DNA from: Oikopleura dioica
Lineage: Eukaryota; Animalia; Chordata
Assembly: GCA_907165135.1 (NCBI GenBank)
Contig: OU015568.1
Location: forward strand, 8,866,001-8,930,000
DNA length: 64,000 bases
Direction of reading: 5' to 3'
Positions 1 to 64,000 of the stretch are shown piece by piece. Under the pieces are notes generated by a model that was not told the origin of the DNA, did not search any database, and saw only the letters and a program-made list of their open reading frames with translations. Positions within the stretch are counted from its first letter, which is position 1; each line of letters opens with the position of its first letter. The position numbers and the translations under genes were made by a program.

Positions 1-39
1 AAAATCACTCGCTAAACGAGGCGTCTGACCAATACCCCA

Positions 40-1016
<977 letters not shown>

Positions 1017-1716
1017 ATTTAAGTGTTCTTAATTTGCCGATACCAAGAATATGACACATTTTTACTGTGTCCTATTCTTTCATTTAACTAGCCATATTAT
1101 ACCAATTTCCTAACTCTTCATAATTCCGGACTTTCGGAAGCCTTAGTAAACTAAGAAAACGCGCACTTGAGAATCACGTTAGTGAATCACTAGAAATTCA
1201 ATGAACTGCACTGCTATTTATCTAAAAATATATTTTGAAGTGAACCTTTCTTTCTGTCTGCCTAAAAGCCATTCATTGTCAAACGCCCTTGTCTAAAGCG
1301 GGGACATCAATAATTCAAGACCCTAAAATTGTAGGTATTCCCTTTTGTACGCCAAAAAATAATCGTTCTCGTCATTTAAATTATGAGCAGAATTGACGTA
1401 TGCTCGTGCAATCATGCAGATTGTAAGTGAATATATTAATATCAAGCTACCTACAAATATTTGACCATTTCTCTATACGCGGCCTACAAAGCCTGCAATT
1501 TTCTTTTTTTTTTCTTCTTTCGATTAATAATTGCGCAGCTTGGTCGATAACCCTGCCGTCCGTGGAATACTTTCGCTGACGAAAATATTTTATTCAGTCG
1601 CGATCGGCAGAAAAGGAGCACAAGGGACAGTGTTCTGAGCCGCGATTTCTTCTAAACCTAGTTCTGCTTTAGAAATTGATCAGGCAAGAAAGTGGGAGCG
1701 GGGAGAAATAGTAGAG

Positions 1717-2504
1717 ATGGCGGCGAATAACGTAAACAGGAAAAACACGAACGAGAAAAATGGAGATATCAGTGCACTTATTAGAGGTAATCACAACACT
1801 CAGTATCTTCTTGGACGTGAAGCTGTCAACGGTTAGGGTTGTCACAGTTATTTTTTATTATTTTATCTACGAGCTCCCGCGCTAGAATTTGTTATTCAGA
1901 TGAATTATCAGTGCGATAATTTAGTAAACAATTAACTGCCACTAACTTACTTTCGTAAATATAGTGGTACTCCTCCTTGATTTCACCTAGGAGGGAGAAT
2001 AGTTTTCCTGTCAACTTCTATTGGCTACTTTTTTGCGCTAGTGTTAATATCTAAATATTATCACTTGCGAGCGCCTTGAGTTGTATCTCGTGCTTTATGC
2101 TACTGGCTTCTTTGTTCAACCCTTCTAAACGAGCTGATATTAGAAAATCAGCAGCTCACATACGAGAATAACAAGCTCCTTACCGATTTGAATATGAAAA
2201 ACATGCAGATCGCCGCCCTCAAGCGCAAAATATGGGACTCAGATAACGAGCTAAATCAGATTGTCCATGAACGGGACTGGTTCAGGTCAAAAACTAAGGA
2301 AAGATTGAAAGATATCCTCTTTATATAATCCAATATTGAGATGAATTATCGTCTCAATATGTATATAAATATCGATTAACGATTACCAATATTCATTTGA
2401 AAAATATCTTCACTCTAAAAAAGGAATTAGAAAAGGCTCTCCACCAGTCGAAGCTGACTCCAACATCGGAAAAGCGTCAAAATCCATTCTTTCAAAGTCC
2501 CTAA
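1717..2504 (+). CDS. Putative small coiled-coil protein (tentative model)
   Basis: ATG 1717 exon ends at a GT donor (1787) whose phase matches the exon from 2144 (ENQQLTYENNKLLTDLNMKNMQIAALKRKIWDSDNELNQ). A likely last exon reads KNIFTLKKELEKALHQSK..SP*. The final junction is unresolved and no homolog was recognised. Confidence 0.3.
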
Positions 2505-2781
2505 ACAACCAACAACCGCCGCTACTGTCTTTTATCTATGTTTTTTTTGCAATTTTATAAAACTTTCTTCAACCTTGTCCATTTCTTCATCTGCCAGCTA
2601 TTTCTTCAAAAATTTTGTATTTTTCTTCAACATGTTTCTTATTAAAACGCCGCTTTTATCTGTATCTCTTGTAAAAGAAAAACGCAGCATATAACCATTT
2701 GTGCAGGCTCAATACATATAAGTGTATGAAAAAGCTTCAAGAAATTAAAATAAATATATTTGCAGTATCAAGAATGATCTA

Positions 2782-4950
2782 ATGAGCAAGCGTCGTATCC
2801 AAGACTCGGATGACTCCAGGTAAGAAAACAACGAGGAGAACGCTTTTGCAGCGCTTTTTAGTGGAGAGGAGGACAATCCGAAAGTCTCAAAGTTTGCCAC
2901 TTCTGAATCTCATACCTCCGATAGCGATAACGAGTGGAACACTAATGGGAAGAACAAACGCATCAAGAAGGAAAAGCGCAACAAGCCCAAGATCGAGGAT
3001 GATTCTGACTCAGATTCCGAAGCGGTTTGAAAGAACCAACAAGAGCTTCTTACTAGCTTGTTCTTATTGTAGTCGGATGAGTTCGACGACGGGCTCGGAG
3101 ACGATCTTATCGGTGATGAAAAGGATCGAGAGCAGATCGAGGCTATGACGGAAATGGAACGAGAACAGGTTCTTTTTGCCAGAGGTGAGCGCCGAGAAGC
3201 AGAGAGGAAACGCTGGGAAATTGAAAGGAGGATCAAGCAACGAAATAAGGAAAAGAAACCGGATAGCGATGATGACGACGATTCTCCAAAACGAGCAAGA
3301 GAAAAGTCTAGCTCTCCAGAGTAAGAAGCGCAAAACAAATGTTTGAACATTAGCGTTATTGCATCCTTTAGGCCTTCTGATCCTGCTCTAGCGAGAGCAA
3401 GAAATCAAAAACGCGATCAAAACGAAGCTCTAGGCCGACTGAAGGAACAGCGCGAAAAGAAGGAGCGAGCGAAAGAGGCAAATAAAAGCTCTTCTGGGCC
3501 ACTCAACGTCGGCGATTACTTTTCATCTGATTCGGAAGGAGAGGATGAAGATGATTCACGCAATAATCTAGCTAGCTCTGATTCTGACTCTGGTAAAGAT
3601 ATTCTAGTTGCCTTTAAAGTTTAAATTTTCTCTCTAGATGATGATCGAAGACGCTCCTCGGATGACGATAAAGAAGATGAAGAGCTCGCTAGAAAACGCA
3701 AAAAAGTCGAGTCCAAAGAAGAGCTCAAGCCAGCAAAAATGTCGCGCTTCAGACTTTGCCAATGGATGCACATGCCCTGGTTCCGAAATACAAGTACAAA
3801 TCTGTCCTCTTTATGTTATCAAATTTTGTTTTAGTTGTCGGAACATATGTTCGTGTCTCTATTGGTCTTGGAGACGAGTCTGGCGCTCGATATAGAATCG
3901 CAGAAATAAAGGATACTGGAGAAAGCTCGAAAACTTATAAACTAGGTTCGTTAGCCTCCTCAATGAATCCTCTGTTGACCGGTTTTAGACCCTGGTGATC
4001 CAAAAGCAACGAAAATCCAAACAAACAAAACTCTTCTCCTGAGGATAGGCAACTCTGACCGTCCCTTCAGAATGTGCTTCATTTCAAATAGCGACTGGTC
4101 TGATACGTAAGTAGAAATTACCTGACGAGAACTGACCGTTGAAACTTTCAGCGAGTTCGATTTCTGGAAGAAACACTGTCTAAAGAGCGGGCTGCCAACA
4201 GTCGGAGAAATCGAAAAGAAGCAAAAAGAGCTCGAGAGAATGAAAAAACATGTTATCACTGATAGAGAGGTAGACACAATGGTCAAAGAAAAGGCTAAAC
4301 ATAGAACAAATCCAATTAACTTTGCGCTACAAAAAACAACACTGCTCAAAATGCGAGATGCCGCGGAGACGGCTGGTAACATAGAAGAAGTCGCTAGTAT
4401 TCAATCGTATGTTGCCTCACATATAAAGTGAAGTAAAATTCATTTTATAGTAAACTAGAAGAAATTGAAAAGAAGGCAAATAAACTGAATCGCGATCGGC
4501 AAGTCGACATTGCTGGTATAACGGAAATCAACGAGCGTAGTCGGAGGAAGATTAGAGGCATGGAAAGTGTCTGCGAAAAAGAATGGGCCAAGTTCAGAAA
4601 TAACGACAAAGTAGATCCGTTCACAAGGCGGACAACTGCCCCTATTCTCGGTAACTCCCCTTCTTCGATCTCATTTCTATTTTTTGTCAGTTTCAAATAC
4701 GACACAGGACAACAAGGTCCAAATCAAAAACCTACTCGCCGAGCGTTATACCACCGACATCGACATGCACTACGAATCACTAACCTTCTCGGGCGGCAAA
4801 GGTGACAAAAAGGAGGAAGAAGCCGAAGACGAGAAGAAAAAGCCCGAAGTAGCTCCCGACGATTTGTACTCTGCCCACGATTTCGACATTGATATCGATA
4901 TTGACCTGCCAACATCCACTTTTCCATCTGCAACCTATCCCCCTGTTTGA
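2782..4950 (+). CDS. RTF1: RNA polymerase II-associated protein RTF1 (PAF1 complex, Plus3 domain)
   Basis: Exons give DEFDDGLGDDLIGDEKDREQIEAMTEMEREQVLF (HMD), Plus3 motifs GTYVRVSIG..YRIAEI and LLLRIGNSDRPFRMCFISNS, NPINFALQKTTL, DPFTRRTTAP and DLYSAHDFDIDIDI. Confidence 0.93.
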
Positions 4951-5098
4951 GAACCAAAAAGTAAAGATAAAAATTGCCATTCACAATTTCATATCCAAAA
5001 AATATGTTACTTTCCCTTTGCTTTATAAACTCCTAAACTAAAATACACCAAGCAAATGTTCAACATGAATTTTAGTCTATTAACTCCTTTTCTTTCAG

Positions 5099-5760
5099 AT
5101 GGGAGGACACAAGGTCTACCACTCCGAAGTCGACGATGGAGGAAACCAGTACAACTGGTTCCTGAAGGTTAAATAATTGTACTTTCTTTTGATCTAATTT
5201 TTGATTCAGGAATACAAACCTCCAACCCAGTGGCCAAACAGCATCGACACCACTCATCCCACTCACGACCGAACTCCCAAGGGCGGTTGGTTCCCCTATG
5301 GTGTCCCATTTGGTGCCGATATCTGGAAGATCTGGGGTACTGAAGGTCTTGTTAAGCGACCAGCGAAGGTTTCCCGGGCTCAGCGAGCCGAGGCCAAGCT
5401 TAACACTTACTGGGTAACTCGATAAGTTCTTGAATTCGCGCTCAAGTTCATTATTTAGCAAGCTCCACCAGATCACTGCCAGGAGTTTTACATGAACTTC
5501 CAGAAGTGCCTCCGCGACAAGCAGCAATACTACAACCACATTTTCGCCGATGTTCCAGGCAAAGGTGGCACCAAGTCCGGCGATTGCGGAATCTTCATGG
5601 CCCAGGTCAACGACTGCTGGCTCAACGAGCAAGTCGTTGGTGTTGCTCTCCACGAACGAGTCAAGTGAGTACAATTTGTTCAAGGCCGTGTTTTCACACG
5701 AAATTTAGGCGAATCCAAGATCATATGAATATCGATTATCTGCCGAAAGGATGGTTCTAG
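5099..5760 (+). CDS. Twin CX9C (CHCH-fold) mitochondrial intermembrane-space protein, possibly a complex I accessory subunit (NDUFS5/NDUFB7-like)
   Basis: TTTCAG|ATG at 5099; four exons with GT-AG introns; motifs CQEFYMNFQKC and CGIFMAQVNDC (both C-X9-C); N-terminal MGGH. Orthology not resolved. Confidence 0.6.
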
Positions 5761-5967
5761 GAAGCCTGTTACACTATCTGATATCTCTGTTCAATAATTT
5801 ATTTATTCTCGGCTTATAAATCTTAAGTTCCTACGAAAAAACGGCAGTGCCGAAAGATTCATTTTGATATTCCTAGTTGATATCAGAATTTATCAGTGTA
5901 TATTTTTCTGAATAATTTATTAAAATGATATTTTTTGTACAGGCCTTTATGAAAGCAGTATAAATAA

Positions 5968-7764
5968 TTATTTAAGAAGGGCTTTAGCATCTTCATCTTC
6001 GTCCTCGCGCTCCTTCTTTTCTAGGGTTGACTACATTTGACAAACCAATTGAATTAGTACAGTCAAAAAGTAGCGAGGTAATCTTGTAATGGAACTACTG
6101 GCAACCTTCCTTGAGCGATTCCCAGTATCGGAAAAGTGGTAATGAAGTTGTCCCGAGTAAAACAAAAATAACTGCGGCGATTTCCAATCCAGACGGGAGC
6201 GTTTTAATCACCAAATGTTCTAATGTTACCGAAACTGACCTCGTTGTCAAAATCAAATTCTTTGCATACAAATATGCTTCTTATGTCGAAGCTTTTTGCG
6301 AACGAATCCTATGATGTCAGTATTCTGTGCGACAGAAGCGAGTCCAGGGTTGATATACTGAATAATTTCTTAGTGTTTTTTCAGACTGCAAAGTTTTCAA
6401 GTTTTCGACCACAGTGGTGTTTAAATTATTACTGGGGCTGAGCTGGCCACTCGGTGTGTTTCCAAGTGCCCGGTGAAACTTTAAAAATTAAGGACAAACA
6501 CAGCTTACAATGTACCACTAACCTGTAGGGACCAATTGCTGCAGAAAGTAGCGATAGTCGCCGAACAACAAGCACCAACCAAGTAAACCCAGCCAGATGA
6601 GGTTTTCGGTAAACTGAAGCTTTCAAACTCGACTAAACTCGATTTTACTAAGAAATGCATTTAACTTGTCTTACGCATAATCGGAATGACGGCGATTACA
6701 GTCATCACAGAGTGCACAAGCACGATCGTGACTGGATCGATCTCGACTAAAATATTTATCGTTTTAAGACTTTTGGACCCTAAAACGAAGAAATAGGCAA
6801 TTAGTTCAGATCAGATGATTTGACAGCCTGGTTCTCAGAACGTTCTGCGAATACCTTTAATTTTCCGATACATCGTCATTCCAATACTTCTTGAAAGCCC
6901 AGCGACGGCGCAAAGACCGAAGCCTAGACCTGTGATGACATTTTGAGGAAGAGAAGATCTATGACAGTAATTGATTTTCAAAAGTCTGCCATATGATAAC
7001 TACCCATTATTGACATCCATGTTCCTAGTCATCGAATCGCCAGCGTAGAAAATCAATCCGATCGTACAGAAAACGACCTAACGATCATGCTCAATCATAA
7101 TGTCTCGTTGATTTATGTAATTGACTTACGGAGAATATCTCCAACTTGAGAATCTTTTCTTTCAAGCAAAAGAAAGAAAGCAAAATCGCAAAGAATGTCC
7201 GAGTGGAGCATCTTGTACCAAGCGCCGCTCCTGGGGCAATCATCGTGAAGGCTTGAAAACTTGCCATGGTCGCGACAATATAGCACAAGGCGATTGAGAA
7301 AACCCTTATTTGATATCCTGAAAAATGTTACCCAAGAGTTCATGAGCTAATTATAGGTGATTAATGATAGTGAACCTTCTGGCGGAACCATATGAACATT
7401 TTTGATTAATGCTGCCGGAAGAAATATTAACGACTTTTACCGGGGTCGACATCGCTTTTCATCTGTCAAAATAATTTATGATAATTGCAGCCACGAATTG
7501 ACATGTTTATGAAGAACACTATTAACCCCAGTCTGAAAGGCAGAGCGGAAAAATAGCGATTCCATAGCATTGATCGGTGGATCCTGAGCAGGCTCATAAT
7601 ATGCATGTTGGAATCACGGTAAGATAGATAAATTTATGAATCTGTTCCTGTTGAGCAAGTTGATTGACGAAAACAGACTGACAGCCGTACCCAACTCCAG
7701 CACCAAGTAACGCGATTGAAAGCCCTTTTGCAGTGGCGATCCATTTTGAGCGTTCAACCGTCAT
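5968..7764 (-). CDS. EamA/DMT-family transporter, SLC35G-like (multi-exon)
   Basis: Minus-strand exons: GLSIALLGAGVGYGCQSVFV, NAMESLFFRSAFQ, TFFAILLSFFCLKEKILKLEIF, GLGFGLCAVAG, WVYLVGACC..NWSLQ, NPGLASVAQNTDII, LPSGLEIAAVIFVLLG. The many hydrophobic helices follow SLC35G1 spacing. Confidence 0.75.
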
Positions 7765-8532
7765 TTCCCTCGATTTTTCGCGGTTGAAATCAAAAATCGC
7801 TGATCGTGATTGTTTAACTCAAATAGAGAAATCCAACTTACAGTTTGCAAGAAATCTATAATTCTCCCCGACCATGCATTTTTCGCCGATTGGGGACAGA
7901 ATCTCAGAATAATCTTCATCTTCTTTTAACGAGTTCAAACTCTACCTATTTCCATCCCTTCTTGATAAAATGCTTCAGATTCAGAGTTCATAAAGCGATG
8001 ACCATAAAATGCGCTTATTTTTAAATCAATCTTGATAAATGACAATTATGCTACGCGACAAAAAAGTACGAATTCTTAACAATGATTAATGAGGAATTTA
8101 TTCCCACAGTCAAATAATCATATTTTTTGGTCATCCCAAGTTCTGATACGAAACCGACATTTCCACAAATTCTCTATTTTCAAGTTCAGGTGAAAAATTC
8201 ATCGCCGTGTTTTTACTTTTCCTCGTTTGATCCCGGTCCTGAGCTCATGTCAATCATAATCGCGAAATCGTTTTCTCTCCCCAGAGAATATAAAATCCAA
8301 TCAACTCAAGTAAAGAAGGCTTTGTTTATAGAACTTCAAGGTTGCAGAAGTTTCACGTAGCTGCTTGATTTAAGCGCCTGCAGATATATTCTTCTGACTC
8401 AGACAAAGATCGCTTCAGGATAAAACCGAAACTATAGTGCTCACTCTAGCGGCGAGGTCTCCTCTTATTTAATATTTCACACCTAATAGGTGGACAATTT
8501 CCTTTCTTCTCCTGAAATATGCAGGCGGTACA

Positions 8533-9826
8533 TGATATCCTTAGGGAACAACGCCTCAAGCAACACAAAAAATTTATTTCACGGCCAAATATTTACGTCA
8601 ATTCGGTTCTACGTTAGTTTAAATTTGTCTTGTCAGCTTGGTATCACCAAATTGATCAGACATTTTTCCAAAAATCATTTCACGATATTCTTCTCAAAAT
8701 GAAAAGATGGTCAGTTTTTACGAGCCAGATTGACCCAAAATTGTGTTATCATCATGTCATCTCTTTACGATTTCTACTTTTATCATTGGAATGCTCATAT
8801 GCTCTCATCATAATCAACGGGTCGGAAATTAATTAAGGGTTTATTCAGTCTAGGATTAATGTGTATGTACGCATACTTTGGAAAAAATCTTAATTTGTTT
8901 CTGACTATTCTAGTGCGATCTGACGTCCATTCATCAAATATATGCAATTCGCAAAACCGCATGTTTAATCTATTTATTGATATTTCTTATCATTGCTTTG
9001 CGATTTTAAAAGTTCGATTATTGACAGTTCATACGATTCAACTTCTACAACAAGATAGCCGTCAACACCTTCTTCAACAACAACTACTCCAACGAGCCGA
9101 TAAACCGTCGTATCATCTCGGTGCCGTGGGGTCGGACAAACTCTCTGTCAGTGCGTCCGCTTGTCGCAAACTAGCTCATCCGTAAGAGAAGATACGGTGC
9201 GAACCGCGACAGTAACTTCCCCCCGGGTATGTTCCTTGGAATTTGCTTCTTCTATGATTTCAATTTTGATAAATTTATTTTATAAAATCCTGACCAAATT
9301 TTATTCAATTTATTTGTTAAAATTTTGTACATATTCTTTTTCTTTTCTCATCCTTTTTTATATTTCAATCCTAATTAACAGTCACTTCTACGGTCACATA
9401 GTGAGAAGTTTTAGTGGCTGTTATTATTTTCTGCTTTTTATTATCAAAAAAATTAATTTGCGTTTTATCTCGTCACGCGCGGCGCCGGCTTCAAAATCCT
9501 TTGAAAATAACTTGCTTGGCAAGTTCGACCAGCTCATCATCCGAAAAGAAATCGATCCGAAAGGATTTCCCGCAAGAAAAACCGCTAAAGAAAGCCACGG
9601 GCTCTCTTCCTTGTTTTCAAAAGAAAAATTGTTTTTCAAAAACAACCGCTTGTTCAAAAACACTGATTGAATCTCGCTGCTATTTAACCCCGCGTCGCGC
9701 CTTTTTCCGGCATTCAAATCACAAATAAAACCACGCAAATTTTAAATTTGATTCTCGTTATTTTCGCTTGGCATTCTAGAGTTAGAGATCGAGCAAAATT
9801 CCTGCAGGACAGCCGCTTCCGTATCA
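8533..9826 (+). repeat. 5' LTR (1294 bp)
   Basis: Direct repeat of 15439-16732. By eye the copies differ only by two 1-nt homopolymer indels (C6/C5 near 9220, A7/A8 near 9450). AATAAA near 9724. Confidence 0.97.
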
Positions 9827-10935
9827 TGGTGACTCCAACTCCTGAAGAGGTACTGTACAAGAGTCATGCGCTTTTTTCGGTTTCCCCAAATCAGATGATA
9901 AGATTAGGAATGAGAAATTTTGAATTTAATTTGATTAACTCTTCAATCAAAGACAAATTACAGCGAGCAAAATGGATTTTTGAGAAATCTCTCGCCGAAA
10001 ACAAACCCGAAAACAAAGAGGACCTCGAGGCTCAATTTTCGCGCCTGTCAAGTTCTTTTGTTTATAATTCATGCGAGCCAGAATTTCTTAGGGAATACGG
10101 GGAAGATCTTTACGGATTTGAATCAGCTGAGGAAAAATTGTCATTTTTGACGTCTGTTTTTGGCGACGAATCGCCTGAGGAAAAAATCCTTCGGAACAAA
10201 GAAAAAATGGAAAATCTCGCTCGTAAGAGCGAGAATAATGAAAAGTTCGAGATTTTTTTGTCACGTGTAAAAACGGTTGCGGAGAAAATAACGCAGAAAC
10301 CGGACGCGAGAGAATACATTATCGACGCGCAATTTAGAAAATCGCTCACGCCCGAACTGCAGAATTTTCTTCGCGATCAGTGTATGCTTGAAAAAACCCC
10401 CGAGGAAATTTCCAAATTTCTTGACAAAAGAAAACGAAATGAGACTATCCCCAAAATTGCCCAAATCGAAATTGACGCGAAACTTGGCTCGTTCTTCCAG
10501 TCGACTTCTGACTTAATTTCGAAATCGACAATGTCCTTCGAAGATCAAATTGCTCAATTGAAAATTGAACAGAAAAAATCAGAAGAGGCGGCGGAAAAAC
10601 GGGCATGTGCGCTTCATGATCAAATCGAAAAGCTAACGGCGACAATTGCAAAATTGGAAGTTGATCGCCGCAACGATCAGAGTTTGACGCGTCAAAATGA
10701 CCAGCAACGGAATTTTCAAAGTCGAAATTTGGGCGCGCCAAACTCAGATCGGCCAAGGCCTCGACGATTTTGTGGATTTTGTAACACAGACACTCATTTC
10801 AGATCGCATTGCCCCTTTATAACCTGTCATTTTTGTCAGAAAAAAGGCCACATGAAAACGGCTTGTCCCGATAATCCCGACAGAATTTACAGAGCTGCTC
10901 GGGTCGAGGGAGAAGAAACTTCAAAAAACGAGTAA
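9826..10935 (+). CDS. gag: Retrotransposon Gag with two CCHC zinc knuckles
   Basis: ORF with CGFCNTDTHFRSHC and CHFCQKKGHMKTAC (CX2CX4HX4C). The first ATG, at 9826, straddles the LTR/PBS junction. Confidence 0.92.
   Translation: MVTPTPEEVLYKSHALFSVSPNQMIRLGMRNFEFNLINSSIKDKLQRAKWIFEKSLAENKPENKEDLEAQFSRLSSSFVYNSCEPEFLREYGEDLYGFESAEEKLSFLTSVFGDESPEEKILRNKEKMENLARKSENNEKFEIFLSRVKTVAEKITQKPDAREYIIDAQFRKSLTPELQNFLRDQCMLEKTPEEISKFLDKRKRNETIPKIAQIEIDAKLGSFFQSTSDLISKSTMSFEDQIAQLKIEQKKSEEAAEKRACALHDQIEKLTATIAKLEVDRRNDQSLTRQNDQQRNFQSRNLGAPNSDRPRPRRFCGFCNTDTHFRSHCPFITCHFCQKKGHMKTACPDNPDRIYRAARVEGEETSKNE
9827..9839 (+). promoter_or_regulatory. Primer-binding site, probably tRNA-Trp
   Basis: TGGTGACTCCAAC abuts the LTR end and matches the usual eukaryotic tRNA-Trp PBS TGGTGACCCCGAC at 11/13 positions (one difference is a G-U wobble). 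Confidence 0.7.
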
Positions 10936-10969
10936 ACGGAACTGAAAGCCCTGGTCAGGCACCAGTTCC
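10923..10969 (+). promoter_or_regulatory. -1 programmed ribosomal frameshift signal
   Basis: A_AAA_AAC heptamer in the gag frame (10923-10929), 8-nt spacer, then stem GGAACTG/CAGTTCC (10938-10969) with an inner GCCCTG/CAGGC stem. pol is in the -1 frame and open from 10875. Confidence 0.85.
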
Positions 10970-13900
10970 AAGGACTTGTTCAATTTTTCGCATTGGATTA
11001 CAATATTTTGTAGAAATGACAATTTTTTCAAAGAAAATAAAAATGCTCGTCGATTCAGGTTCCCAACTTAATCTTTTGCCCAAATCATTTATTCCCGATA
11101 ATGTTAAAATTCATGCCCCTGATATTTTTGCTAAAAATTATGGTGGAGGAAGTATTGAAATTCTTGGTTATGTTGAATGTGATTTTTATGTTAAAACGGA
11201 AAAATGGGGTAAATCGCGATTTTACATTGTAAATGACAATTGTGAGGCAATTCTCGGTTCGGAAGCACTCAAATCGAATGAAATAATGATCAATCTTCAT
11301 CGTAATCGTCTATTAAAATCTGGTCCCATCGAGCGAATGGCGAGTTTATGTAATAATTCATCAAAAAGCCCAAAAGTTAATAACATTGAGCATGACAGTT
11401 TTTATGCCGTTTCTGATCAAAATTACACATTTAGAGGCAAAAGTGAGCAAATAATCGATTTGAGGATTCCTCATTTAAAAAGATCAATGAACCTTTTTTT
11501 AGAAAAAAGCCAGCTCAAAAATTCGAAGCTCGAATTAATAGAATCATTTCAGAGAGTTGATCCCGAGAATCCATTTTTTCGTATTCTTGTAATAAATCCC
11601 TTGAATTCTACAGTTAAAATTCCTGCTGGCACGGCCTTTGCACAACTGGCGGAAATAGCTGAGATCGCAAGCATAAAGTCCTCAAAAAAAGATCTGAATT
11701 TTCTTCTTTCGCGCTTGAAAATAGGCGATCTATCGAAAAGCAATCAGCCAGTATTTTTTGGTCTTCTTGGTATGTACACCCATTTATTTCAAGATGAGGA
11801 CGATGATTTGCCTGTCTCGAACCTTGAAAAATTTTCGATTGAATTGGAAACTGATCGCCCAATTTGTAGCAACATGTACAGAACGCCATACGCCTTGCGG
11901 GGAGTAATGTCCGGTACTCTTTCCTCCTACCTTCGGCAAGACATGATAATGCGAATTAATTCACCATATAATAGCCCTGCGTTACTCGTAAGAAAAAGAA
12001 ATGGAACATTCAGATTATGTATTGATTACAGAAAATTAAATTCATTTACGCTTCAGCAGCATCATCCGTTGCAACAAATTGAGGACGTTTTAGGGTTTTT
12101 AGAAAATAGCCTTATTTTTTCTTGTGTGGATTTGCGCAAAGGGTTTCATCAGTGCCTCGTGGATAAGGAATCGCGAGAGAAACTAGCTTTTTCGACTGAA
12201 GACGGACAATTCACTTGGAAAAGACTTCCAATGGGTCTTAAAAATGCCCCTATTCATTTCGCAAAATGCATGGATGTTATTTTACGAGACACGCCAAAAA
12301 CTGAAATTTGCGCATATCTTGACGATTTAGTTGTCCATTCAAGAACAGAAGAAGAACACCTAGCCAATTTAACTAAATTTTTTCAAATTTTAGATCAAAA
12401 TAATCTGCGAATAAATATTGATAAAGCGAGTTTCTTTGAGCGTAAAGCATGCATTTTGGGTTTTGAAATTTTCAACGGGAGAATACGGCCATCACAGGAC
12501 AAAATCGAAGCGGTTAAAAATCTTTCTATTCCAAGAAACCGTGAGGAGGCACAATCACTTTTTGGACTTCTTTCGCAGCACAGAAAATTTATTAAAAATT
12601 TCGCACCCCTCGGAGTGGAAATTTCAAAAACGTACAGAGGTTCATTTTGTTGGACAAAAGAGGCAACGATTTCACTTGAAAAGCTCAAAAGTATCATCTG
12701 TCATAACACTCTTGAGCTTAAAATTCCCCCACTAAATGACGGAGTTTTTGTACTTGAGACTGACGCATCAAATCATAGTCTCGGTGGAGTTCTTTATCTT
12801 TGCGCGGAGCGAAATAAAAATCACCATCATTCGCATAAGTGCCTGCAACCGATAGCTTACCACTCGCTTAATTTTACGCCGGCACAACAGAAATACGGGA
12901 CATTGGAAAAAGAGCTTTATAGTGGGAAAACATGTATGGAACGATGGAGGGCTTATCTTGCTTATGTCGATTTTCTTTGGATCACTGATAATTCTTGTGT
13001 AAAATACGCTCAATCCTTCAAGACAAGTAATTTAAAAATTCAGAGATGGTTTACGGAGCTTCAAGGCTTTTCGTTTCGAATTGAACAAAGAAAGACTCAT
13101 CAAATGAAAATCAGTGATTGCCTTAGTCGTAATACTTTAAATTGTTCAATCAATCAAATAAAATTTACCCCTGAATCATTTGTAGAGTTTCAAAAATCTG
13201 ACCGAGTATTATCACAAGTTAGACGTTTTGTAAGTATTGATAGATGGCCAAATAACCCACCAAGTGAGCTTTACCCATTCTTTTTACGTAGACCTGACCT
13301 TGAAATCCTTGAATCCGGGGAACTAGCTATAAATTCTCCAGCGAATCAAAAAAGATTTTGCGTCCCCGAGGCATTGACCGAAACAATTTGCAGCGAATAT
13401 CATGATCACTCTCATTTTGGAATCGATATAACAGCCGAAAAAATTTCTAGGAAGTATTTTTGGCCGGGATTAAAAAATACGGTCGCGAGCTTTATAAGAT
13501 CATGTCACAAATGTCAAATTTCAAAACCAAATCTACAGCCTAACAAACCTCCTCTAGGTAAATCTGAAACACCAAGCGGCCCTTTTGAAATTTTGTACTT
13601 CGATTTAATCGGTCCACTTCAAGAAACTGATTTTGGTCATAAATATGTTATGGTGGTTATTGACGGTTTTAGCAAGAAAGTTTATGCGGAGCCCTTATCT
13701 TCTAAAAAATCGGACTATTTACTGCAAAAATTCCGGAGCGTTTTATTTAGAAATCCAAAATTTCCAAAATATATGGTTTTAGATAACGCCAAAGAACACG
13801 TTCTGATTGAGAAATTTTTGAAAGAAAATAAAATTGGGGTGCATTATATTCCCCCGCGTCATCCCCAATCTAACGGGCAAGTTGAAAACGTCAATAGAAC

Positions 13901-15389
13901 AATAAAAGCCAGGCTCAGGGCTCGTTCAAACTGGGTGAATTGGGATATTTTTCTATTTGAAATTGTTCACGAAATAAACAGTAGTTTACATACAGTACTC
14001 GGAACAACCCCATTTTGTGTAGAAACTGGTGTAAATAGCAGTCATCATTTTCAAGACCCTTATTGGCGTACATATGGAGATAAAATCGACGTCAACTTTG
14101 GGGAAATTCGTGCAAAAATTGAACAAGAAAAGCAAAAAAGAATGATCAAATTTGATAATCCCCGTTTCAAAGAATATGATTTAGGCGATAAAGTTCTTAT
14201 CAAAAATTTCCGCGAAAAATTTCCCCCGTTTTTAGGTCCTTATGAAGTAACGTTTAAATCCCCGAGTGGTCTCTGGTACACTGTTAAAAATGATAAGGAC
14301 GAATTTAGGCGACATGCAGAGCATATAAAAATTTATTCTCAGCGAAATTCAATTTTAGAGACGAATAATGATGTTGAAAAATACCCCAAGACTGTGATTA
14401 AACCACAAGAAAATGATCTCGAGCTTTTTGAAATTTTTTCTGAAAACTGTCTTTTTTCGAAGGATTCCCTTGGTCGGTTTGATGAAGATTTCTCTACAGA
14501 AAAAGAATCGGAAAAAGCGCATGAACCTTTATCCTCTGAAATGTCAGATCAGTCATTACAATCGGAATCTTATCGGGAGCGGTCTAGTTCTTCTTCAGAA
14601 CAAGAAAATTTTTCATCCTCATCGACTCTTTTGATAGAAATGCCATTACCGAAAATTTATCGTAATCAAGAACCTGATTTGAATCAAGTAGGAAATGGAT
14701 CAAATATTGTGCTTGATTCCGAGAAATCAAGTTCTGATTCTGAGCTTTCTGTTAATTTGACATCGTATGATAAATTGCCCGAAATTGATCCGCTAGTTGC
14801 TCTTAAACGTAGAAGGGAAAAATCTGATGATTCCGTTGTCGAGCGTAAAATTGCAAAATTTACAGTCGAAAATAATTTGGAAAACATGTCAATTCTAATT
14901 AAAATGGAAAATCATGATCTTGACTTTTTTGAACATCTAAATGATAAATGGAAAAATACAGACGACATAGAGGAGACTTATGTTGAAAATGGTATATTTA
15001 TCAAACTAAACGAATTAACAAGAGACTCACTTTTATTCATTCTTTTTAAAATGAATCAGGACTTTGATCTCGAGGAATCAAGGGCGAAACTTCAGATAAA
15101 AGTGAAGGAAACTATTCGTAGAGAATATCCGAATTGGCGTAAATCGAGAAACGGACAACTTCTTTTTTTTGCGGTCTTTAGAGTGCAAAAAGAGCGAACG
15201 TTGTACGAACTTACTGTCCCCGAGCTAAAGACTGTTTGCGCTTTTTATGATTTACCCTGTAAATTTCATAACTGTTCAAAGACAATCTTACAGGCATCTA
15301 TCGAAACAGAATTGCTGAAAAAATTTCCAAATCATCCGATGCGTAAAAATGTTCTTGTTTTTCTTCCAGACTTTGAAACTGAAATATGA
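10929..15389 (+). CDS. pol: Retrotransposon Pol (protease, RT, RNase H, integrase, long C-terminal tail)
   Basis: LVDSGS (protease); LCIDYRKLN, DLRKGFHQ, LPMGLKNAP, YLDD (RT); LETDAS..LEKEL..TDNS (RNase H); HDHSH..CHKC, DLIGPL..DNA..NGQVENVNR (integrase); GPY motif. No stops. Confidence 0.97.
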   Translation, partial: RVNGTESPGQAPVPRTCSIFRIGLQYFVEMTIFSKKIKMLVDSGSQLNLLPKSFIPDNVKIHAPDIFAKNYGGGSIEILGYVECDFYVKTEKWGKSRFYIVNDNCEAILGSEALKSNEIMINLHRNRLLKSGPIERMASLCNNSSKSPKVNNIEHDSFYAVSDQNYTFRGKSEQIIDLRIPHLKRSMNLFLEKSQLKNSKLELIESFQRVDPENPFFRILVINPLNSTVKIPAGTAFAQLAEIAEIASIKSSKKDLNFLLSRLKIGDLSKSNQPVFFGLLGMYTHLFQDEDDDLPVSNLEKFSIELETDRPICSNMYRTPYALRGVMSGTLSSYLRQDMIMRINSPYNSPALLVRKRNGTFRLCIDYRKLNSFTLQQHHPLQQIEDVLGFLENSLIFSCVDLRKGFHQCLVDKESREKLAFSTEDGQFTWKRLPMGLKNAPIHFAKCMDVILRDTPKTEICAYLDDLVVHSRTEEEHLANLTKFFQILDQNNLRINIDKASFFERKACILGFEIFNGRIRPSQDKIEAVKNLSIPRNREEAQSLFGLLSQHRKFIKNFAPLGVEISKTYRGSFCWTKEATISLEKLKSIICHNTLELKIPPLNDGVFVLETDASNHSLGGVLYLCAERNKNHHHSHKCLQPIAYHSLNFTPAQQKYGTLEKELYSGKTCMERWRAYLAYVDFLWITDNSCVKYAQSFKTSNLKIQRWFTELQGFSFRIEQRKTHQMKISDCLSRNTLNCSINQIKFTPESFVEFQKSDRVLSQVRRFVSIDRWPNNPPSELYPFFLRRPDLEILESGELAINSPANQKRFCVPEALTETICSEYHDHSHFGIDITAEKISRKYFWPGLKNTVASFIRSCHKCQISKPNLQPNKPPLGKSETPSGPFEILYFDLIGPLQETDFGHKYVMVVIDGFSKKVYAEPLSSKKSDYLLQKFRSVLFRNPKFPKYMVLDNAKEHVLIEKFLKENKIGVHYIPPRHPQSNGQVENVNRTIKARLRARSNWVNWDIFLFEIVHEINSSLHTVLGTTPFCVETGVNSSHHFQDPYWRTYGDKIDVNFGEIRAKIEQEKQKRMIKFDNPRFKEYDLGDKVLIKNFREKFPPFLGPYEVTFKSPSGLWYTVKNDKDEFRRHAEHIKIYSQRNSILETNNDVEKYPKTVIKPQENDLELFEIFSENCLFSKDSLGRFDEDFSTEKESEKAHEPLSSEMSDQSLQSESYRERSSSSSEQENFSSSSTLLIEMPLPKIYRNQEPDLNQVGNGSNIVLDSEKSSSDSELSVNLTSYDKLPEIDPLVALKRRREKSDDSVVERKIAKFTVENNLENMSILIKMENHDLDFFEHLNDKWKNTDDIEETYVENGIFIKLNELTRDSLLFILFKMNQDFDLEESRAKLQIKVKETIRREYPNWRKSRNGQLLFFAVFRVQKERTLYELTVPELKTVCAFYDLPCKFHNCSKTILQASIETELLKKFPNHPMRKNVLVFLPDFETEI

Positions 15390-15438
15390 AAAAGAAAGGC
15401 GACAAAGATGCTCGTTTGCGACCCATGGAAGGTCACAG

Positions 15439-16732
15439 TGATATCCTTAGGGAACAACGCCTCAAGCAACACAAAAAATTTATTTCACGGCCAAATATTT
15501 ACGTCAATTCGGTTCTACGTTAGTTTAAATTTGTCTTGTCAGCTTGGTATCACCAAATTGATCAGACATTTTTCCAAAAATCATTTCACGATATTCTTCT
15601 CAAAATGAAAAGATGGTCAGTTTTTACGAGCCAGATTGACCCAAAATTGTGTTATCATCATGTCATCTCTTTACGATTTCTACTTTTATCATTGGAATGC
15701 TCATATGCTCTCATCATAATCAACGGGTCGGAAATTAATTAAGGGTTTATTCAGTCTAGGATTAATGTGTATGTACGCATACTTTGGAAAAAATCTTAAT
15801 TTGTTTCTGACTATTCTAGTGCGATCTGACGTCCATTCATCAAATATATGCAATTCGCAAAACCGCATGTTTAATCTATTTATTGATATTTCTTATCATT
15901 GCTTTGCGATTTTAAAAGTTCGATTATTGACAGTTCATACGATTCAACTTCTACAACAAGATAGCCGTCAACACCTTCTTCAACAACAACTACTCCAACG
16001 AGCCGATAAACCGTCGTATCATCTCGGTGCCGTGGGGTCGGACAAACTCTCTGTCAGTGCGTCCGCTTGTCGCAAACTAGCTCATCCGTAAGAGAAGATA
16101 CGGTGCGAACCGCGACAGTAACTTCCCCCGGGTATGTTCCTTGGAATTTGCTTCTTCTATGATTTCAATTTTGATAAATTTATTTTATAAAATCCTGACC
16201 AAATTTTATTCAATTTATTTGTTAAAATTTTGTACATATTCTTTTTCTTTTCTCATCCTTTTTTATATTTCAATCCTAATTAACAGTCACTTCTACGGTC
16301 ACATAGTGAGAAGTTTTAGTGGCTGTTATTATTTTCTGCTTTTTATTATCAAAAAAAATTAATTTGCGTTTTATCTCGTCACGCGCGGCGCCGGCTTCAA
16401 AATCCTTTGAAAATAACTTGCTTGGCAAGTTCGACCAGCTCATCATCCGAAAAGAAATCGATCCGAAAGGATTTCCCGCAAGAAAAACCGCTAAAGAAAG
16501 CCACGGGCTCTCTTCCTTGTTTTCAAAAGAAAAATTGTTTTTCAAAAACAACCGCTTGTTCAAAAACACTGATTGAATCTCGCTGCTATTTAACCCCGCG
16601 TCGCGCCTTTTTCCGGCATTCAAATCACAAATAAAACCACGCAAATTTTAAATTTGATTCTCGTTATTTTCGCTTGGCATTCTAGAGTTAGAGATCGAGC
16701 AAAATTCCTGCAGGACAGCCGCTTCCGTATCA
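15439..16732 (+). repeat. 3' LTR (1294 bp)
   Basis: Near-identical copy of 8533-9826, followed by TSD GTACA. Confidence 0.97.
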
Positions 16733-16833
16733 GTACACGACAACGTGGTTGATAGTTACCACAAGGAACACTTTATTATTCATTTTCAAATCAAATTTAT
16801 TTAAGTTCAAAAACTGTCTACAAAAGAATAAGA

Positions 16834-18039
16834 TTATGAATCAATAACATGCACAACAGCAGGCATTTCTAATAGCTCGCAGCCATCATTACTAAATCCC
16901 CAGTGGAATCCAATTTTCGCTCGTTGTATATCTTCAGCTTCAGTTTGGACAAGAACAAAGTGTTTTTCGCTCATTCCAGATCCGTCTGAGCGGCGTTTTC
17001 GAAGGAGAGATCCGTCACCGTTTGTTGTTCCGGTAAAGTCGGCGTACCAAAAGTTGGGAACGGCATCGTCACTGCATTCGCCAAAGAAGACGACGTGGAT
17101 TTCTCGTCGTGTTGTTCCTCCTTGTGCTGGTTGAAGGATGATGTTTCCAGTCATTTGATTAGTTCGAATCTCTGCGTCACCAGTTCCGTGGTTGTTTCCA
17201 CCGCCTCCAGTGCTTGTTTCTTCTGTTGTGGTCGTCGTAGGGGCGTCAGTTGGTCCACTGCCATCACAGCCTACAGTTGATCCATTTTCTCCAGTCGATG
17301 TGCCAGAAGCATCGCAAATGGCCCGAGTATCAGTTTGGCCTCGCCCGAGAATGATGCTATCTCTAGCAGCTTTGTCGGCTACAATTTCGACTTCGAAACA
17401 AGTAGAGTAGTAATCAGTTGCGTGGTTGAAAGCCCAAACCCAGGAGAAAGTGTAGCTTCCAACTGGATAATCTTCTGGGATGTTGAAAGAGTAAGTTCCA
17501 AGAGATTTATCTGTATCTTCGCAAAAAGCAGGAGCGTTGGCGTAACCCACTTTTGGATAAGCTTCGGTGTCGACTCCATTGCCAGTTGGCGACTTTCCGA
17601 GGTTGGCGACTTCGTTTTGTTTGAAAACGCTCAAGACCTGGTCAGCTTGACCGGGGTTGGTTTGAGCAGTTGCGTAGATCCAGTTTCCGTTGTCGGGAAT
17701 GTAGGGGTTCGTGCACGGTCCTGTTCCGTGGTTTTTCATCGGATGAGCGAGGATGACTTGCTGGCCTTGGTAGTAGACCGTCGAGTGGTGGCCGCTCTGG
17801 TAGTTGTTGTTGTTTCGGGAAGACTTGCAAGGAGACGATCCCGAATTGGGCCGATGGTCGAATCCTCGGTCTCCACCGAAAGTCTGCCCGATTGGAGCAT
17901 ACTGATGAGCATCTCGAGGCCACGCTCGGCAAAGATCGTGGTCGTAGTATCTTGCGTTCTTCTCCAAATAATCGGTGCAAGCGATCCAGGAATGGGCAGA
18001 AACGCCGGCGGATAAAGCGGAGAGGGTAAAAAGTTTCAT
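16834..18039 (-). CDS. Intronless secreted protein, 401 aa, with predicted mature His1 (LPMO/histidine-brace-like N-domain), Thr/Gly linker and unknown C-domain
   Basis: Signal peptide MKLFTLSALSAGVSA then HSWIAC; HPMKNH; GSYTFSWVWAFN..YYSTCFEVEI; PTTTTTEE linker; RKRR site. The ORF is certain; the function is inferred. Confidence 0.7.
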   Translation of the reverse strand: MKLFTLSALSAGVSAHSWIACTDYLEKNARYYDHDLCRAWPRDAHQYAPIGQTFGGDRGFDHRPNSGSSPCKSSRNNNNYQSGHHSTVYYQGQQVILAHPMKNHGTGPCTNPYIPDNGNWIYATAQTNPGQADQVLSVFKQNEVANLGKSPTGNGVDTEAYPKVGYANAPAFCEDTDKSLGTYSFNIPEDYPVGSYTFSWVWAFNHATDYYSTCFEVEIVADKAARDSIILGRGQTDTRAICDASGTSTGENGSTVGCDGSGPTDAPTTTTTEETSTGGGGNNHGTGDAEIRTNQMTGNIILQPAQGGTTRREIHVVFFGECSDDAVPNFWYADFTGTTNGDGSLLRKRRSDGSGMSEKHFVLVQTEAEDIQRAKIGFHWGFSNDGCELLEMPAVVHVIDS

Positions 18040-18081
18040 TTCTTGGTTATTTTTTTCTGGTTCTGAACTTGTGCCCTCGAC

Positions 18082-18155
18082 TTTTATAATCAGATCGTAA
18101 AAGTAAATACGCCACCGAGATGAGCAAATTAAGCGTCAATGAGATGAGCGTCAAT
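18082..18155 (-). promoter_or_regulatory. Putative TATA promoter of the His1 gene, with two ATTGACGC repeats
   Basis: TATAAAA (minus strand) at 18082-18088, 43 nt upstream of the ATG. GCGTCAAT repeated at 18133-18140 and 18148-18155. Confidence 0.45.
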
Positions 18156-18690
18156 GGTGCTGGCGTCTATTTTTATCGTCAACGGAATCATTCTCCGGTA
18201 GTAAAAATGTACACTTGTGCACTTGAGAGTGATTATGCGCACAACAGCTGATAATTGATAGTTGAAGAAGGCTGGAAGAGATTCAAAAAGCTCTGAAAAG
18301 CTGCAGAATCTGAACGGCAAAGCTCCCAGGGGCCTTGTTCAATACGCTCATAATCCAAAGATTGATCACGGACAAGAGTACTTTGGGAGACACCTTGTTA
18401 ATTTGAAAACTGTTTTTTTAAATGCGTTCTCAGCATTTACTGTAGCACTCTTCTAATTAGCTTGAAGGCCAAGTTGAATGAAAAAGGATGATTTAGTAAA
18501 AAATATTACAAGAGCCACGATGTCGACGTATCCTGTTGGCTGAATTTTAAATGCGATTGCTTTAAGTTATTTCAAATAACTTATTTACTCAGACAAGGAG
18601 TCGCAAGAATAGTTTTACTTTTGCTGCCAGAATAAATTTGTGATATTGATGTTGAGGTTTATTTACAGGCAGATAGAATTCAAAAGCGTT

Positions 18691-21600
18691 TTAGCTCAGT
18701 TTTGTAGCAGGGCCAGTTGGGAAGAGTTTTTCAGTGATCATTCTTGCGTTCAGAATCGTATCAATCTCGGCCAGTGGCTGATCTTCGGAGCCCATTTGGA
18801 TCTTGAAGGTTGCCGACCAAAGACCATCTTCTGTAAGTGGGCTGACAGAAAGCAGCGTCATTCCTGGAATGGAGGATTCTTGAGTCGGCCCTTGATACGG
18901 TCGCCCAACGTTTTCAAGCCGATTGATTATTATCTTCTTCTTGAGAGCAGCTTCGAACGAAATTTGAACGACAACTTCATTTCCTGTAGCTTCGAAAGCG
19001 ACAGGGATGTCAATCTGGATCGGATTGAAGGACTTTTTCTTAGATTTCTTTGGTGACTTTGCTTTTGATTTGCCTTCGTACCTAAATAATTAATGCTTGG
19101 CAAGTTGTTTTTTAATAAAGTCTTACATTTGGACATGAGCCTGGAGCAATTTCAAAACTGATGGCGTTTTGGGAGCGGGAGTTGTTCGCTGTTGACTTTT
19201 TGTTGTAGTCGTTGTAGAAGTTGTTGAGATGACATCTGTTGTATCATTGAGAACAGCAATTTTTTCGAGGAATAAGTCTGATATTTCTAGGCCAGCGTAT
19301 TGCGTAATAAATTCAACCTCGTATTCAATCATCCGTCTAATATCATCATCTGGTGCATTTTCCATCACATTAACATCGAAAGTCACGTGTACTCGAATAG
19401 TTCGTTCATCAACAGGAATCAAATCTGTGATCTGATAAAGTGAAATCTGCCCTGTTAAACTTTGTAGCGCGTCCCAGACTAGGCCCATCACTTCATCAAA
19501 ATCCATTATGTCGTCAGAGGAAAGAAGATCGATTTGAACTTGAGCTTCTAGTGTTGTCATTTTGTTTTCATCGGGAGAAGACTGAGTTATTCCTCCTTGA
19601 TATCGAGCATCTAGACCTTTTACTGATGGATAGGTTGAAAGAGCGCTGCGGAAATAAGATCGTAGAGTAGCGATCGGAAGAGCTTCAGACGACTTTGTAG
19701 TAATCACGATTGAATAAGAGTATTTGTCGAAGTTGCCTTCTTCAAGAATCAGTAGTCGAGCAATGTCACTGTACTCCAATTCTATGACTTCGACGAGCCC
19801 ATCGAGAATTCGCCAGACTTCTCCTTCTTCCACAATATCGGATTCAAGATATTGGTAAAGGATGTCTAGAATGATGAAATGTCTAGTAATGGTTTGCTCC
19901 GGCGTTGTCGTGGTAGTAATCGTTGATGTAGTTGTTGTTGATGTTGTCGTTGTTGATGTCGTCGTCGTTGATGTTGATGATGTCGTTGATGTCATAACCG
20001 CTGTTGTTGACGAAATGATTCGGGTAAAAACACTTTTCTGTGGAGTAGTTGTTGATGTCATCGACGGCGTTGTAGTCCTCATTTCTCTTGGATCATAGAA
20101 TCCTCGTTTTGGCAAAACGTTGTTAACCTTTTCCAAGGTAATGATATCCGGACCGATAAGTTCTAATGAAAAGGAATCTTCGACAATGTAGAATGCAGAA
20201 GTCTGTTGATTGAGCATTTCACAACCAGATTGAAGAAGAGCTGTCAGCATCGAGTTATCGAAGTGATTCGAGTTCCAGTGATCTTCATTGAATAGAACCA
20301 TGAACAGAACGTTGACCTCGAAACCGGAGCTGAAGTCTTCCTGCGCTTTTGGCCTGGTGTTCGTCGCCAATATGGTCGCGAGATTATTGTAAAAAGCACG
20401 GAGCTGATCCGCCAAGACGCTTGAAAGCGCCCGAATGTCTGATCGGAAGTCCTTTGTTTCGATATAGAGATGCTCCAGCTTTAATCGTAAATAAACCATG
20501 TCGCTTTTATCCTCAAGTTTGATCATGTCTGATTTCAACATAGATTGAGTCGTGATTGTCGAAAGTGTTGTTGCCGTAGAACCTGTCGTTGTCTGTATAT
20601 CGAAGTCGACCGAAACTGTATCTGACCACGCAGAAACTCCCATAAGCTCAAGCCCAGGTAGAATATCATAGATTGATTTGGCGATGTTTCCGATGAGGTT
20701 TTCGGGTAACTGTCCGAGTGATTGACGTACAGTCACTTCATAATCGATTCCATCGTTGTAGTCGAGGGTAACGACGGGATTAGGTAAGATATTCATAAAA
20801 TGCTTTCTGATGTTTTCTTGGGCTAAAAGCTCATCGATAGAGAGAGAAGCGATGAATTTAATCTCGAGTGGAGAATCTCCTTCGAACTCTCTGAAAGATG
20901 AAGTTGTTGTCGATGCCATTGTAGTAGAAGTGGTTGTCGTTGCGTCTGAAGGGCATTTGACTGCGTAAGAATCAAGAAGCTTCATGGAAGACGCAACCTT
21001 GCCAAAGTTCATTTCTGAGCAGTCACTGATGAATAAACAGGCGTCACTTACCGCTTGTGACATTAAAAATTTATAGTTTCAGAACAGTAATGCCGTCATT
21101 TAGTACACACTGAGTTGTCTATAATATTAATGAACTTGTTCCTGAATAAAATCGTGGGCTTTGTGCGATGTAAATCGGACAATCTCTCCTTTTATTGCCT
21201 TCTTGAACAATTTTACGTCAAATTCACTGTCCAAAGTCATCTCGAAACCGATAGATGTGGCAAATAACTTTATGTCTCCTCGTTTCTTTTCTGTCTGTTC
21301 TTCAAGACTGTAATAAACTTGAGCTTCAGTCACACCATCTGTATTCTCCAAAATTGACTTTTGAATTTTCTCCTGGAAGGTATCCATTACGCTCACTGGA
21401 TTGTGTCTGGCATCGATTTCAATGAGGAGTCCAAATTCAAGCATACCAAGATAGCACTCGGTCGATTTCGTCGTAGTTGTTGTTGTCGTTGTTGTTGTGG
21501 TAATATTCGCCTCGTATTTACCGAAAATAGCACCGAGTTTATCGAACATATCTGTTGTTGTTGAAGTTGTTGTGGTCGTTGTTGTGGTCGTAGTCGTTGT

Positions 21601-24600
21601 TGTAGTCGTTGTAGTTGTAGTCGTTGTAGTTGTGGTTGTAGTAGTTGTGGTAGTGGTGGTGGTCGTGGTGGTTGTTGTGGTAGTAGTGGTTGTTGGAATA
21701 TTAGCGTTGAAGAAAATTTGGAATGGTGTATCGTAATTTCGCGTAAGCACAACTTGCATTACCACATTATTTCCAAAGAAAGTTCTCTTCAAGCCGTTTC
21801 TCAAATCGTACGGGCAAATTTGCATTTGCCCGCGCTCATCACTGACGAGAACGTGGTCGTTACAATCACGCGTTTCCATTTCGACAGCGATAAATTCCAC
21901 GTGATAGCTCTCAGCCAAATAGTTGCTGAGAATATAACGATTCAAAGCCGCTTCATTCAAGAAGCCTTCGATGACTCCTGAGGTTTCTTCAAGCTTGACA
22001 TCGATGAGAGGCCAGCATCGTTTTCCATCGCCAACATATCCGCGAGGACATTCGCAAATGAAATCGTCGAGGCGTGAGTGGCACTTCATATCTTCCAAAG
22101 TATCTGGCATGCATTTGTTGCTCTTACACTGATCTTTGTAAGATTTGTAGATGAGCTTGAATCCTGAACCGCGACGCTGTGCCTTAGTAGGGTCGACAAA
22201 AAGACGAATCACGATTTCAGAAACTTCGAAGAGATTGATGCGCTCGGAAATCTCCGCATGAGAGGCTCCGTAGCTCGTTTCTCGTCGACGTCGGTAGTAT
22301 TGACTTCTTGTGCTACCCTTGCAGCTGTCAATTCTGATCGCTTCGTCGGGTGCAGAAGCATCAAAGATCTCAACGTAGTCATCACATCCGTCGACAATGT
22401 CATCAAGATCGAGCGTTTCGATTTCGAATTGATAAGAAACTGCATCAGGGACTTGAACGCGCCATTCTGTCGGTGCCGAGAGAGAATTTCCATAAGCAAA
22501 TGGAAAACCGACATTGGAAATTTCACCTTCCTCATCAACAAGAGTAACGGGAGCGGAAATGTCTGGAAGAACGGGACCAAAGCCAAAGTCTCCAAGAATG
22601 CAGTGATCGTCGACTTCTCTCATTCCTGGCAGACACGAGCATCCAAAAGTACCGATATCATTTCTGCACTCAGAGAAAAGAGAACAAGTTAGTTCTTGAG
22701 AAGACTTCTGCAAAAGTTTCAAAGCCTTGAATTTGCTTTCGTCAATATTTTCATTACCCAAGAAAGTATTGAGTGTTTCGACCTCGATAAATTCAATTTC
22801 GTCGTCGCCAGATCCACCGCCGGAGCTTTCCTCGATCGTTATAGTCGGAATTCTTACCGCCATATTTGTCTCTTGAGAGATGCATTTTAGCAGACAACTC
22901 ATATCGTTACTATTGCACATGGTTCCACAAAACATTAAGCTTGGTAGAATAACATCTTTATCGACATCGATCATTTCATCGGGACTGTATCGGATTCGGG
23001 AAAGAACGCATTTAACGGGACAAACTGTGTCAGATTTCTTGCATTGACCATCGCATAAATCAATCGCCATATGGAAAAGAAGATCGTAGTGCAGATCAAG
23101 TTGTCTGTTGAAGCATTTGTTAACGCAATCAACATTGTCACAGCCCAAACTGCAGTCGTACATTGATGTCAGTAAAATTGACGGGATACTTTGCCTGCTC
23201 GGGCTTGTCAATATGCACTCGGCCATACAACTTGAACCAGACGTAGTCGAGTGCTGACACGAGTTGAAACAAGTCATCAATTTTTGAACTGTGTCTCCGA
23301 GTACTTCTGAGCTTTCTGGTGAAATATTAAGGACGATACCAGCGTTTATATTTTTCAGGAGACAGCCAACAAAGCAACGGCCATCCGCAGAACCAAAGCT
23401 ACAGTCAGCAAGGCATATTTCCATGACTGTATCTCCCGCTGGAGTAGGCAGAGCTAGAGAGCGAAGACAAACTGCCGCTTCTCCAGGATGCTCAGCTTCA
23501 GAGCAGCCTATCATTTGCAACGGGGTGTAAAGCATATTCATTCCAGTGGTCAAATAGTCAATAAAACACTCAGCAGCGTTATCAGCTTTCTTTTGCTGGC
23601 ACTTTTCTGCAGCTTCGTAAATTCTTGCAAAGCTGTCGCTCTCGATCAAGCCAAAAACGCAGCGATATTGACAAAGTATTGGCTCGTGGAACACGTGACA
23701 TTCATCCGCACAGGCGACGATGTATGATGTCGGGCTTTGATCAACGCAGAACATGACACAGGAAAGACCATCTTCTTCTGCCTTGCATTCTTCGAAGCAA
23801 TGGACAAGGGTTGAGACAACATGTTCTTGTGCTAGCGATCGGATTTCTGGCTCTGGAACGAGGCATCGAACAACGCAATTAGCATCAGATGTTGCGCATA
23901 TTTCTGAACAGTCCATAAGCATCGCCACTGAAGACTCTTCGATAAGTGGCTCAGATTTAGCTTGGAAGCAAAGAGTAAAGCATAAAGCTCCGTTATTTGT
24001 GTCCTGGCAGGCAGCTGAACAGCTCCAAATCCAAGAGGCAAGTTGACGTACTTCTACAAAAATATTGAGACCTGAAACATTTCCTAATTCGTACCTGGTG
24101 CAAGAGTCTCACTGAGACACTCCACGGAACACTCTGCTTCGTTATTAGCGCCACTACATTTATTCCAGCATCTCATTGCCATCTGTGTCTTCTTCTTCTC
24201 GTCATCTTCTTTAGTGATAACTGCGGATAGTGCCGAAACAGCGCCGCAAGTTTCGAACTTTACATTTGGATTTTCCAACATGCAGGTAGCCATGAATTCC
24301 CGTTGTTCGGATGCAAGTTCTGCTGGATATTTGAGTTCTTTCGTTACACAAGTATCGTAGCAAGCAAGAGAATCATCAATATTTTCGATATATCTAAAAT
24401 ATCATTTTATAAATTCTAATATAAAAAAGACTAACCGGCAGTTCGAAATACACAACGGCAACTGCATGATCAGCTGATCGTTAAATGAAGTAATATCGTA
24501 ATCCATTGTGATACACTTCAAAAGACACCTCGTCTCGTTTTCCGCGCCTGCACAAAAGACTCTGCAATCATTGAGCTTTTCTCCGACAGACACAATTTGT

Positions 24601-27600
24601 TCAGAAGAAGCGCTCTTCAAATTGGTTCCTGAGCCAGCGATAATTTGTCTGAGATCATCGTCCGTAGCGTTGAAGATCATTCCATTGAGGGCAAAGTCGT
24701 AGAAATCTGGGTAAGCATAGAAAATCGAGTAGAATTTTTGCAGATCGTCATCTTCCTCAGCAATTTTGCATTCATCGACATCCATGCACCCGTGACCTTC
24801 ATTGACAGATTTGAAGCCATCTTTGCACTCGCACACGAAGTCGCCATCGACGTTATTGCAATTTCCACCGACGCCGCATGGTTGAAGAAGCGCACACAAG
24901 TCTGGCGCAGAAGTAGCTAAAAGAGGACTGTTCTCGTCTATGATTGCATCATAGAAAAGTCGGAAGCCGCTTCCTCGAACGCTCAGGTGCGAGTTTTGAT
25001 TGAATTCCAATCTGATTTTATTCGCCTTCAAAACGACAGGTTCCTTTGTCATCATCATCCTTAGCACTTTCGGATCACATGATCGCATCGAATAAAGTTC
25101 TGCGTTTGACTCGTCGTCCCAAAAAATCAGCGAGTCTGAACACTCTGAATCAAGCTCAAGTTCCATAACAGTGATTTCATATCCTTTCGCCGCAGGAACT
25201 CTGATAAACCATTTTGATTCTGAAGATGTTGAACTCTGTGAATCGATGAAACCGTTTCGTTGGGTTCCAACAAATGGCAAGCGCTTTTTCGGCATGAGTT
25301 TTTGGATCTCTGGGGCTTTGGTCATTTGCGGATCCAAAAATGGAAGGGATGCAGCCGTTGTTGCTGGAGCAGGAGTGGTTATGATAGCTGGCGCATTTGT
25401 GGTTGTGATAAACTCGCACGTTTGGTCAATTATCTTAGGAACACATAGGCCATTTTCACAGCCTACAGAATTTGGGCCGCAATAAGAGCAGCTTGGACCC
25501 TGAAAGAACGGAGCTTCTCGCTTCCTTTCTTGAGTTCTGTACTGGCAAATAATCATTCTTCCTTTCTCGAATGTTTGTTCTCCGTCAAAAAGGTTTTCGC
25601 ATTCTGCCATGCCACAACCAACTTCAGTACTTTCCCAGAACGCTATGTTTCTATAAGGTCGGCAATCTCCTGAGCATGATTGTTTCACGGGATCATAGAA
25701 GCGCTCGGTAGTGTACCAATCGTAAACCACGTGGTCCCAGTCGACAAGTTCAGTGTTATGTTCCACAGCTGCAATACTCTCGCCATAATTGAAGTCGATG
25801 ATTTTCTTCGCCAGAGCTACGAAATTAAATTTATATTCCTTTTATTTCTCTAACCTTTGACTGAATTTTTGTATTCGCACTGTTTGGCAAAGAATCTAGC
25901 ATTATCTGCAAGCTCATTTGACCAAGTCATTTGGAAAACATTTGCGCCGCCTAGTTGTCGTCTGTACGCATTGTGAAGCTTGACAATGTCGACTTTTTCC
26001 TCGAATGTCAAATCTCGCATCGTCGTCTTTTGAAACTGCTGGTCGATGCACATGTCCAGTTTCACCTCGTCGGATTGAATCAATTCAACCTAAATCAGCT
26101 CTCGTTTGATTTATAAATATAAAATAGTACCTCAGAACGAATAGGAGCACCGTAAGCCTCGACTTCGCATAATGCTAGAGAAGTAGCACTTTCAGGAATC
26201 GTGACGATGACCCACGTGGAAACCATTTTTGTTTCACATACAAATTCAACCCATTGTCCAGTTTTCCCGGTAAGGCCGGTCTGAAATGATTAAATTTATG
26301 ATAGACGTTTTTAAACATACCATTTCCGCGCAAAGAGCCGATTTATGAACATCTTTTGTCGTACTTAGTCTGACTTGCAGCCTATTGTAGCTGATTTTAT
26401 CCGGCAAAAGAATTCGAACAGTATTCACTTCAGTCAATTTCCCGAGATTAGCAGCAAGAGAGGGCTCAGTAGTGATTCGGCTCATCGCGCAACAGGTGCT
26501 CCTTTCCGCAGTTGCTTTCAAACAATCAGTTTCTCCATCAGCAACCAGACTTCCTGGAGCAAAATCATACGCAGAATCGAGGTGGATTTCGCTCTTCTGG
26601 TTCAATAGATTTCTATGTTTTTCACAAATTCCTCGGTTGCACCAGTCTGCTTGAGTCCATTCTCCGTGACATTCAAATCCGCCAGAGCATTTTCTCTCTC
26701 GAGTTCTTTTTCCAAAGTGGCAGTCATTCTTGCACTCGTTCCACTCTGACCAATTCATCCACTGCGCAAGAGAGCTTCCGTAAACGCCAATTTCGCATAA
26801 ATCGAGCTGTGTTTCAATCCCGAAAACGCGAATTTTCACAGTGTCGCCAAGTAAAAACTCGTCACAGAGTATGAGATTCTCACCAACATCAGTAAATTTA
26901 CAGAGTTTATCATTTATATAAACTTCTAGTGATGGAATTAGCTTTTTGGAAGAAAGCTTTATTGAGTGGATTTCAAATTTCTGCGCCAACTTGATCTCAA
27001 CAAAAGGCTCGTAAGTGTATGATGTGCTAAAGCAACTGAAATAATGGATGAATTATTGCACTTCAATAAAAAATTCATACGACAAACGATTCATCCTTTC
27101 CTTGTAGCAAAGCCATCGGTCAAAAGCGACGTAGATTCTCCGGAAAAGTCGACCGTGCTGAGTCCCGATGCATAGGCTTACCGGACTAAATTTCGACCCA
27201 TATTTCTAGCTTAGTTGGGTGGTCATATGACACAGTTTTAGAAAGCCTAGCTTCTGGGCTTTCATGTGGGTACAAATTCAAGGGGTCTGGGTCATGCCCG
27301 CAAGGCAATTCATGGGACCTGAAGTCCCAAAATAGGTACTAGAATCCTTCAAACTATTTTTTCAATACCCGTCCGGGCTCGAGAGTAGTCGAGAGTCATA
27401 TATTTAGAAAGCTCAGGCTCTGAACTTTCAGTAGAGATCAAGAAATCTTAGTGCCAAGCTGTTTGTGGCCAACTGGAGGCGCTAGAAGTTAGCGGTGAAA
27501 ATCCGGAAATGCCGGAAAATTCGGTTTTTGAGTTCTAAACTCTACAATTATATGTATAAAACATATATAAACAATAATTAATGCATTAAAAAGTTGAACC

Positions 27601-30600
27601 GCGGTCGAACCGGGTGGTTCAACTCAAGAAACCTTCAAAAACATGGAAATATGGCCCACGATGAACCACCAGGTTGACCACCCGGTTCGACCGCGGTTCA
27701 ACTTTTTAATGCATTAATTATTGTTTATATATGTTTTATACATATAATTGTAGAGTTTAGAACTCAAAAACCGAATTTTCCGGCATTTCCGGATTTTCAC
27801 CGCTAACTTCTAGCGCCTCCAGTTGGCCACAAACCGCTTGGCACTAAGATTTCTTGATCTCTACTGAAAGCTCAGAGCCTGAGCTTTCTAAATATATGAC
27901 TCTTGACTACTCTCGAGCCCGGACGGGTATTGAAAAAATAGTTTGAAGGATTCTAGTACCTATTTTGGGACTTCAGGTCCCATGAATTGCCTTGCGGGCA
28001 TGACCCAGACCCCTTGAATTTGTACCCACATGAAAGCCCAGAAGCTAGGCTTTCTAAAACTGTGTCATATGACCACCCAACTAAGCTAGAAATATGGGTC
28101 GAAATTTAGTCCGGTAAGCCTACCGATGCAAGATTAATCTCACCTTCACACGGCCCATCAGAACATTCCTCGTCTTCAATTGGCAGTCCTCGACAGCCCT
28201 CATCTCCGATATCTCCGCCGATGCACTCTTTCGTTCGTTGCCTCATTCCAGCACCACACGTACGCGAACATGGCGACCAAGCAGCCCAATCAGACCAGAA
28301 AACATTAACTGGTCTTCCCCAGCCTTCAATCTCGCAAATAGTCATGGATTCATAACCAAGTTTGCGAATCGATAAAAATCGTCCTTGCAACGGTTTCGTG
28401 CAAAGCATCACTTGCGGAATCTGCATCGCTGATAAGGTCTCCTGCTGAGCAATACACAAATCTCCAGTTCCCGGGGTTTCGCCGACTCGAATTTCAAATG
28501 ATCTCAAATCTTCCCCAAGCATAATTCGCACTGCGGAAACTTCTTTTCGTCCCTCCAAATCGACACTCATCCAGCTGTCAAGGCCACTTGGTTGGTTTTT
28601 CAAGCAACAAGCAGCAAAGTTCTCACAGAGCTGCATATCAGTCAGTTTATCCGTCGATTCTTCGGAGGAACTACTGCTTACTTTTTTATGCTTTGTCACT
28701 GATTCAAGCTCTGTACAATCGTCAACACCAGCGTTGCAAGGTTCTTTATCAGCACTGTCGCCCTCGCACTCATCAGTAAGCAACTGCTCTGTAATTCCAT
28801 ACTCTGATGTCGAGAAAACCGAGCACTGTCTCAAACGAATTCGAGAACCAAAGCCGCATTTCTTCCCATCATCGCTTCTGCATTCGCCCCAAGCTCCCCA
28901 CTGCATCCAAACCGGAATGTCCATACCAAACGTTCCTACTGTTGCTTGGCTCTTGCCACCTTCATTGACTCCACGAATTTCAAACCGATAGGCAAGTTTG
29001 GACGAGAGTTGAGTTTTCAGAGAAGGCTCGGAGGTTATAAATGTCTGTTTCAGGGTCTCTTCAGATTTGACGAGGAAGACTTTTACTTCATATCTTCTAG
29101 CTCCTTCGCTTCGTTCCCAGAATATTTCTAGTGACCCATCGATGGCCTTGATATTTTCCAACACCACTTTTGGTGGCGGCAAAATAACATCAACGAGCTT
29201 TGGACTTGAAGTTCCGCCAGAATTAACAGCACCAACAGCGAGTTTGTAAACAATGCCAGGAGTCAATAAATGCTTATGGAAAGTTATTCTTCCTGGATGA
29301 TCAGCAGGAAGAGTTCCAAACTCAGCGATGCCTGAAACGGGCTCCATGTTATTGTCAAACATCGCGATAATGTAGTTCTCAGCCCCGAGAACTTTTGAAA
29401 AGTAGATTTCAATTTCTTCATCTTCACTTGGAATAACTTTCACCAACGGTGCCTCAGGTACAATTTTGAAAGTTTTCTTTGCGGGCGATGATTTCATAGA
29501 AGCGGAAACCGAATAGACTTCGACAAAGAATTTTTCTCCCGGAGCAAGATCATGAACGAGCACGCTCTCAAGGGGGAATTCCTTCTCTTCGTAAACAACT
29601 TCATTGTCTGAATTCTTCACGTTTACATCGTAGCTCACTATTCCATACGCTTCCGGCCATGCAATTTTGATAACACCAGGCTTGAAGGTCTGAATTTGCA
29701 AAAACTCAGGTGGGGACGGTTTCAACTCACACACAACAGAATGGCTATCGGATACTTCTCGGCTATCAGATATTGCAAAGACGGAGATTTGGTACTCGAT
29801 TCCTGACATGCCACCCGGTGGTGAAATCTTGAACGAATGCGATCCTCTGACCAACTGATCTTCAGCGATGATAGTTTTCTCCTTGAGAATCGGACCAAGA
29901 TCGCCATTGACACCAAAGCTTCGAAGCTCGACTCGGTACTGAGCGGCGCCCTTCACATCAAGCCAACTAATAACCAGCTCTTTGTCAGTTGTAAGTCCAG
30001 ATTCACAAGATGGCTTGACTGCATCTGGCCCAGTTTGAAGAGCGACAATTTGAGATTCTTCTGAGACATCCATTCGTCCGTCTTGATCGATCAAACTCTT
30101 GACGGTCATGTAGTACTTGGTACCAGAACGCATCTTCGGCATCTTTATCACATGACGATCTTGTTGAACAATTATTTCTCCACGCTTTTCTTGATCGACG
30201 AATTCGGGCATGATTTCGCCTGCGTAAATGGGATTTTTAGGGAGTTCCTTTTTACCATAGCTGTTGAACCAGTAGTAATTGATTTCGTATCCCTTTGTTC
30301 GTTTGTAAGGATTGAGTACTTCAATAAGAAGCGAGGAAGTTTGACTTGGCACTTTCCTCACCATTGGCGGATAAGGAAGAGTAGAAAACATAACCGGCTC
30401 GGACCAGAGCGACCAAATATCATCAATTTTACTTCTGATTTTAACGCTGCACACGTCCGCTGGTAAAAGATCGACGATTTCTGCAGATGGTTTTCGAACT
30501 GTATCGGTTCGTTGAGAATCTTGCATGCTCTCACATTTGCAAAGATACTCGTATTGAACGGCATTTTGTGCACGATCCCATTCAATGCCTACAGAGTTAG

Positions 30601-33600
30601 TTCCTCTGCTCCCGGAAATCACTTGAAGACCTTCAGGAGATTTGTGCGGATACATGAGACTAAACCTAGCCATGAGTTTGTCATTCACAACTGTTCCTAA
30701 ATCAACTTCAAAGATAACGAATGACTTCTTCTCTGGATTCTCGGGGTCATTCAGAACATTTATAAGAGAAATGTCGAGTATCTCATCTTTTTTGAGCTCT
30801 TTCGCTAAAGATTTTCTCAAAAAGTCTTCAATCTTGCTCGATTCTGATTTAAGATCCTCAACATGATTATCCAACAACGCTTGGCCGACGAGACGCATTG
30901 GCTCTGTTCTAACAACTATTTCTTCAGTCCATTCAGTCGCCGAATACTCTTCATTTTCTCCAGCAAAGGATTTGATTTGGAGCTTCGTATTAACATATGG
31001 CGTCAAATTTTCTATCTCAAAGGGATTTTCGGATGTGGTGAACTTTTGTGGTTCTCCTCCTTGATTCCACTGAACCTCAACCGTCTTAACTCGATCACTT
31101 TTTGAAGCCCATTTACAAGAGATACTTTCTGAGAGGGGAACGCAGCTAAATTGTGGCACATCTGGCTCTGTTGATACTTTTACATCAGTCCACTCAGGAA
31201 AACTTAGCAATCCTGTTTCTCCACTTCTGACACGAATTCTAGCGACGTAATCAGTTCCTGCAGTCAAATCGTCAAGCATCATTTCTACGATTGGCGAATC
31301 AGCTTCAAACATTGGATAAGTTTTGATGCTGTTAAGATCTTCCCAGTCTGTAGCAACTTGAGCAAACAGTTCATCGCCTGATTTAACATTTGAAATAATA
31401 AGACCAACTTTATCTGGTGCTACGTAGTTGACAGACAGCTCTGGGGAACTCAATCGCGTGGTTACTGTCATTTCAGCCCATTCCGAAGGTGGAGCTTGGG
31501 ATGAAATCGCCCGAAGGAGAATTCGGTGCTCTACATCTGGGGGGAGTCCTTTCCACATCGCACTTCGCTCGAATGTAGCTGAGATGAACTTTTTGCGATC
31601 TTCATCATCGTCGATTTTGATCTCGTACTCGTTTGCTCTTGCTACTCCTCGCCAGTTCACCCTGATCATCTCGTCAGTAACTTTGTTTGAATCCAATGAC
31701 TCGATAAAGACTGGCTTTGACAACGCTGTTATAAGTTCTGCCGTTTTGACTGGGCTGCGGACTTCAGACTCGTCGTCATAACGAACACCTTGGAAGAAGA
31801 ATTGGTAATGAGTAGCTGGTTTCATTCCTGAAATTTTAAATGAAGACTTTGAAGACGAAATAAGAAATTCTTCGGATCCTTCTAATTGAGCAATCGGAGG
31901 TTCTGATGAAATAGAAATCGCATCAAAGGTAAGATCGCTTTCCCAAAGCATAATCGCACTTCCTGATCGATCTTCTTCATCAAGCTCAATTGTAAACTGA
32001 CCCAACGCTGGTGCAGTTTTAACAATTGACTCAACAGAATCAGTTTGAACATCATCATCAATTTCTGCGTAAATTTCAAAGAGATACTCCGTATTTGGCT
32101 CAAGCTGTTCCCGGCGAAAAACAAGTTGTTCCGAACGAATTGGTTGAAATTCTTCCGTTTTGTCAACCCTAAAGTAATATTTTCGCGCATTTTCCACGGC
32201 CTTCCATCGGTAAATTATTGAAGCGTCGGTTGCTGTAGCAATAACATGTCCAAAATCTGGAGCGGTGGTAAACGTCGTGCCCTCCCCGCGGTCCGAGTAC
32301 AATCCGTTTTCATCGACGATTTCGACCGAAACAACGTAGGATTGAAACGGAGAGAAGGAATCCATGATAAAATTATTGGCCTCGATGTCAAGGTCGAATT
32401 TTCCGTCTGTGCCCAAATATAAAGTTTGTTTGGTGATGTTGTATTCTGGTAACACCCATGACAATTCTGCCTCAGTAGTTTTGATATTTCGAACTTGAAC
32501 TGGAACAACCTTATTGAGCAGGTGAAGCTCAGCCTCTGTCGTGAACGAGTTAGAACTGATCTTGGATGTGAAATTCACGTTTTTCGAGATGGCAGAAATG
32601 TCCAAGGTGTATGTGCTTTCGTAGTCCAGTCCTTGAATATCTACGCTATTTTCAGAAGGCGGAAGCTCGACTCGGTAAAGCTCATTTTCTTCGACTGATG
32701 CAAGTCCTTGGTAAACAACAACGTTGTATCCGTTTGCTCTTGGTACTTTTGCCCATTCAATGACAGCAGATGTCCAGCCGACTTTTGAGCTGTCCCAGTC
32801 GACTTCTGGAGGAGCGAGGAGAGTTCTAGCATCAAACTCAACTGTATTCGTGGCTCCTCCTTCTACCACTCCAAGAAGAGCGAGTCGGTAGTTATGATCA
32901 GACAGCAATCCACTCAAATACGCTTCATTCTCGTCTCCGTGCCAAAGAACTTCTTGCAGACGATCCTCTCCTTCCTCGAATTTATTCAATATATAAATTT
33001 GATACTGCTGAATATTTTCCTTTGCCCTCCATTGAAGTCGAATAGCATCATGAGTTTTTGAAACGACGAATGGCTTATCTAATTCTGGTGCTGCGCGGAA
33101 TGGAACTTCACGAATGAATGATCTCAATCCATTTTTATAAATGATTTGAAACCTGAGTTTGTATTCTTGCTCAGGGTTAACATTCAATGTTAGATCGGTG
33201 ATATTTTTTGGGATTTTGCTTTCGACGCCGTTATCCGCGCTCATGAGAATATACTCGACCTCTGCTCCGATGGATGGGTCTTCTGGAGGTGGCACCCATT
33301 TGAGCGTAACTTCCTTCGGGCTGACAGAGACAAACGGAATCTCTAGCGCAGGAGGTGTGTGATAACGTGTGTGTTGACAACGTTTTCCATAGTGTTCCAT
33401 TTTACATCTACAGGCAATATCCCCGGCCAAATCAACACAGATGCCTTCGTTGTAGCAGCTTTTCTCTTCGCACTCGTCAACATCCTCGCTTCTAGCGGAA
33501 ACCTGGAATCCGAGTGTCCCTGGAAGAACATCGAGAAGATCCCACTCTCTCCATCGGCTCTCGAGAATCGCCAGGCGTCCTTGAAACTCTTCCATAATCT

Positions 33601-34563
33601 TTTCTCCGTTGCCCCGAGTATCCATCGTGTCAAAGTTTAGAATCAATCGAACATAAGTCCCCAGTTCATCATCTTCTGATCTCGATTTCTCATCCTTTGC
33701 AAATTGAATCACGTGACTTTTTCTAAAGCCGGCGAATGTAAGCATTGACTTGTCAATAGCAGTTTCAAGCATTTTCGCGGTGGTATTGAAAAGTTCTGTT
33801 TTTGGATTTTGAAGATGGTTGCTCCATCTGATATTCAGGAAGTATGCAGTTGTTTTGGCTGTTATCATGTACTCGACTTTTTCAGTAACTTTTTGGAAGA
33901 GAACGATTTGGGATACCCAGTCCGTCCATTTGCTGATTTCTTTTCCTTTTTCAATAGCTTTCTGTTTCTGCTTGTATTCCGACTTATCAAAGAAAGCAAT
34001 CGGACAAACACTGACGGAGCATTTTCGAATCTCGGTCCTGATCCCCTCGCATTGGGCGAACGACTTTAGGTAGATATTCAGTGGCACATTCGATGTCAAA
34101 AAGCAGTTTTGGAACTTGCACTTTCCATCGCACAGTCTCGCCGTCGAATTTGCTCACCATTGAATCCACAAGTCTTCGAACAAGCGGACCATGATTGCCA
34201 AGGAGTCCAGCTGGCGCCGCAAACGTGTCTGTTGCACGGACGGTGGTCGACAGGAGAGCCCTCGCACGTTGGAGTCAATTTGAGGTAGTCTTCGAAAGAT
34301 AAATCGCCGACGAGATAGAGCTGGAATGCTTCATCGATGTTTGTCTTACAAGTTCTGTAGCGAGATTGTCGCCCTGTACCGCACCTTTTTGTGCATTGGG
34401 ACCAGTTATTCCAAGATGACCAGCCCGAGTAATTCTCATTGTCGGGTAAAATAGCCTGCTGACTTTCCTTTGACTTATAAATATCCAACATGACCCCAAA
34501 GTCTTTATCCATTAGAACTGCCTTCGTGCTCCCTAGGAGCAGAATTTTCACAAGCCAATCCAT
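18691..34563 (-). CDS. Giant secreted modular matrix protein (roughly 4,500-5,000 aa): TSP1, SEA, EGF, ~12 FN3, FTP/F5-8C, CAP/SCP, CUB, Cys hairpin repeats, Thr-rich mucin and SEA-like units
   Basis: Signal peptide at 34563; WSSWNNWSQCTKRCG (TSP1); DVDEC..CRC (EGF); FN3 W/Y spacing; CEIEGWG/CEIGVYG/CEVEAYG (FTP); HNAYRR..WSNELA..VGCG (CAP); CUB GSGF motifs. Most junctions are phase-compatible. The join at 21127/21063 is unresolved, so the last part could be a separate gene. Interrupted by a MITE at 27173-28122. Confidence 0.7.
21553..21693 (-). repeat. ACN trinucleotide run encoding a poly-Thr (mucin-like) tract of ~45 residues
   Basis: Degenerate ACA/ACC/ACG/ACT array in frame in the 933-aa ORF. 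Confidence 0.9.
27173..28122. mobile_element. 950-bp palindromic non-autonomous hAT-type MITE
   Basis: Arms 27173-27623 and 27673-28122 are ~450-bp inverted repeats with a few mismatches and a 49-nt spacer. TAGGC...GCCTA ends and 8-bp TSD CCGATGCA (27165-27172, 28123-28130). Confidence 0.93.
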
Positions 34564-35064
34564 TCTCTTCGTTGCTATCTCTCTTTTAACAATTGTCTCT
34601 CTTTTTTAGTCTGTAAGTTTTATTCAAATCCTGAATGCTTAAAAAGGGATGAATATTATTGTGGAATTGATGCGCCGCAAAGTCGCCTAAATGAGATTCT
34701 AAAACGCTTTCACATTTTTGTATCACACAAGTTATCATTTTGTTTGGTGGCGCAATAACAAAAATGGAAACTGGTCGGAAAACCGACAAAAAGAGAGCCT
34801 CCGAGATTTCCGCGAGGCTGAAAATTTTTATGTAAACGTTGATAAACGCTGAGACGTGGTGCTGAAATGAATGCGATTATTTCAATTTGCAAACTTTTAA
34901 ATTCGAAATTTTATGCGAGTAATAAGAGAGGAAGAAGAATCTTTTAAAACACTTCTTTTTTAAATCGTTTCTGTCTTTTGATATTTTTATTTTGAGAAGG
35001 CATCAGCTCTTCGATATTTACAGATAGATTTCACTAGTTTTGCTCATTCTCAACGGGCCCTAAT

Positions 35065-37682
35065 TCAGCTGTTTTTAGCACAAGTAAGTTGAATGCTGAG
35101 CGGTGAAGTCAAGGGAAATGCAGCAATATAGTAAATGATAAGATAAATTGACATGTTGAAACGAAGTTCAGAAATTTTTAATAGAGGCAATGAGGAGGAG
35201 TTCAGTTTTTGGCGCTGGGTTCTGTGGTAGAAGCTTCCCGGAATTGGGAGGACTGGGCTGAGACCGTCGAGTTTGAGTCGCCGTTTTCGATCGCTTCGCC
35301 TGTCGTATCTAGAATCGGTTAGGATAGAGCTGAAGAAGATGGTTTTACCGGAAACATCAGAGTCTCTGCTGTGTCCGTTCATATGCGAGTAGTGTCCATT
35401 TGGCGGATCATTCATGACTTTGTACGCGTTTATGTAGTAAATAAGGATTTATGATTTGGTTCTTGTATGGAAACGTTGGAATATCAGAAAACCCTATCTG
35501 TTTCTGAAACTCGATTTGCGTCTCCATGAATTTCTGCGTTTTTCGAACTTCTTCAAGCTCATGTTCGAGTCTCAAAGCTTCGCAATGCATGCCCCAGAGA
35601 GACTGAAGTGTCGATCGTAATTTTGGGTGGCATTTGTGCTCTTCTTCCTAAATTAGCGATAAAAGATCGATCACTTAAGGGTAAAACATCAAATCGGAGC
35701 GTCGCGCCACGCTGGATCAGCGCCCCGCCGTGACCTACTTTTCAAAGGGCCTTAACTTCTGAACGGATACACTTTTATTCGAACTTTCTTTTGGAGTGAG
35801 ATAATTGAAGCCTTTTCTCTTTGCATACTAAAAATAAGCGAAATCGTAAACTTAGAAGTGGGAGAAACTGACATAAGTTGGTTAAAATCTATCTCCTCTC
35901 ACAATTTTTATCCGATTTTTCTGAAACTTAGACCAGTCAGTAGAGCTTCGTAAGACCTAAAATTTGGTTTTCAGATCGAATTTTGAAGGTCTCTAAAATT
36001 TTATATGATCCTTAGAAATGAGTGCTGAACCGCGCCGCTTTTTTATCAGAGAAAAGCGGGCGTGGCTTGAGAGCGCTCATTTCAAGCGATCATATAAAAT
36101 TTTAGAGACCTTCAAAATTCGATCTGAGAAAACCAAATTTTAGGTCTAACGAAGCTCTACTGACTGGTCTAAGTTTCAGAAAAATCGGATAAAAATTGTG
36201 AGAGGAGATAGATTTTAACCAACTCATGTCAGTTTCTCCCACTTCTAAGTTTACGATTTCGCTTATTTTTAGTATGCAAAGAGAAAAGGCTTCAATTATC
36301 TCACTCCAAAAGAAAGTTTGAAAAAAAGTGTATCCGTTCAGAAGTTACGGCCCTTTGAAAAGTAGGTCACGGCGGGGCGCTGATCTAGCGTGACGCGCCG
36401 CTCCGATTTGATGTTTTACCCTTAACGCAATAGTCTTACATCAAGTCGATCCAGGAAATTGCAAAACATCTTCATCGGCGTAAGTGAGTCGTCTTTCTCG
36501 GCGATGTTAGTGAATTCATCGAAGCTTTCTTTTAAAAGTTTCAAGGCGTTCGCTTCCGTTTTATCGTCTACTTTTGGCTTTGATTCGAGCTTTACTTTCT
36601 TTCCTTCAAAAACAACTGTAAAAGATTGTATCGACTGACTCTATTCACCATTTTCAGAAACTAGAGAGCCATCGTCGGAGCTTTTTCTCTTTGGAATTGA
36701 AGATTTCTTGGGCCTCCCGGTACCTGGAAACGTTGAGTTTACCTTTGGCAAGTTCTTGATTTTCTCGAGTTGTTTTCTCTTCGCCGCATCCTTTAACTTT
36801 CAAACATTAATTTCCAAATTCATGGCTAGCGTTACTTACTCTCACATCTTCCTTTCGTTTACGTTCTAGCGTTTCTAGGATATGCCTCGAATGAGCCGCC
36901 TTCTTATCTTTGCACTTTTCCTGGGAGCAGAAAACGAAGAATTCCGTTGTTTGCTTGCTCTCGATTTGTGAATTGTCTAGCATCAGACAGAGGCCTTTTC
37001 TGGATGCGCAGGAGGGATGAAACTGAAAATTAACAAATAGAAGCCAACTCGTTTTTCAAAACTTACTGCTTTGCCGCAGCCGCAATCGCAGAATCGAAGA
37101 TATCCTTCTCGGGTACAAAACTCGCATTTCTTCTCTGCTGTGACCTGGAAAGAAATATATTTGAAAATAAGGGATTAGTCTGATACCTTTTTGGAGTGAG
37201 GAATCGACTCAATATGGGAAATACCGCTGCTCGTTTCTGGATCTCTGAACTGAACTTCTTCGAAGAAAAGGGCGCAAAGAATGTGTGCCCAAGTATCGTC
37301 GCTGCCTCTCTTTGGATAGACCTCTTTCATGGCGCCTCTTACATCGAAACAGAGTACGCATTTGAGCGGCTTCATGCTCGTTAAAGGGTCTTTTGATCTC
37401 CTTTTTCGCCAGTATTTACACTAAAAGTCAATCAAGATAGCGACCTCAAATGTTCTAACATACAGTGTTACAGTACCAGTCTCCTGACGGAATAGTTTGA
37501 ATCCCGTAGCACAGCTTGTGCACAGCAACATTACATTGGTCGCAATAAACGAGAGGGTCGACGTCGTTGGCATCGGCAATTTCGCAAATAGAGCAGCCTT
37601 CTTCCATCGACAGCTCTTCTCTTGGCTCCTGTTTGACGGAGCTTTCGCTACTGGTGCTCTCGGTATCAGATGTGTCCGACAT
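35065..37682 (-). CDS. PZP (PHD-Zn knuckle-PHD) chromatin reader with C-terminal leucine zipper, AF10/AF17 (MLLT10/6)-like; 3' end uncertain
   Basis: CSICE..LVYCDQCNVAVHKLCYGIQTIPSGDWYC, KCVLC..GAMK..WAHILCALFFEEVQF, KCEFC..FHPSCA; later TLQSLWGMHCEALRLEHELEEVRK coiled coil. Confidence 0.75.
35679..36421. mobile_element. 743-bp hairpin MITE with TTAA TSD and GG..CC ends (Kolobok-like)
   Basis: TTAA at 35675-35678 and 36422-36425; inverted arms GGGTAAAACATCAAATCGGAGCG.../...CGCTCCGATTTGATGTTTTACCC run almost to a central loop near 36045. TTAA plus RR termini fits Kolobok rather than piggyBac (CC termini). Confidence 0.85.
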
Positions 37683-37727
37683 GACTGTCTATTAGACCGA
37701 ATTTAAACGGGAAAGATCGCTAGGTTT

Positions 37728-38572
37728 CTACAGTTCGAATGAGTTTTGATTAGGTAGATACAAATAGAACTGAAGAAAAGTAGAAATCATGCAGTTGGCT
37801 ACGGCGAAAAGAAAGACTCTTGCCGAATGTTTCTTTTCGGAAATTTGAAGAAGAGAGGTAATCTGCATCGCCTGGAAACAGAAGCTGATGACAAAGGCGA
37901 GCCCGCATGGCAGGTAGAAAATGTTGCGCGGCGTCCAGATGAGTAGGGGAATGAAGGCGATCTTGATAGATAAGGCAAGGAGAAACGCACGGGAAAATGA
38001 GGCCAGTTGTGAGGACATGTACGTCAAAGCGAAGGGAACAAGGGACAGAAAACTTAAATAACGATATGTTCGAGTTCTAAGCTTTTTTTTAATTTACCTA
38101 ACTAAATGAGCGTTAAGTGCAAGAAACGCGTACTCATAAAAATCCAGTTGCGTTCGATAAACGTCCTGTAGATTGTTAAACGTAAAACTATCCATTGTCC
38201 ATTGATCAGACATCGCCCAGCGTCGAAATGCATCACAAAGAATGCCCAGTAGACCCAATTGAAGGGGCCGTTTCCCCAATTTTTTATTGAAAACGAGGTG
38301 ATTGAATGTCTTTTTGTTCATCGCCAGAAGATCGAGGATGATGATTAAATCGGGGTATTCGAAATAATGATCACTGAAAGCAGGGTTCACTCAACTCTTT
38401 TCTAGCTTTAAAATGCAAATGAATAGCGACCCAATTGCCCAGAAATCGGCTTTTTCCTCAACTTCGTACATTTGGGACAAGAAATAAGCCCTGGCGTCTT
38501 TGATTCACGCGTAACAATCTCTTTCATTTTAGCCAAGCAATGAATGCATCGATAATCGACTGGATCCAACAT
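37728..38572 (-). CDS. ARV1: Protein ARV1 (ER sterol/GPI-related membrane protein)
   Basis: YRCIHC..ISCPKC zinc motif, DHYFEYPDLIIILDLL..FNHLVFN, LCDAFRRW, followed by hydrophobic helices. Confidence 0.85.
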
Positions 38573-39368
38573 CTTCAAAAACGCAACAACGATTAATAAT
38601 AATTTTGATTGTTGATGAACCAATAATTTATTAAATAAAACTTGCACTAGATTGTATGACGAAAATAATGCACAAGGTCTGCCAACAGTTAAGTAGTCAG
38701 GAGAGAGCACTTTTGATAATTATGAATAATTCCTACTCGGCGGTGGCGGTTGTTTTATGATTGTTTTGGTTTTCATGAACTTAGGTGGTGAGAAAACTTG
38801 GAGGAAATGCGGTGGGTCTAGGATGGATTCTGGCGAGAAGCCAAGGAAAATGTTTTGATACGAACTCTAAGGAAGATATTGAGGGATAACAGTGGTATGG
38901 GGAGTTTCAGGAGATGTAGAAACTAATAAGAACACCTGCTCCTGCGATGAATGCCTAGAAGACCAACTGCCCCTTCATTTTTTTACTAGAACGATTCTAG
39001 TTATGAATTTTAATGTTCAAAATACGAGTATCGATTCAGGATAACTTGACAAGCTACTTGAACACAAACAAGGACATCATTTGCTTTCAATTGAGTGAAG
39101 TTAAAAGGTGTGATTTTAAGAAAAATACGGAGAAGGGGAGTAGGCTCAAGTGGTTTTTGGCACAGAAAGAAAATTTTATCAATTTCTGGAGAGTTTTTTT
39201 CGATTTTTTTGTTTATTTTTGGTCTAATTTTTGAGAGTAGATTCGAGAGTTGCCACGAAGCAGACCGACCAAGGCCAGGTCACAGGATACACCTGAAGGA
39301 AGCGGGTTAGTTTAGGGTTCAAGGGGAGGAGAGTAATTTCTTACCCGATAATAATCGACAAGAGATTA

Positions 39369-40552
39369 TTAGAGAGAGGGGAAGTCGTCGCCGGCGAGGT
39401 TGAAGCCAGACTCCTGCTAAAAATCATGTTTGAGGGGGATATAGAAATTTAATGCTATTACCTTTTCATCTCGTCGTCGGTTATCTCGTCGAGGACCTCG
39501 TCGGTTGTCTCGGTCACCGTCTCGTTCCCGTCGAGCAGGTCGGAAAGCGACGGCGTTGAAGTCCAAAGACTCGTATCGAGCAGCTCGTCCCTTCTTCTCT
39601 CGCTTGAACTGAAATCAATTATGAGTAATGGGATCAATTAAGAAAGCACTCACCTCCTTCTGATCGGTCTCTTCAGCAGCAGCAGCAGCGGTGCGGGCAT
39701 TTGAGTTCTTGATAACGTTCTTCTTTTGCTTCTTGTACTCCTCAAGGGTCATGGTCTTGTCCTCCTCCTCGACTGGAGCTGGAGCAGCAGCCTCGACTTC
39801 TGGGGCGGCCTCGCCCTCGGCCTTCTCCTCAGAGGGTCGCTCTTCAGTGACAGCTTCAGTCTGGCCCTTCAATTCGTCCTTCTCGGTGCCCCAGTTGCCC
39901 TGGCCGGCGCCTTCTCGCTTGTCGGAACCCTGTGTGTAGTGTTAGGAAGGGCTGAGAGGGAAGATTGTTACCTTGTATGAAGATCGTGGATCGCCAGATT
40001 TGCGATCGAATCGTCGGGGTCCACCTTCTCCTTCACGTCGCGGTCGTCGTTCACCATCCCGACGGGGGCGTCGCTCACCGTCGCCACGATCGCGTCGCGG
40101 TCGGTTTTCTCGGGCTCCATCGACGTCACCTCCCTGAAGGAATGATATGGCAAAAGGAAAGGAGTAGAGAAACTAACCTCTCGGGGTCCTCGGGGTGGTC
40201 GGTCGCCTCGTGGTCGTTGTCCGTCTCGTCTTTGTCCTCCTTCACGCTTTCCACCTGGTCCTCGCTTCTTGTCGACCTTCTTGTCCTCAACGGGGGCTTC
40301 CTTCTTTTCGGGAGCAGGGGCAGCCTTCTTCTGAACCTAGAACCATGGTTAAGCATCCCACATCCGGAAGTTCGAAATTATTACCTTCTTCTTGGGCTGC
40401 TTCTTAGCTTCCTCGGCTTGAGCCTGCATTTCGTTGATCATAGCAAAAGGATCGACATTCTCGATCTCGTCACCTGAGTCCTCGACAACGTCCTCGGAAA
40501 TACCAAACCGGTTGGTAACATCGATGGTGTATTTGTCCTGGACTACAGGCAT
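39369..40552 (-). CDS. SERBP1: SERPINE1 mRNA-binding protein 1 / HABP4 family
   Basis: VTNRFG, EFDRKSG, KREGAGQGNWGTEKDEL, MTLEEYK, C-terminal FNLAGDDFPSL*. Confidence 0.9.
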
Positions 40553-40661
40553 TTTGGGAGCTTCGTGGCTCGGTTAGGAGCGTGGCTGAAAAGACGAAGG
40601 GGTTAGAATAAGTATACTTCGAGGGGCAGTTTTGCAGAGAATAAATAGAGGAATGAGCGGT

Positions 40662-41713
40662 CTATTCCTTCCACTGATGAGCACAAACTGTACAGCGGTA
40701 AAAAGTAGTCATGGGCTCATCAGCTGAACGCGTCTGAAGCTGAAAGAAATACGCTCGACGATTGGTACATCCTTCTCTCGTGCACGCTTCTTCCATGGAG
40801 TCGGCGTTCTCCCAAGCTGCGTCTCCACCCATCACATCCCGCAGCTCCTTCAGACGGGGAAATTTCTTGTTGGTCAGCGGCTCCCTGAACGGTACAGATG
40901 AATTTTCAACATTCCATTTCTCTAATGAAAATAAAAAAGAATGGAGAAACGCGAAAATAGCGCGGTGAGAAAAATAGCAGTTGTGAGTTGATAAATTTAG
41001 TGTCAAGGACGCGCTAATTATCACGTCATCTACGCTAGCTCTTTTTTAGAATTCTAGAGTCGGGTGATCAAAAAGGATGCTCTCTTTTTCATAAAAATGA
41101 TCATAAATTTCATTGGCTAGACATGCTCAAAGCCTTTGTTTGCTTTGAAATGGTTTCAAAAAGAATGAACTGATTGCTCATTTTGATCTCCTTTCGTTCT
41201 CTTGAATCAATATTTAAATTCTTCAAAAGAAGTTGAACTACGGGTAAATTGAATAACTGGACGAAAGATTGAAATTATACGGTAAGGAGCAATTAGGTTT
41301 ATCTCTGAATGAATGAAGCAGTCTTTCTATTGATCGAAGTTTCGGATCCAAAATCTATAAGACACAGATCTGTAAACTCTTACTGTTGTAGTAAGAATAG
41401 ATTAGTCCTTTATTTGGAAGTGAAATCTGTATTATGTAATGATTTACTGTGGTTAACAACGATAAAAATGAAATTAAATTTACGATAATCGCTGAAATTG
41501 CGTGATAGTGTTGATTAATTACAAAAATCGAGGGATAATTAATGAAAAGAGGATAAAAAAATCAAATATTGATAAACATAAAATCTGATAAACTATTACT
41601 TACATAATATTATGAATATACGGGCACGTGAGGCACTCCATTCTTTGCACATTTGGTCCGTGCCCTCCAACCTTCAGCAATCCACCGCAGACTGGGCAGA
41701 ATCGCAGCACCAT
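40662..41713 (-). CDS. POLR3K: RNA polymerase III subunit RPC10/C11
   Basis: Exon 1 [23 protein letters not shown]; ~700-nt intron; exon 2 [43 protein letters not shown]. Confidence 0.95.
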
Positions 41714-41820
41714 GAAATCTCTTTTTCTCCAAAAATTTATTAATTGAAATAACAATTATCTTCTTGTGGGTGGCGCCACCTTGTGCCCTCTTCCCTCTGG
41801 GCTCCCTTTCTCTGCCTCGG

Positions 41821-41977
41821 CCAATCAGATTCGCGTAGCCGACCAATCAGCTGTGTCGACTCTCTTCTTTTGGAAAACGATGTAAATTTTTGTATTTTCC
41901 CGAAATCGTGAATAATTTCTGCTGAGAATCGCGCTCACTGGTCGGCGTCACGTGACGCATCATTTTCGCCAGCCAAT
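41821..41977. promoter_or_regulatory. Probable bidirectional housekeeping promoter (3 CCAAT boxes, palindromic E-box)
   Basis: CCAAT at 41821, 41843 and 41973; 14-bp palindrome GCGTCACGTGACGC at 41945-41958; lies between divergent POLR3K and a plus-strand gene. Confidence 0.6.
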
Positions 41978-42239
41978 CGGCGCGCTTCATTTCTTCTTTC
42001 ATCATTTTACGAAAAAAAGGTGAAATTCCTCTTCCCTTGAAATTTCGACCGGTTCTTCTTGGATTATCTCTGAGTTTAACCCTCCGACGCGGTTCGTTTT
42101 GGAAACTTGTCGTTGTGAAGTCTGGGGTTTGCGTCAGAGCAAGTTGCTTTGGCGAATTAGAGCGCAGGAACGGCGGGGAGGTAACTTTTTCCTTGAGCTT
42201 GGGACTCCGCCACAGGCCATTTATTTTTTTGTTCTTTTT

Positions 42240-45172
42240 GCGTCAGCGATCAGGACACGCGAACTTTGCGCCGATTTTCTTATCTCTGGTGAGGATGAAC
42301 TTTACGCGACTCTCGTGGCAATTTTGAAGGTCAGATGCGTCTCTTGCCAGGAGAGTCTGCGGTGGTTGGAAATTGTTGAGGTAGATTGTCTAGAATCTTG
42401 GTGAAGAAATGATCATTTTGTCTAGAAAACTCAGAGTAGGTCTGTTTTCAACCTCATGAATAAATTCTCATTGAAAAACTGATCTTGTCTGTTCCCTACT
42501 AAAGCAGAAGTTCTGTTGCAGAAGGGTAAACTTGGGTTTAATAGAGAGTTAGCGGTCCGGCAGCCCCTAAGCCTAACCCAGTAGGTACTCCCTCTTCCCT
42601 AACCCTAATTAGGGCTACGTGGCTTTTCTTTCAATGGCTCAAGATCCTGAGCCAGGATTCCTGACTCTTACATATTCTGATGAGGCTCAGAACTTATATT
42701 TCTGAAGTTTCCCCCAAAAAAACTGGGAACACTTGAGGTCAGCTGGGAAGAAGACCAGCTTGCATGTCGAAAGTACTTAGCTGTCGAGTTCGATTTGTTC
42801 AGTGTCTTGAATGAGCATCATTAGCGCAATAAATGTTTGAAAATCGTCTTCTGTCGAGGGTGCAGCCCGCAACTGGCACGGAGAGATCTTTTTATTAGAA
42901 TTATGCGAGTTGTTTCAGCTGGACTCTTCGAACTCGAAGCAATTGAGGAAGATGAAGAGCAGATTTTCAGTGAAGAGTAAGAAACGAAAATTATAAAAAT
43001 TGAGACGCATTTTCTTTTTCAAAATGACCTTTTTCTGAAATTTCTTCGGCCGTAAAATTTCAGCTGAATATCTTTGGGATTTTTATGTTTGTCCTGGTTG
43101 ACAGATTTTTAAGTCTTGGAGTCAGCGAAGAATCTGTTCAGAACTACTCGTAACACAAGAAAGGACGTTTTACTAGAAACTGGAATTATAAAAACGAGAG
43201 ATAAATAGTTTATTCAGTGTCGCGGAGCTTCCGTCTCCTCGTAAAATGCTATCTGCTAGTGGCACAACTCGGACAAGAGAGAAACTCTCACGCCGTCGTA
43301 GAGCCACGAGATCCAAAAACTCAAAGTTGAAAATAAAATGGAGAGCCTTAGAGATCTCCGGAGAGCGTCTGTTTTTAACAGAATTCCAGAAGTCGACGAA
43401 GAGCATGAGAAAGTATCGACAGACAATGAATCCGTTGCTAGCTCGAAGAAATCAAGGACAGGCTCGAAGGAGTATCTTTCTTAAGTCTTCGGAAGTTGCA
43501 CCCAAGATTGTAGATTTTTTATAAATATGGAACCATCAAGTCGATGTTTAGTGGAGAACTTGGGTAGAACTTCTGTCACAGAAGCAGGGAACGAGAAGAT
43601 GATCTTGGGAAAGAATGAAGTGTTAGTACTTGTCAGGGTAGCTTAGGAATTACAAGTTTGTTTGTGTTGCAAAAAATAGCGAAGAGGACTGGCATTTGAA
43701 TAAACACTTTCTTTACTGCAAGTGTCACAATGGCTTTAGGAAGCTTAGCGGAGCGCCCCGAGCCTGAAAATAGAGCTTCCGGGAACAGGAGAAATACAAT
43801 CACTAGAAGACCTTCAGTGGCTCCTAAGAATCCGAAGAAAATAGGTAAAGAATTTAAAATAAAAAATAGATTTCTAAAGTTTTACAATTATTCAATCCTT
43901 ATTTTTCGACTAGACAAAAAAAAGTAATATAAAGGACTGCTCAGTACAGTAAAATGACTGTATTGCTCCTTAAAACTAATAAATAGTCGATAACGGAAGT
44001 GTTTTTGCTCTTATCATAGCGGAAAATTTGCTCTGCTTGAGTTTGGAGAGCGGCAGTCTTTTTCTGAAATTCGGTGTTTGAGCAGCTCAGCTTTATGATC
44101 TTTTGGAAAAAATGTCATTCTCGTGTTTCAGTAACTGTGAAATCTCCAATAGCAGAGTTATGTTAGATATTGTAATTGAAGTGGCACTTTTGATTTTACT
44201 CCAGTGCCACTTTGAGACTTTGAATTCGAAAACCAAAGAGGGGAGAACCCGAAACGGAAAGCTTTTTGATTATGACAGAGGAAAATGATGATGTCTTTGA
44301 TACGTCTTTTTCATTCGATAACAACACTCTTCAGGAGAAAAAGTGTAGGAAAGATTTTCACCTTGATTCTTTTTTATTTTCACAAAAATTGATCTTGGAT
44401 TGACAGGTTATTTAAGTTGTTCCAGCGGGTTATTTGAGCAGGCGACACTCTGAGCTTCTCGGTATCGCGGACGATAAAGAGATCAGCGCCAAAAAGGTTC
44501 AAAACTGGTTTCAGGTAAGGTATATCCTCTTATCCACAACTAAAGGAGAAAATAGGAAATCGGCAACGAAGCGATTCCAGAGAGAGTGACGACAAACAGA
44601 GCAAACTGGTTTCAACTTGGCTGGGCACAATCGGACGCTACTGACAATCTTATCCTTCTCAACTCTGATATCTCCAACAAGTACGTTCAAAAGGTCGTTA
44701 AAAAATGTAATCCCGGATTTTTGAAAGAAACTTTGCCTGTTTCTTGCAGCAAAAATTCATAGAAGCGAGCGTCTCCAGGGGAAAAAGCGATATATACATT
44801 GTTTCCAGCAAGGGGGATTTTTTCAACTTCACAAAAGTCTCCAACAGACAGCCTCTCAGGCGACTGAATTCGCTGCTGCATACGAAACACGAACATTTCC
44901 TCGTATTTTCGCAAGAAAGAGAAGCATTTGTAGTCAACTTTCCTGTGCATCTGGTGCAATCGGAATATCCAAAGATTGTCGAGGCCCTGCGAAGGATCGA
45001 TAGAATCTCGACCGTGAAAGATCTCTCAAACTATATCGAAGCCGAGAAAATCGCCACTAAAAAGCCTCCACCAGTTAGAAAGGGAAGTATACAAGTGATG
45101 CCAATGACAAATTCGACCGATGCTCCTGTCAAAACGATGAACAGACTTCAGGCAATGTTGTCAATTGAATAA
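42240..45172 (+). CDS. Uncharacterised multi-exon gene (model incomplete; could be more than one gene)
   Basis: Exon-like segments bounded by AG/GT sites (e.g. RELCADFLISGEDELYATLVAILK; YLSRRHSELLG..KVQNWFQ) and a terminal ORF ending ..NRLQAMLSIE* at 45172. No family recognised. Confidence 0.35.
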
Positions 45173-45353
45173 ATATGGCAAAATTATATCGAAAAAGGGT
45201 AGAATTTTTGACAACTCTTGACAAGAATAGAAGAAATTCACGGATAACAATTTCTGCATCTTAGAACTCGAATATGTACTTTTAGAAAATATAATCTCTA
45301 ATAAACACCTTGGAGAAAACCCAGATAGATGGATTTTCATGTTGTTTGAATGA

Positions 45354-47299
45354 TTACACAAGTTTATTAGATTCTAGGTTATTAGATAAATAAAATGAAT
45401 GCAGATTTGAAAGCTGTTTTTGCAGAGCGGAAGTATATTCTGACAGGGCCGCGTGGAGCGTCTTCTGAAAAGTCGCACATTCCAGATCTGCGGTATCAGA
45501 AGAGAGAGCCCTAAAAAACTTGATGATCGAAAACATTGGTTGCTGTACCTAATAAAGTCTTTGTAATCTGGGGCAGCTTTGACAGCAAGAGCGAAGACAC
45601 CTTTCACGACCCAGCTGTGATGATTTGATAAGGTTACAGAATATGCTTTTTGCAGCGCCTAAAGATTTTATGAGTCCGACGTTTTCAGGACTAAACTGAC
45701 CGTAGTAAGATTTTTCTCTCCATTGACAATGTTTTCGAGGAAATGCGCGACGAACGAAAGCGCTCGTTTCAGCCACATGATTGCATCTGTAGCCGAGTTT
45801 GACACTTTCGTCGTTCCTGTCGATAGCTCGCTTCTGATTATGTCCTGGAGTGTTTCGAAGCTGTTTGCTTCGGAGTCGCACTTTTTCCGGATTTTGGTGA
45901 TGTTACCATTGATGTCCATTTTTACCGGAGCAAAGGCTTTTGAACCCAGCTTATCGAGAATTGGAAGCAAGTCACCTTAAAAATCACATGCTGATCCGCT
46001 ACTAATTTGTTCAAGCTACCTGCAGCTGAGAGAAAATGATCAACAGGAACTTCGAGCTCCTCGTTTCTATGAATCATCGAGATTTTGGCGAAGGAATGTT
46101 CGATCTCGTTGAAAAACATCTTTTCCACGACCAACGATTCTTCAACTTTCTCTTCGCTCTCTTCCTTGATTTCAGTCTCCACGACAGGAGTTTCAACAGG
46201 TAAGTCGTTGACACTGACTGATTCTTTCGATTCAATAGCTGGAGGGTTGAAATCTTCATTTGGAGATTCGAACTCAGGAGTCATCGAATCCTCGCTGACT
46301 TGAATGCAATTGCTCGATTTACTCAAATCGAGACTGAGCGTATCGGGTGTTTTCCTCCTTCCGAGAGGTTTGTGACTCGCAGTTTCGGACGTATCTGGCG
46401 TGTCAAGCTCGCTGATTGCACCATGAAAGCTGTGCAAGGAACGAGTGTCGTAACACGATGGGGAATCAGAACGATCTCGGAAGGTAAAAGTGACGTTGGA
46501 GCTGTTTGTACGACGGTGGGTTTTTAAGTTATCAGTTTTTCTAGGCAAATTGGGGCTCTGGAGTCCAGTCTAAACGTATTTTTAACGAGAGCACGACGAA
46601 AATAGCTAGCTTACAGGTAAAGAAGTGGTGCTTGGTGTTCTGCGAAATCCTTTTCGCTCGGATTTAGGCGACATGGGAGGACTGCTGATGCTGTTTTTTG
46701 CATCTTCAAAAAGTTTCATAGTATCGTTGAGCGTTTTCAGAAACGTATCGCAAGTGGCAGAGAGCATTTTTGTCTTTTCGTTAAGCGCTTGTGGATCTAT
46801 CTTTTCATCTTTCTCGACGTCGATAACGAGTGAATCTTGAAGATCGGTAGTCTGCTGCTTGAGGAGATCGCAGAAGAGTTTGAGCTCTGTGGATTTGCGG
46901 GTGACCTTTTCGCTTTTGTCACTCCGCTTGATGGTGGATTTGAGACCACCAATTTCGTTGGACTTTTGCTTTGTCGCCGCCAGGGCGATGATCCAAGATT
47001 GGCGTTCTTGCTCGTTCTGAGCGCGCACGGAAAAACGCTGCCCATTTCCAATGCTGATGTCGAAGCGTCTCGGATCTACCGGGTCAAGTTGTACATCGGC
47101 ACCAGAAATTCTAAAGCCAACTAAGTAATTATTCGCTCAAATTGCAGATGTCTTACCGAATGGCGGACTTGGCCCCATTGACGACTTCGTCCTCACTTTG
47201 ATAGTACGAAAGTATTCCATTTTCGAGCGAAAAGTATCTTGGCTGCCAACCGAGCCAGTAATTTGTCCATTTCTCTAAGATTCCTGCCTTGTCGAGCAT
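45354..47299 (-). CDS. PLEKHA8: PLEKHA8/FAPP2: N-terminal PH domain plus glycolipid-transfer (GLTP) domain
   Basis: [18 protein letters not shown] (PH); ELKLFCDLL; [45 protein letters not shown] (GLTP). Confidence 0.93.
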
Positions 47300-47402
47300 C
47301 TCATGTTCTATAAACGGCAATTATTTAGCATGATTTTATAGGGCTCGAATATATAAATATATTTCCAGAGGTTCGATTTTGTACAGAACAAAAAAGAAAA
47401 AA

Positions 47403-49885
47403 TCACTTCCTCATTTGGCCCTTTTTGTTTCCCTTCTTGAACTTGGCCTTCATTTCTTCCTGGACCTTCTTATCCTTGTTTTTGTTCTTCACATTCGCTT
47501 TCGTATAATAATTCTCTCCCTTGGTATCCTTTTCCTTTCTCTCTTTAGCTCTTCGCTCCTTCGCGGTGCCTTCCTTTTGAACCTACAAAAATTTGTTATT
47601 TGTGGAAGCGAAAAGAATTGTTTTACCTTTGGCCTAGGGAGTCCCACGCCAGGCAGTGTCTCTTCCTCTTCGTCGTCCTTGAATTTTTCATCGAGTTTTT
47701 TCTTTTGCGCGGCGGCTTTTCTCTCCTCTTTGTCAGCCTCGCGAGCGATTTTGCCCAAATCAACAGATTCCTCCATCTTTCTTTTACGAGCGGCATTTCG
47801 ATTAACAGCGTCTTGCCTTTGTAGAATACCTAAACAATATTTTGTGTAAACTGGAGTAAAGACAGTTCTTTATTACCCATCTTATTTGCTTTTCTCAGCT
47901 TGGCAAGTTTGGCCATAATTAGATCTTTTTCCGAAACTGGCCCGCTAGATGATTGAGGGATCTCTTCCTTGTCTTCATGAGCGTCTTCCTCTTCTTCTTC
48001 TGCTTCAGATTCGCCCTCATCGGCACCGTACTCTTCTGGGTCGTCCATGTTCTTCTCCTTGATTTCATCAAGTTCCTGTTCCACATTCAATTTTGCCTCG
48101 ATCTCCTTTCGCTTGTTGGAAATTTCCTCTCGTTGTTTCTTATCTGCCTCGCTTTCTGGCCGCTCTTTTTCTTTGATTTTCTCCTAGGAACGAGCAAATA
48201 TTTACTGATTTAGGAGCTATAATCCTACCTTTGTGACATAGTTAGGATCTGGTTGAGTCAAGTACGGAATCTTTCCGTATTGCCAGTCTCTGAGGACGGA
48301 TTTCGCGACAGAATGAACATCCGGTTCGCCTCCCTTGAGCAGTTTACCGCGCTTTCTAGCGATCATTTCGAGGAATTCAATTCCAGTCTCGTCCTTTTCC
48401 CAGCCAGTGATTTGATACAACTTGGCCAAGTGAACATGTTCAGCTCTTCGGAGAACCTCGGGAACATGAGAAGGAGGGTCCTCTATATTTTCAACTCGGC
48501 AGACGCCCCGGAGAACTAGTTCGGTTTCGTCATGCTGCTGACCGGAGTAGACAACACCAGGGCAATCAATGAGGAATACTTAAGTTGTCGTGAGTGATAT
48601 TTTTTTGTGGAGATTTCTTACCTCGCTTTGTGAGTGCAACGAACTGCCAGACTTTGGTCTCACCAGGAATAGGTGCAACGTTACAGACCTATAGAAAAGA
48701 TAAACGTAGATAGATAGAGTAGAAAGTCGATTCTCAAACACAAATGAGGCACTTACCTTCTTTTTCTTCATGGTGTTGATAACAGATGACTTTCCAACGT
48801 TTGGATAGCCGATGAAACCAACGGAGATAGATTTTTTGTCCTTGTGAAGAAGAGCAAACTGTCTGAGAAGCGAAATCAACGCACCCTTGCCGAAGGGATT
48901 TGTAATAGACGAGTGGAAGGCTAGATTATGATTAGATTCCATCAAATTCTGAAAAAAAAATCTACCTAAAGTTGGTCTTTCTTTGGTCAAAAGCTGAACC
49001 CATTTTCTCGTGACAGCGATAGGCTGCAGGTCGACTTTGTTGAGTAAAAAGACGAGATGCTTATGTGGCTTTTCCTTTTCGAGATATCTTTCGATGTGGT
49101 GACATCTGGTGCCTTGTGGATCTCGAGCATCAAGCACTTGAATGATGACATCTGAAGAGTCGAGGACTCGATACAACTCGCCCCAAATACGCTTGGACTG
49201 ACCAGCGTTCAACAATGGATTTCTTAACGAATCATGACTTCTGTTTTCAAGTTTTTTTTTACCTCTGATGGTCGAATGTTCCGTCACTTTCTCGAACAAG
49301 ATCTTGATCTCCTTCCATATCGTAGTTTTCTTCCTTTTCTGTGACTTTCTCGACAACTTGTTCCAAGCTTTCAAAACTCAAGTTGGGTCGTTTTCTCCGC
49401 CTGTTCTTTGAGAAAACCTCACTAAAGAACGGTTTAAACTGAATTTAAACTGACTCCTTTAGGTACCTGTAAGGCTCTGTGTCCAAAATATGGACTTTCT
49501 CCTTTCCCGCCATAGGTTTTGCATCCAACAAAGACAGTGGAAGCTTTGAAGTGCGCAGCACAACCTTGAAGGGATCTTTGACCGCGTTTCCAAGCTCTTT
49601 TTGGAACTTTTGGAGCGCTTCTTGTCCGATGACGCGAGTGTTGCCGAACCATTTTCTGTTCGGCTCAACTCGAGCGACTGCACCGGATTTTAGCTGGCTC
49701 TGGAACTCTGCGGGTTTTACAATTTTGCCGTCCCGATTTCGAATTGCTCGTCCACCAGATTTGTACATGTTCAGTCGGTTGATGGTGCCTCGAGATCGCA
49801 TTGAAGCATTTTTAACCGCTCGATCGGGATTCGAAGAGCCTTGGCCCTTCTTGATCCCCTCGATTCTTTTCTTGACACGAGCCAT
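47403..49885 (-). CDS. GNL2: Nucleolar GTP-binding protein 2 (Nog2)
   Basis: [90 protein letters not shown]. Confidence 0.96.
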
Positions 49886-49910
49886 TCTGATTTGATGGAA
49901 GGATGCAATT

Positions 49911-50371
49911 AGCCTGGGTCTCAGACCCAGGATTCATTTCAAAAGTGACGCCTGGGTCTCAGACCCAGGATACCCCCTCAGAAGTGACGCCTGGGTCCAA
50001 AACTTAGGAAATGAGCGTTATTAGAAGAAAAAAACAATTTCCTCCTATAAATGATTGATAAGCAGTCTAGTATCTAATAATAATTAAGGTTAGTGTTAGG
50101 GGGCACCTGCAAAAATGACGGAACAAACTCACATGAGGGGGATAGGCTAGGGTTAGTTAGGGTTACTGAAGGTAACCCTAAGTAACCCTAGACTAGACCC
50201 CGGCTTTTTAGGACCTAAGGGGCGGAGCCCCGTGGTAAGGGGCAAATAGATCTGAGAATTTTCAGAGAATCAATCGAAGAAGTCTGCCTAAAATGCCCAT
50301 TTTTAAATAAATCCTTGGAATTGGACCCAGGCGTCACTTCTGAGGGGTATCCTGGGTCTGAGACCCAGGCT
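49911..50371. mobile_element. 461-bp MITE with palindromic subterminal repeats and an internal TTAGGG-like hairpin
   Basis: TIRs AGCCTGGGTCTCAGACCCAGG.../...CCTGGGTCTGAGACCCAGGCT; flanked by AATT on both sides (TSD could equally be read as TA or AT); superfamily not assigned. Confidence 0.8.
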
Positions 50372-50729
50372 AATTGTATACTTCCGATTTGATAGAATGC
50401 GAATAACGATAAATATTAAAGTATGGATCTGGCAGTCATGTGAGATATTTAAAGATAGCAATTTTGTTGGTAAAGTATGAATTAACGGGGCTGTTAATGA
50501 CAAGTGGTAGTTGGTGCGTAATGATTTTGAAAATAATTTTTCTAAGTTCAGTAAGTTGGAAAATAATGGAAAACAGAAAATTGAGATGGAATTTTGTGAA
50601 AGAGCTTTAGTCGGAGTCGTCAGCGTGAAGATCCTTCGATCGGCGGGACAAGCGGCGGCGGGGAAGAGTTGCAGAAGTATGAAAGGAAGGATCTGAAGTT
50701 TTTGAATAATTTTTGATTTCGTTTGGTTT

Positions 50730-53700
50730 TTATCTGGTACCTCTCGAATTCGAATCATCATCGAATGCGTTGAAGGTGTCCCTAGACTCCTCATCGTCAG
50801 TGATTTTGCTCGAGGAAGTCGCTGAGGACTTTCTTGATCCTTTTGGCTCATCTTCGCTTTCACTAGAAAAAGAGTTAAGTGCCCTTTCTGTGAGAGAGAA
50901 ATTTACCTTGTAGCTTTCCTTGTTTTCCGCTTCTTTGTATTCCAATCGTAATCCCTCGTCCGCCGTTTTCTCTTTTTCTTGTTGATTTTCGGCGTCTGAT
51001 CCGGGTTGCTCGATTGGGCAGATTCCTCTGCTTTCAATTGCTCCAATACTGACTTTTTCTTGTCCTCTTGATCATCGTCTTTTTCTTGCTCTTCCGGAAC
51101 ATCGCTTAATTCTTTCTTCTCCTCATCCTCTGAATTTTCTTCTTCTATGACGGAAATTCCTAGAGGGGTCCATTTCAACGCTTCGTCGCACAATCGAGGC
51201 CTATTGGATTTGGCTTCTTTAGCTTTGTGCTCGTCGATGAGATCTTGTCGCGAGTGAATTTTCCATTTCCTCGTCTTTGGATCACGCTCAAGCATGCCCA
51301 GCCGCTGGAGAGTTGATGCAATATCGTGTGGACTCATTCCGGTTGAGTCTGCAATCGTAACGACCGAGAGGGTTGAGGAGTCAAAGTTTGACATGTATTC
51401 TAGCACAACGGATTTCCAGTACGCGTGGTAACTCACTCGCCCCAGGTCGGAAAGCGGCTTCTCGGGAGAACCATGCTGTCCTTCTTTTCTGGAGAGAAGA
51501 TAAGAAAAGTCAATCAGAAACCTGCCATATCCAGATCGCTGGTATTGTGGAAGAGTCATGATGCAGGAAACATTATACCTCTGCTGACAGGCCTTTTCCT
51601 TTGAGAAATAACCAACAAGATGACATCCAGTTTCATCGTTCTTCGTCAACACGTAAAACAGAAAAGGTTCAACATCGTAGTAAAGCGTTTTGTGGTCGAG
51701 AAAGAGCTTGACAAGGAGACACAAGTTCTGGCAATAAAACTTAGCGGCATTCCCGTCTACTTCGAAAACTGAGAGACCTTCGTGTCTGTAAATTTCTTTC
51801 CCCGGTGGGTGGAATTCTTTGCACTGCGTGCGATGCCGCTCGGCTACTTTTTTACTCTTCATATATTTCAAGCAGAACTCGCATAGATACAGTTTATTTA
51901 ACCTCGCATATTCGACTGGGTACGGACTTGAATACCACGTGACAATATCATACTGCGCAAACTGAATTCTCGCGGGGCATCGTTTCGTCAGTAAATCTTC
52001 CTCGGCCACCATTTCGCCCATTTGAGCCATTGCTTGACATCGTACTTGTCGGTAGAGTCGCTGATCCGCAGCGGTAATCATTGGTCTGTAAGGACGTTCT
52101 TGAGGATCTAAGGCTGCTTTTCGCTGTTTTTGTTCTTTCACGTGACCTTGAGCTGTTCTCGTTTTTCTTCCTTCCGGGCTCGGAGTAAAGTATTTGCTCA
52201 TTGCGTCGTGGAGGCCCTTTTCTACACCTTTTGGCTCTTCTGTCGTCTCTGAAATCACCTCAGATTTGATCATCGAAGGTCTTCGGACGCTATGAGTACT
52301 CTTGGCGAACTTTTTCGGCTTGAAATCCTTGTGCTCCGAGCAGTTGAGATATTTCATCTTTTTGCTGGGCCCGACTTTTTCGCATTTCCAATGAGCTGCT
52401 GCATCACATTGCGAGCAAACCGACCCACTGTACGGGCCTGTTTCGCCTTCAACCGGGTCGTTACAGATTCTACAAAGTTTACATTCGTCGCAATCCCAAG
52501 AATTTTTGTAGCACCAGCTAGCGCATTCTGGCGTCATACGGATGCATGAAGGATGGAAAGAGCTGCCACAGGATCGGCAGGAAATCAGATACTCCATCTT
52601 TGCTTTTAGGTTGTATCGAGCGGTGCCGTAGCAATTGAGGCAAATTGGCATTGGTGGAGCTGCTTTAGTTTGGGATCGAAAGAACGTTTATTATTGAAAT
52701 AGATGGTTAAAACTTAAACTTGTCTCCATCCCGACCTTGAGAGTTCTCTTCACTCTCCTCTTCATCTTCAGAATCATCGCTTCCGAGCTCGATCCTGTGA
52801 AACTTGTTGGAATCATGGCTCGTTCTTACAAGCAAATTCGCAGTAACTCCCCTCCCGATCGCCAGCCTCAATTGGCTCTTGAATTCACCGAGTTCGACTC
52901 CCTCGAGCCAGAAATTCTGTTGAATGTACTTGTCAATAGCACTGATGGTTGTTCCGTGCTGGTTTTCCTCTTTCATTCGTCGGATGATATTGCGCAGGAG
53001 TTTGATGTAGCAGCGGAAGTGGATGACGTCTGGATCGGTCGTGTCCCAATTCCGTTTACTTAGAAGGGTGATTTCGGGCTTTTTCTCAGCGACAGATTTT
53101 TGAGGAGAGCGAGGTAGCGTTTTTGGATCGCCTTGGCGTTCGATGAAGTACTCAACTAAACACAATGATAGAATAGATAAGCACGTATGATAGTTTACCA
53201 TTGGCAGGATCGATTTTTGGAATAACTTGATCGTCGTCGAACCTGGAGTCCACAAAGATTTGAACATCTTCATCACTGAATTTTCCATTTAGTAAAAAGA
53301 AAGATTTTTATTTATCGTAAAATTGGATCTTAATCAGCAATGATAGATTTGTGACAGCTGGGTATCTCTAGTCAATAGTCCCATGCTGAGCACGCACGCC
53401 TGAGAATATAGCGCCCTCATTTGGATCATGGTACAGATATATACGCTAGTCACTAAATTTCACCAATCCATTATATTAGAACGATGAATTAAAAGGAGTA
53501 AAATGTAAACGGCACATCCATCATTAGTTACTGTTGTTGTTGGACTCTTTCTTACTAATAATACTGATAATAAACTGAAAAATACAACTCACATTGAAGC
53601 ATCTGAGTCCTCTCCCTCTGATGAATCTTGTCCATTTTCCTCTTTATACTCCTGCTTTTTCGGCGTTACTTTCACCCACTCAGTTATAGACCGATTTTTG

Positions 53701-54085
53701 CTATTATCCGCCAAAGATTGCTTTTTCGCAGGTCGTCCTTTTTTCTTTGGCGTTTTCAGCTGCACGGACCCGGCCGAGTCCGATGACGATTTTCTCCCGT
53801 CGTCTTTCTTTGGGAAAAATGTAAAATTACCGCGTTTCTCTTCTCCCTCGATAATATCGGCGTCCCACATGGATTCTAGTCTGATTTTGAACTCATCCTT
53901 CGTCATATCTTCGAGTTCATCTTTCAGTGAAATGTACAGTCTTTCTGTCGTCGCTTTCTTTAGTTTTCTAAGCGCTTTTTGCACCTAATGTACCGTTAAA
54001 ATCAAATTTGAAAAGAACTTTTTACCTGTTCTCCAAAAATATCGTCAGGTATTAGTGATGTTCTACGAGGCCTACTTTTACCCAT
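50730..54085 (-). CDS. KAT6A: MYST histone acetyltransferase KAT6 (MOZ/MORF): WH1, H15/WH2, double PHD, MYST, acidic tail
   Basis: Winged-helix-like N-exons; [30 protein letters not shown] (DPF); [76 protein letters not shown]6A versus KAT6B not distinguishable. Confidence 0.9.
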
Positions 54086-54160
54086 TCTAAGATAGAGAAA
54101 AAATAGCTTTTGTTGGAATCTGGTTATTTATTTTTGAAGCAAGAATAAGAACTGGACAGG

Positions 54161-54842
54161 TTATTTCTTAGAAGCAAATTTGTTCTTTACTCCTCGCCAA
54201 GCAGCACCAAATAGTCCGACATCATCATCTTTCAAATGGGTTGAAAATTGAAAGCAAATAGGTATATTTTGACGAGATATCTTGCTAGGCATCCAATAAT
54301 GTTCAACCAATTCCTATAACTTCTTTCCCATATCTTCTATTGAAATCAAGATTTTGATATTGTCTCTCCGGCCCTCTGAAACCATCCTTTCCTAAATCCG
54401 TTCGAATTTGTGAAACGCCGCCAAAAGCTCTTTGTTTGTATCCCTTATCAATATTATTTTCGATAATGCTGTCCCCAAATCTGAGCCGATCAGGGTCCCA
54501 TTCGTTCGCAGTCGGATTACTGAACCAGTTCGTGCTTGGGCGCTCTTGTCGTTTTTCCCGCTCTTCTTGACGCTCTTGTTCCATTTTTTGTTTCGTTTCA
54601 AACTGCTGATGCTCTTCCCAGTTCATGATTTTATCGTAAGCGGCTTGCAGGTTTTGGAATTCTTGCGCTTTGACTGGATCGTCGGGGAAAATGTCTGGAT
54701 GGCACTTCATGCATTTTCGCAGGTACTCGGTGTGGATTTGTTTCTTGGACATATTTCGCGAAACACCAAGGATTTTAAACGGATCAGTGGCATAACGCCG
54801 AATGCTGATTTTTAAACCGCCGTTTCGGATTATCCGATTCAT
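54161..54842 (-). CDS. Small J-domain (DnaJ/Hsp40 class C) protein, probably mitochondrial
   Basis: Basic presequence-like N-terminus (MNRIIRNGGLKISIRRY) then DPFKILGV..CHPD..FQNLQAAYDKI. Confidence 0.85.
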
Positions 54843-54927
54843 GAACGATTTTACTTTTTCTAAAAGCAAAAACATCAGCTTCGTGCTGCTTTTCAATATT
54901 GCACTTTATTCTTCTATAGAAAAGGGA

Positions 54928-57900
54928 TCAGCAAATATCCGGCTCTCCAATTTGATCTAAGGTTCTCAGTTTCTTCAACCCTTCGGTCGTCTTTGTAAAG
55001 AAACCTTCTGCGGAGCCGTGTAAAGAATTCGAAAACAGTGAAAAAACATTATGAAGAAGGTCTGATTCAATTTGTGAGCTGACAAGAGGATTGCTTGTTA
55101 CAATCGTTTCGAATGACACTAGTTTCTTCGCCAAATGCTTGTCTACTTCTATCGCTAGTTGCTCGCAAGTTTGGCGGCTCTTTTCAGGAAGAAGATTTGT
55201 TTCCAGGAGTTGAAGATGAATCTTATCAAAAGTGAGATGACAGTAATAGGCGATTTCTACCTGTATTTTGGACAAAGATGGCAGCAACGACGATGAAACT
55301 TGCTCCAGTTCCTTTATATGCGCCAATTTTCCCGCGTTATACGCATACAGCGCGTCACTACAGTAATAATAAGCTACAGTAATAAATCAAAGGAAATTAA
55401 AACTATTGATTTACTTCCAACTACCTGATGTCTTGATATGCGTTGTTGACGATTTGCTTCGTCAGGGCCGTTTCAAACGCAAGAACATTCGCAATCACTT
55501 GATCATATTTTTCCTGAATAGAAACATTGATTACAATTGATAAATTTGAATATTAATCTACCTGAAAGCGTGGGCTATCCCTCAACGGCTGAGCATAGGG
55601 TCGATCTTCTTCCCATACGATTAGACTCGTCCGAATGCAGCTAATCGTGTTCACAATCGCGCAGACTTTATCCAACGAAATCGACCCCACATCAGAGAGC
55701 TGAATCAAACCAAGCCGGAACTCGTCGATAATTTCAAGCTCTGTCGCACTCGTTTTTTATATTGCTACTGTTGTAAATTTCGATTCCTGATTGATAAGAA
55801 TCGGAAAGGAGCGAAATACAAAAGGTATGATTTTCCGCCTGGCTGTTTAGTAGGGGCATTTCGTGGGGCGCTATTTTACGAGCTTAGATACCAAGTCATA
55901 TAAGAATCCGCTCAATACCAACACCGCCGCATAAAACAAAAGAAAGCCAAATAGAGAGTAAAGACTCGATCAGCTCGAAAACAAATCCAACTAAATCTCA
56001 ATCTACGCTTATCGATTTATATCTCAGATAAAAAAAAACGAGGAGTAATCAAGAGAGAACATGGAACAGCACGCTGTCAATCCCTACATGCTCGCCTTCA
56101 TCGTCGGAGTCCTCGTCTACGTTTACGCTGATATTATCGAGCAGTTCTTGGCGACTTTTGGACTTTAGATATTAATTCATAAAATGACCTTTCTCTTGAA
56201 TTGAAATTTTCTGCAAAGCTTGTGTACCCAATTTAAAACTGAATAGTACATAGAAAATATATAAAATGACTTTTCTTAATTAAATTTTTCAAGATAAGAT
56301 GTTGAACCTATTAAATTACAAATTATTTAATATCTTATATAACTTATATAATATAGGGCCACACTTGAGAAGTATCTTCTTCCTGTGAACCTCGCCAGTT
56401 TTTGTATACCCAGTTTATAAATAATTATCGGGTGGTTATCGTTTTGCCAGACCCGCGTTGTTTATTAAACCAAGAAATTCTTAACTTTACTTTCTCATCT
56501 GTACACTATTTACTATTTAACATTGTCTATGTTTATGCCTAATAAAACTGAATGAAATTATGTAAAATAAATAAAATAAAAATCAATTATAAAATGAAAT
56601 GTAACCCTTTAAAGTTAGTATTTCGAGACCTATTTGCACCAAACAGAACGAACAATTCAACAATTTCTTTAAAAATGACTTTGCCTCTGATAATAAAAAG
56701 TAAATCGTAAAATGAAACGCTAGCACTTCAACCTAATTGAAGATGGAAAAGCGCTAGAAATAAACGATTTCCTTGAAAATAAAACTTTGTCCGGGTTTTC
56801 TGAGACAAGCACTGGCATCGTCGATTAGTTAATTGCAGGATATCAAAGAATTGCATCGCTACTTCTTCTGATTTGATCGGAAACTCTCCACTGATAATTT
56901 CCTCTAGCATTTTTCTGGACGACACTAGCTCCAAGCCAACCCATCTAAAAGAAAGTCAACTTTCGTAAACCGTCAAAAATGTTCTTTCGTTACCTCGCCG
57001 CAATATCGTCATGCTCCAGAATCGCAAGAGGCCTGTGCATTTCTGCGATAGTAGGTTCAAACAGCTGTAACTCAGCGTCATTCGAAATGATTTCATCGAT
57101 GATATGACTGAAAACTTCATCATCAAGCTCTAATTCAAAATCGTCTTCGACTTTTCGCGCTGCAATTCTCAACAGCTCTGCAACGAATTCAATCGAGGCC
57201 GAGAACTCGTCAAAAATTTCTTCCGCAATCGTCGTGATGAAGTTTTGATACTCGTTGATCCACTTGTAAATAATAGAAAGAAAGTATTCCGGTTTCGCTG
57301 GGTCGTTTAATTTTGAGTTTGCGGAGTAGAAGAAGATTGAAAATTTCTTCCTGAGCGGCGCGACGAGTGCTACAATCGCTGCTTTTTGACCCGAAGCGAG
57401 ATGCTTCGGCAGGTTGAGATCATCCAACCGGCACAGCTGATTTTTAAGAGCCTTTGTGTCGGCCTTTGTGTACTTGTTTTCTTTCAATTTATCCGGGAAT
57501 CCTAATTTGGCGAGTTCAACAGCTACAGCTTGTTCGAGCGGCTCTGTTAGCGCTCGCTGCCAAGTTCGGCAGTATTCATCGACGTAGTCTTTGACCCCTG
57601 ATGCTTCAGTCGCTGAAATGCTGGAACACAGTTTTCTCAGCTTTGAGTAGTGTTCCGTCGCTTTTGAAAAGTTTTCGGAGGAGTCCTTGATGTCGGAGGA
57701 AATCTGCTCCAGCTCGTTGAAGAGTATCTTTTGAGGGATGGAAAATGCATTTTTGTGGAAAAATAGGTCGGAAAATGAGGTTTAGTATAAAAAATACGGT
57801 TTGATTTTATTCAGTAAAAATGTTTCTACAGTTGGGGGCCAAGATTGAAAATGCGCACATAATTGTAAAACGATTCGCAGGAGCCTTCAAATCGACAGAG

Positions 57901-59188
57901 TCCGTAGCCTTTTCTCTTGGCATTCGTGTAATCGTGTTGAATGTAGTCGTACATGGCCGCTGCTGTCCGATTGTGACGCACCCAGATCGCCGGCTCGATT
58001 TCGAATTGGGTTGAATTTGAATCGCCGATTTTGACATTTTCTGTTCCGTAAAGATGCACGGCGCAGGTTGAAAGAGAATCGCTGATGTCAGAGTGATAGA
58101 TCATTTGAAGCTCTAACTCGTCGCAATAGTGGATTACTTCTTCGACAGAACTAGAATTATTGGATATAGAAAGCTTCAAAGGTTACTCTTGTTTACCTTA
58201 TCGTTGTATTTTTGCCGGCTGGAACGCGGACAGCTGATCTCAGGCCCATGAATTGCTCGCCAAAATACTCGCAGCAGGGAAGAGTTTCTTTTATGTGCTC
58301 CATTTGCATTCTACTCTGCACACTTCTTTCTTCTTCCCAGACGATTGCAAAAAGAACGAAGCACAAGACAACGAGGGAGAGAAAGAATCCAGTGTTGATG
58401 GATTGGCGGGTGAGGGAAAGAAGAGACGCTCGAGACTGGGATTCTTCCACTTGAAATTCTGCGATTCGAGTTAATTGATGAAGATAACGCTGGTTTCTAC
58501 CTGCCATGCGTTGAGCATGAGTTTGAAGTCTCTCTTCAATGTTTTGTTGTTCTAGGTCGATATCTTCTTGAGTTACCCTATCCGGAAAGAGCTTATCAAG
58601 GAATTTTCAATGTAATAAATTGTTATAAACAAGAAATAAGGGCAAAAATTTAAATTCCTTTTCCTCAGCATAAGTCGGCGGAATGTCCATCGTCGCGGGT
58701 TTATTTATTCCAAGGACCATTTTCCTTAGTTTATATAATTTTTAGCTTGATCCCCTGTTATCAACTGGCTGATCAAAAACCCTCTTCGTAAACACGAGAG
58801 AAACCGATCTAGAAACCCTGATCGTACTCGATCGATCGATTGAAAAAAAAAACTGTGGACTCAGAGTAAACCAACGCGTCAATTTCCATCCCTGACATGA
58901 ATTAACAGCGCTTTATGTGAAGATTCGAGCTCGACGAGTTGAGAATTCTCGCTTTCCCTCGTCTTTTCTGACAATTCAGAGGACTTCTCAGCTAACTCTT
59001 TTGCCTCATTTGTGAACTCGCTAATTTGATCATTCAACTTGTTAATTTCCTCCTCCGTCTGCTGAATATTTTTCTCTATTTTCTAATTATGCCTGTTCCG
59101 AGCTTCGCGGCTTACCCAAACTGGCTACTGGATCGCTTTCGAATCCGAACTGATCAAGAATTTCACACACGAGCTCGACATTTGTCAT
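54928..59188 (-). CDS. RINT1: RAD50-interacting protein 1 / Tip20 family (multi-exon, two ~1.1-kb introns)
   Basis: APLRKKFSIFF..KLNDPAKPEYFL, FSHIIDEII, RWVGLE, IIDEFRLGLIQ, AIVNTISCI..WEE follow RINT1 motif order. The N-terminal coiled-coil exons at 58872-59188 are assigned by recalled alignment (less certain). Confidence 0.8.
56061..56168 (+). CDS. 35-aa single-pass membrane micropeptide, antisense inside a RINT1 intron
   Basis: MEQHAVNPYMLAFIVGVLVYVYADIIEQFLATFGL*; C-ending codon bias in an AT-rich intron; upstream TCTCAG acceptor; downstream AATAAA. Confidence 0.5.
   Translation: MEQHAVNPYMLAFIVGVLVYVYADIIEQFLATFGL
57826..58720 (-). CDS. Type II membrane protein (PPxY motif, one TM helix, Cys-containing ectodomain), nested on the same strand in a RINT1 intron
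   Basis: MVLGINKPATMDIPPTYAEEK / ..GFFLSLVVLCFVLFAIVW.. / SVEEVIHYCDELEL..GLCRFEGSCESF..GPQL*. Phase-compatible short introns, e.g. AG|GT..TTCTAG|T near 58150-58197. Confidence 0.6.
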
Positions 59189-59353
59189 TTTCGTTCTGAT
59201 AGGGAAAATATAGGAGGTTTTCTTTTAGGTCTTCAAAATTTATTTTTTGCAGCAGTGAAGTCCGAATTTTTTTTTCAAAATTGGCAGGGTGAAATTGAAG
59301 TGAATATGGCTTGAATTGACAGTGATTTTATGTGAAGAAAATAAGGCACTTGG

Positions 59354-61010
59354 TTATTGAAGTTCTTCCAATTTATCTTGTGCAGTGAGGATTTCAGTGT
59401 TGAGGCCGTTTCGCAGTTTTAGTAGCTCTAGTTTTAACATCATCGCTTCCAAATGCGGTAGGGGTCGAATTGGCGACAGTTCAGTTCTGGCGAAAAGAAA
59501 AAGCTGGTCTTTTGCAGTTTTTCCTTTTTTCGGCAGCTTTTTCTTTGAAGAAACAGGAGGCTTCGATCCCACCAATTTGTAGGCTTTTTCTAGTGCTGCT
59601 AGTTGATCCTTTTTGAGAGCAATATTTTCGTTGAGTGCAGAAACTTCTTCACTTTTTGGATTTTGGCTGGGTTTTTCGGTTTGTTCGTGAACTTGTTCGG
59701 CTGGTGAAGGGGTTGAATTTCGGAGAGCTGGGAGGGCGTAGGTTGCGTATGGTCGGGCAACTTTTGCTGGTTGTGAAGATAATGTGGCAATAAAAGATTG
59801 TGAAGGGTTCTGGCTAAAGATTGGATTACAAATTGGAAAATGAGAAGAGCTTGTTTACCGATTTGTAATCCAATCAATTGGACGATTTTTGGGCATCTTT
59901 GTTTTTGCGAGAATCGTCTGGATATTGGATCTCTTCTGGTATTTCGCGGTCCGCAAATATTCGATCCCTAATAAATTTAAGCAAAATACTAGAATTGAAG
60001 GAACTTACTCATCGTAGGCAATGTTGATGTTAGCCAGACGCAGGATTAGCTCTTCACTCCTCTGCCAAACCTCCTTGAACTCATTCAGTCCAGGAGAGAA
60101 ACTGAAACAGTCCGATTTGTCGATTGAGGCCGTCAGCTCTTTCCTCTTGCTGTCATATTCGTCCAAAATGTCCTTCTTCGCGGCTGCATTGAACCACCTT
60201 CGGACGCCAATCGCGACGTTGACGTATTTTACCAGCGAGTTGGATTTCCCGTAGTCTATCGCTTTTTTCGTCTTCAGCATTTTTCGCAGGTAGATTCTCT
60301 CTTCCCTCTTGTTGTTTTTTATCAGAATGAAATCCACGACGTTTTGTTTAGTCGTTTTGTTGTAAAATTCCACAACCATCTCCATTTCGTCTCTTTCAGT
60401 CATTCCAGATGGGACAAACTTCAGATACACGTGGTTTCGTGGTTCTCTGATTTTATGCCCCTCTTTATCGACGACTGCGGCCTTTATTCCTAAAAAAGTC
60501 AAATAAACTTAATATGAGTACTTCGGACTTACTTTTAGCGTTTAGCTCAACGGACACTCGCGGACCATCCCGCCCCTCCATGTAGAAATGATGAATAAAA
60601 GGCTCTTTCGGAATGAGCCTATTCGTGGTCTCTTCCAATTCAAAGAAGATCTTGTCCTCGACGCTCCAGTGACGGACAAACTTCTTCGACTTGATCGCTC
60701 TCGCCGTTTCTGGATAGTTTTCGACCCCGGAATTGAGTGCCAGATCCGCTTCATTTTCCAGCACATCGAGCTGCTCCAGATATTGCTCGTTTTTTCTCAA
60801 CTGGCGGTTCAATCGTTTTACTGCCGCTTCGGTCTTTAGTTTCAGCTCGGGTTTGAGCTTGTCTCGCCCATTTTCCTCCCTAAAAATGATGAGTTTCCAA
60901 TTAAATTTTGAGCTTTGTACGTACCAAATCTGCCAGTATGTCAGTGAATCAACGACATTCTGGTTCCTTGTCATAGCGTAATATGCTAAGTCATGATTTG
61001 GGTCTATCAT
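59354..61010 (-). CDS. Uncharacterised protein(s); one gene or two closely packed genes
   Basis: Open, charged exons from ATG 61010 (MIDPNHDLAYY..) with GT-AG introns. The link between the 60005 exon and the 59354-59900 segment is ambiguous. Confidence 0.5.
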
Positions 61011-61547
61011 CTTTTTTTTCTCTTTTTGACAAACGTCTTCGTTTTCCGGTTTCGCAGGGAATGACCTTTTCCCGACTTATCAAATCGGCGAAAAATTTAT
61101 CGCCTACGCATTCCCTCTGCGCGCTGCTGGAAGACAGAGGATTCGCTTCTTACTTTCAAAACGAGTCTTCCGAAATCAAAATTTTCTTGACGAGAAAATC
61201 ATTCAATTACTGACGGAATTCAATTATTATTATTCAATCTATTTGTCGAAGAATTCATGAAAATTATGTGGGAATAAATCCGCTTCTTTTTGGCATTTAT
61301 TCAATTTTTCCACCTTTTTTTAGAGTTTTTTTAATTTCCAAGGGGCGAATTCTATGATTCTAGAGCTAGAAATTCCGTAAAAATCGATTCCCTAAGCAGC
61401 GATTTTTGTTTTGTTTACTCAAAAAGTGCAAACATACCGCTTTGTGCAAATACACTTAGTTTTTATGTCCTCTTTAGCCCGCTTATTTCCATTTTATTAC
61501 TTACAAGGTGTAATTACTGTCGCTGATTTCATTTTCTAAGAAAGAGA

Positions 61548-64000
61548 ATGGTCGAATTCGAGAATGATCCATGCTGCTTCAGCGACATCACCAAAATTCG
61601 AACGAAATCAATCCATTTCGACTGGACTATCGACTATTCCCTCAAACAGGTCAAAGGGTCAGCGGAATTGACCTGCGATGTCCTCGAAGAAGGCCTCTGT
61701 ACATTCATGTTGGATACCCGAGAACTGGATGTTCAAAAAGTCCTGATCGAGGGAAACGAAATGAAGTTTTCCTTCGGCCAAGCTGGCCAAAATGGCAAAT
61801 CAGAAGCGCTAGGCAAACCGCTTATCATTGTTCTTCCTGATGTTCCACCACCAAAAGGAGAAGATCTCGTCGTAAAGATCTTTTACAACACGACTGAGAA
61901 ATGCTCTGCTCTTCAGGAATGGATACTTATGTTTTTTATCGGGGTATTTAAATTTGCTACTGATTTTTCTGTGTTTTCTTGGAATTCGAAAAAGAAACTT
62001 CATTAGTTTCATAGTCAAATTTTTCGATATCTATTTCAATAAAATCATTGATAAGCAAAGAGTATCCTTGCAAAGTGGCTTACAAAGGAGCAAACCGCCG
62101 GTGGCGAGCACCCTTACATGTTCTCCCAGTGCCAGGCGATTCACGCCCGCTCTCTCTTCCCCTGCCAAGATTCTCCTGGAGTCAAGATCAAGTACACGGC
62201 CAAGGTCTCCGTTGCTGCTCCTCTCGTCGCCCTGATGAGCGCCAATCTCCAACACGATAAGACGGAGAAAACCGATTCTGTCAACACTTTTTACTTCTCC
62301 CAACATGTTCCTATGCCCTCCTATCTGGTCGCGATCGCGTCCGGCGCTTTGGAGAGCCGAGAAATTGGCCCTCGATCGCGAGTCTGGTCGGAGAAAGAGT
62401 TCGTCGACAAGGCTGCTTTTGAATTTTCGCAGACTGAAGACTTCATCAAGGCGGGAGAGTCCCTCCTCGGCCCTTATGTTTGGGGACAGTACGATCTTCT
62501 CGTCCTCCCTCCTTCTTTCCCCTACGGAGGGATGGAAAACCCCTGCCTGACTTTTGTCACTCCGACTCTTCTTGCCGGCGACAAATCTCTCGCAAACGTC
62601 GTTGCTCACGAAATCGCCCACTCCTGGACAGGAAACTTAGTGACTAACGTAAACTGGCAGCATTTCTGGCTCAACGAAGGACATACAGTTTTCGTTGAGC
62701 GAAAGATCGTCGAGAAAATTTACAATAGGCCGACTGCGGAGTTCCAGGCAATTGGTGGCTGGACAGGAAAGGTACACTTTTTTATCCCCTTTGATTCGGG
62801 GTAGTCTTCGTTGATTTCAAGAAAGTTGAGAACCTTGAAAAGGCCTTGTGGAAACTGTAGACACTTTGGGAGCAGAGCATGAGTACACCAAGCTGGTGAT
62901 TAAAAACGATGGCTCTGTTGACCCAGACGATTCTTTCTCCCGGATTCCATACGAAAAAGGCTTCTCGCTTCTTTACCACCTCCAGTCGCTCGTTGGCATT
63001 CCTAAGTTTGAAGGCTTTCTCAAAGGCAACGGTGATAGAAAAAGAGTACCTCAATAAAGATTTAATCGAGGAAGTCGAGCTTTTGGGCGAAACGCATGAA
63101 TTCACCAAATTGGTGATCAAGCAATCCGGGTCAATCGACCCCGACGACGCCTTTTCGAGCATTCCTTATGAAAAAGGTTTCGCGCTGTTGTACCATCTTG
63201 AGACTCTTTTGAGTGTTCCTAAGTTTGAGGCATTCCTCAAAGGTAAAAACTTTTATTGAGCCATTTTTCTATCACTTTTCGAAGCCTACATCGAGGCATT
63301 CTCCTACAAAGCGTTGGATACTCAACAATGGAAGGACCTTCTTTTCAAGCACTTCTCTGGTTCAGAAGAAGATACCGCTATTTTGAATAAGGTCGACTGG
63401 GATGCTTGGTTCAACAACACTGGAATGCCTCCTGTTCCTAAGCCACAGTACGATACAAGCCTACAGGATGTGTGCACCGCTGTAAGTTTCAAAAATCATA
63501 AAATTTTGATGCTTTTTCTTTCCCGGCTCTTGAATTTTTGATCAATATTCTACCCTTGAATTCAAATTCCAGTCGAACCTTTGTTCATGGATCGGCTGAG
63601 CCATTTCACGGGGAGATCATACTTCATAGATTATTTCGCGTTCCTTTTCTCATACTTTTCCGAATTTGGAGAAAAATGAATCGCCGATTTTCTAACAGAT
63701 TCTTCAGCTGGCGAAAAAGTGGCGCGCAGGTGACGGTGCTCCAAGTGCGGATGATATTGCCTCATTCAATTCCGGTCAGCTTCAAGAATTCCTCGACCAG
63801 CTTGTCCTCGATAGTTCCTTCTCACCCGAGCAGGTTCAGCAAATGTCCGATGTTTATAAGGGCATTTCAGAGTCGCACAACTCGGAAGTGCGTTTCCGAT
63901 GGATTCACCTTGGCCTCAAATCACGATTCAAGCCAGCTATTGATAATGCTTTGGCGATGGTCACCGAACAGGTAAATTTGCCCCCGAGTTCGTCTTTGAC
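61548..64000 (+). CDS. LTA4H: Leukotriene A4 hydrolase / M1 aminopeptidase (runs off the window)
   Basis: [41 protein letters not shown] (HEXXH-X18-E), [14 protein letters not shown]. Contains a duplicated exon pair (62843-63025, 63060-63242). Confidence 0.96.

Follow-up and report, generated by a model that had tools for sequence, protein, structure and literature searches.

Every new LPMO family has changed the understanding of polysaccharide turnover. Among the described systems AA11 is nearest by sequence to the protein analysed here; this family is fungal, active on chitin and structurally resolved (AoAA11, 4mah and 4mai; AfAA11A, 7p3u; AfAA11B, 9exj and 9hdg). DUF7492 (PF24320) is an uncharacterised family, commonest in Ascomycota, to which neither Pfam nor a literature search attached a function, a structure or a paper. 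AA15, with the enzyme of Thermobia domestica (5msz) as its resolved representative, comprises secreted LPMOs that are likewise encoded by animals, and is also found in tunicates, oomycetes and algae, where fusions with CBM1 occur. X325/Bim1 (Pfam DUF6595) combines an LPMO-type fold with a histidine brace and an acidic residue near the copper, is GPI-anchored and lacks a CBM.

Tunicates are, to our knowledge, the only animals that make cellulose, and their handling of crystalline cellulose in tunic, larval fin and house has to date come down to CesA and a GH6 with a weak phenotype. Here we analyse a 64,000-nucleotide window of the Oikopleura dioica genome (GCA_907165135.1, contig OU015568.1, 8,866,001 to 8,930,000) that holds a gene for a protein of 401 residues. 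Sequence and structural models give about an even chance that this is a secreted two-domain protein whose N-terminal domain is an LPMO-type copper enzyme, oxidising probably cellulose. Literature searches on DUF7492, PF24320, the O. dioica and Ciona accessions and LPMOs in tunicates returned no paper on the protein or its family.

The gene and its transcript

The gene lies on the minus strand and comprises the following transcribed features.

16834..18039, minus strand: complete, intronless coding sequence (401 codons and a stop), orthologous to O. dioica CBY24786.1 / E4XK10
16772..16833, minus strand: 3' UTR; polyadenylation signal AATAAA at 16801-16796, poly(A) added near 16772

The preliminary description, made from the DNA alone, had reported an intronless ORF of 401 residues, and its exact span, ATG and stop were recovered here in what is the gene of an O. 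dioica lineage; the reference O. dioica gene is likewise a single ORF, of 1206 nt. RNA read alignments contain no splice joints across the coding sequence. An apparent joint, 17829>17906, was rejected as an intron and is taken as a divergent stretch that fails to align, because the 76 nt skipped are not a multiple of three, a minus-strand GT-AG is lacking, and it is confined to reads that are less than 90% alike and stem from another lineage. The protein is 86% identical to CBY24786.1 and collinear with it without gaps. Non-synonymous divergence between the two (pN) is 0.067 for the N-domain and 0.060 for the C-domain, while synonymous sites are saturated (pS 0.74-0.84); both domains are under purifying selection, which is strong for the C-domain.

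The gene is transcribed and polyadenylated. Poly(A) RNA reads from another O. dioica lineage cover the coding sequence, one of three poly(A) libraries of O. dioica having no reads on the gene, and a marine metatranscriptome contains contigs 95-99% identical to it. One of these terminates in poly(A) at 16772, 24-29 nt beyond the AATAAA. Contamination or recent transfer was rejected for the tunicate genes because they are placed on chromosomes of several megabases, introns interrupt the Ciona orthologue (at least five exons, on an 18-Mb chromosome record) and synteny with an EamA neighbour is retained across O. dioica lineages. The protein has ten cysteines, in even pairs, and its C-terminus (...AVVHVIDS) is devoid of a hydrophobic tail, both of which agree with a soluble secreted protein.

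A predicted LPMO-type N-terminal domain and its candidate copper site

The N-terminal part is made up of the following elements.

17995..18039, minus strand: signal peptide, residues 1-15 (MKLFTLSALSAGVSA), with cleavage predicted after Ala15 (V at -3, A at -1)
17374..17994, minus strand: catalytic-type domain with predicted LPMO fold, residues 16-222 (AF2 pLDDT 88, structural matches, Pfam DUF7492)
17992..17994, minus strand: His16, the mature His1, proposed to bind copper by both its amino terminus and its side chain; no exception among 85 complete N-domains
17728..17730, minus strand: His104 in P-x-K-N-H, proposed second brace histidine, invariant in 85 of 85 and placed by the AA11 alignment
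17407..17415, minus strand: Asp209-Tyr210-Tyr211, a [DEQN]-x-[YF] motif in which Tyr211 would be the axial ligand, with Asp209 where LPMOs carry a second-sphere Glu or Gln

HSWIACTDY comes directly after the leader MKLFTLSALSAGVSA. The signal peptide was checked by the -3/-1 rule on the 111 relatives with a complete N-terminus: 106 have A, S or G at -1, and 109 have V, A, T, I, S, G or C at -3. Leaders vary in sequence and measure 10-33 residues before the His of HSW, and the next residue, that His, is invariant. Cleavage at A15/H16 is thus predicted, as had been proposed from the VSA ending that would leave His as residue 1, and lack of conservation of this His among homologues, which would have spoken against the proposal, was not seen.

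A model of the N-domain was obtained with AF2 (pLDDT 88, pTM 0.88). On a second look at the Foldseek results the best 50 matches were all LPMOs (VIA Z 8.5-11), from AA10, AA9, AA11, AA13 and AA15. In an exhaustive comparison with 48,161 PDB chains, ranks 1-24 were taken by LPMO or LPMO-like chains (Z 10.5-7.2) and the first unrelated fold appeared at Z 6.3. For those LPMO chains whose numbering begins with the mature protein, residue 1 of the model aligned to the N-terminal His. The domain is therefore predicted to be an LPMO-type beta-sandwich with an immunoglobulin/fibronectin-like core, for which the preliminary description had suggested testing by an AlphaFold model and structural comparison; the LPMO-like reading itself gains from the family-wide conservation of both candidate brace histidines and of the candidate axial Tyr.

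Family assignment is less simple. The protein matches Pfam DUF7492 at 31.6 bits against a gathering cut-off of 27 (E 1.3e-7), but the match is partial: its best stretch covers profile positions 190-243 of 265 and the C-terminal motif alone aligns well. Among relatives the match is collinear, with the K-N-H motif (profile about 57-116) followed by the C-terminal motif (about 184-245), and the nearest ESM Atlas clusters are DUF7492 (score 0.92). Most relatives nevertheless score under threshold or show no match, several close ones falling below the cut-off. An NCBIfam scan of the protein yielded no family. Hence the initial view that no family could be named gives way to DUF7492 as far as Pfam goes, and holds with respect to CAZy, since the protein belongs to none of AA9-AA18 or X325.

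Three AA11 enzymes are the sole solved proteins matched by the sequence profile (E 1e-3 to 2e-2; E 0.048 with the single sequence). The likeness is limited to roughly the final 40 residues and, weakly, to the surroundings of the second His, so that membership of AA11 does not follow from sequence. They also show the top identity in structural alignment with the N-domain (16-19%, Z 9.2-9.6), and share with it the motif G-x-Y-T-[FL]-x-W-x-W-(x)-F-N ... [DE]-x-Y-x-x-C. In contrast, the N-terminus HSW[ILV]xC.DY of the family is unmatched in AA11 alignments, and the stretch before the second His counts 88 residues in our protein against about 60 in AA11. Whereas AA11 is fungal, the HSW relatives are found in animals, oomycetes, algae and protists, with different appended modules (CBM1, GH45 or the tunicate domain). 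In our main reading, which as a whole is about evenly balanced, the N-domain represents a family unnamed by CAZy and in the literature, related to DUF7492 and by sequence nearest to AA11.

AA15, which had already been set aside, remains so: the structural match to 5msz is good (Z 9.8), but PF03067, the Pfam family of AA10 and AA15, gave no match at E up to 10, PDB sequence searches returned no AA15 or AA10 chain, and the predicted mature protein starts with HSW where the preliminary description gives an HG-type start for AA15. X325/Bim1 matches in fold (Z 8.4), without a DUF6595 match in the Pfam scan. Voshol's 'LPMO14', which occurs in fungi and Phytophthora, has a helical C-domain and became, as we take it, the later AA16, is not the HSW family; the AA16 structure matches the N-domain model at Z 7.2. 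AA18 is the bacterial CelOCE (Santos et al. 2025) and unrelated. An 'LPMO' orthogroup common to all tunicates in the Didemnum genome paper is probably AA15 rather than the HSW family, because its wording matches Pfam PF03067.

Conservation was counted in the 85 relatives with a complete N-domain. Both His16 and His104 are invariant, Tyr211 is replaced by Phe in 7 and kept in the other 78, and six cysteines of the domain are conserved (21, 37, 71, 109, 173 and 214). In the HMM alignment the candidate copper-site residues fall on the AA11 His1, second His and axial Tyr. Specifically, His104 aligns with His60 of AoAA11 (4mah; HMMER alignment, counted by hand) and with His61 of AfAA11B, the partner there of His1; Tyr211 matches the axial Tyr140 of AoAA11, invariant Asn205 an AA11 Asn, and Asp209 and Tyr211 align with Glu139 and Tyr141 of AfAA11B in the profile alignment. 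HPMKNH and the domain end GSYTFSWVWAFN..YYSTCFEVEI, both pointed out previously, are present, and of the brace candidates then offered (His16, His99 or His104, and a Tyr or Phe) conservation and the AA11 alignment favour His16, His104 and Tyr211. His99 was rejected as a brace ligand because most non-animal relatives have Trp or Tyr there.

The second sphere shows one deviation. From the AA11 trio Tyr-Glu-Asn the Tyr and Asn205 are conserved, and the Glu site is Asp in our protein and in 55 of the 85; the other residues at position 209 include Glu (14), Gln (5), Ala (3) and Asn (2), such that D, E, Q or N is found in 76. The published LPMO axial motif is N/Q/E-x-F/Y (PMC5320794), outside which the commonest Asp falls, proven LPMOs having Glu or Gln. 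A Glu-to-Asp mutant of AfAA11B is a weaker peroxygenase. A histidine brace as such does not guarantee catalysis, as X325/Bim1, CopC and perhaps AA16 illustrate.

Relatives, linker and the tunicate C-terminal domain

About 140 relatives were found by sequence search. Every tunicate sampled has them, as do a bryozoan, amphioxus, oomycetes, algae and marine protists. Ascidian orthologues contain introns and have the same two domains, and the catalytic domain is present in bryozoan, amphioxus, oomycetes, algae and protists; the protein is thus not specific to larvaceans. In the tree the tunicates form one clade with 98% support, and the animal clade falls within protist sequences. CBM1 occurs in at least 12 relatives, exclusively protist members, and was confirmed by scan for P0072 and P0146; P0039 shows the order catalytic domain, CBM1, GH45, CBM1. 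Chitin-specific modules (CBM14, CBM18) were absent from the relatives found.

Behind the N-domain the protein continues as follows.

17266..17373, minus strand: conserved segment following the N-domain, residues 223-258, found in tunicate members and including Arg226 and a Cys242-Cys258 pair
17179..17265, minus strand: Thr/Gly/Pro-rich linker, residues 259-287, variable in length and sequence, with alignment gaps
16837..17178, minus strand: C-terminal beta-sandwich, residues 288-401, tunicate-restricted (AF2 pLDDT 84)
16990..17001, minus strand: RKRR, residues 347-350, dibasic motif of the proprotein-convertase type, in the loop between Cys322 and Cys387

The Thr/Gly linker, second domain and RKRR site noticed at the outset are thus all in place. 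The linker has a pN of 0.28 against 0.06-0.07 in both domains, and is probably O-glycosylated. Gly298, Leu302, Cys322, Phe330, Trp331 and Cys387 are invariant in the C-domain. Neither kin nor another architecture was found for this domain by Foldseek against the PDB (nothing below E 0.3), exhaustive VIA, ESM Atlas shape, Pfam on 23 members (no families) or a word search with residues 285-401. The top matches of the VIA comparison include CBM2, CBM3 and ChBD, with a best Z of 5.7 and all within the noise range. According to its model the C-domain is a tunicate-only beta-sandwich without known kin; that it might serve as a binding module, an idea already voiced, is still a guess.

The sole low-confidence loop of the modelled C-domain is the one with the RKRR motif (pLDDT <50 at residues 347-351, C-domain residues 60-64). 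R-x-[KR]-R is found in the equivalent loop of 10 of 26 two-domain relatives, including Ciona. A furin-type convertase would probably cut the C-domain at this site in the roughly 40% of two-domain members checked that carry it, among them our protein.

Substrate and physiological role

From the above we infer copper binding and catalysis by a single copper. Signal peptidase would cut after Ala15 and leave a free amino group on His16; the metal would then be held by this amino group and the imidazoles of His16 and His104, with Tyr211 below and Asp209 in the second sphere. Once reduced, the copper would react with O2 or H2O2, oxidise the substrate and break glycosidic bonds on the surface of a crystalline beta-1,4 polysaccharide, most probably cellulose and less likely chitin. 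Cellulose is favoured indirectly, by the CBM1 and GH45 cellulase fusions of protist relatives. The lineage-specific beta-sandwich of tunicates would take the place of a CBM and probably direct the enzyme to food particles or to the matrix of tunic or house. A wider proposal, which we advance tentatively and hold to be doubtful, is that HSW constitutes a new LPMO family at the level of CAZy, DUF7492-related and with the 401-residue protein as its founding animal member, and that tunicates oxidatively remodel the cellulose of tunic, larval fin and house by means of a targeting domain of their own.

Remodelling of the animal's own cellulose has to be weighed against digestion of algal walls, a question of role and not of mechanism. 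A gut enzyme that opens cellulose- or chitin-walled phytoplankton, instead of acting on the tunic or house, is possible though we would not expect it. Tunicates, amphioxus and bryozoan, the animals bearing the domain, are all marine suspension feeders. The nesting of their clade within protist sequences suits a digestive enzyme, as does the abundance of AA15 LPMOs in the gut proteome of a cellulose-digesting insect. The form with the extra beta-sandwich is, however, exclusive to tunicates, the cellulose makers, and their genes have expanded, with at least five paralogues in Styela.

The house proteome bears on the same choice. The preliminary description had suggested remodelling of the larvacean house, for which no fit was found among the 80 oikosins of the pre-house proteome (Hosp et al. 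2012). The accessions are absent from its supplements and no oikosin in Table S4 combines about 43 kDa with a near-full-length Ciona match, which favours digestion but is a weak negative because an enzyme of low abundance could escape detection. A house-specific role is in any case unlikely to be the entire story because the protein occurs beyond larvaceans.

We regard it as unlikely that the same copper enzyme attacks chitin instead of cellulose, be it in the gut lining or mucus of tunicates and amphioxus, in the chitinous cuticle of the bryozoan or in food (diatoms, fungi and crustacean debris, for example). The absence of CBM14 and CBM18 from relatives that do have CBM1 at least 12 times and GH45 once speaks for cellulose, and cellulose-walled lineages, namely oomycetes and an ochrophyte alga, account for many of the non-animal members. 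Counter to this, the nearest family by sequence, AA11, is chitin-active and the CBM1 fusions are absent from the animal proteins. Bryozoan and amphioxus have the domain, yet make no cellulose, and chitin-binding domains stand beside cellulose-binding ones among the weak structural matches to the C-domain. The animal family AA15 works on chitin in cuticle turnover (PMC9156745). It acts on both polymers.

More improbable still is a non-catalytic histidine-brace copper protein for capture, transport, buffering or redox signalling, comparable to X325/Bim1 and CopC and with Asp209 or another carboxylate at a fourth copper site: LPMO-like proteins with a full brace and no polysaccharide activity do exist, X325 is among the structural matches and uses an Asp carboxylate as extra copper ligand, and the position two before the axial Tyr is most often Asp, but X325 is a different family without a sequence match, GPI-anchored where our protein is without an anchor signal at its C-terminus, position 209 can also be Glu or Gln as in true LPMOs, and the fusions of relatives to CBM1 and GH45, sensible only for a polysaccharide-directed function, argue for such a function.

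An LPMO directed at cellulose thus remains our preferred reading. The HSW family has all LPMO hallmarks as far as sequence and predicted fold go, a wide eukaryotic range, and fusions with cellulose-binding and cellulase domains. As a conserved, secreted and putatively oxidative enzyme it would be a direct candidate for the shaping, loosening and recycling of tunicate cellulose in Ciona and Oikopleura, and, if true, the copper-based equivalent of GH6, the hydrolytic enzyme that is already being studied. Since shed larvacean houses export carbon to the deep sea, an endogenous cutter of house cellulose would affect that flux. Were the enzyme digestive or chitin-directed, it would still be a second animal LPMO lineage, independent of AA15.

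The comparison with tunicate CesA and GH6, which were acquired by horizontal transfer, shows resemblance and difference. Like them, the 401-residue protein is tunicate-wide, extracellular and probably cellulose-directed; unlike them, it would act oxidatively. CesA and GH6 are bacterial in origin and membrane-bound, whereas the nearest non-animal kin of the HSW gene are eukaryotic protists.

Predicted fold and family

The ORF at 16834-18039 on the minus strand runs from an ATG through 401 codons to a stop. The sequence features reported in the preliminary description were all recovered: MKLFTLSALSAGVSA followed by HSWIACTDY at the start of the protein, HPMKNH with His99 and His104 (residues are counted from Met1, His16 being mature His1) and the stretch GSYTFSWVWAFNHATDYYSTCFEVEI. 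The linker, rich in Thr and Gly, spans residues 259-287, ahead of a second domain, about 114 residues long, that carries RKRR at 347-350. The protein contains ten cysteines, in even pairs, and its 401 residues include no hydrophobic C-terminal tail.

The N-domain (residues 16-222) was modelled with AlphaFold2 using an alignment of 24 sequences (mean pLDDT 88, pTM 0.88). Foldseek, the check proposed at the outset, returned mostly AA10, AA9 and AA11 LPMOs from the PDB. Upon re-alignment with the structural aligner VIA all 50 entries were LPMOs (Z 8.5-11), and model residue 1 was paired with the first residue of each chain, hence with the N-terminal His of those crystallised in mature form. When the model was compared exhaustively with 48,161 representative chains, only LPMO or LPMO-like structures occupied ranks 1-24.

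Best Z per family, exhaustive comparison with the N-domain model
AA10: 10.5
AA15: 9.8
AA11: 9.6
AA13: 9.6
AA9: 8.9
X325: 8.4
AA14: 7.8
AA16: 7.2
First unrelated fold: 6.3

By modelled shape none of the LPMO families is clearly ahead; by sequence AA11 is closest, with 16-19% identity to the N-domain. Recent papers list LPMO families AA9-AA11 and AA13-AA18, AA18 being bacterial CelOCE; X325 corresponds to Pfam DUF6595. The Pfam search gave no match to PF03067 (AA10, AA15, AA16) or DUF6595, and by the ordinary sequence criterion the protein falls outside AA11. It does match DUF7492 (PF24320) with a score of 31.6 bits (cut-off 27), aligning well only at profile positions 190-243, and several close relatives score under this cut-off. 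The nearest ESM Atlas clusters are DUF7492 proteins, which are commonest in Ascomycota. A literature search found no paper naming DUF7492 or PF24320, nor one giving the accession numbers of the O. dioica and Ciona proteins. Given the partial DUF7492 match and its position outside PF03067, DUF6595 and AA11, we assign the protein to an unclassified LPMO-fold family that is related to DUF7492 and has AA11 as its nearest neighbour. Conserved residues and predicted fold thus agree with the original reading of an LPMO-like histidine-brace protein outside the assigned families; the remark that no family could be named needs correction, since a Pfam DUF exists.

Putative copper-site residues and relatives

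With the whole protein as query, a word-indexed search identified 39 proteins; a profile of the mature N-domain identified 137. In proteins that retain their N-terminus, HSW[ILVM] follows a short and variable hydrophobic leader (10-33 residues), with A, S or G at position -1 in 106 of 111 proteins and V, A, T, I, S, G or C at position -3 in 109. This is the classical signal-peptidase pattern, with predicted cleavage leaving His as residue 1.

His16, whose conservation among homologues had been made a test of the copper brace (mature His1 plus a second His), is invariant in all 85 complete N-domains, as is His104. His99, put forward together with His104 as brace His, is replaced by Trp or Tyr in most non-animal members and is therefore not the brace ligand; His104 is the proposed one. 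HMMER alignments to solved AA11 enzymes, with positions counted by hand, place His104 on His60 and Cys109 on Cys65 of AoAA11, Asp209 on Glu139 of AfAA11B, and Tyr211 on Tyr140 (AoAA11) and Tyr141 (AfAA11B). For AfAA11B a brace of His1 and His61, a second-sphere Glu139 and an axial Tyr141 have been described. Among the 85 domains, position 211 is Tyr (78) or Phe (7) and position 209 Asp (55), Glu (14), Gln (5) or Asn (2), while Trp200, Trp202, Phe204, Asn205 and six cysteines are invariant or almost so. The published active-site motif N/Q/E-x-F/Y (PMC5320794) is thus recognisable in the aligned family, with Asp as the commonest variant at its first position.

Ciona, Styela (at least five paralogues), Clavelina and Phallusia have full-length relatives with both domains, and about 12 mRNA-sized marine metatranscriptome contigs, presumably from other larvaceans, cluster with Oikopleura. 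The N-domain without the C-domain is found in the bryozoan Watersipora, amphioxus (one truncated model), the oomycetes Albugo, Pythium and Aphanomyces, the ochrophyte alga Phaeothamnion and many marine eukaryote transcripts lacking a taxon label; at least 12 of these relatives carry the cellulose-binding module CBM1. P0039, a eukaryotic protein of 649 aa from a JGI metagenome contig of 2025 nt, consists of an HSW-type N-domain, CBM1, a GH45 endoglucanase and another CBM1, hence combines an oxidative (LPMO-like) and a hydrolytic cellulase in a single chain.

In an unrooted maximum likelihood tree of the 85 complete N-domains the tunicates are recovered as a single clade (SH-aLRT 98), within which the larvaceans group together (99). 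Sister to the tunicates is the bryozoan group, and the resulting animal clade (98) falls within sequences from oomycetes and other protists. As the root was not inferred and most sequences lack a taxon label, the tree is compatible both with ancient inheritance followed by loss and with transfer from a protist. In Ciona the orthologue, on an 18-Mb chromosome record, comprises five or more exons; the gene has therefore long been resident in animals and is no contaminant.

In the amphioxus model P0070 (228 aa, Branchiostoma hybrid assembly) a stretch of about 26 residues is duplicated internally (VPRTAQFG.HDTYSYFPS.GAV twice), and the model ends short of the W-x-W / Y-x-x-C motif; mis-assembly or decay of the gene copy may explain this. 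Styela clava paralogues P0020, P0023, P0027, P0030 and P0053 have neighbouring LOC numbers on one 24.3-Mb record, which suggests a tandem cluster; some S. clava models (289-310 aa) lack the C-terminal domain.

C-terminal domain and predicted function

Residues 288-401 are modelled as a beta-sandwich (pLDDT 84) whose single disordered loop contains RKRR. The domain is restricted to tunicates among the relatives found, with Gly298, Leu302, Cys322, Phe330, Trp331 and Cys387 invariant. None of 23 members matched a Pfam family, Foldseek found nothing, the ESM Atlas shape search was uninformative, and a region-restricted word search, a weak negative, encountered the domain in no other architecture. 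Exhaustive VIA comparison gave a best Z of 5.7, with top rows rich in CBM2, CBM3 and chitin-binding domains, a likeness between model and structures that we take as a lead only. Of 26 two-domain members, 10, including Ciona, have R-x-[KR]-R in this loop; were a furin-type convertase to cut there, the flanking Cys322 and Cys387 could hold the two pieces together.

From sequence and model we infer catalysis, substrate and role, a secreted copper-dependent LPMO being the best-supported prediction. Cellulose is the substrate pointed to by the repeated CBM1 fusions, the one GH45 cellulase fusion and the occurrence of the family in oomycetes and algae with cellulose walls, as well as in tunicates, the only cellulose-making animals. 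On the other side, AA11, nearest by sequence, is chitin-active, and bryozoan and amphioxus have the domain yet make no cellulose, a distribution that fits a digestive or chitin-directed role equally well. A brace protein without catalysis is possible: such proteins are known, and Asp replaces the usual Glu or Gln at the second-sphere position, where the corresponding AfAA11B mutant is a weaker peroxygenase. The gene is pan-tunicate, in a wide eukaryotic family, and so not house-specific; the house remodelling suggested earlier is unlikely to be its full role. The protein matches no oikosin among the 80 in the published proteome of pre-house rudiments, hence is not an abundant structural house component.

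Gene structure, transcription and neighbourhood

The protein aligns without gaps to its orthologue in the Norwegian O. dioica reference (CBY24786.1 / E4XK10; 86% identity). Nucleotide identity is only 75%, so the window represents a cryptic lineage other than the reference. The reference gene is likewise one unbroken ORF of 1206 nt, in agreement with the gene having been called intronless. The Ciona orthologue (L002:4001-6406, chromosome record AP043567.1) is multi-exonic, versus a single exon in both O. dioica lineages; the gene exemplifies complete intron loss in Oikopleura. Synonymous sites are saturated between these lineages (pS 0.74-0.84); at non-synonymous sites the N-domain diverges by 0.067, the C-domain by 0.060 and the linker by 0.28, indicating strong purifying selection on both domains but not on the linker.

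Two poly(A)-selected RNA-seq libraries from the species placed 328 and 105 reads on the CDS, all less than 95% and nearly all less than 90% alike, which therefore derive from the orthologue of another lineage. Of the three libraries of the study (runs X12-X14), the third gave none in region 16826-18103; with reads in two of the three, expression may be restricted by stage, sex or tissue. Reads over the gene showed no genuine splice joint. One read joint was rejected as an intron, as it skips 76 nt without splice-site dinucleotides and only in divergent reads. Marine metatranscriptome contigs match the window at 95-99% identity, one ending with a poly(A) run at 16772, where an AATAAA lies 24-29 nt upstream. 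The features flanking the gene are:

16801-16796, minus strand: AATAAA polyadenylation signal, preceding the poly(A) end at 16772
9161-15389, plus strand: Ty3/gypsy-type retroelement with RVT_1 (RT), RNase H, and integrase zinc finger and core
19123-34563, minus strand: giant secreted matrix gene (run of long ORFs) with fn3, TSP1, SEA, EGF and discoidin-like domains and long Thr-rich tracts

The giant matrix gene directly adjoins the LPMO-like gene on its 5' side. The retroelement is the 3' neighbour, about 1.4 kb past the poly(A) site and before an EamA-family gene; neither the matrix gene nor the element has a bearing on the function of the LPMO-like gene. On the reference O. dioica scaffold the element is absent and the EamA-family gene lies directly next, so the insertion is specific to the window's lineage. 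Beyond it synteny resumes, the genes for the EamA-family transporter and a Plus-3 domain protein (3367-8532) having the same order and orientation as in the reference, at 70-76% nucleotide identity.

Follow-up and report, generated by a model that had tools for sequence, protein, structure and literature searches.

Two tandem 183-nt exons in the LTA4H gene of Oikopleura dioica probably form a mutually exclusive splicing pair

In Oikopleura dioica, a planktonic tunicate, the leukotriene-A4-hydrolase gene LTA4H (g10912 in OKI2018_I69) contains two adjacent, homologous exons, here designated A and B, which very probably constitute a two-member mutually exclusive cluster that originated through tandem duplication of a 213–217-nt unit and that gives rise to two LTA4H enzymes of 617 aa. 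Both isoforms are already deposited in GenBank, i.e. CAG5085510.1 (t1, exon A; P0001) and CAG5085513.1 (t2, exon B; P0122). These proteins are 617 aa each and identical outside the swapped segment, and each public model contains exactly one of the two exons. The OKI2018_I69 annotation was generated using AUGUSTUS, guided by intron hints from RNA-seq and exon hints from transcripts (PMC8008620). A literature search identified no publication describing the two LTA4H isoforms, nor was an exon pair of this type found reported in an M1 aminopeptidase gene. The pair, publicly annotated yet apparently undescribed, appears to be a new instance of a known splicing arrangement.

The gene is located at the end of the window, i.e. 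the whole stretch of 64,000 nt that was analysed, and its final exon lies beyond it. The relevant features are as follows.

61548..64000, + strand: LTA4H gene g10912, with exons 61548-61916, 62076-62766, A or B, 63285-63481 and 63708-63971
64022-64171, + strand: final exon of g10912, past the end of the window
62076..62766, + strand: constitutive exon 5' of the A/B pair, encoding the HEIAH...E zinc motif and GGMEN; ends in phase 1 at G62766
62767..62842, + strand: intron preceding exon A, GA-AG, 76 nt
62843..63025, + strand: exon A, 183 nt, phase 1 (isoform t1)
63026..63059, + strand: spacer between A and B, 34 nt, with the exon A donor at its start and the exon B acceptor at its end
63060..63242, + strand: exon B, 183 nt, phase 1 (isoform t2)
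63243..63284, + strand: intron following exon B, GT-AG, 42 nt
63285..63481, + strand: constitutive exon 3' of the pair, joined to A or to B

Splicing at these coordinates reproduces both public 617-aa proteins (P0001 and P0122) exactly, and in each mRNA the upstream exon would be joined through its GA donor (62767) to either A or B, and this in turn to the downstream exon. Exon-by-exon comparison with Pfam identified the domains Peptidase_M1_N, Peptidase_M1 and Leuk-A4-hydro_C in g10912, in agreement with the precomputed domains of P0001; proteins were compared at full length through their public records. The zinc motif HEXXH followed by Glu 18 residues on (HEIAH...WLNEG) and the GXMEN motif (as GGMEN) are present in both P0001 and P0122, and the domain set, the zinc motif and the residues Tyr383 and Asp375 all place the protein in the LTA4H subfamily of M1 zinc aminopeptidases. 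These features are shared with the vertebrate and ascidian enzymes (human 1HS6; Ciona P0009 and P0014), GXMEN included, as is the Arg/Lys pair of the C-terminal domain.

The coordinates, 183-nt lengths, phase 1 and open frames of A and B that had been proposed in a first-pass annotation of this DNA were all reproduced, as were the GA donor of the upstream exon at 62767, the GC donor of A at 63026 and the GT donor of B at 63243. The corresponding AG acceptors are positioned at 62841-2, 63058-9 and 63283-4, and the first codon of either exon is completed by G62766. The two exons are identical at 120 of 183 nucleotides and 41 of 61 amino acids (67%), with 18, 8 and 37 differences at the first, second and third codon positions, respectively. 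Their peptides match Pfam Peptidase_M1 at equal profile positions (131/134-183), and both align to residues ~351-408 of the human LTA4H chain. Use of the GA donor is borne out by transcripts P0129-P0133, which read ...GGWT-G-LVET..., and O. dioica has many GA-AG introns in which the donor context is AG|GAA (PMC7072748). Exon A has a GC donor in OKI2018_I69 and a GA donor in other lineages, while that of exon B is a canonical GT in every lineage. Additionally, the opening 11 nt of the 76-nt intron at 62767..62842 (GAAAGGTACAC) and several of its internal blocks are invariant in the alignment across lineages.

At least four O. dioica lineages possess the exon pair, which was found in a Bergen scaffold (L010), in contigs L013-L016 and L012, and in contigs L011, L100 and L101 of third and fourth lineages. 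The spacer measures 30–34 nt across lineages (30 nt in Bergen, L3 and L4), and each of the five lineages sampled has an intact exon B with its AG acceptor and GT donor. Exon A displays dN/dS values of 0.03-0.05 in lineage comparisons (dS 0.6-1.9), and exon B values of 0.02-0.08 between deeply diverged lineages (dS 0.35 to saturated), with noisier estimates of up to 0.38 for pairs involving the close L3/L4 lineages. Over the two exons, comparisons of deeply diverged lineages in which dS exceeds about 0.6 yield values of 0.02-0.08. Between Okinawa and Bergen, the protein segment encoded by exon B is 95% identical and that encoded by exon A 88.5%. The comparison of conservation and dN/dS across lineages, which had been proposed as a check on the exon pair, thus indicates that the pair has been kept and that strong purifying selection acts on each of its members; as judged from these alignments, selection maintains the coding capacity of both copies.

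The default form would appear to be the one with exon A. Each of the four O. dioica transcripts assembled (P0129-P0131 and P0133, on contigs from other lineages) contains this exon, as does the Bergen protein model. In a search of metagenome contigs with exon B, the matches listed comprised distant LTA4H genes of at most 63% identity and no O. dioica transcripts, and a word search for exon B among proteins of 64-203 aa returned genomic ORFs only (P0134 and P0135, of other lineages) and no spliced fragments. The transcript record would be in keeping with exon B representing a decaying or unused pseudo-exon, with t2 as an annotation artefact and the exon A enzyme as the sole product. This is, however, very improbable given that exon B is intact and retains its splice sites in every lineage sampled, that its low dN/dS is observed near synonymous saturation, that it is better conserved than exon A, that its pocket residues are fixed, and that a second species expresses a homologous alternative exon (see below). 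In O. dioica itself, the evidence that points to exon B being used consists of the RNA-seq-guided annotation and of the signature of selection. The earlier claim that A and B are used in a mutually exclusive manner is supported by the t1 and t2 models, by purifying selection and by the transcript of the second species.

A further explanation, that A and B are normally included together following removal of the 34-nt spacer, would yield a 678-aa protein in which the segment is repeated. Since 183 is divisible by 3, the frame would survive double inclusion, which must therefore be blocked at splicing if the exons are exclusive, and the spacer does begin and end as an intron might (G[C/A]...AG). 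Conversely, a 678-aa protein is absent from the 14 cluster members and from the annotation, the spacer is the shortest of the gene's introns and about as short as animal introns usually get, and a repeated strand-and-helix segment with its catalytic Tyr would presumably not suit the M1 fold. Regular double inclusion is thus even less credible than an unused exon B, although rare A+B double inclusion or retention of the spacer (which contains stops and whose length is not divisible by 3) may occur in O. dioica. An origin of the duplication as an assembly or haplotype artefact was dismissed as next to impossible, as the copies are only 66% identical at the DNA level and as the pair occurs in independent Bergen, metagenome and Logan assemblies (at least five metagenome/Logan contigs).

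With mutually exclusive use of A and B as the preferred reading, it may be asked how exclusivity is achieved. The spacer holds a putative branch site, GTGAT, and by eye it and the 3' terminus of the upstream intron seem to be homologous, which would bring the duplication unit to 217 nt; the unit of 213–217 nt would consist of the 183-nt exon preceded by the last ~30 nt of an intron. No intron of the LTA4H gene is shorter than the spacer, the next shortest measuring 39-50 nt. The median intron length in O. dioica is 48-51 nt (PMC8008620), and animal introns have a usual lower limit of ~30 nt (PMC13644364). It is plausible that exclusivity is enforced by this tiny spacer, which, at 30–34 nt and with ~8-10 nt separating the exon A donor from the probable branch site, would be too short for removal.

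Elements that may pair with one another were identified in the introns on either side of exon B.

63032..63043, + strand: left arm of an inverted repeat, GTGATAGAAAAA, with core TGATAGAAA invariant in all lineages
63264..63275, + strand: right arm of the inverted repeat, TTTTTCTATCAC, with core TTTCTATCA invariant in all lineages
63046..63051, + strand: spacer element GTACCT, with complements at the exon B donor (AGGTA, 63241-63245) and at 62770-62775 (AGGTAC)

The arms, identified in a repeat search of the window, are 12 nt in length and 100% complementary, and their 9-nt core is unchanged in five lineages. Shuffled sequences reached this inverted repeat in 1-33 of 5000 cases per lineage, predicted pair probabilities in three lineages ranged from ~0.5 to 1.0, with the central pairs close to 1, and the stem was retained by RNAalifold. 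This newly reported inverted repeat in the two introns around exon B is predicted to loop the exon out: pairing of 9-13 bp between spacer and downstream intron would remove exon B from the path of splicing and bring the exon A donor close to the downstream acceptor. Covariation is absent because the nine core pairs never vary, and conservation of the left arm may reflect no more than its serving as the exon B branch site. The helix between GTACCT and the exon B donor is weakly predicted (RNAalifold columns 27-31/221-225), comprising just 4-5 bp, and the match of GTACCT to AGGTAC, just within the upstream intron, was noted by sequence reading. A second inverted repeat of the window (I3) was not conserved in the Bergen lineage.

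We infer both the spacer-length and the pairing mechanism, and these are not exclusive of each other. It is conceivable, though somewhat doubtful, that exclusivity and exon choice are set mainly by RNA pairing together with trans-acting factors, and that the short spacer is a leftover of the duplication breakpoint. Such an explanation would accommodate the conserved inverted repeat around exon B, the resemblance by eye between the spacer and the upstream intron's 3' end, the several intronic blocks that are invariant despite saturated synonymous sites, and a related genomic contig (L098) in which no A-type exon is present within 488 nt upstream of the alternative exon. It accords less well with the constancy of the spacer, which remains at 30–34 nt in every O. 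dioica lineage whereas the gene's other introns vary by tens of bases, or with a stem that is short (9-13 bp), A/U-rich and free of covariation. Complementarity flanking the alternative exon was likewise not found in L098, and this, in combination with the lack of an A-type exon in the 488 nt, implies that neither enforcement mechanism is universal.

Exons 9/10 of PKM and exons 2/3 of alpha-tropomyosin are mutually exclusive pairs derived from tandem exon duplication, and the LTA4H pair resembles them in that its neighbouring homologous exons, matched in length and phase, would be used one per mRNA, thereby swapping part of a functional site; it differs from them in having non-canonical donors (GA or GC) at two of three positions. 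In the tropomyosin pair, whose spacer exceeds 200 nt, the second exon has its branch site too near the donor of the first. The putative branch site of LTA4H exon B would similarly be too near the exon A donor, although here the spacer is just 30–34 nt. In Drosophila Dscam, 14-3-3 xi and FGFR2 IIIb/IIIc, exclusive splicing is governed by intronic RNA pairing. LTA4H shares with these systems complementary elements that are conserved in the introns flanking an alternative exon, and a predicted loop-out, while differing in that it possesses a single putative stem of 9-13 bp, without covariation or clear competition between docking site and selector.

The segment encoded by A and B had been proposed to hold the catalytic Tyr383 as well as a Phe at the position of Tyr378, and this was confirmed for both exons. 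Part of the hydrophobic substrate pocket is likewise formed by this segment. The PYEKGF and DPD stretches of human LTA4H are aligned in both, Tyr383 and Asp375 are retained in both, and Tyr378, which is tied to the correct triene geometry of LTB4, is replaced by Phe in A and B of every lineage. Asp375, Tyr378 and Tyr383 have established roles in LTA4H (PMC8954237), and pocket roles have been described for residues 362, 367, 369, 374, 375 and 378 (PMC6207623). The Phe at 378 bears on epoxide-hydrolase chemistry and not on family membership. Both exons differ from the vertebrate and ascidian segment by this Phe, by a one-residue insertion after 369 and by a one-residue deletion near 402.

That the two exons differ in pocket residues, as the first-pass annotation had claimed, is substantiated by fixed A/B differences at 362 (Y/F), 369 (N/Q), 372 (V/I), 377 (S/A) and 380 (R/S); the residue inserted next to 369 also differs between A and B and is fixed in every lineage. 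Exon B retains most of the residues common to animal LTA4H proteins (Ala377, Ser380, Glu394 and an acidic first residue). At the pocket positions, exon B has the residues of other animals and exon A those typical of appendicularians. Two enzymes with different substrate-pocket specificity are the likely outcome. A division into a peptidase and an epoxide hydrolase, as had been suggested, is unsupported because Asp375, Tyr383 and Phe378 are identical in A and B. Lipoxygenase-domain loci occur in the genome, and an LTA4-like substrate may exist for the putative enzyme. In every non-appendicularian LTA4H protein retrieved, the segment is present once.

Direct splicing of the upstream exon to an alternative 183-nt exon was seen in a metatranscriptome contig of a second appendicularian species. 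This contig, L102 (P0171), and contig L103 (P0004) are 98-100% identical in nucleotide sequence outside the exon and carry different 183-nt exons, so that transcripts with one or the other exon are seen in this species. In a tree of the 61-aa segment, all appendicularian A-type exons form one group that excludes O. dioica exon B (support 100/99), although the AU test did not reject a topology in which the O. dioica exons all cluster together (p = 0.21). In the second species, the alternative exon clusters with that species' A-type exon and not with O. dioica exon B, which may reflect independent duplication or concerted evolution. The shared ancestral states (Ser380 and the acidic first residue) would favour a single old duplication. 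A more comprehensive scenario is offered tentatively and, taken as a whole, is rather unlikely to hold in every part: the pair would predate the split between O. dioica and other appendicularians, a sub-minimum spacer would act together with an invariant stem over the exon B branch site and exon A donor, exon B would encode an ancestral animal-type pocket and exon A an appendicularian-specific one, and a separate A-only paralog would exist.

The LTA4H pair illustrates that, among the alternative models annotated in O. dioica, some represent conserved and selected isoforms. Confined to less than 500 nt, the arrangement of donor, 30–34-nt spacer, exon and stem would provide a very small model for exclusive splicing, situated in a genome with introns of ~50 nt and frequent GA donors. 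Furthermore, two enzymes that derive from a single gene and are otherwise identical would constitute a clean natural test of the contribution of residues 362-380 to substrate choice. If the scenario outlined above is true, one LTA4H gene would supply the animal with two M1 peptidases of different substrate ranges.

The LTA4H locus was best matched in a protein search by 'Oidioi.mRNA.OKI2018_I69.PAR.g10912.t1' of O. dioica, and the window (G000:C1:8866001-8930000, in a genome of 64.3 Mb and 19 contigs) belongs to the pseudo-autosomal chromosome in the Okinawa assembly of this species. Both public g10912 proteins were exactly regenerated from spliced coordinates by a scripted splice map:

Exons and introns of LTA4H (splice map)
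61548-61916, + strand, exon
62076-62766, + strand, exon
62843-63025, + strand, exon A, 183 nt, phase 1
63060-63242, + strand, exon B, 183 nt, phase 1
63285-63481, + strand, exon
63708-63971, + strand, exon
64022-64171, + strand, final exon, just beyond the window end
Introns, exon A form: 159 (GA-AG), 76 (GA-AG), 259 (GC-AG), 226 and 50 nt
Introns, exon B form: 159, 293 (GA-AG), 42 (GT-AG), 226 and 50 nt

The positions that the first-pass annotation had assigned to exons A and B and to their splice sites were all borne out by sequence reading and a script, and its translations agree with our own. The first codon of either exon is completed by G62766 of the upstream exon, yielding Gly in A and Asp in B, and the two exons share 65.6% of their nucleotides and 67% of their residues, with 18, 8 and 37 nucleotide differences at codon positions 1, 2 and 3, respectively (script). 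Donors are GA at 62767, GC at 63026 and GT at 63243, with AG at every acceptor; O. dioica is peculiar in having GA-AG introns set in an AG|GAA context (PMC7072748), and non-canonical introns represent ~11% of the total in the OKI2018_I69 assembly (PMC8008620). Exon searches were run singly, while whole-protein comparisons were drawn from public protein records. Both exon peptides passed the Pfam Peptidase_M1 threshold at identical profile positions, and a solved-structure search placed them on one shared stretch of human LTA4H (residues ~351-408).

A search with the long first ORF of the same-genome paralog, long enough to reach 617-aa proteins, returned a cluster listing with two GenBank proteins of g10912, both of 617 aa and identical outside the alternative exon: CAG5085510.1 (t1, P0001), with exon A, and CAG5085513.1 (t2, P0122), with exon B. 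The mutually exclusive use proposed in the first-pass annotation is thus already present in public annotation, where t1 and t2 stand as automatic models. This annotation was produced by AUGUSTUS with intron hints from RNA-seq reads and exon hints from a Trinity assembly, and, over 17,260 genes, lists only ~1,500 additional isoforms (PMC8008620); judging by this method, the second g10912 model probably reflects junction evidence. Inclusion of A and B in tandem would remain in frame, so that nonsense-mediated decay could not police it, yet it is unsupported among the proteins on record; the 34-nt spacer contains stop codons, making read-through from A into B impossible. Exon A, together with the GA donors, was present in four independent assembled transcripts (JGI P0129-P0131 and Logan P0133, contigs of ~2 kb each) and exon A also in the older Bergen gene model CBY14877.1. 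No exon B was found in assembled O. dioica transcripts (cluster listing and short-protein search), which makes exon A the apparent major form.

That exon B might be dead is contradicted by its intact splice sites and by purifying selection. Several independent sequences carry both exons, intact and in unchanged order:

Sequences carrying the exon pair
L010, Bergen reference scaffold
L013-L016, four North-Atlantic-type metagenome or Logan contigs
L012, Okinawa-like metagenome scaffold, mid-exon A masked by an N-run
L011 and L100, third lineage
L101, fourth lineage

The presence of the pair in independent contigs excludes an assembly artefact, a possibility the first-pass annotation had itself raised. 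The exon B donor is GT in every lineage; that of exon A is GC in Okinawa and GA in every other lineage. Nei-Gojobori estimates for Okinawa versus Bergen were dS 1.9, dN 0.053 and dN/dS 0.03 (exon A) and dS 1.2, dN 0.055 and dN/dS 0.045 (exon B). The remaining deeply diverged pairs gave dN/dS of 0.02-0.08, synonymous sites being saturated against the third and fourth lineages, and pairs that include either of the close L3/L4 lineages gave noisier values of up to 0.38. Okinawa-Bergen protein identity was 95% for exon B and 88.5% for exon A. Since an unused exon would not stay so conserved, these sequence comparisons indicate that exon B is translated and functionally important. The first LTA4H intron (window 61917-62075; L010 811-1038; L011 944-2023) differs between lineages, being 159 nt, GA-AG, after residue 123 in Okinawa and 228 nt, GC-AG, after residue 143 in Bergen, while the first 359 residues of the third lineage are without an intron; this represents intron turnover between cryptic species.

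Alignments with human LTA4H, taken from the named solved-structure matches, confirmed that the segment carries Tyr383 and that Phe occupies the Tyr378 position in either copy; Asp375 is likewise retained in each. Catalytic roles are attributed to Asp375, Tyr378 and Tyr383 (PMC8954237), and residues 362, 367, 369, 374, 375 and 378 line the L-shaped substrate cleft (PMC6207623). The differences fixed in every lineage include the following:

Fixed differences between exons A and B (human numbering; not exhaustive)
362: A Tyr, B Phe
369: A Asn, B Gln
Inserted residue after 369: A Asp, B Ser
372: A Val, B Ile
377: A Ser, B Ala
380: A Arg, B Ser
388: A Ser, B Ala

Given the cleft-lining positions, these residues predict a more polar pocket with exon A and a more hydrophobic, animal-typical one with exon B, and it is a fair inference that substrate specificity differs between the isoforms. 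The different pocket chemistry envisaged in the first-pass annotation was therefore upheld as regards the residues, whereas a clean split between peptidase and epoxide hydrolase was not supported, as the hydrolase-step residues are the same in A and B. Two loci matched lipoxygenase domains above the Pfam cut-off (G000:C1:15911350-15912454 and C1:6121081-6121559; L105 and L106); O. dioica may thus have the capacity to produce lipid hydroperoxides or epoxides, and lipid epoxides would be conceivable substrates.

Two mechanisms are proposed to enforce exclusivity. In the first, the short spacer (63026-63059) would prevent the joining of A to B. It is held at 30-34 nt across lineages (34 nt in two Okinawa-type sequences, 30 nt elsewhere), while other LTA4H introns vary by tens of bases, and it is the shortest LTA4H intron, the next shortest being 39-50 nt. 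It falls well below the O. dioica median of 48-51 nt (PMC8008620) and lies at the ~30 nt that is usually the minimum for introns of animals (PMC13644364). By eye, the spacer resembles a duplicated 3' end of the upstream intron: where that intron has TTGAT, its likely branch site, the spacer has an invariant GTGAT. On this reading, only 8-10 nt would separate the exon B branch site from the donor of exon A.

In the second mechanism, the spacer would pair with the intron that follows exon B. Of the conserved intronic blocks, the two strongest, TGATAGAAA (spacer) and TTTCTATCA (intron after exon B), are mutual reverse complements, forming a perfect 12-nt inverted repeat in the window (63032-63043 / 63264-63275) and, in other lineages, 9 bp followed by a one-base bulge and four further pairs. 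Repeats of at least this length arose in only 1-33 of 5000 shuffled trials per lineage. Folding of the exon B-containing intron gave pair probabilities of ~0.5-1.0, with central pairs near 1, in three lineages, and the stem was kept in the alignment fold. With exon B looped out by such a stem, the exon A donor would come to lie close to the acceptor downstream, in keeping with exon A as the default form. The repeat cores are invariant, giving zero covariation, and a role as branch site may by itself explain the conservation of the left arm; the flanking stem is thus put forward as a hypothetical splicing device. The case is weaker still for the GTACCT of the spacer, which would form 4-5 bp with the donor of exon B and possibly also pair with AGGTAC near the 5' end of the upstream intron. 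Another inverted repeat (63050-63063 / 63247-63260; 14 nt, 86% complementary), spanning the exon B acceptor to just past its donor, was not conserved in the Bergen lineage. The intron preceding exon A contains a conserved small hairpin, CCCC/CCUCC ... GGGG with TTTGATT in the loop (62785-62801; aligned blocks in L010 and L011), and its ends, AAGGU and ACCUU/GCCUU, are able to pair as well; all these blocks are conserved despite saturated synonymous sites.

The LTA4H protein P0004 of a related appendicularian, with 60% identity across the query region, clustered with P0171 of the same species. Their contigs, L103 and L102, are 98-100% identical in nucleotides on either side of the exon; L102 carries a different exon (~65-70% identity), joined directly to the upstream exon with phase unchanged. 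The relative provides direct evidence, at transcript level, of an alternative exon taking the place of the A-type exon. In L102 (JGI metatranscriptome contig Ga0192958_1013405), a 46-nt GT-AG intron after the alternative exon (1279-1324) is retained, breaking the frame, and may represent an unfinished splicing intermediate or regulated retention. The corresponding exon of a related genomic contig (L098) is exactly 183 nt and followed by a GT donor, and the 488 nt upstream of it contain no A-type exon. The O. dioica chromosome that bears g10912 also carries a second LTA4H gene (G000:C1:4328449-4331628, minus strand; L002, L005); its large exon is 84% identical, it appears intact across all 617 residues and it lacks the first intron. 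Its 183-nt exon is present as one A-type copy, which shares 80% identity with A and 62% with B, in the same GA donor context, with no B copy at that locus, and the protein search turned up no protein >84% identical to it.

Two appendicularian-specific length changes are common to exon A, exon B and other appendicularian species, which places the duplication within appendicularians. All A-type exons (O. dioica, the paralog and four other species) have Arg380, Gln394 and mostly Gly as residue 1, while exon B and the second-species alternative exon show the other-animal states Ser380, an acidic first residue and Glu394, except for Gln394 in exon B of two O. dioica lineages. The tree united all A-types with exon B outside (support 100/99), the rival tree not being rejected by the AU test (p = 0.21); a duplication older than O. 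dioica is favoured.

Mutually exclusive exons arising by tandem duplication are of a well-known kind. The literature search found no account of such an exon pair in LTA4H, nor of this gene in Oikopleura. The attraction of this pair lies in its proposed compact enforcement device together with its swap of the active site.
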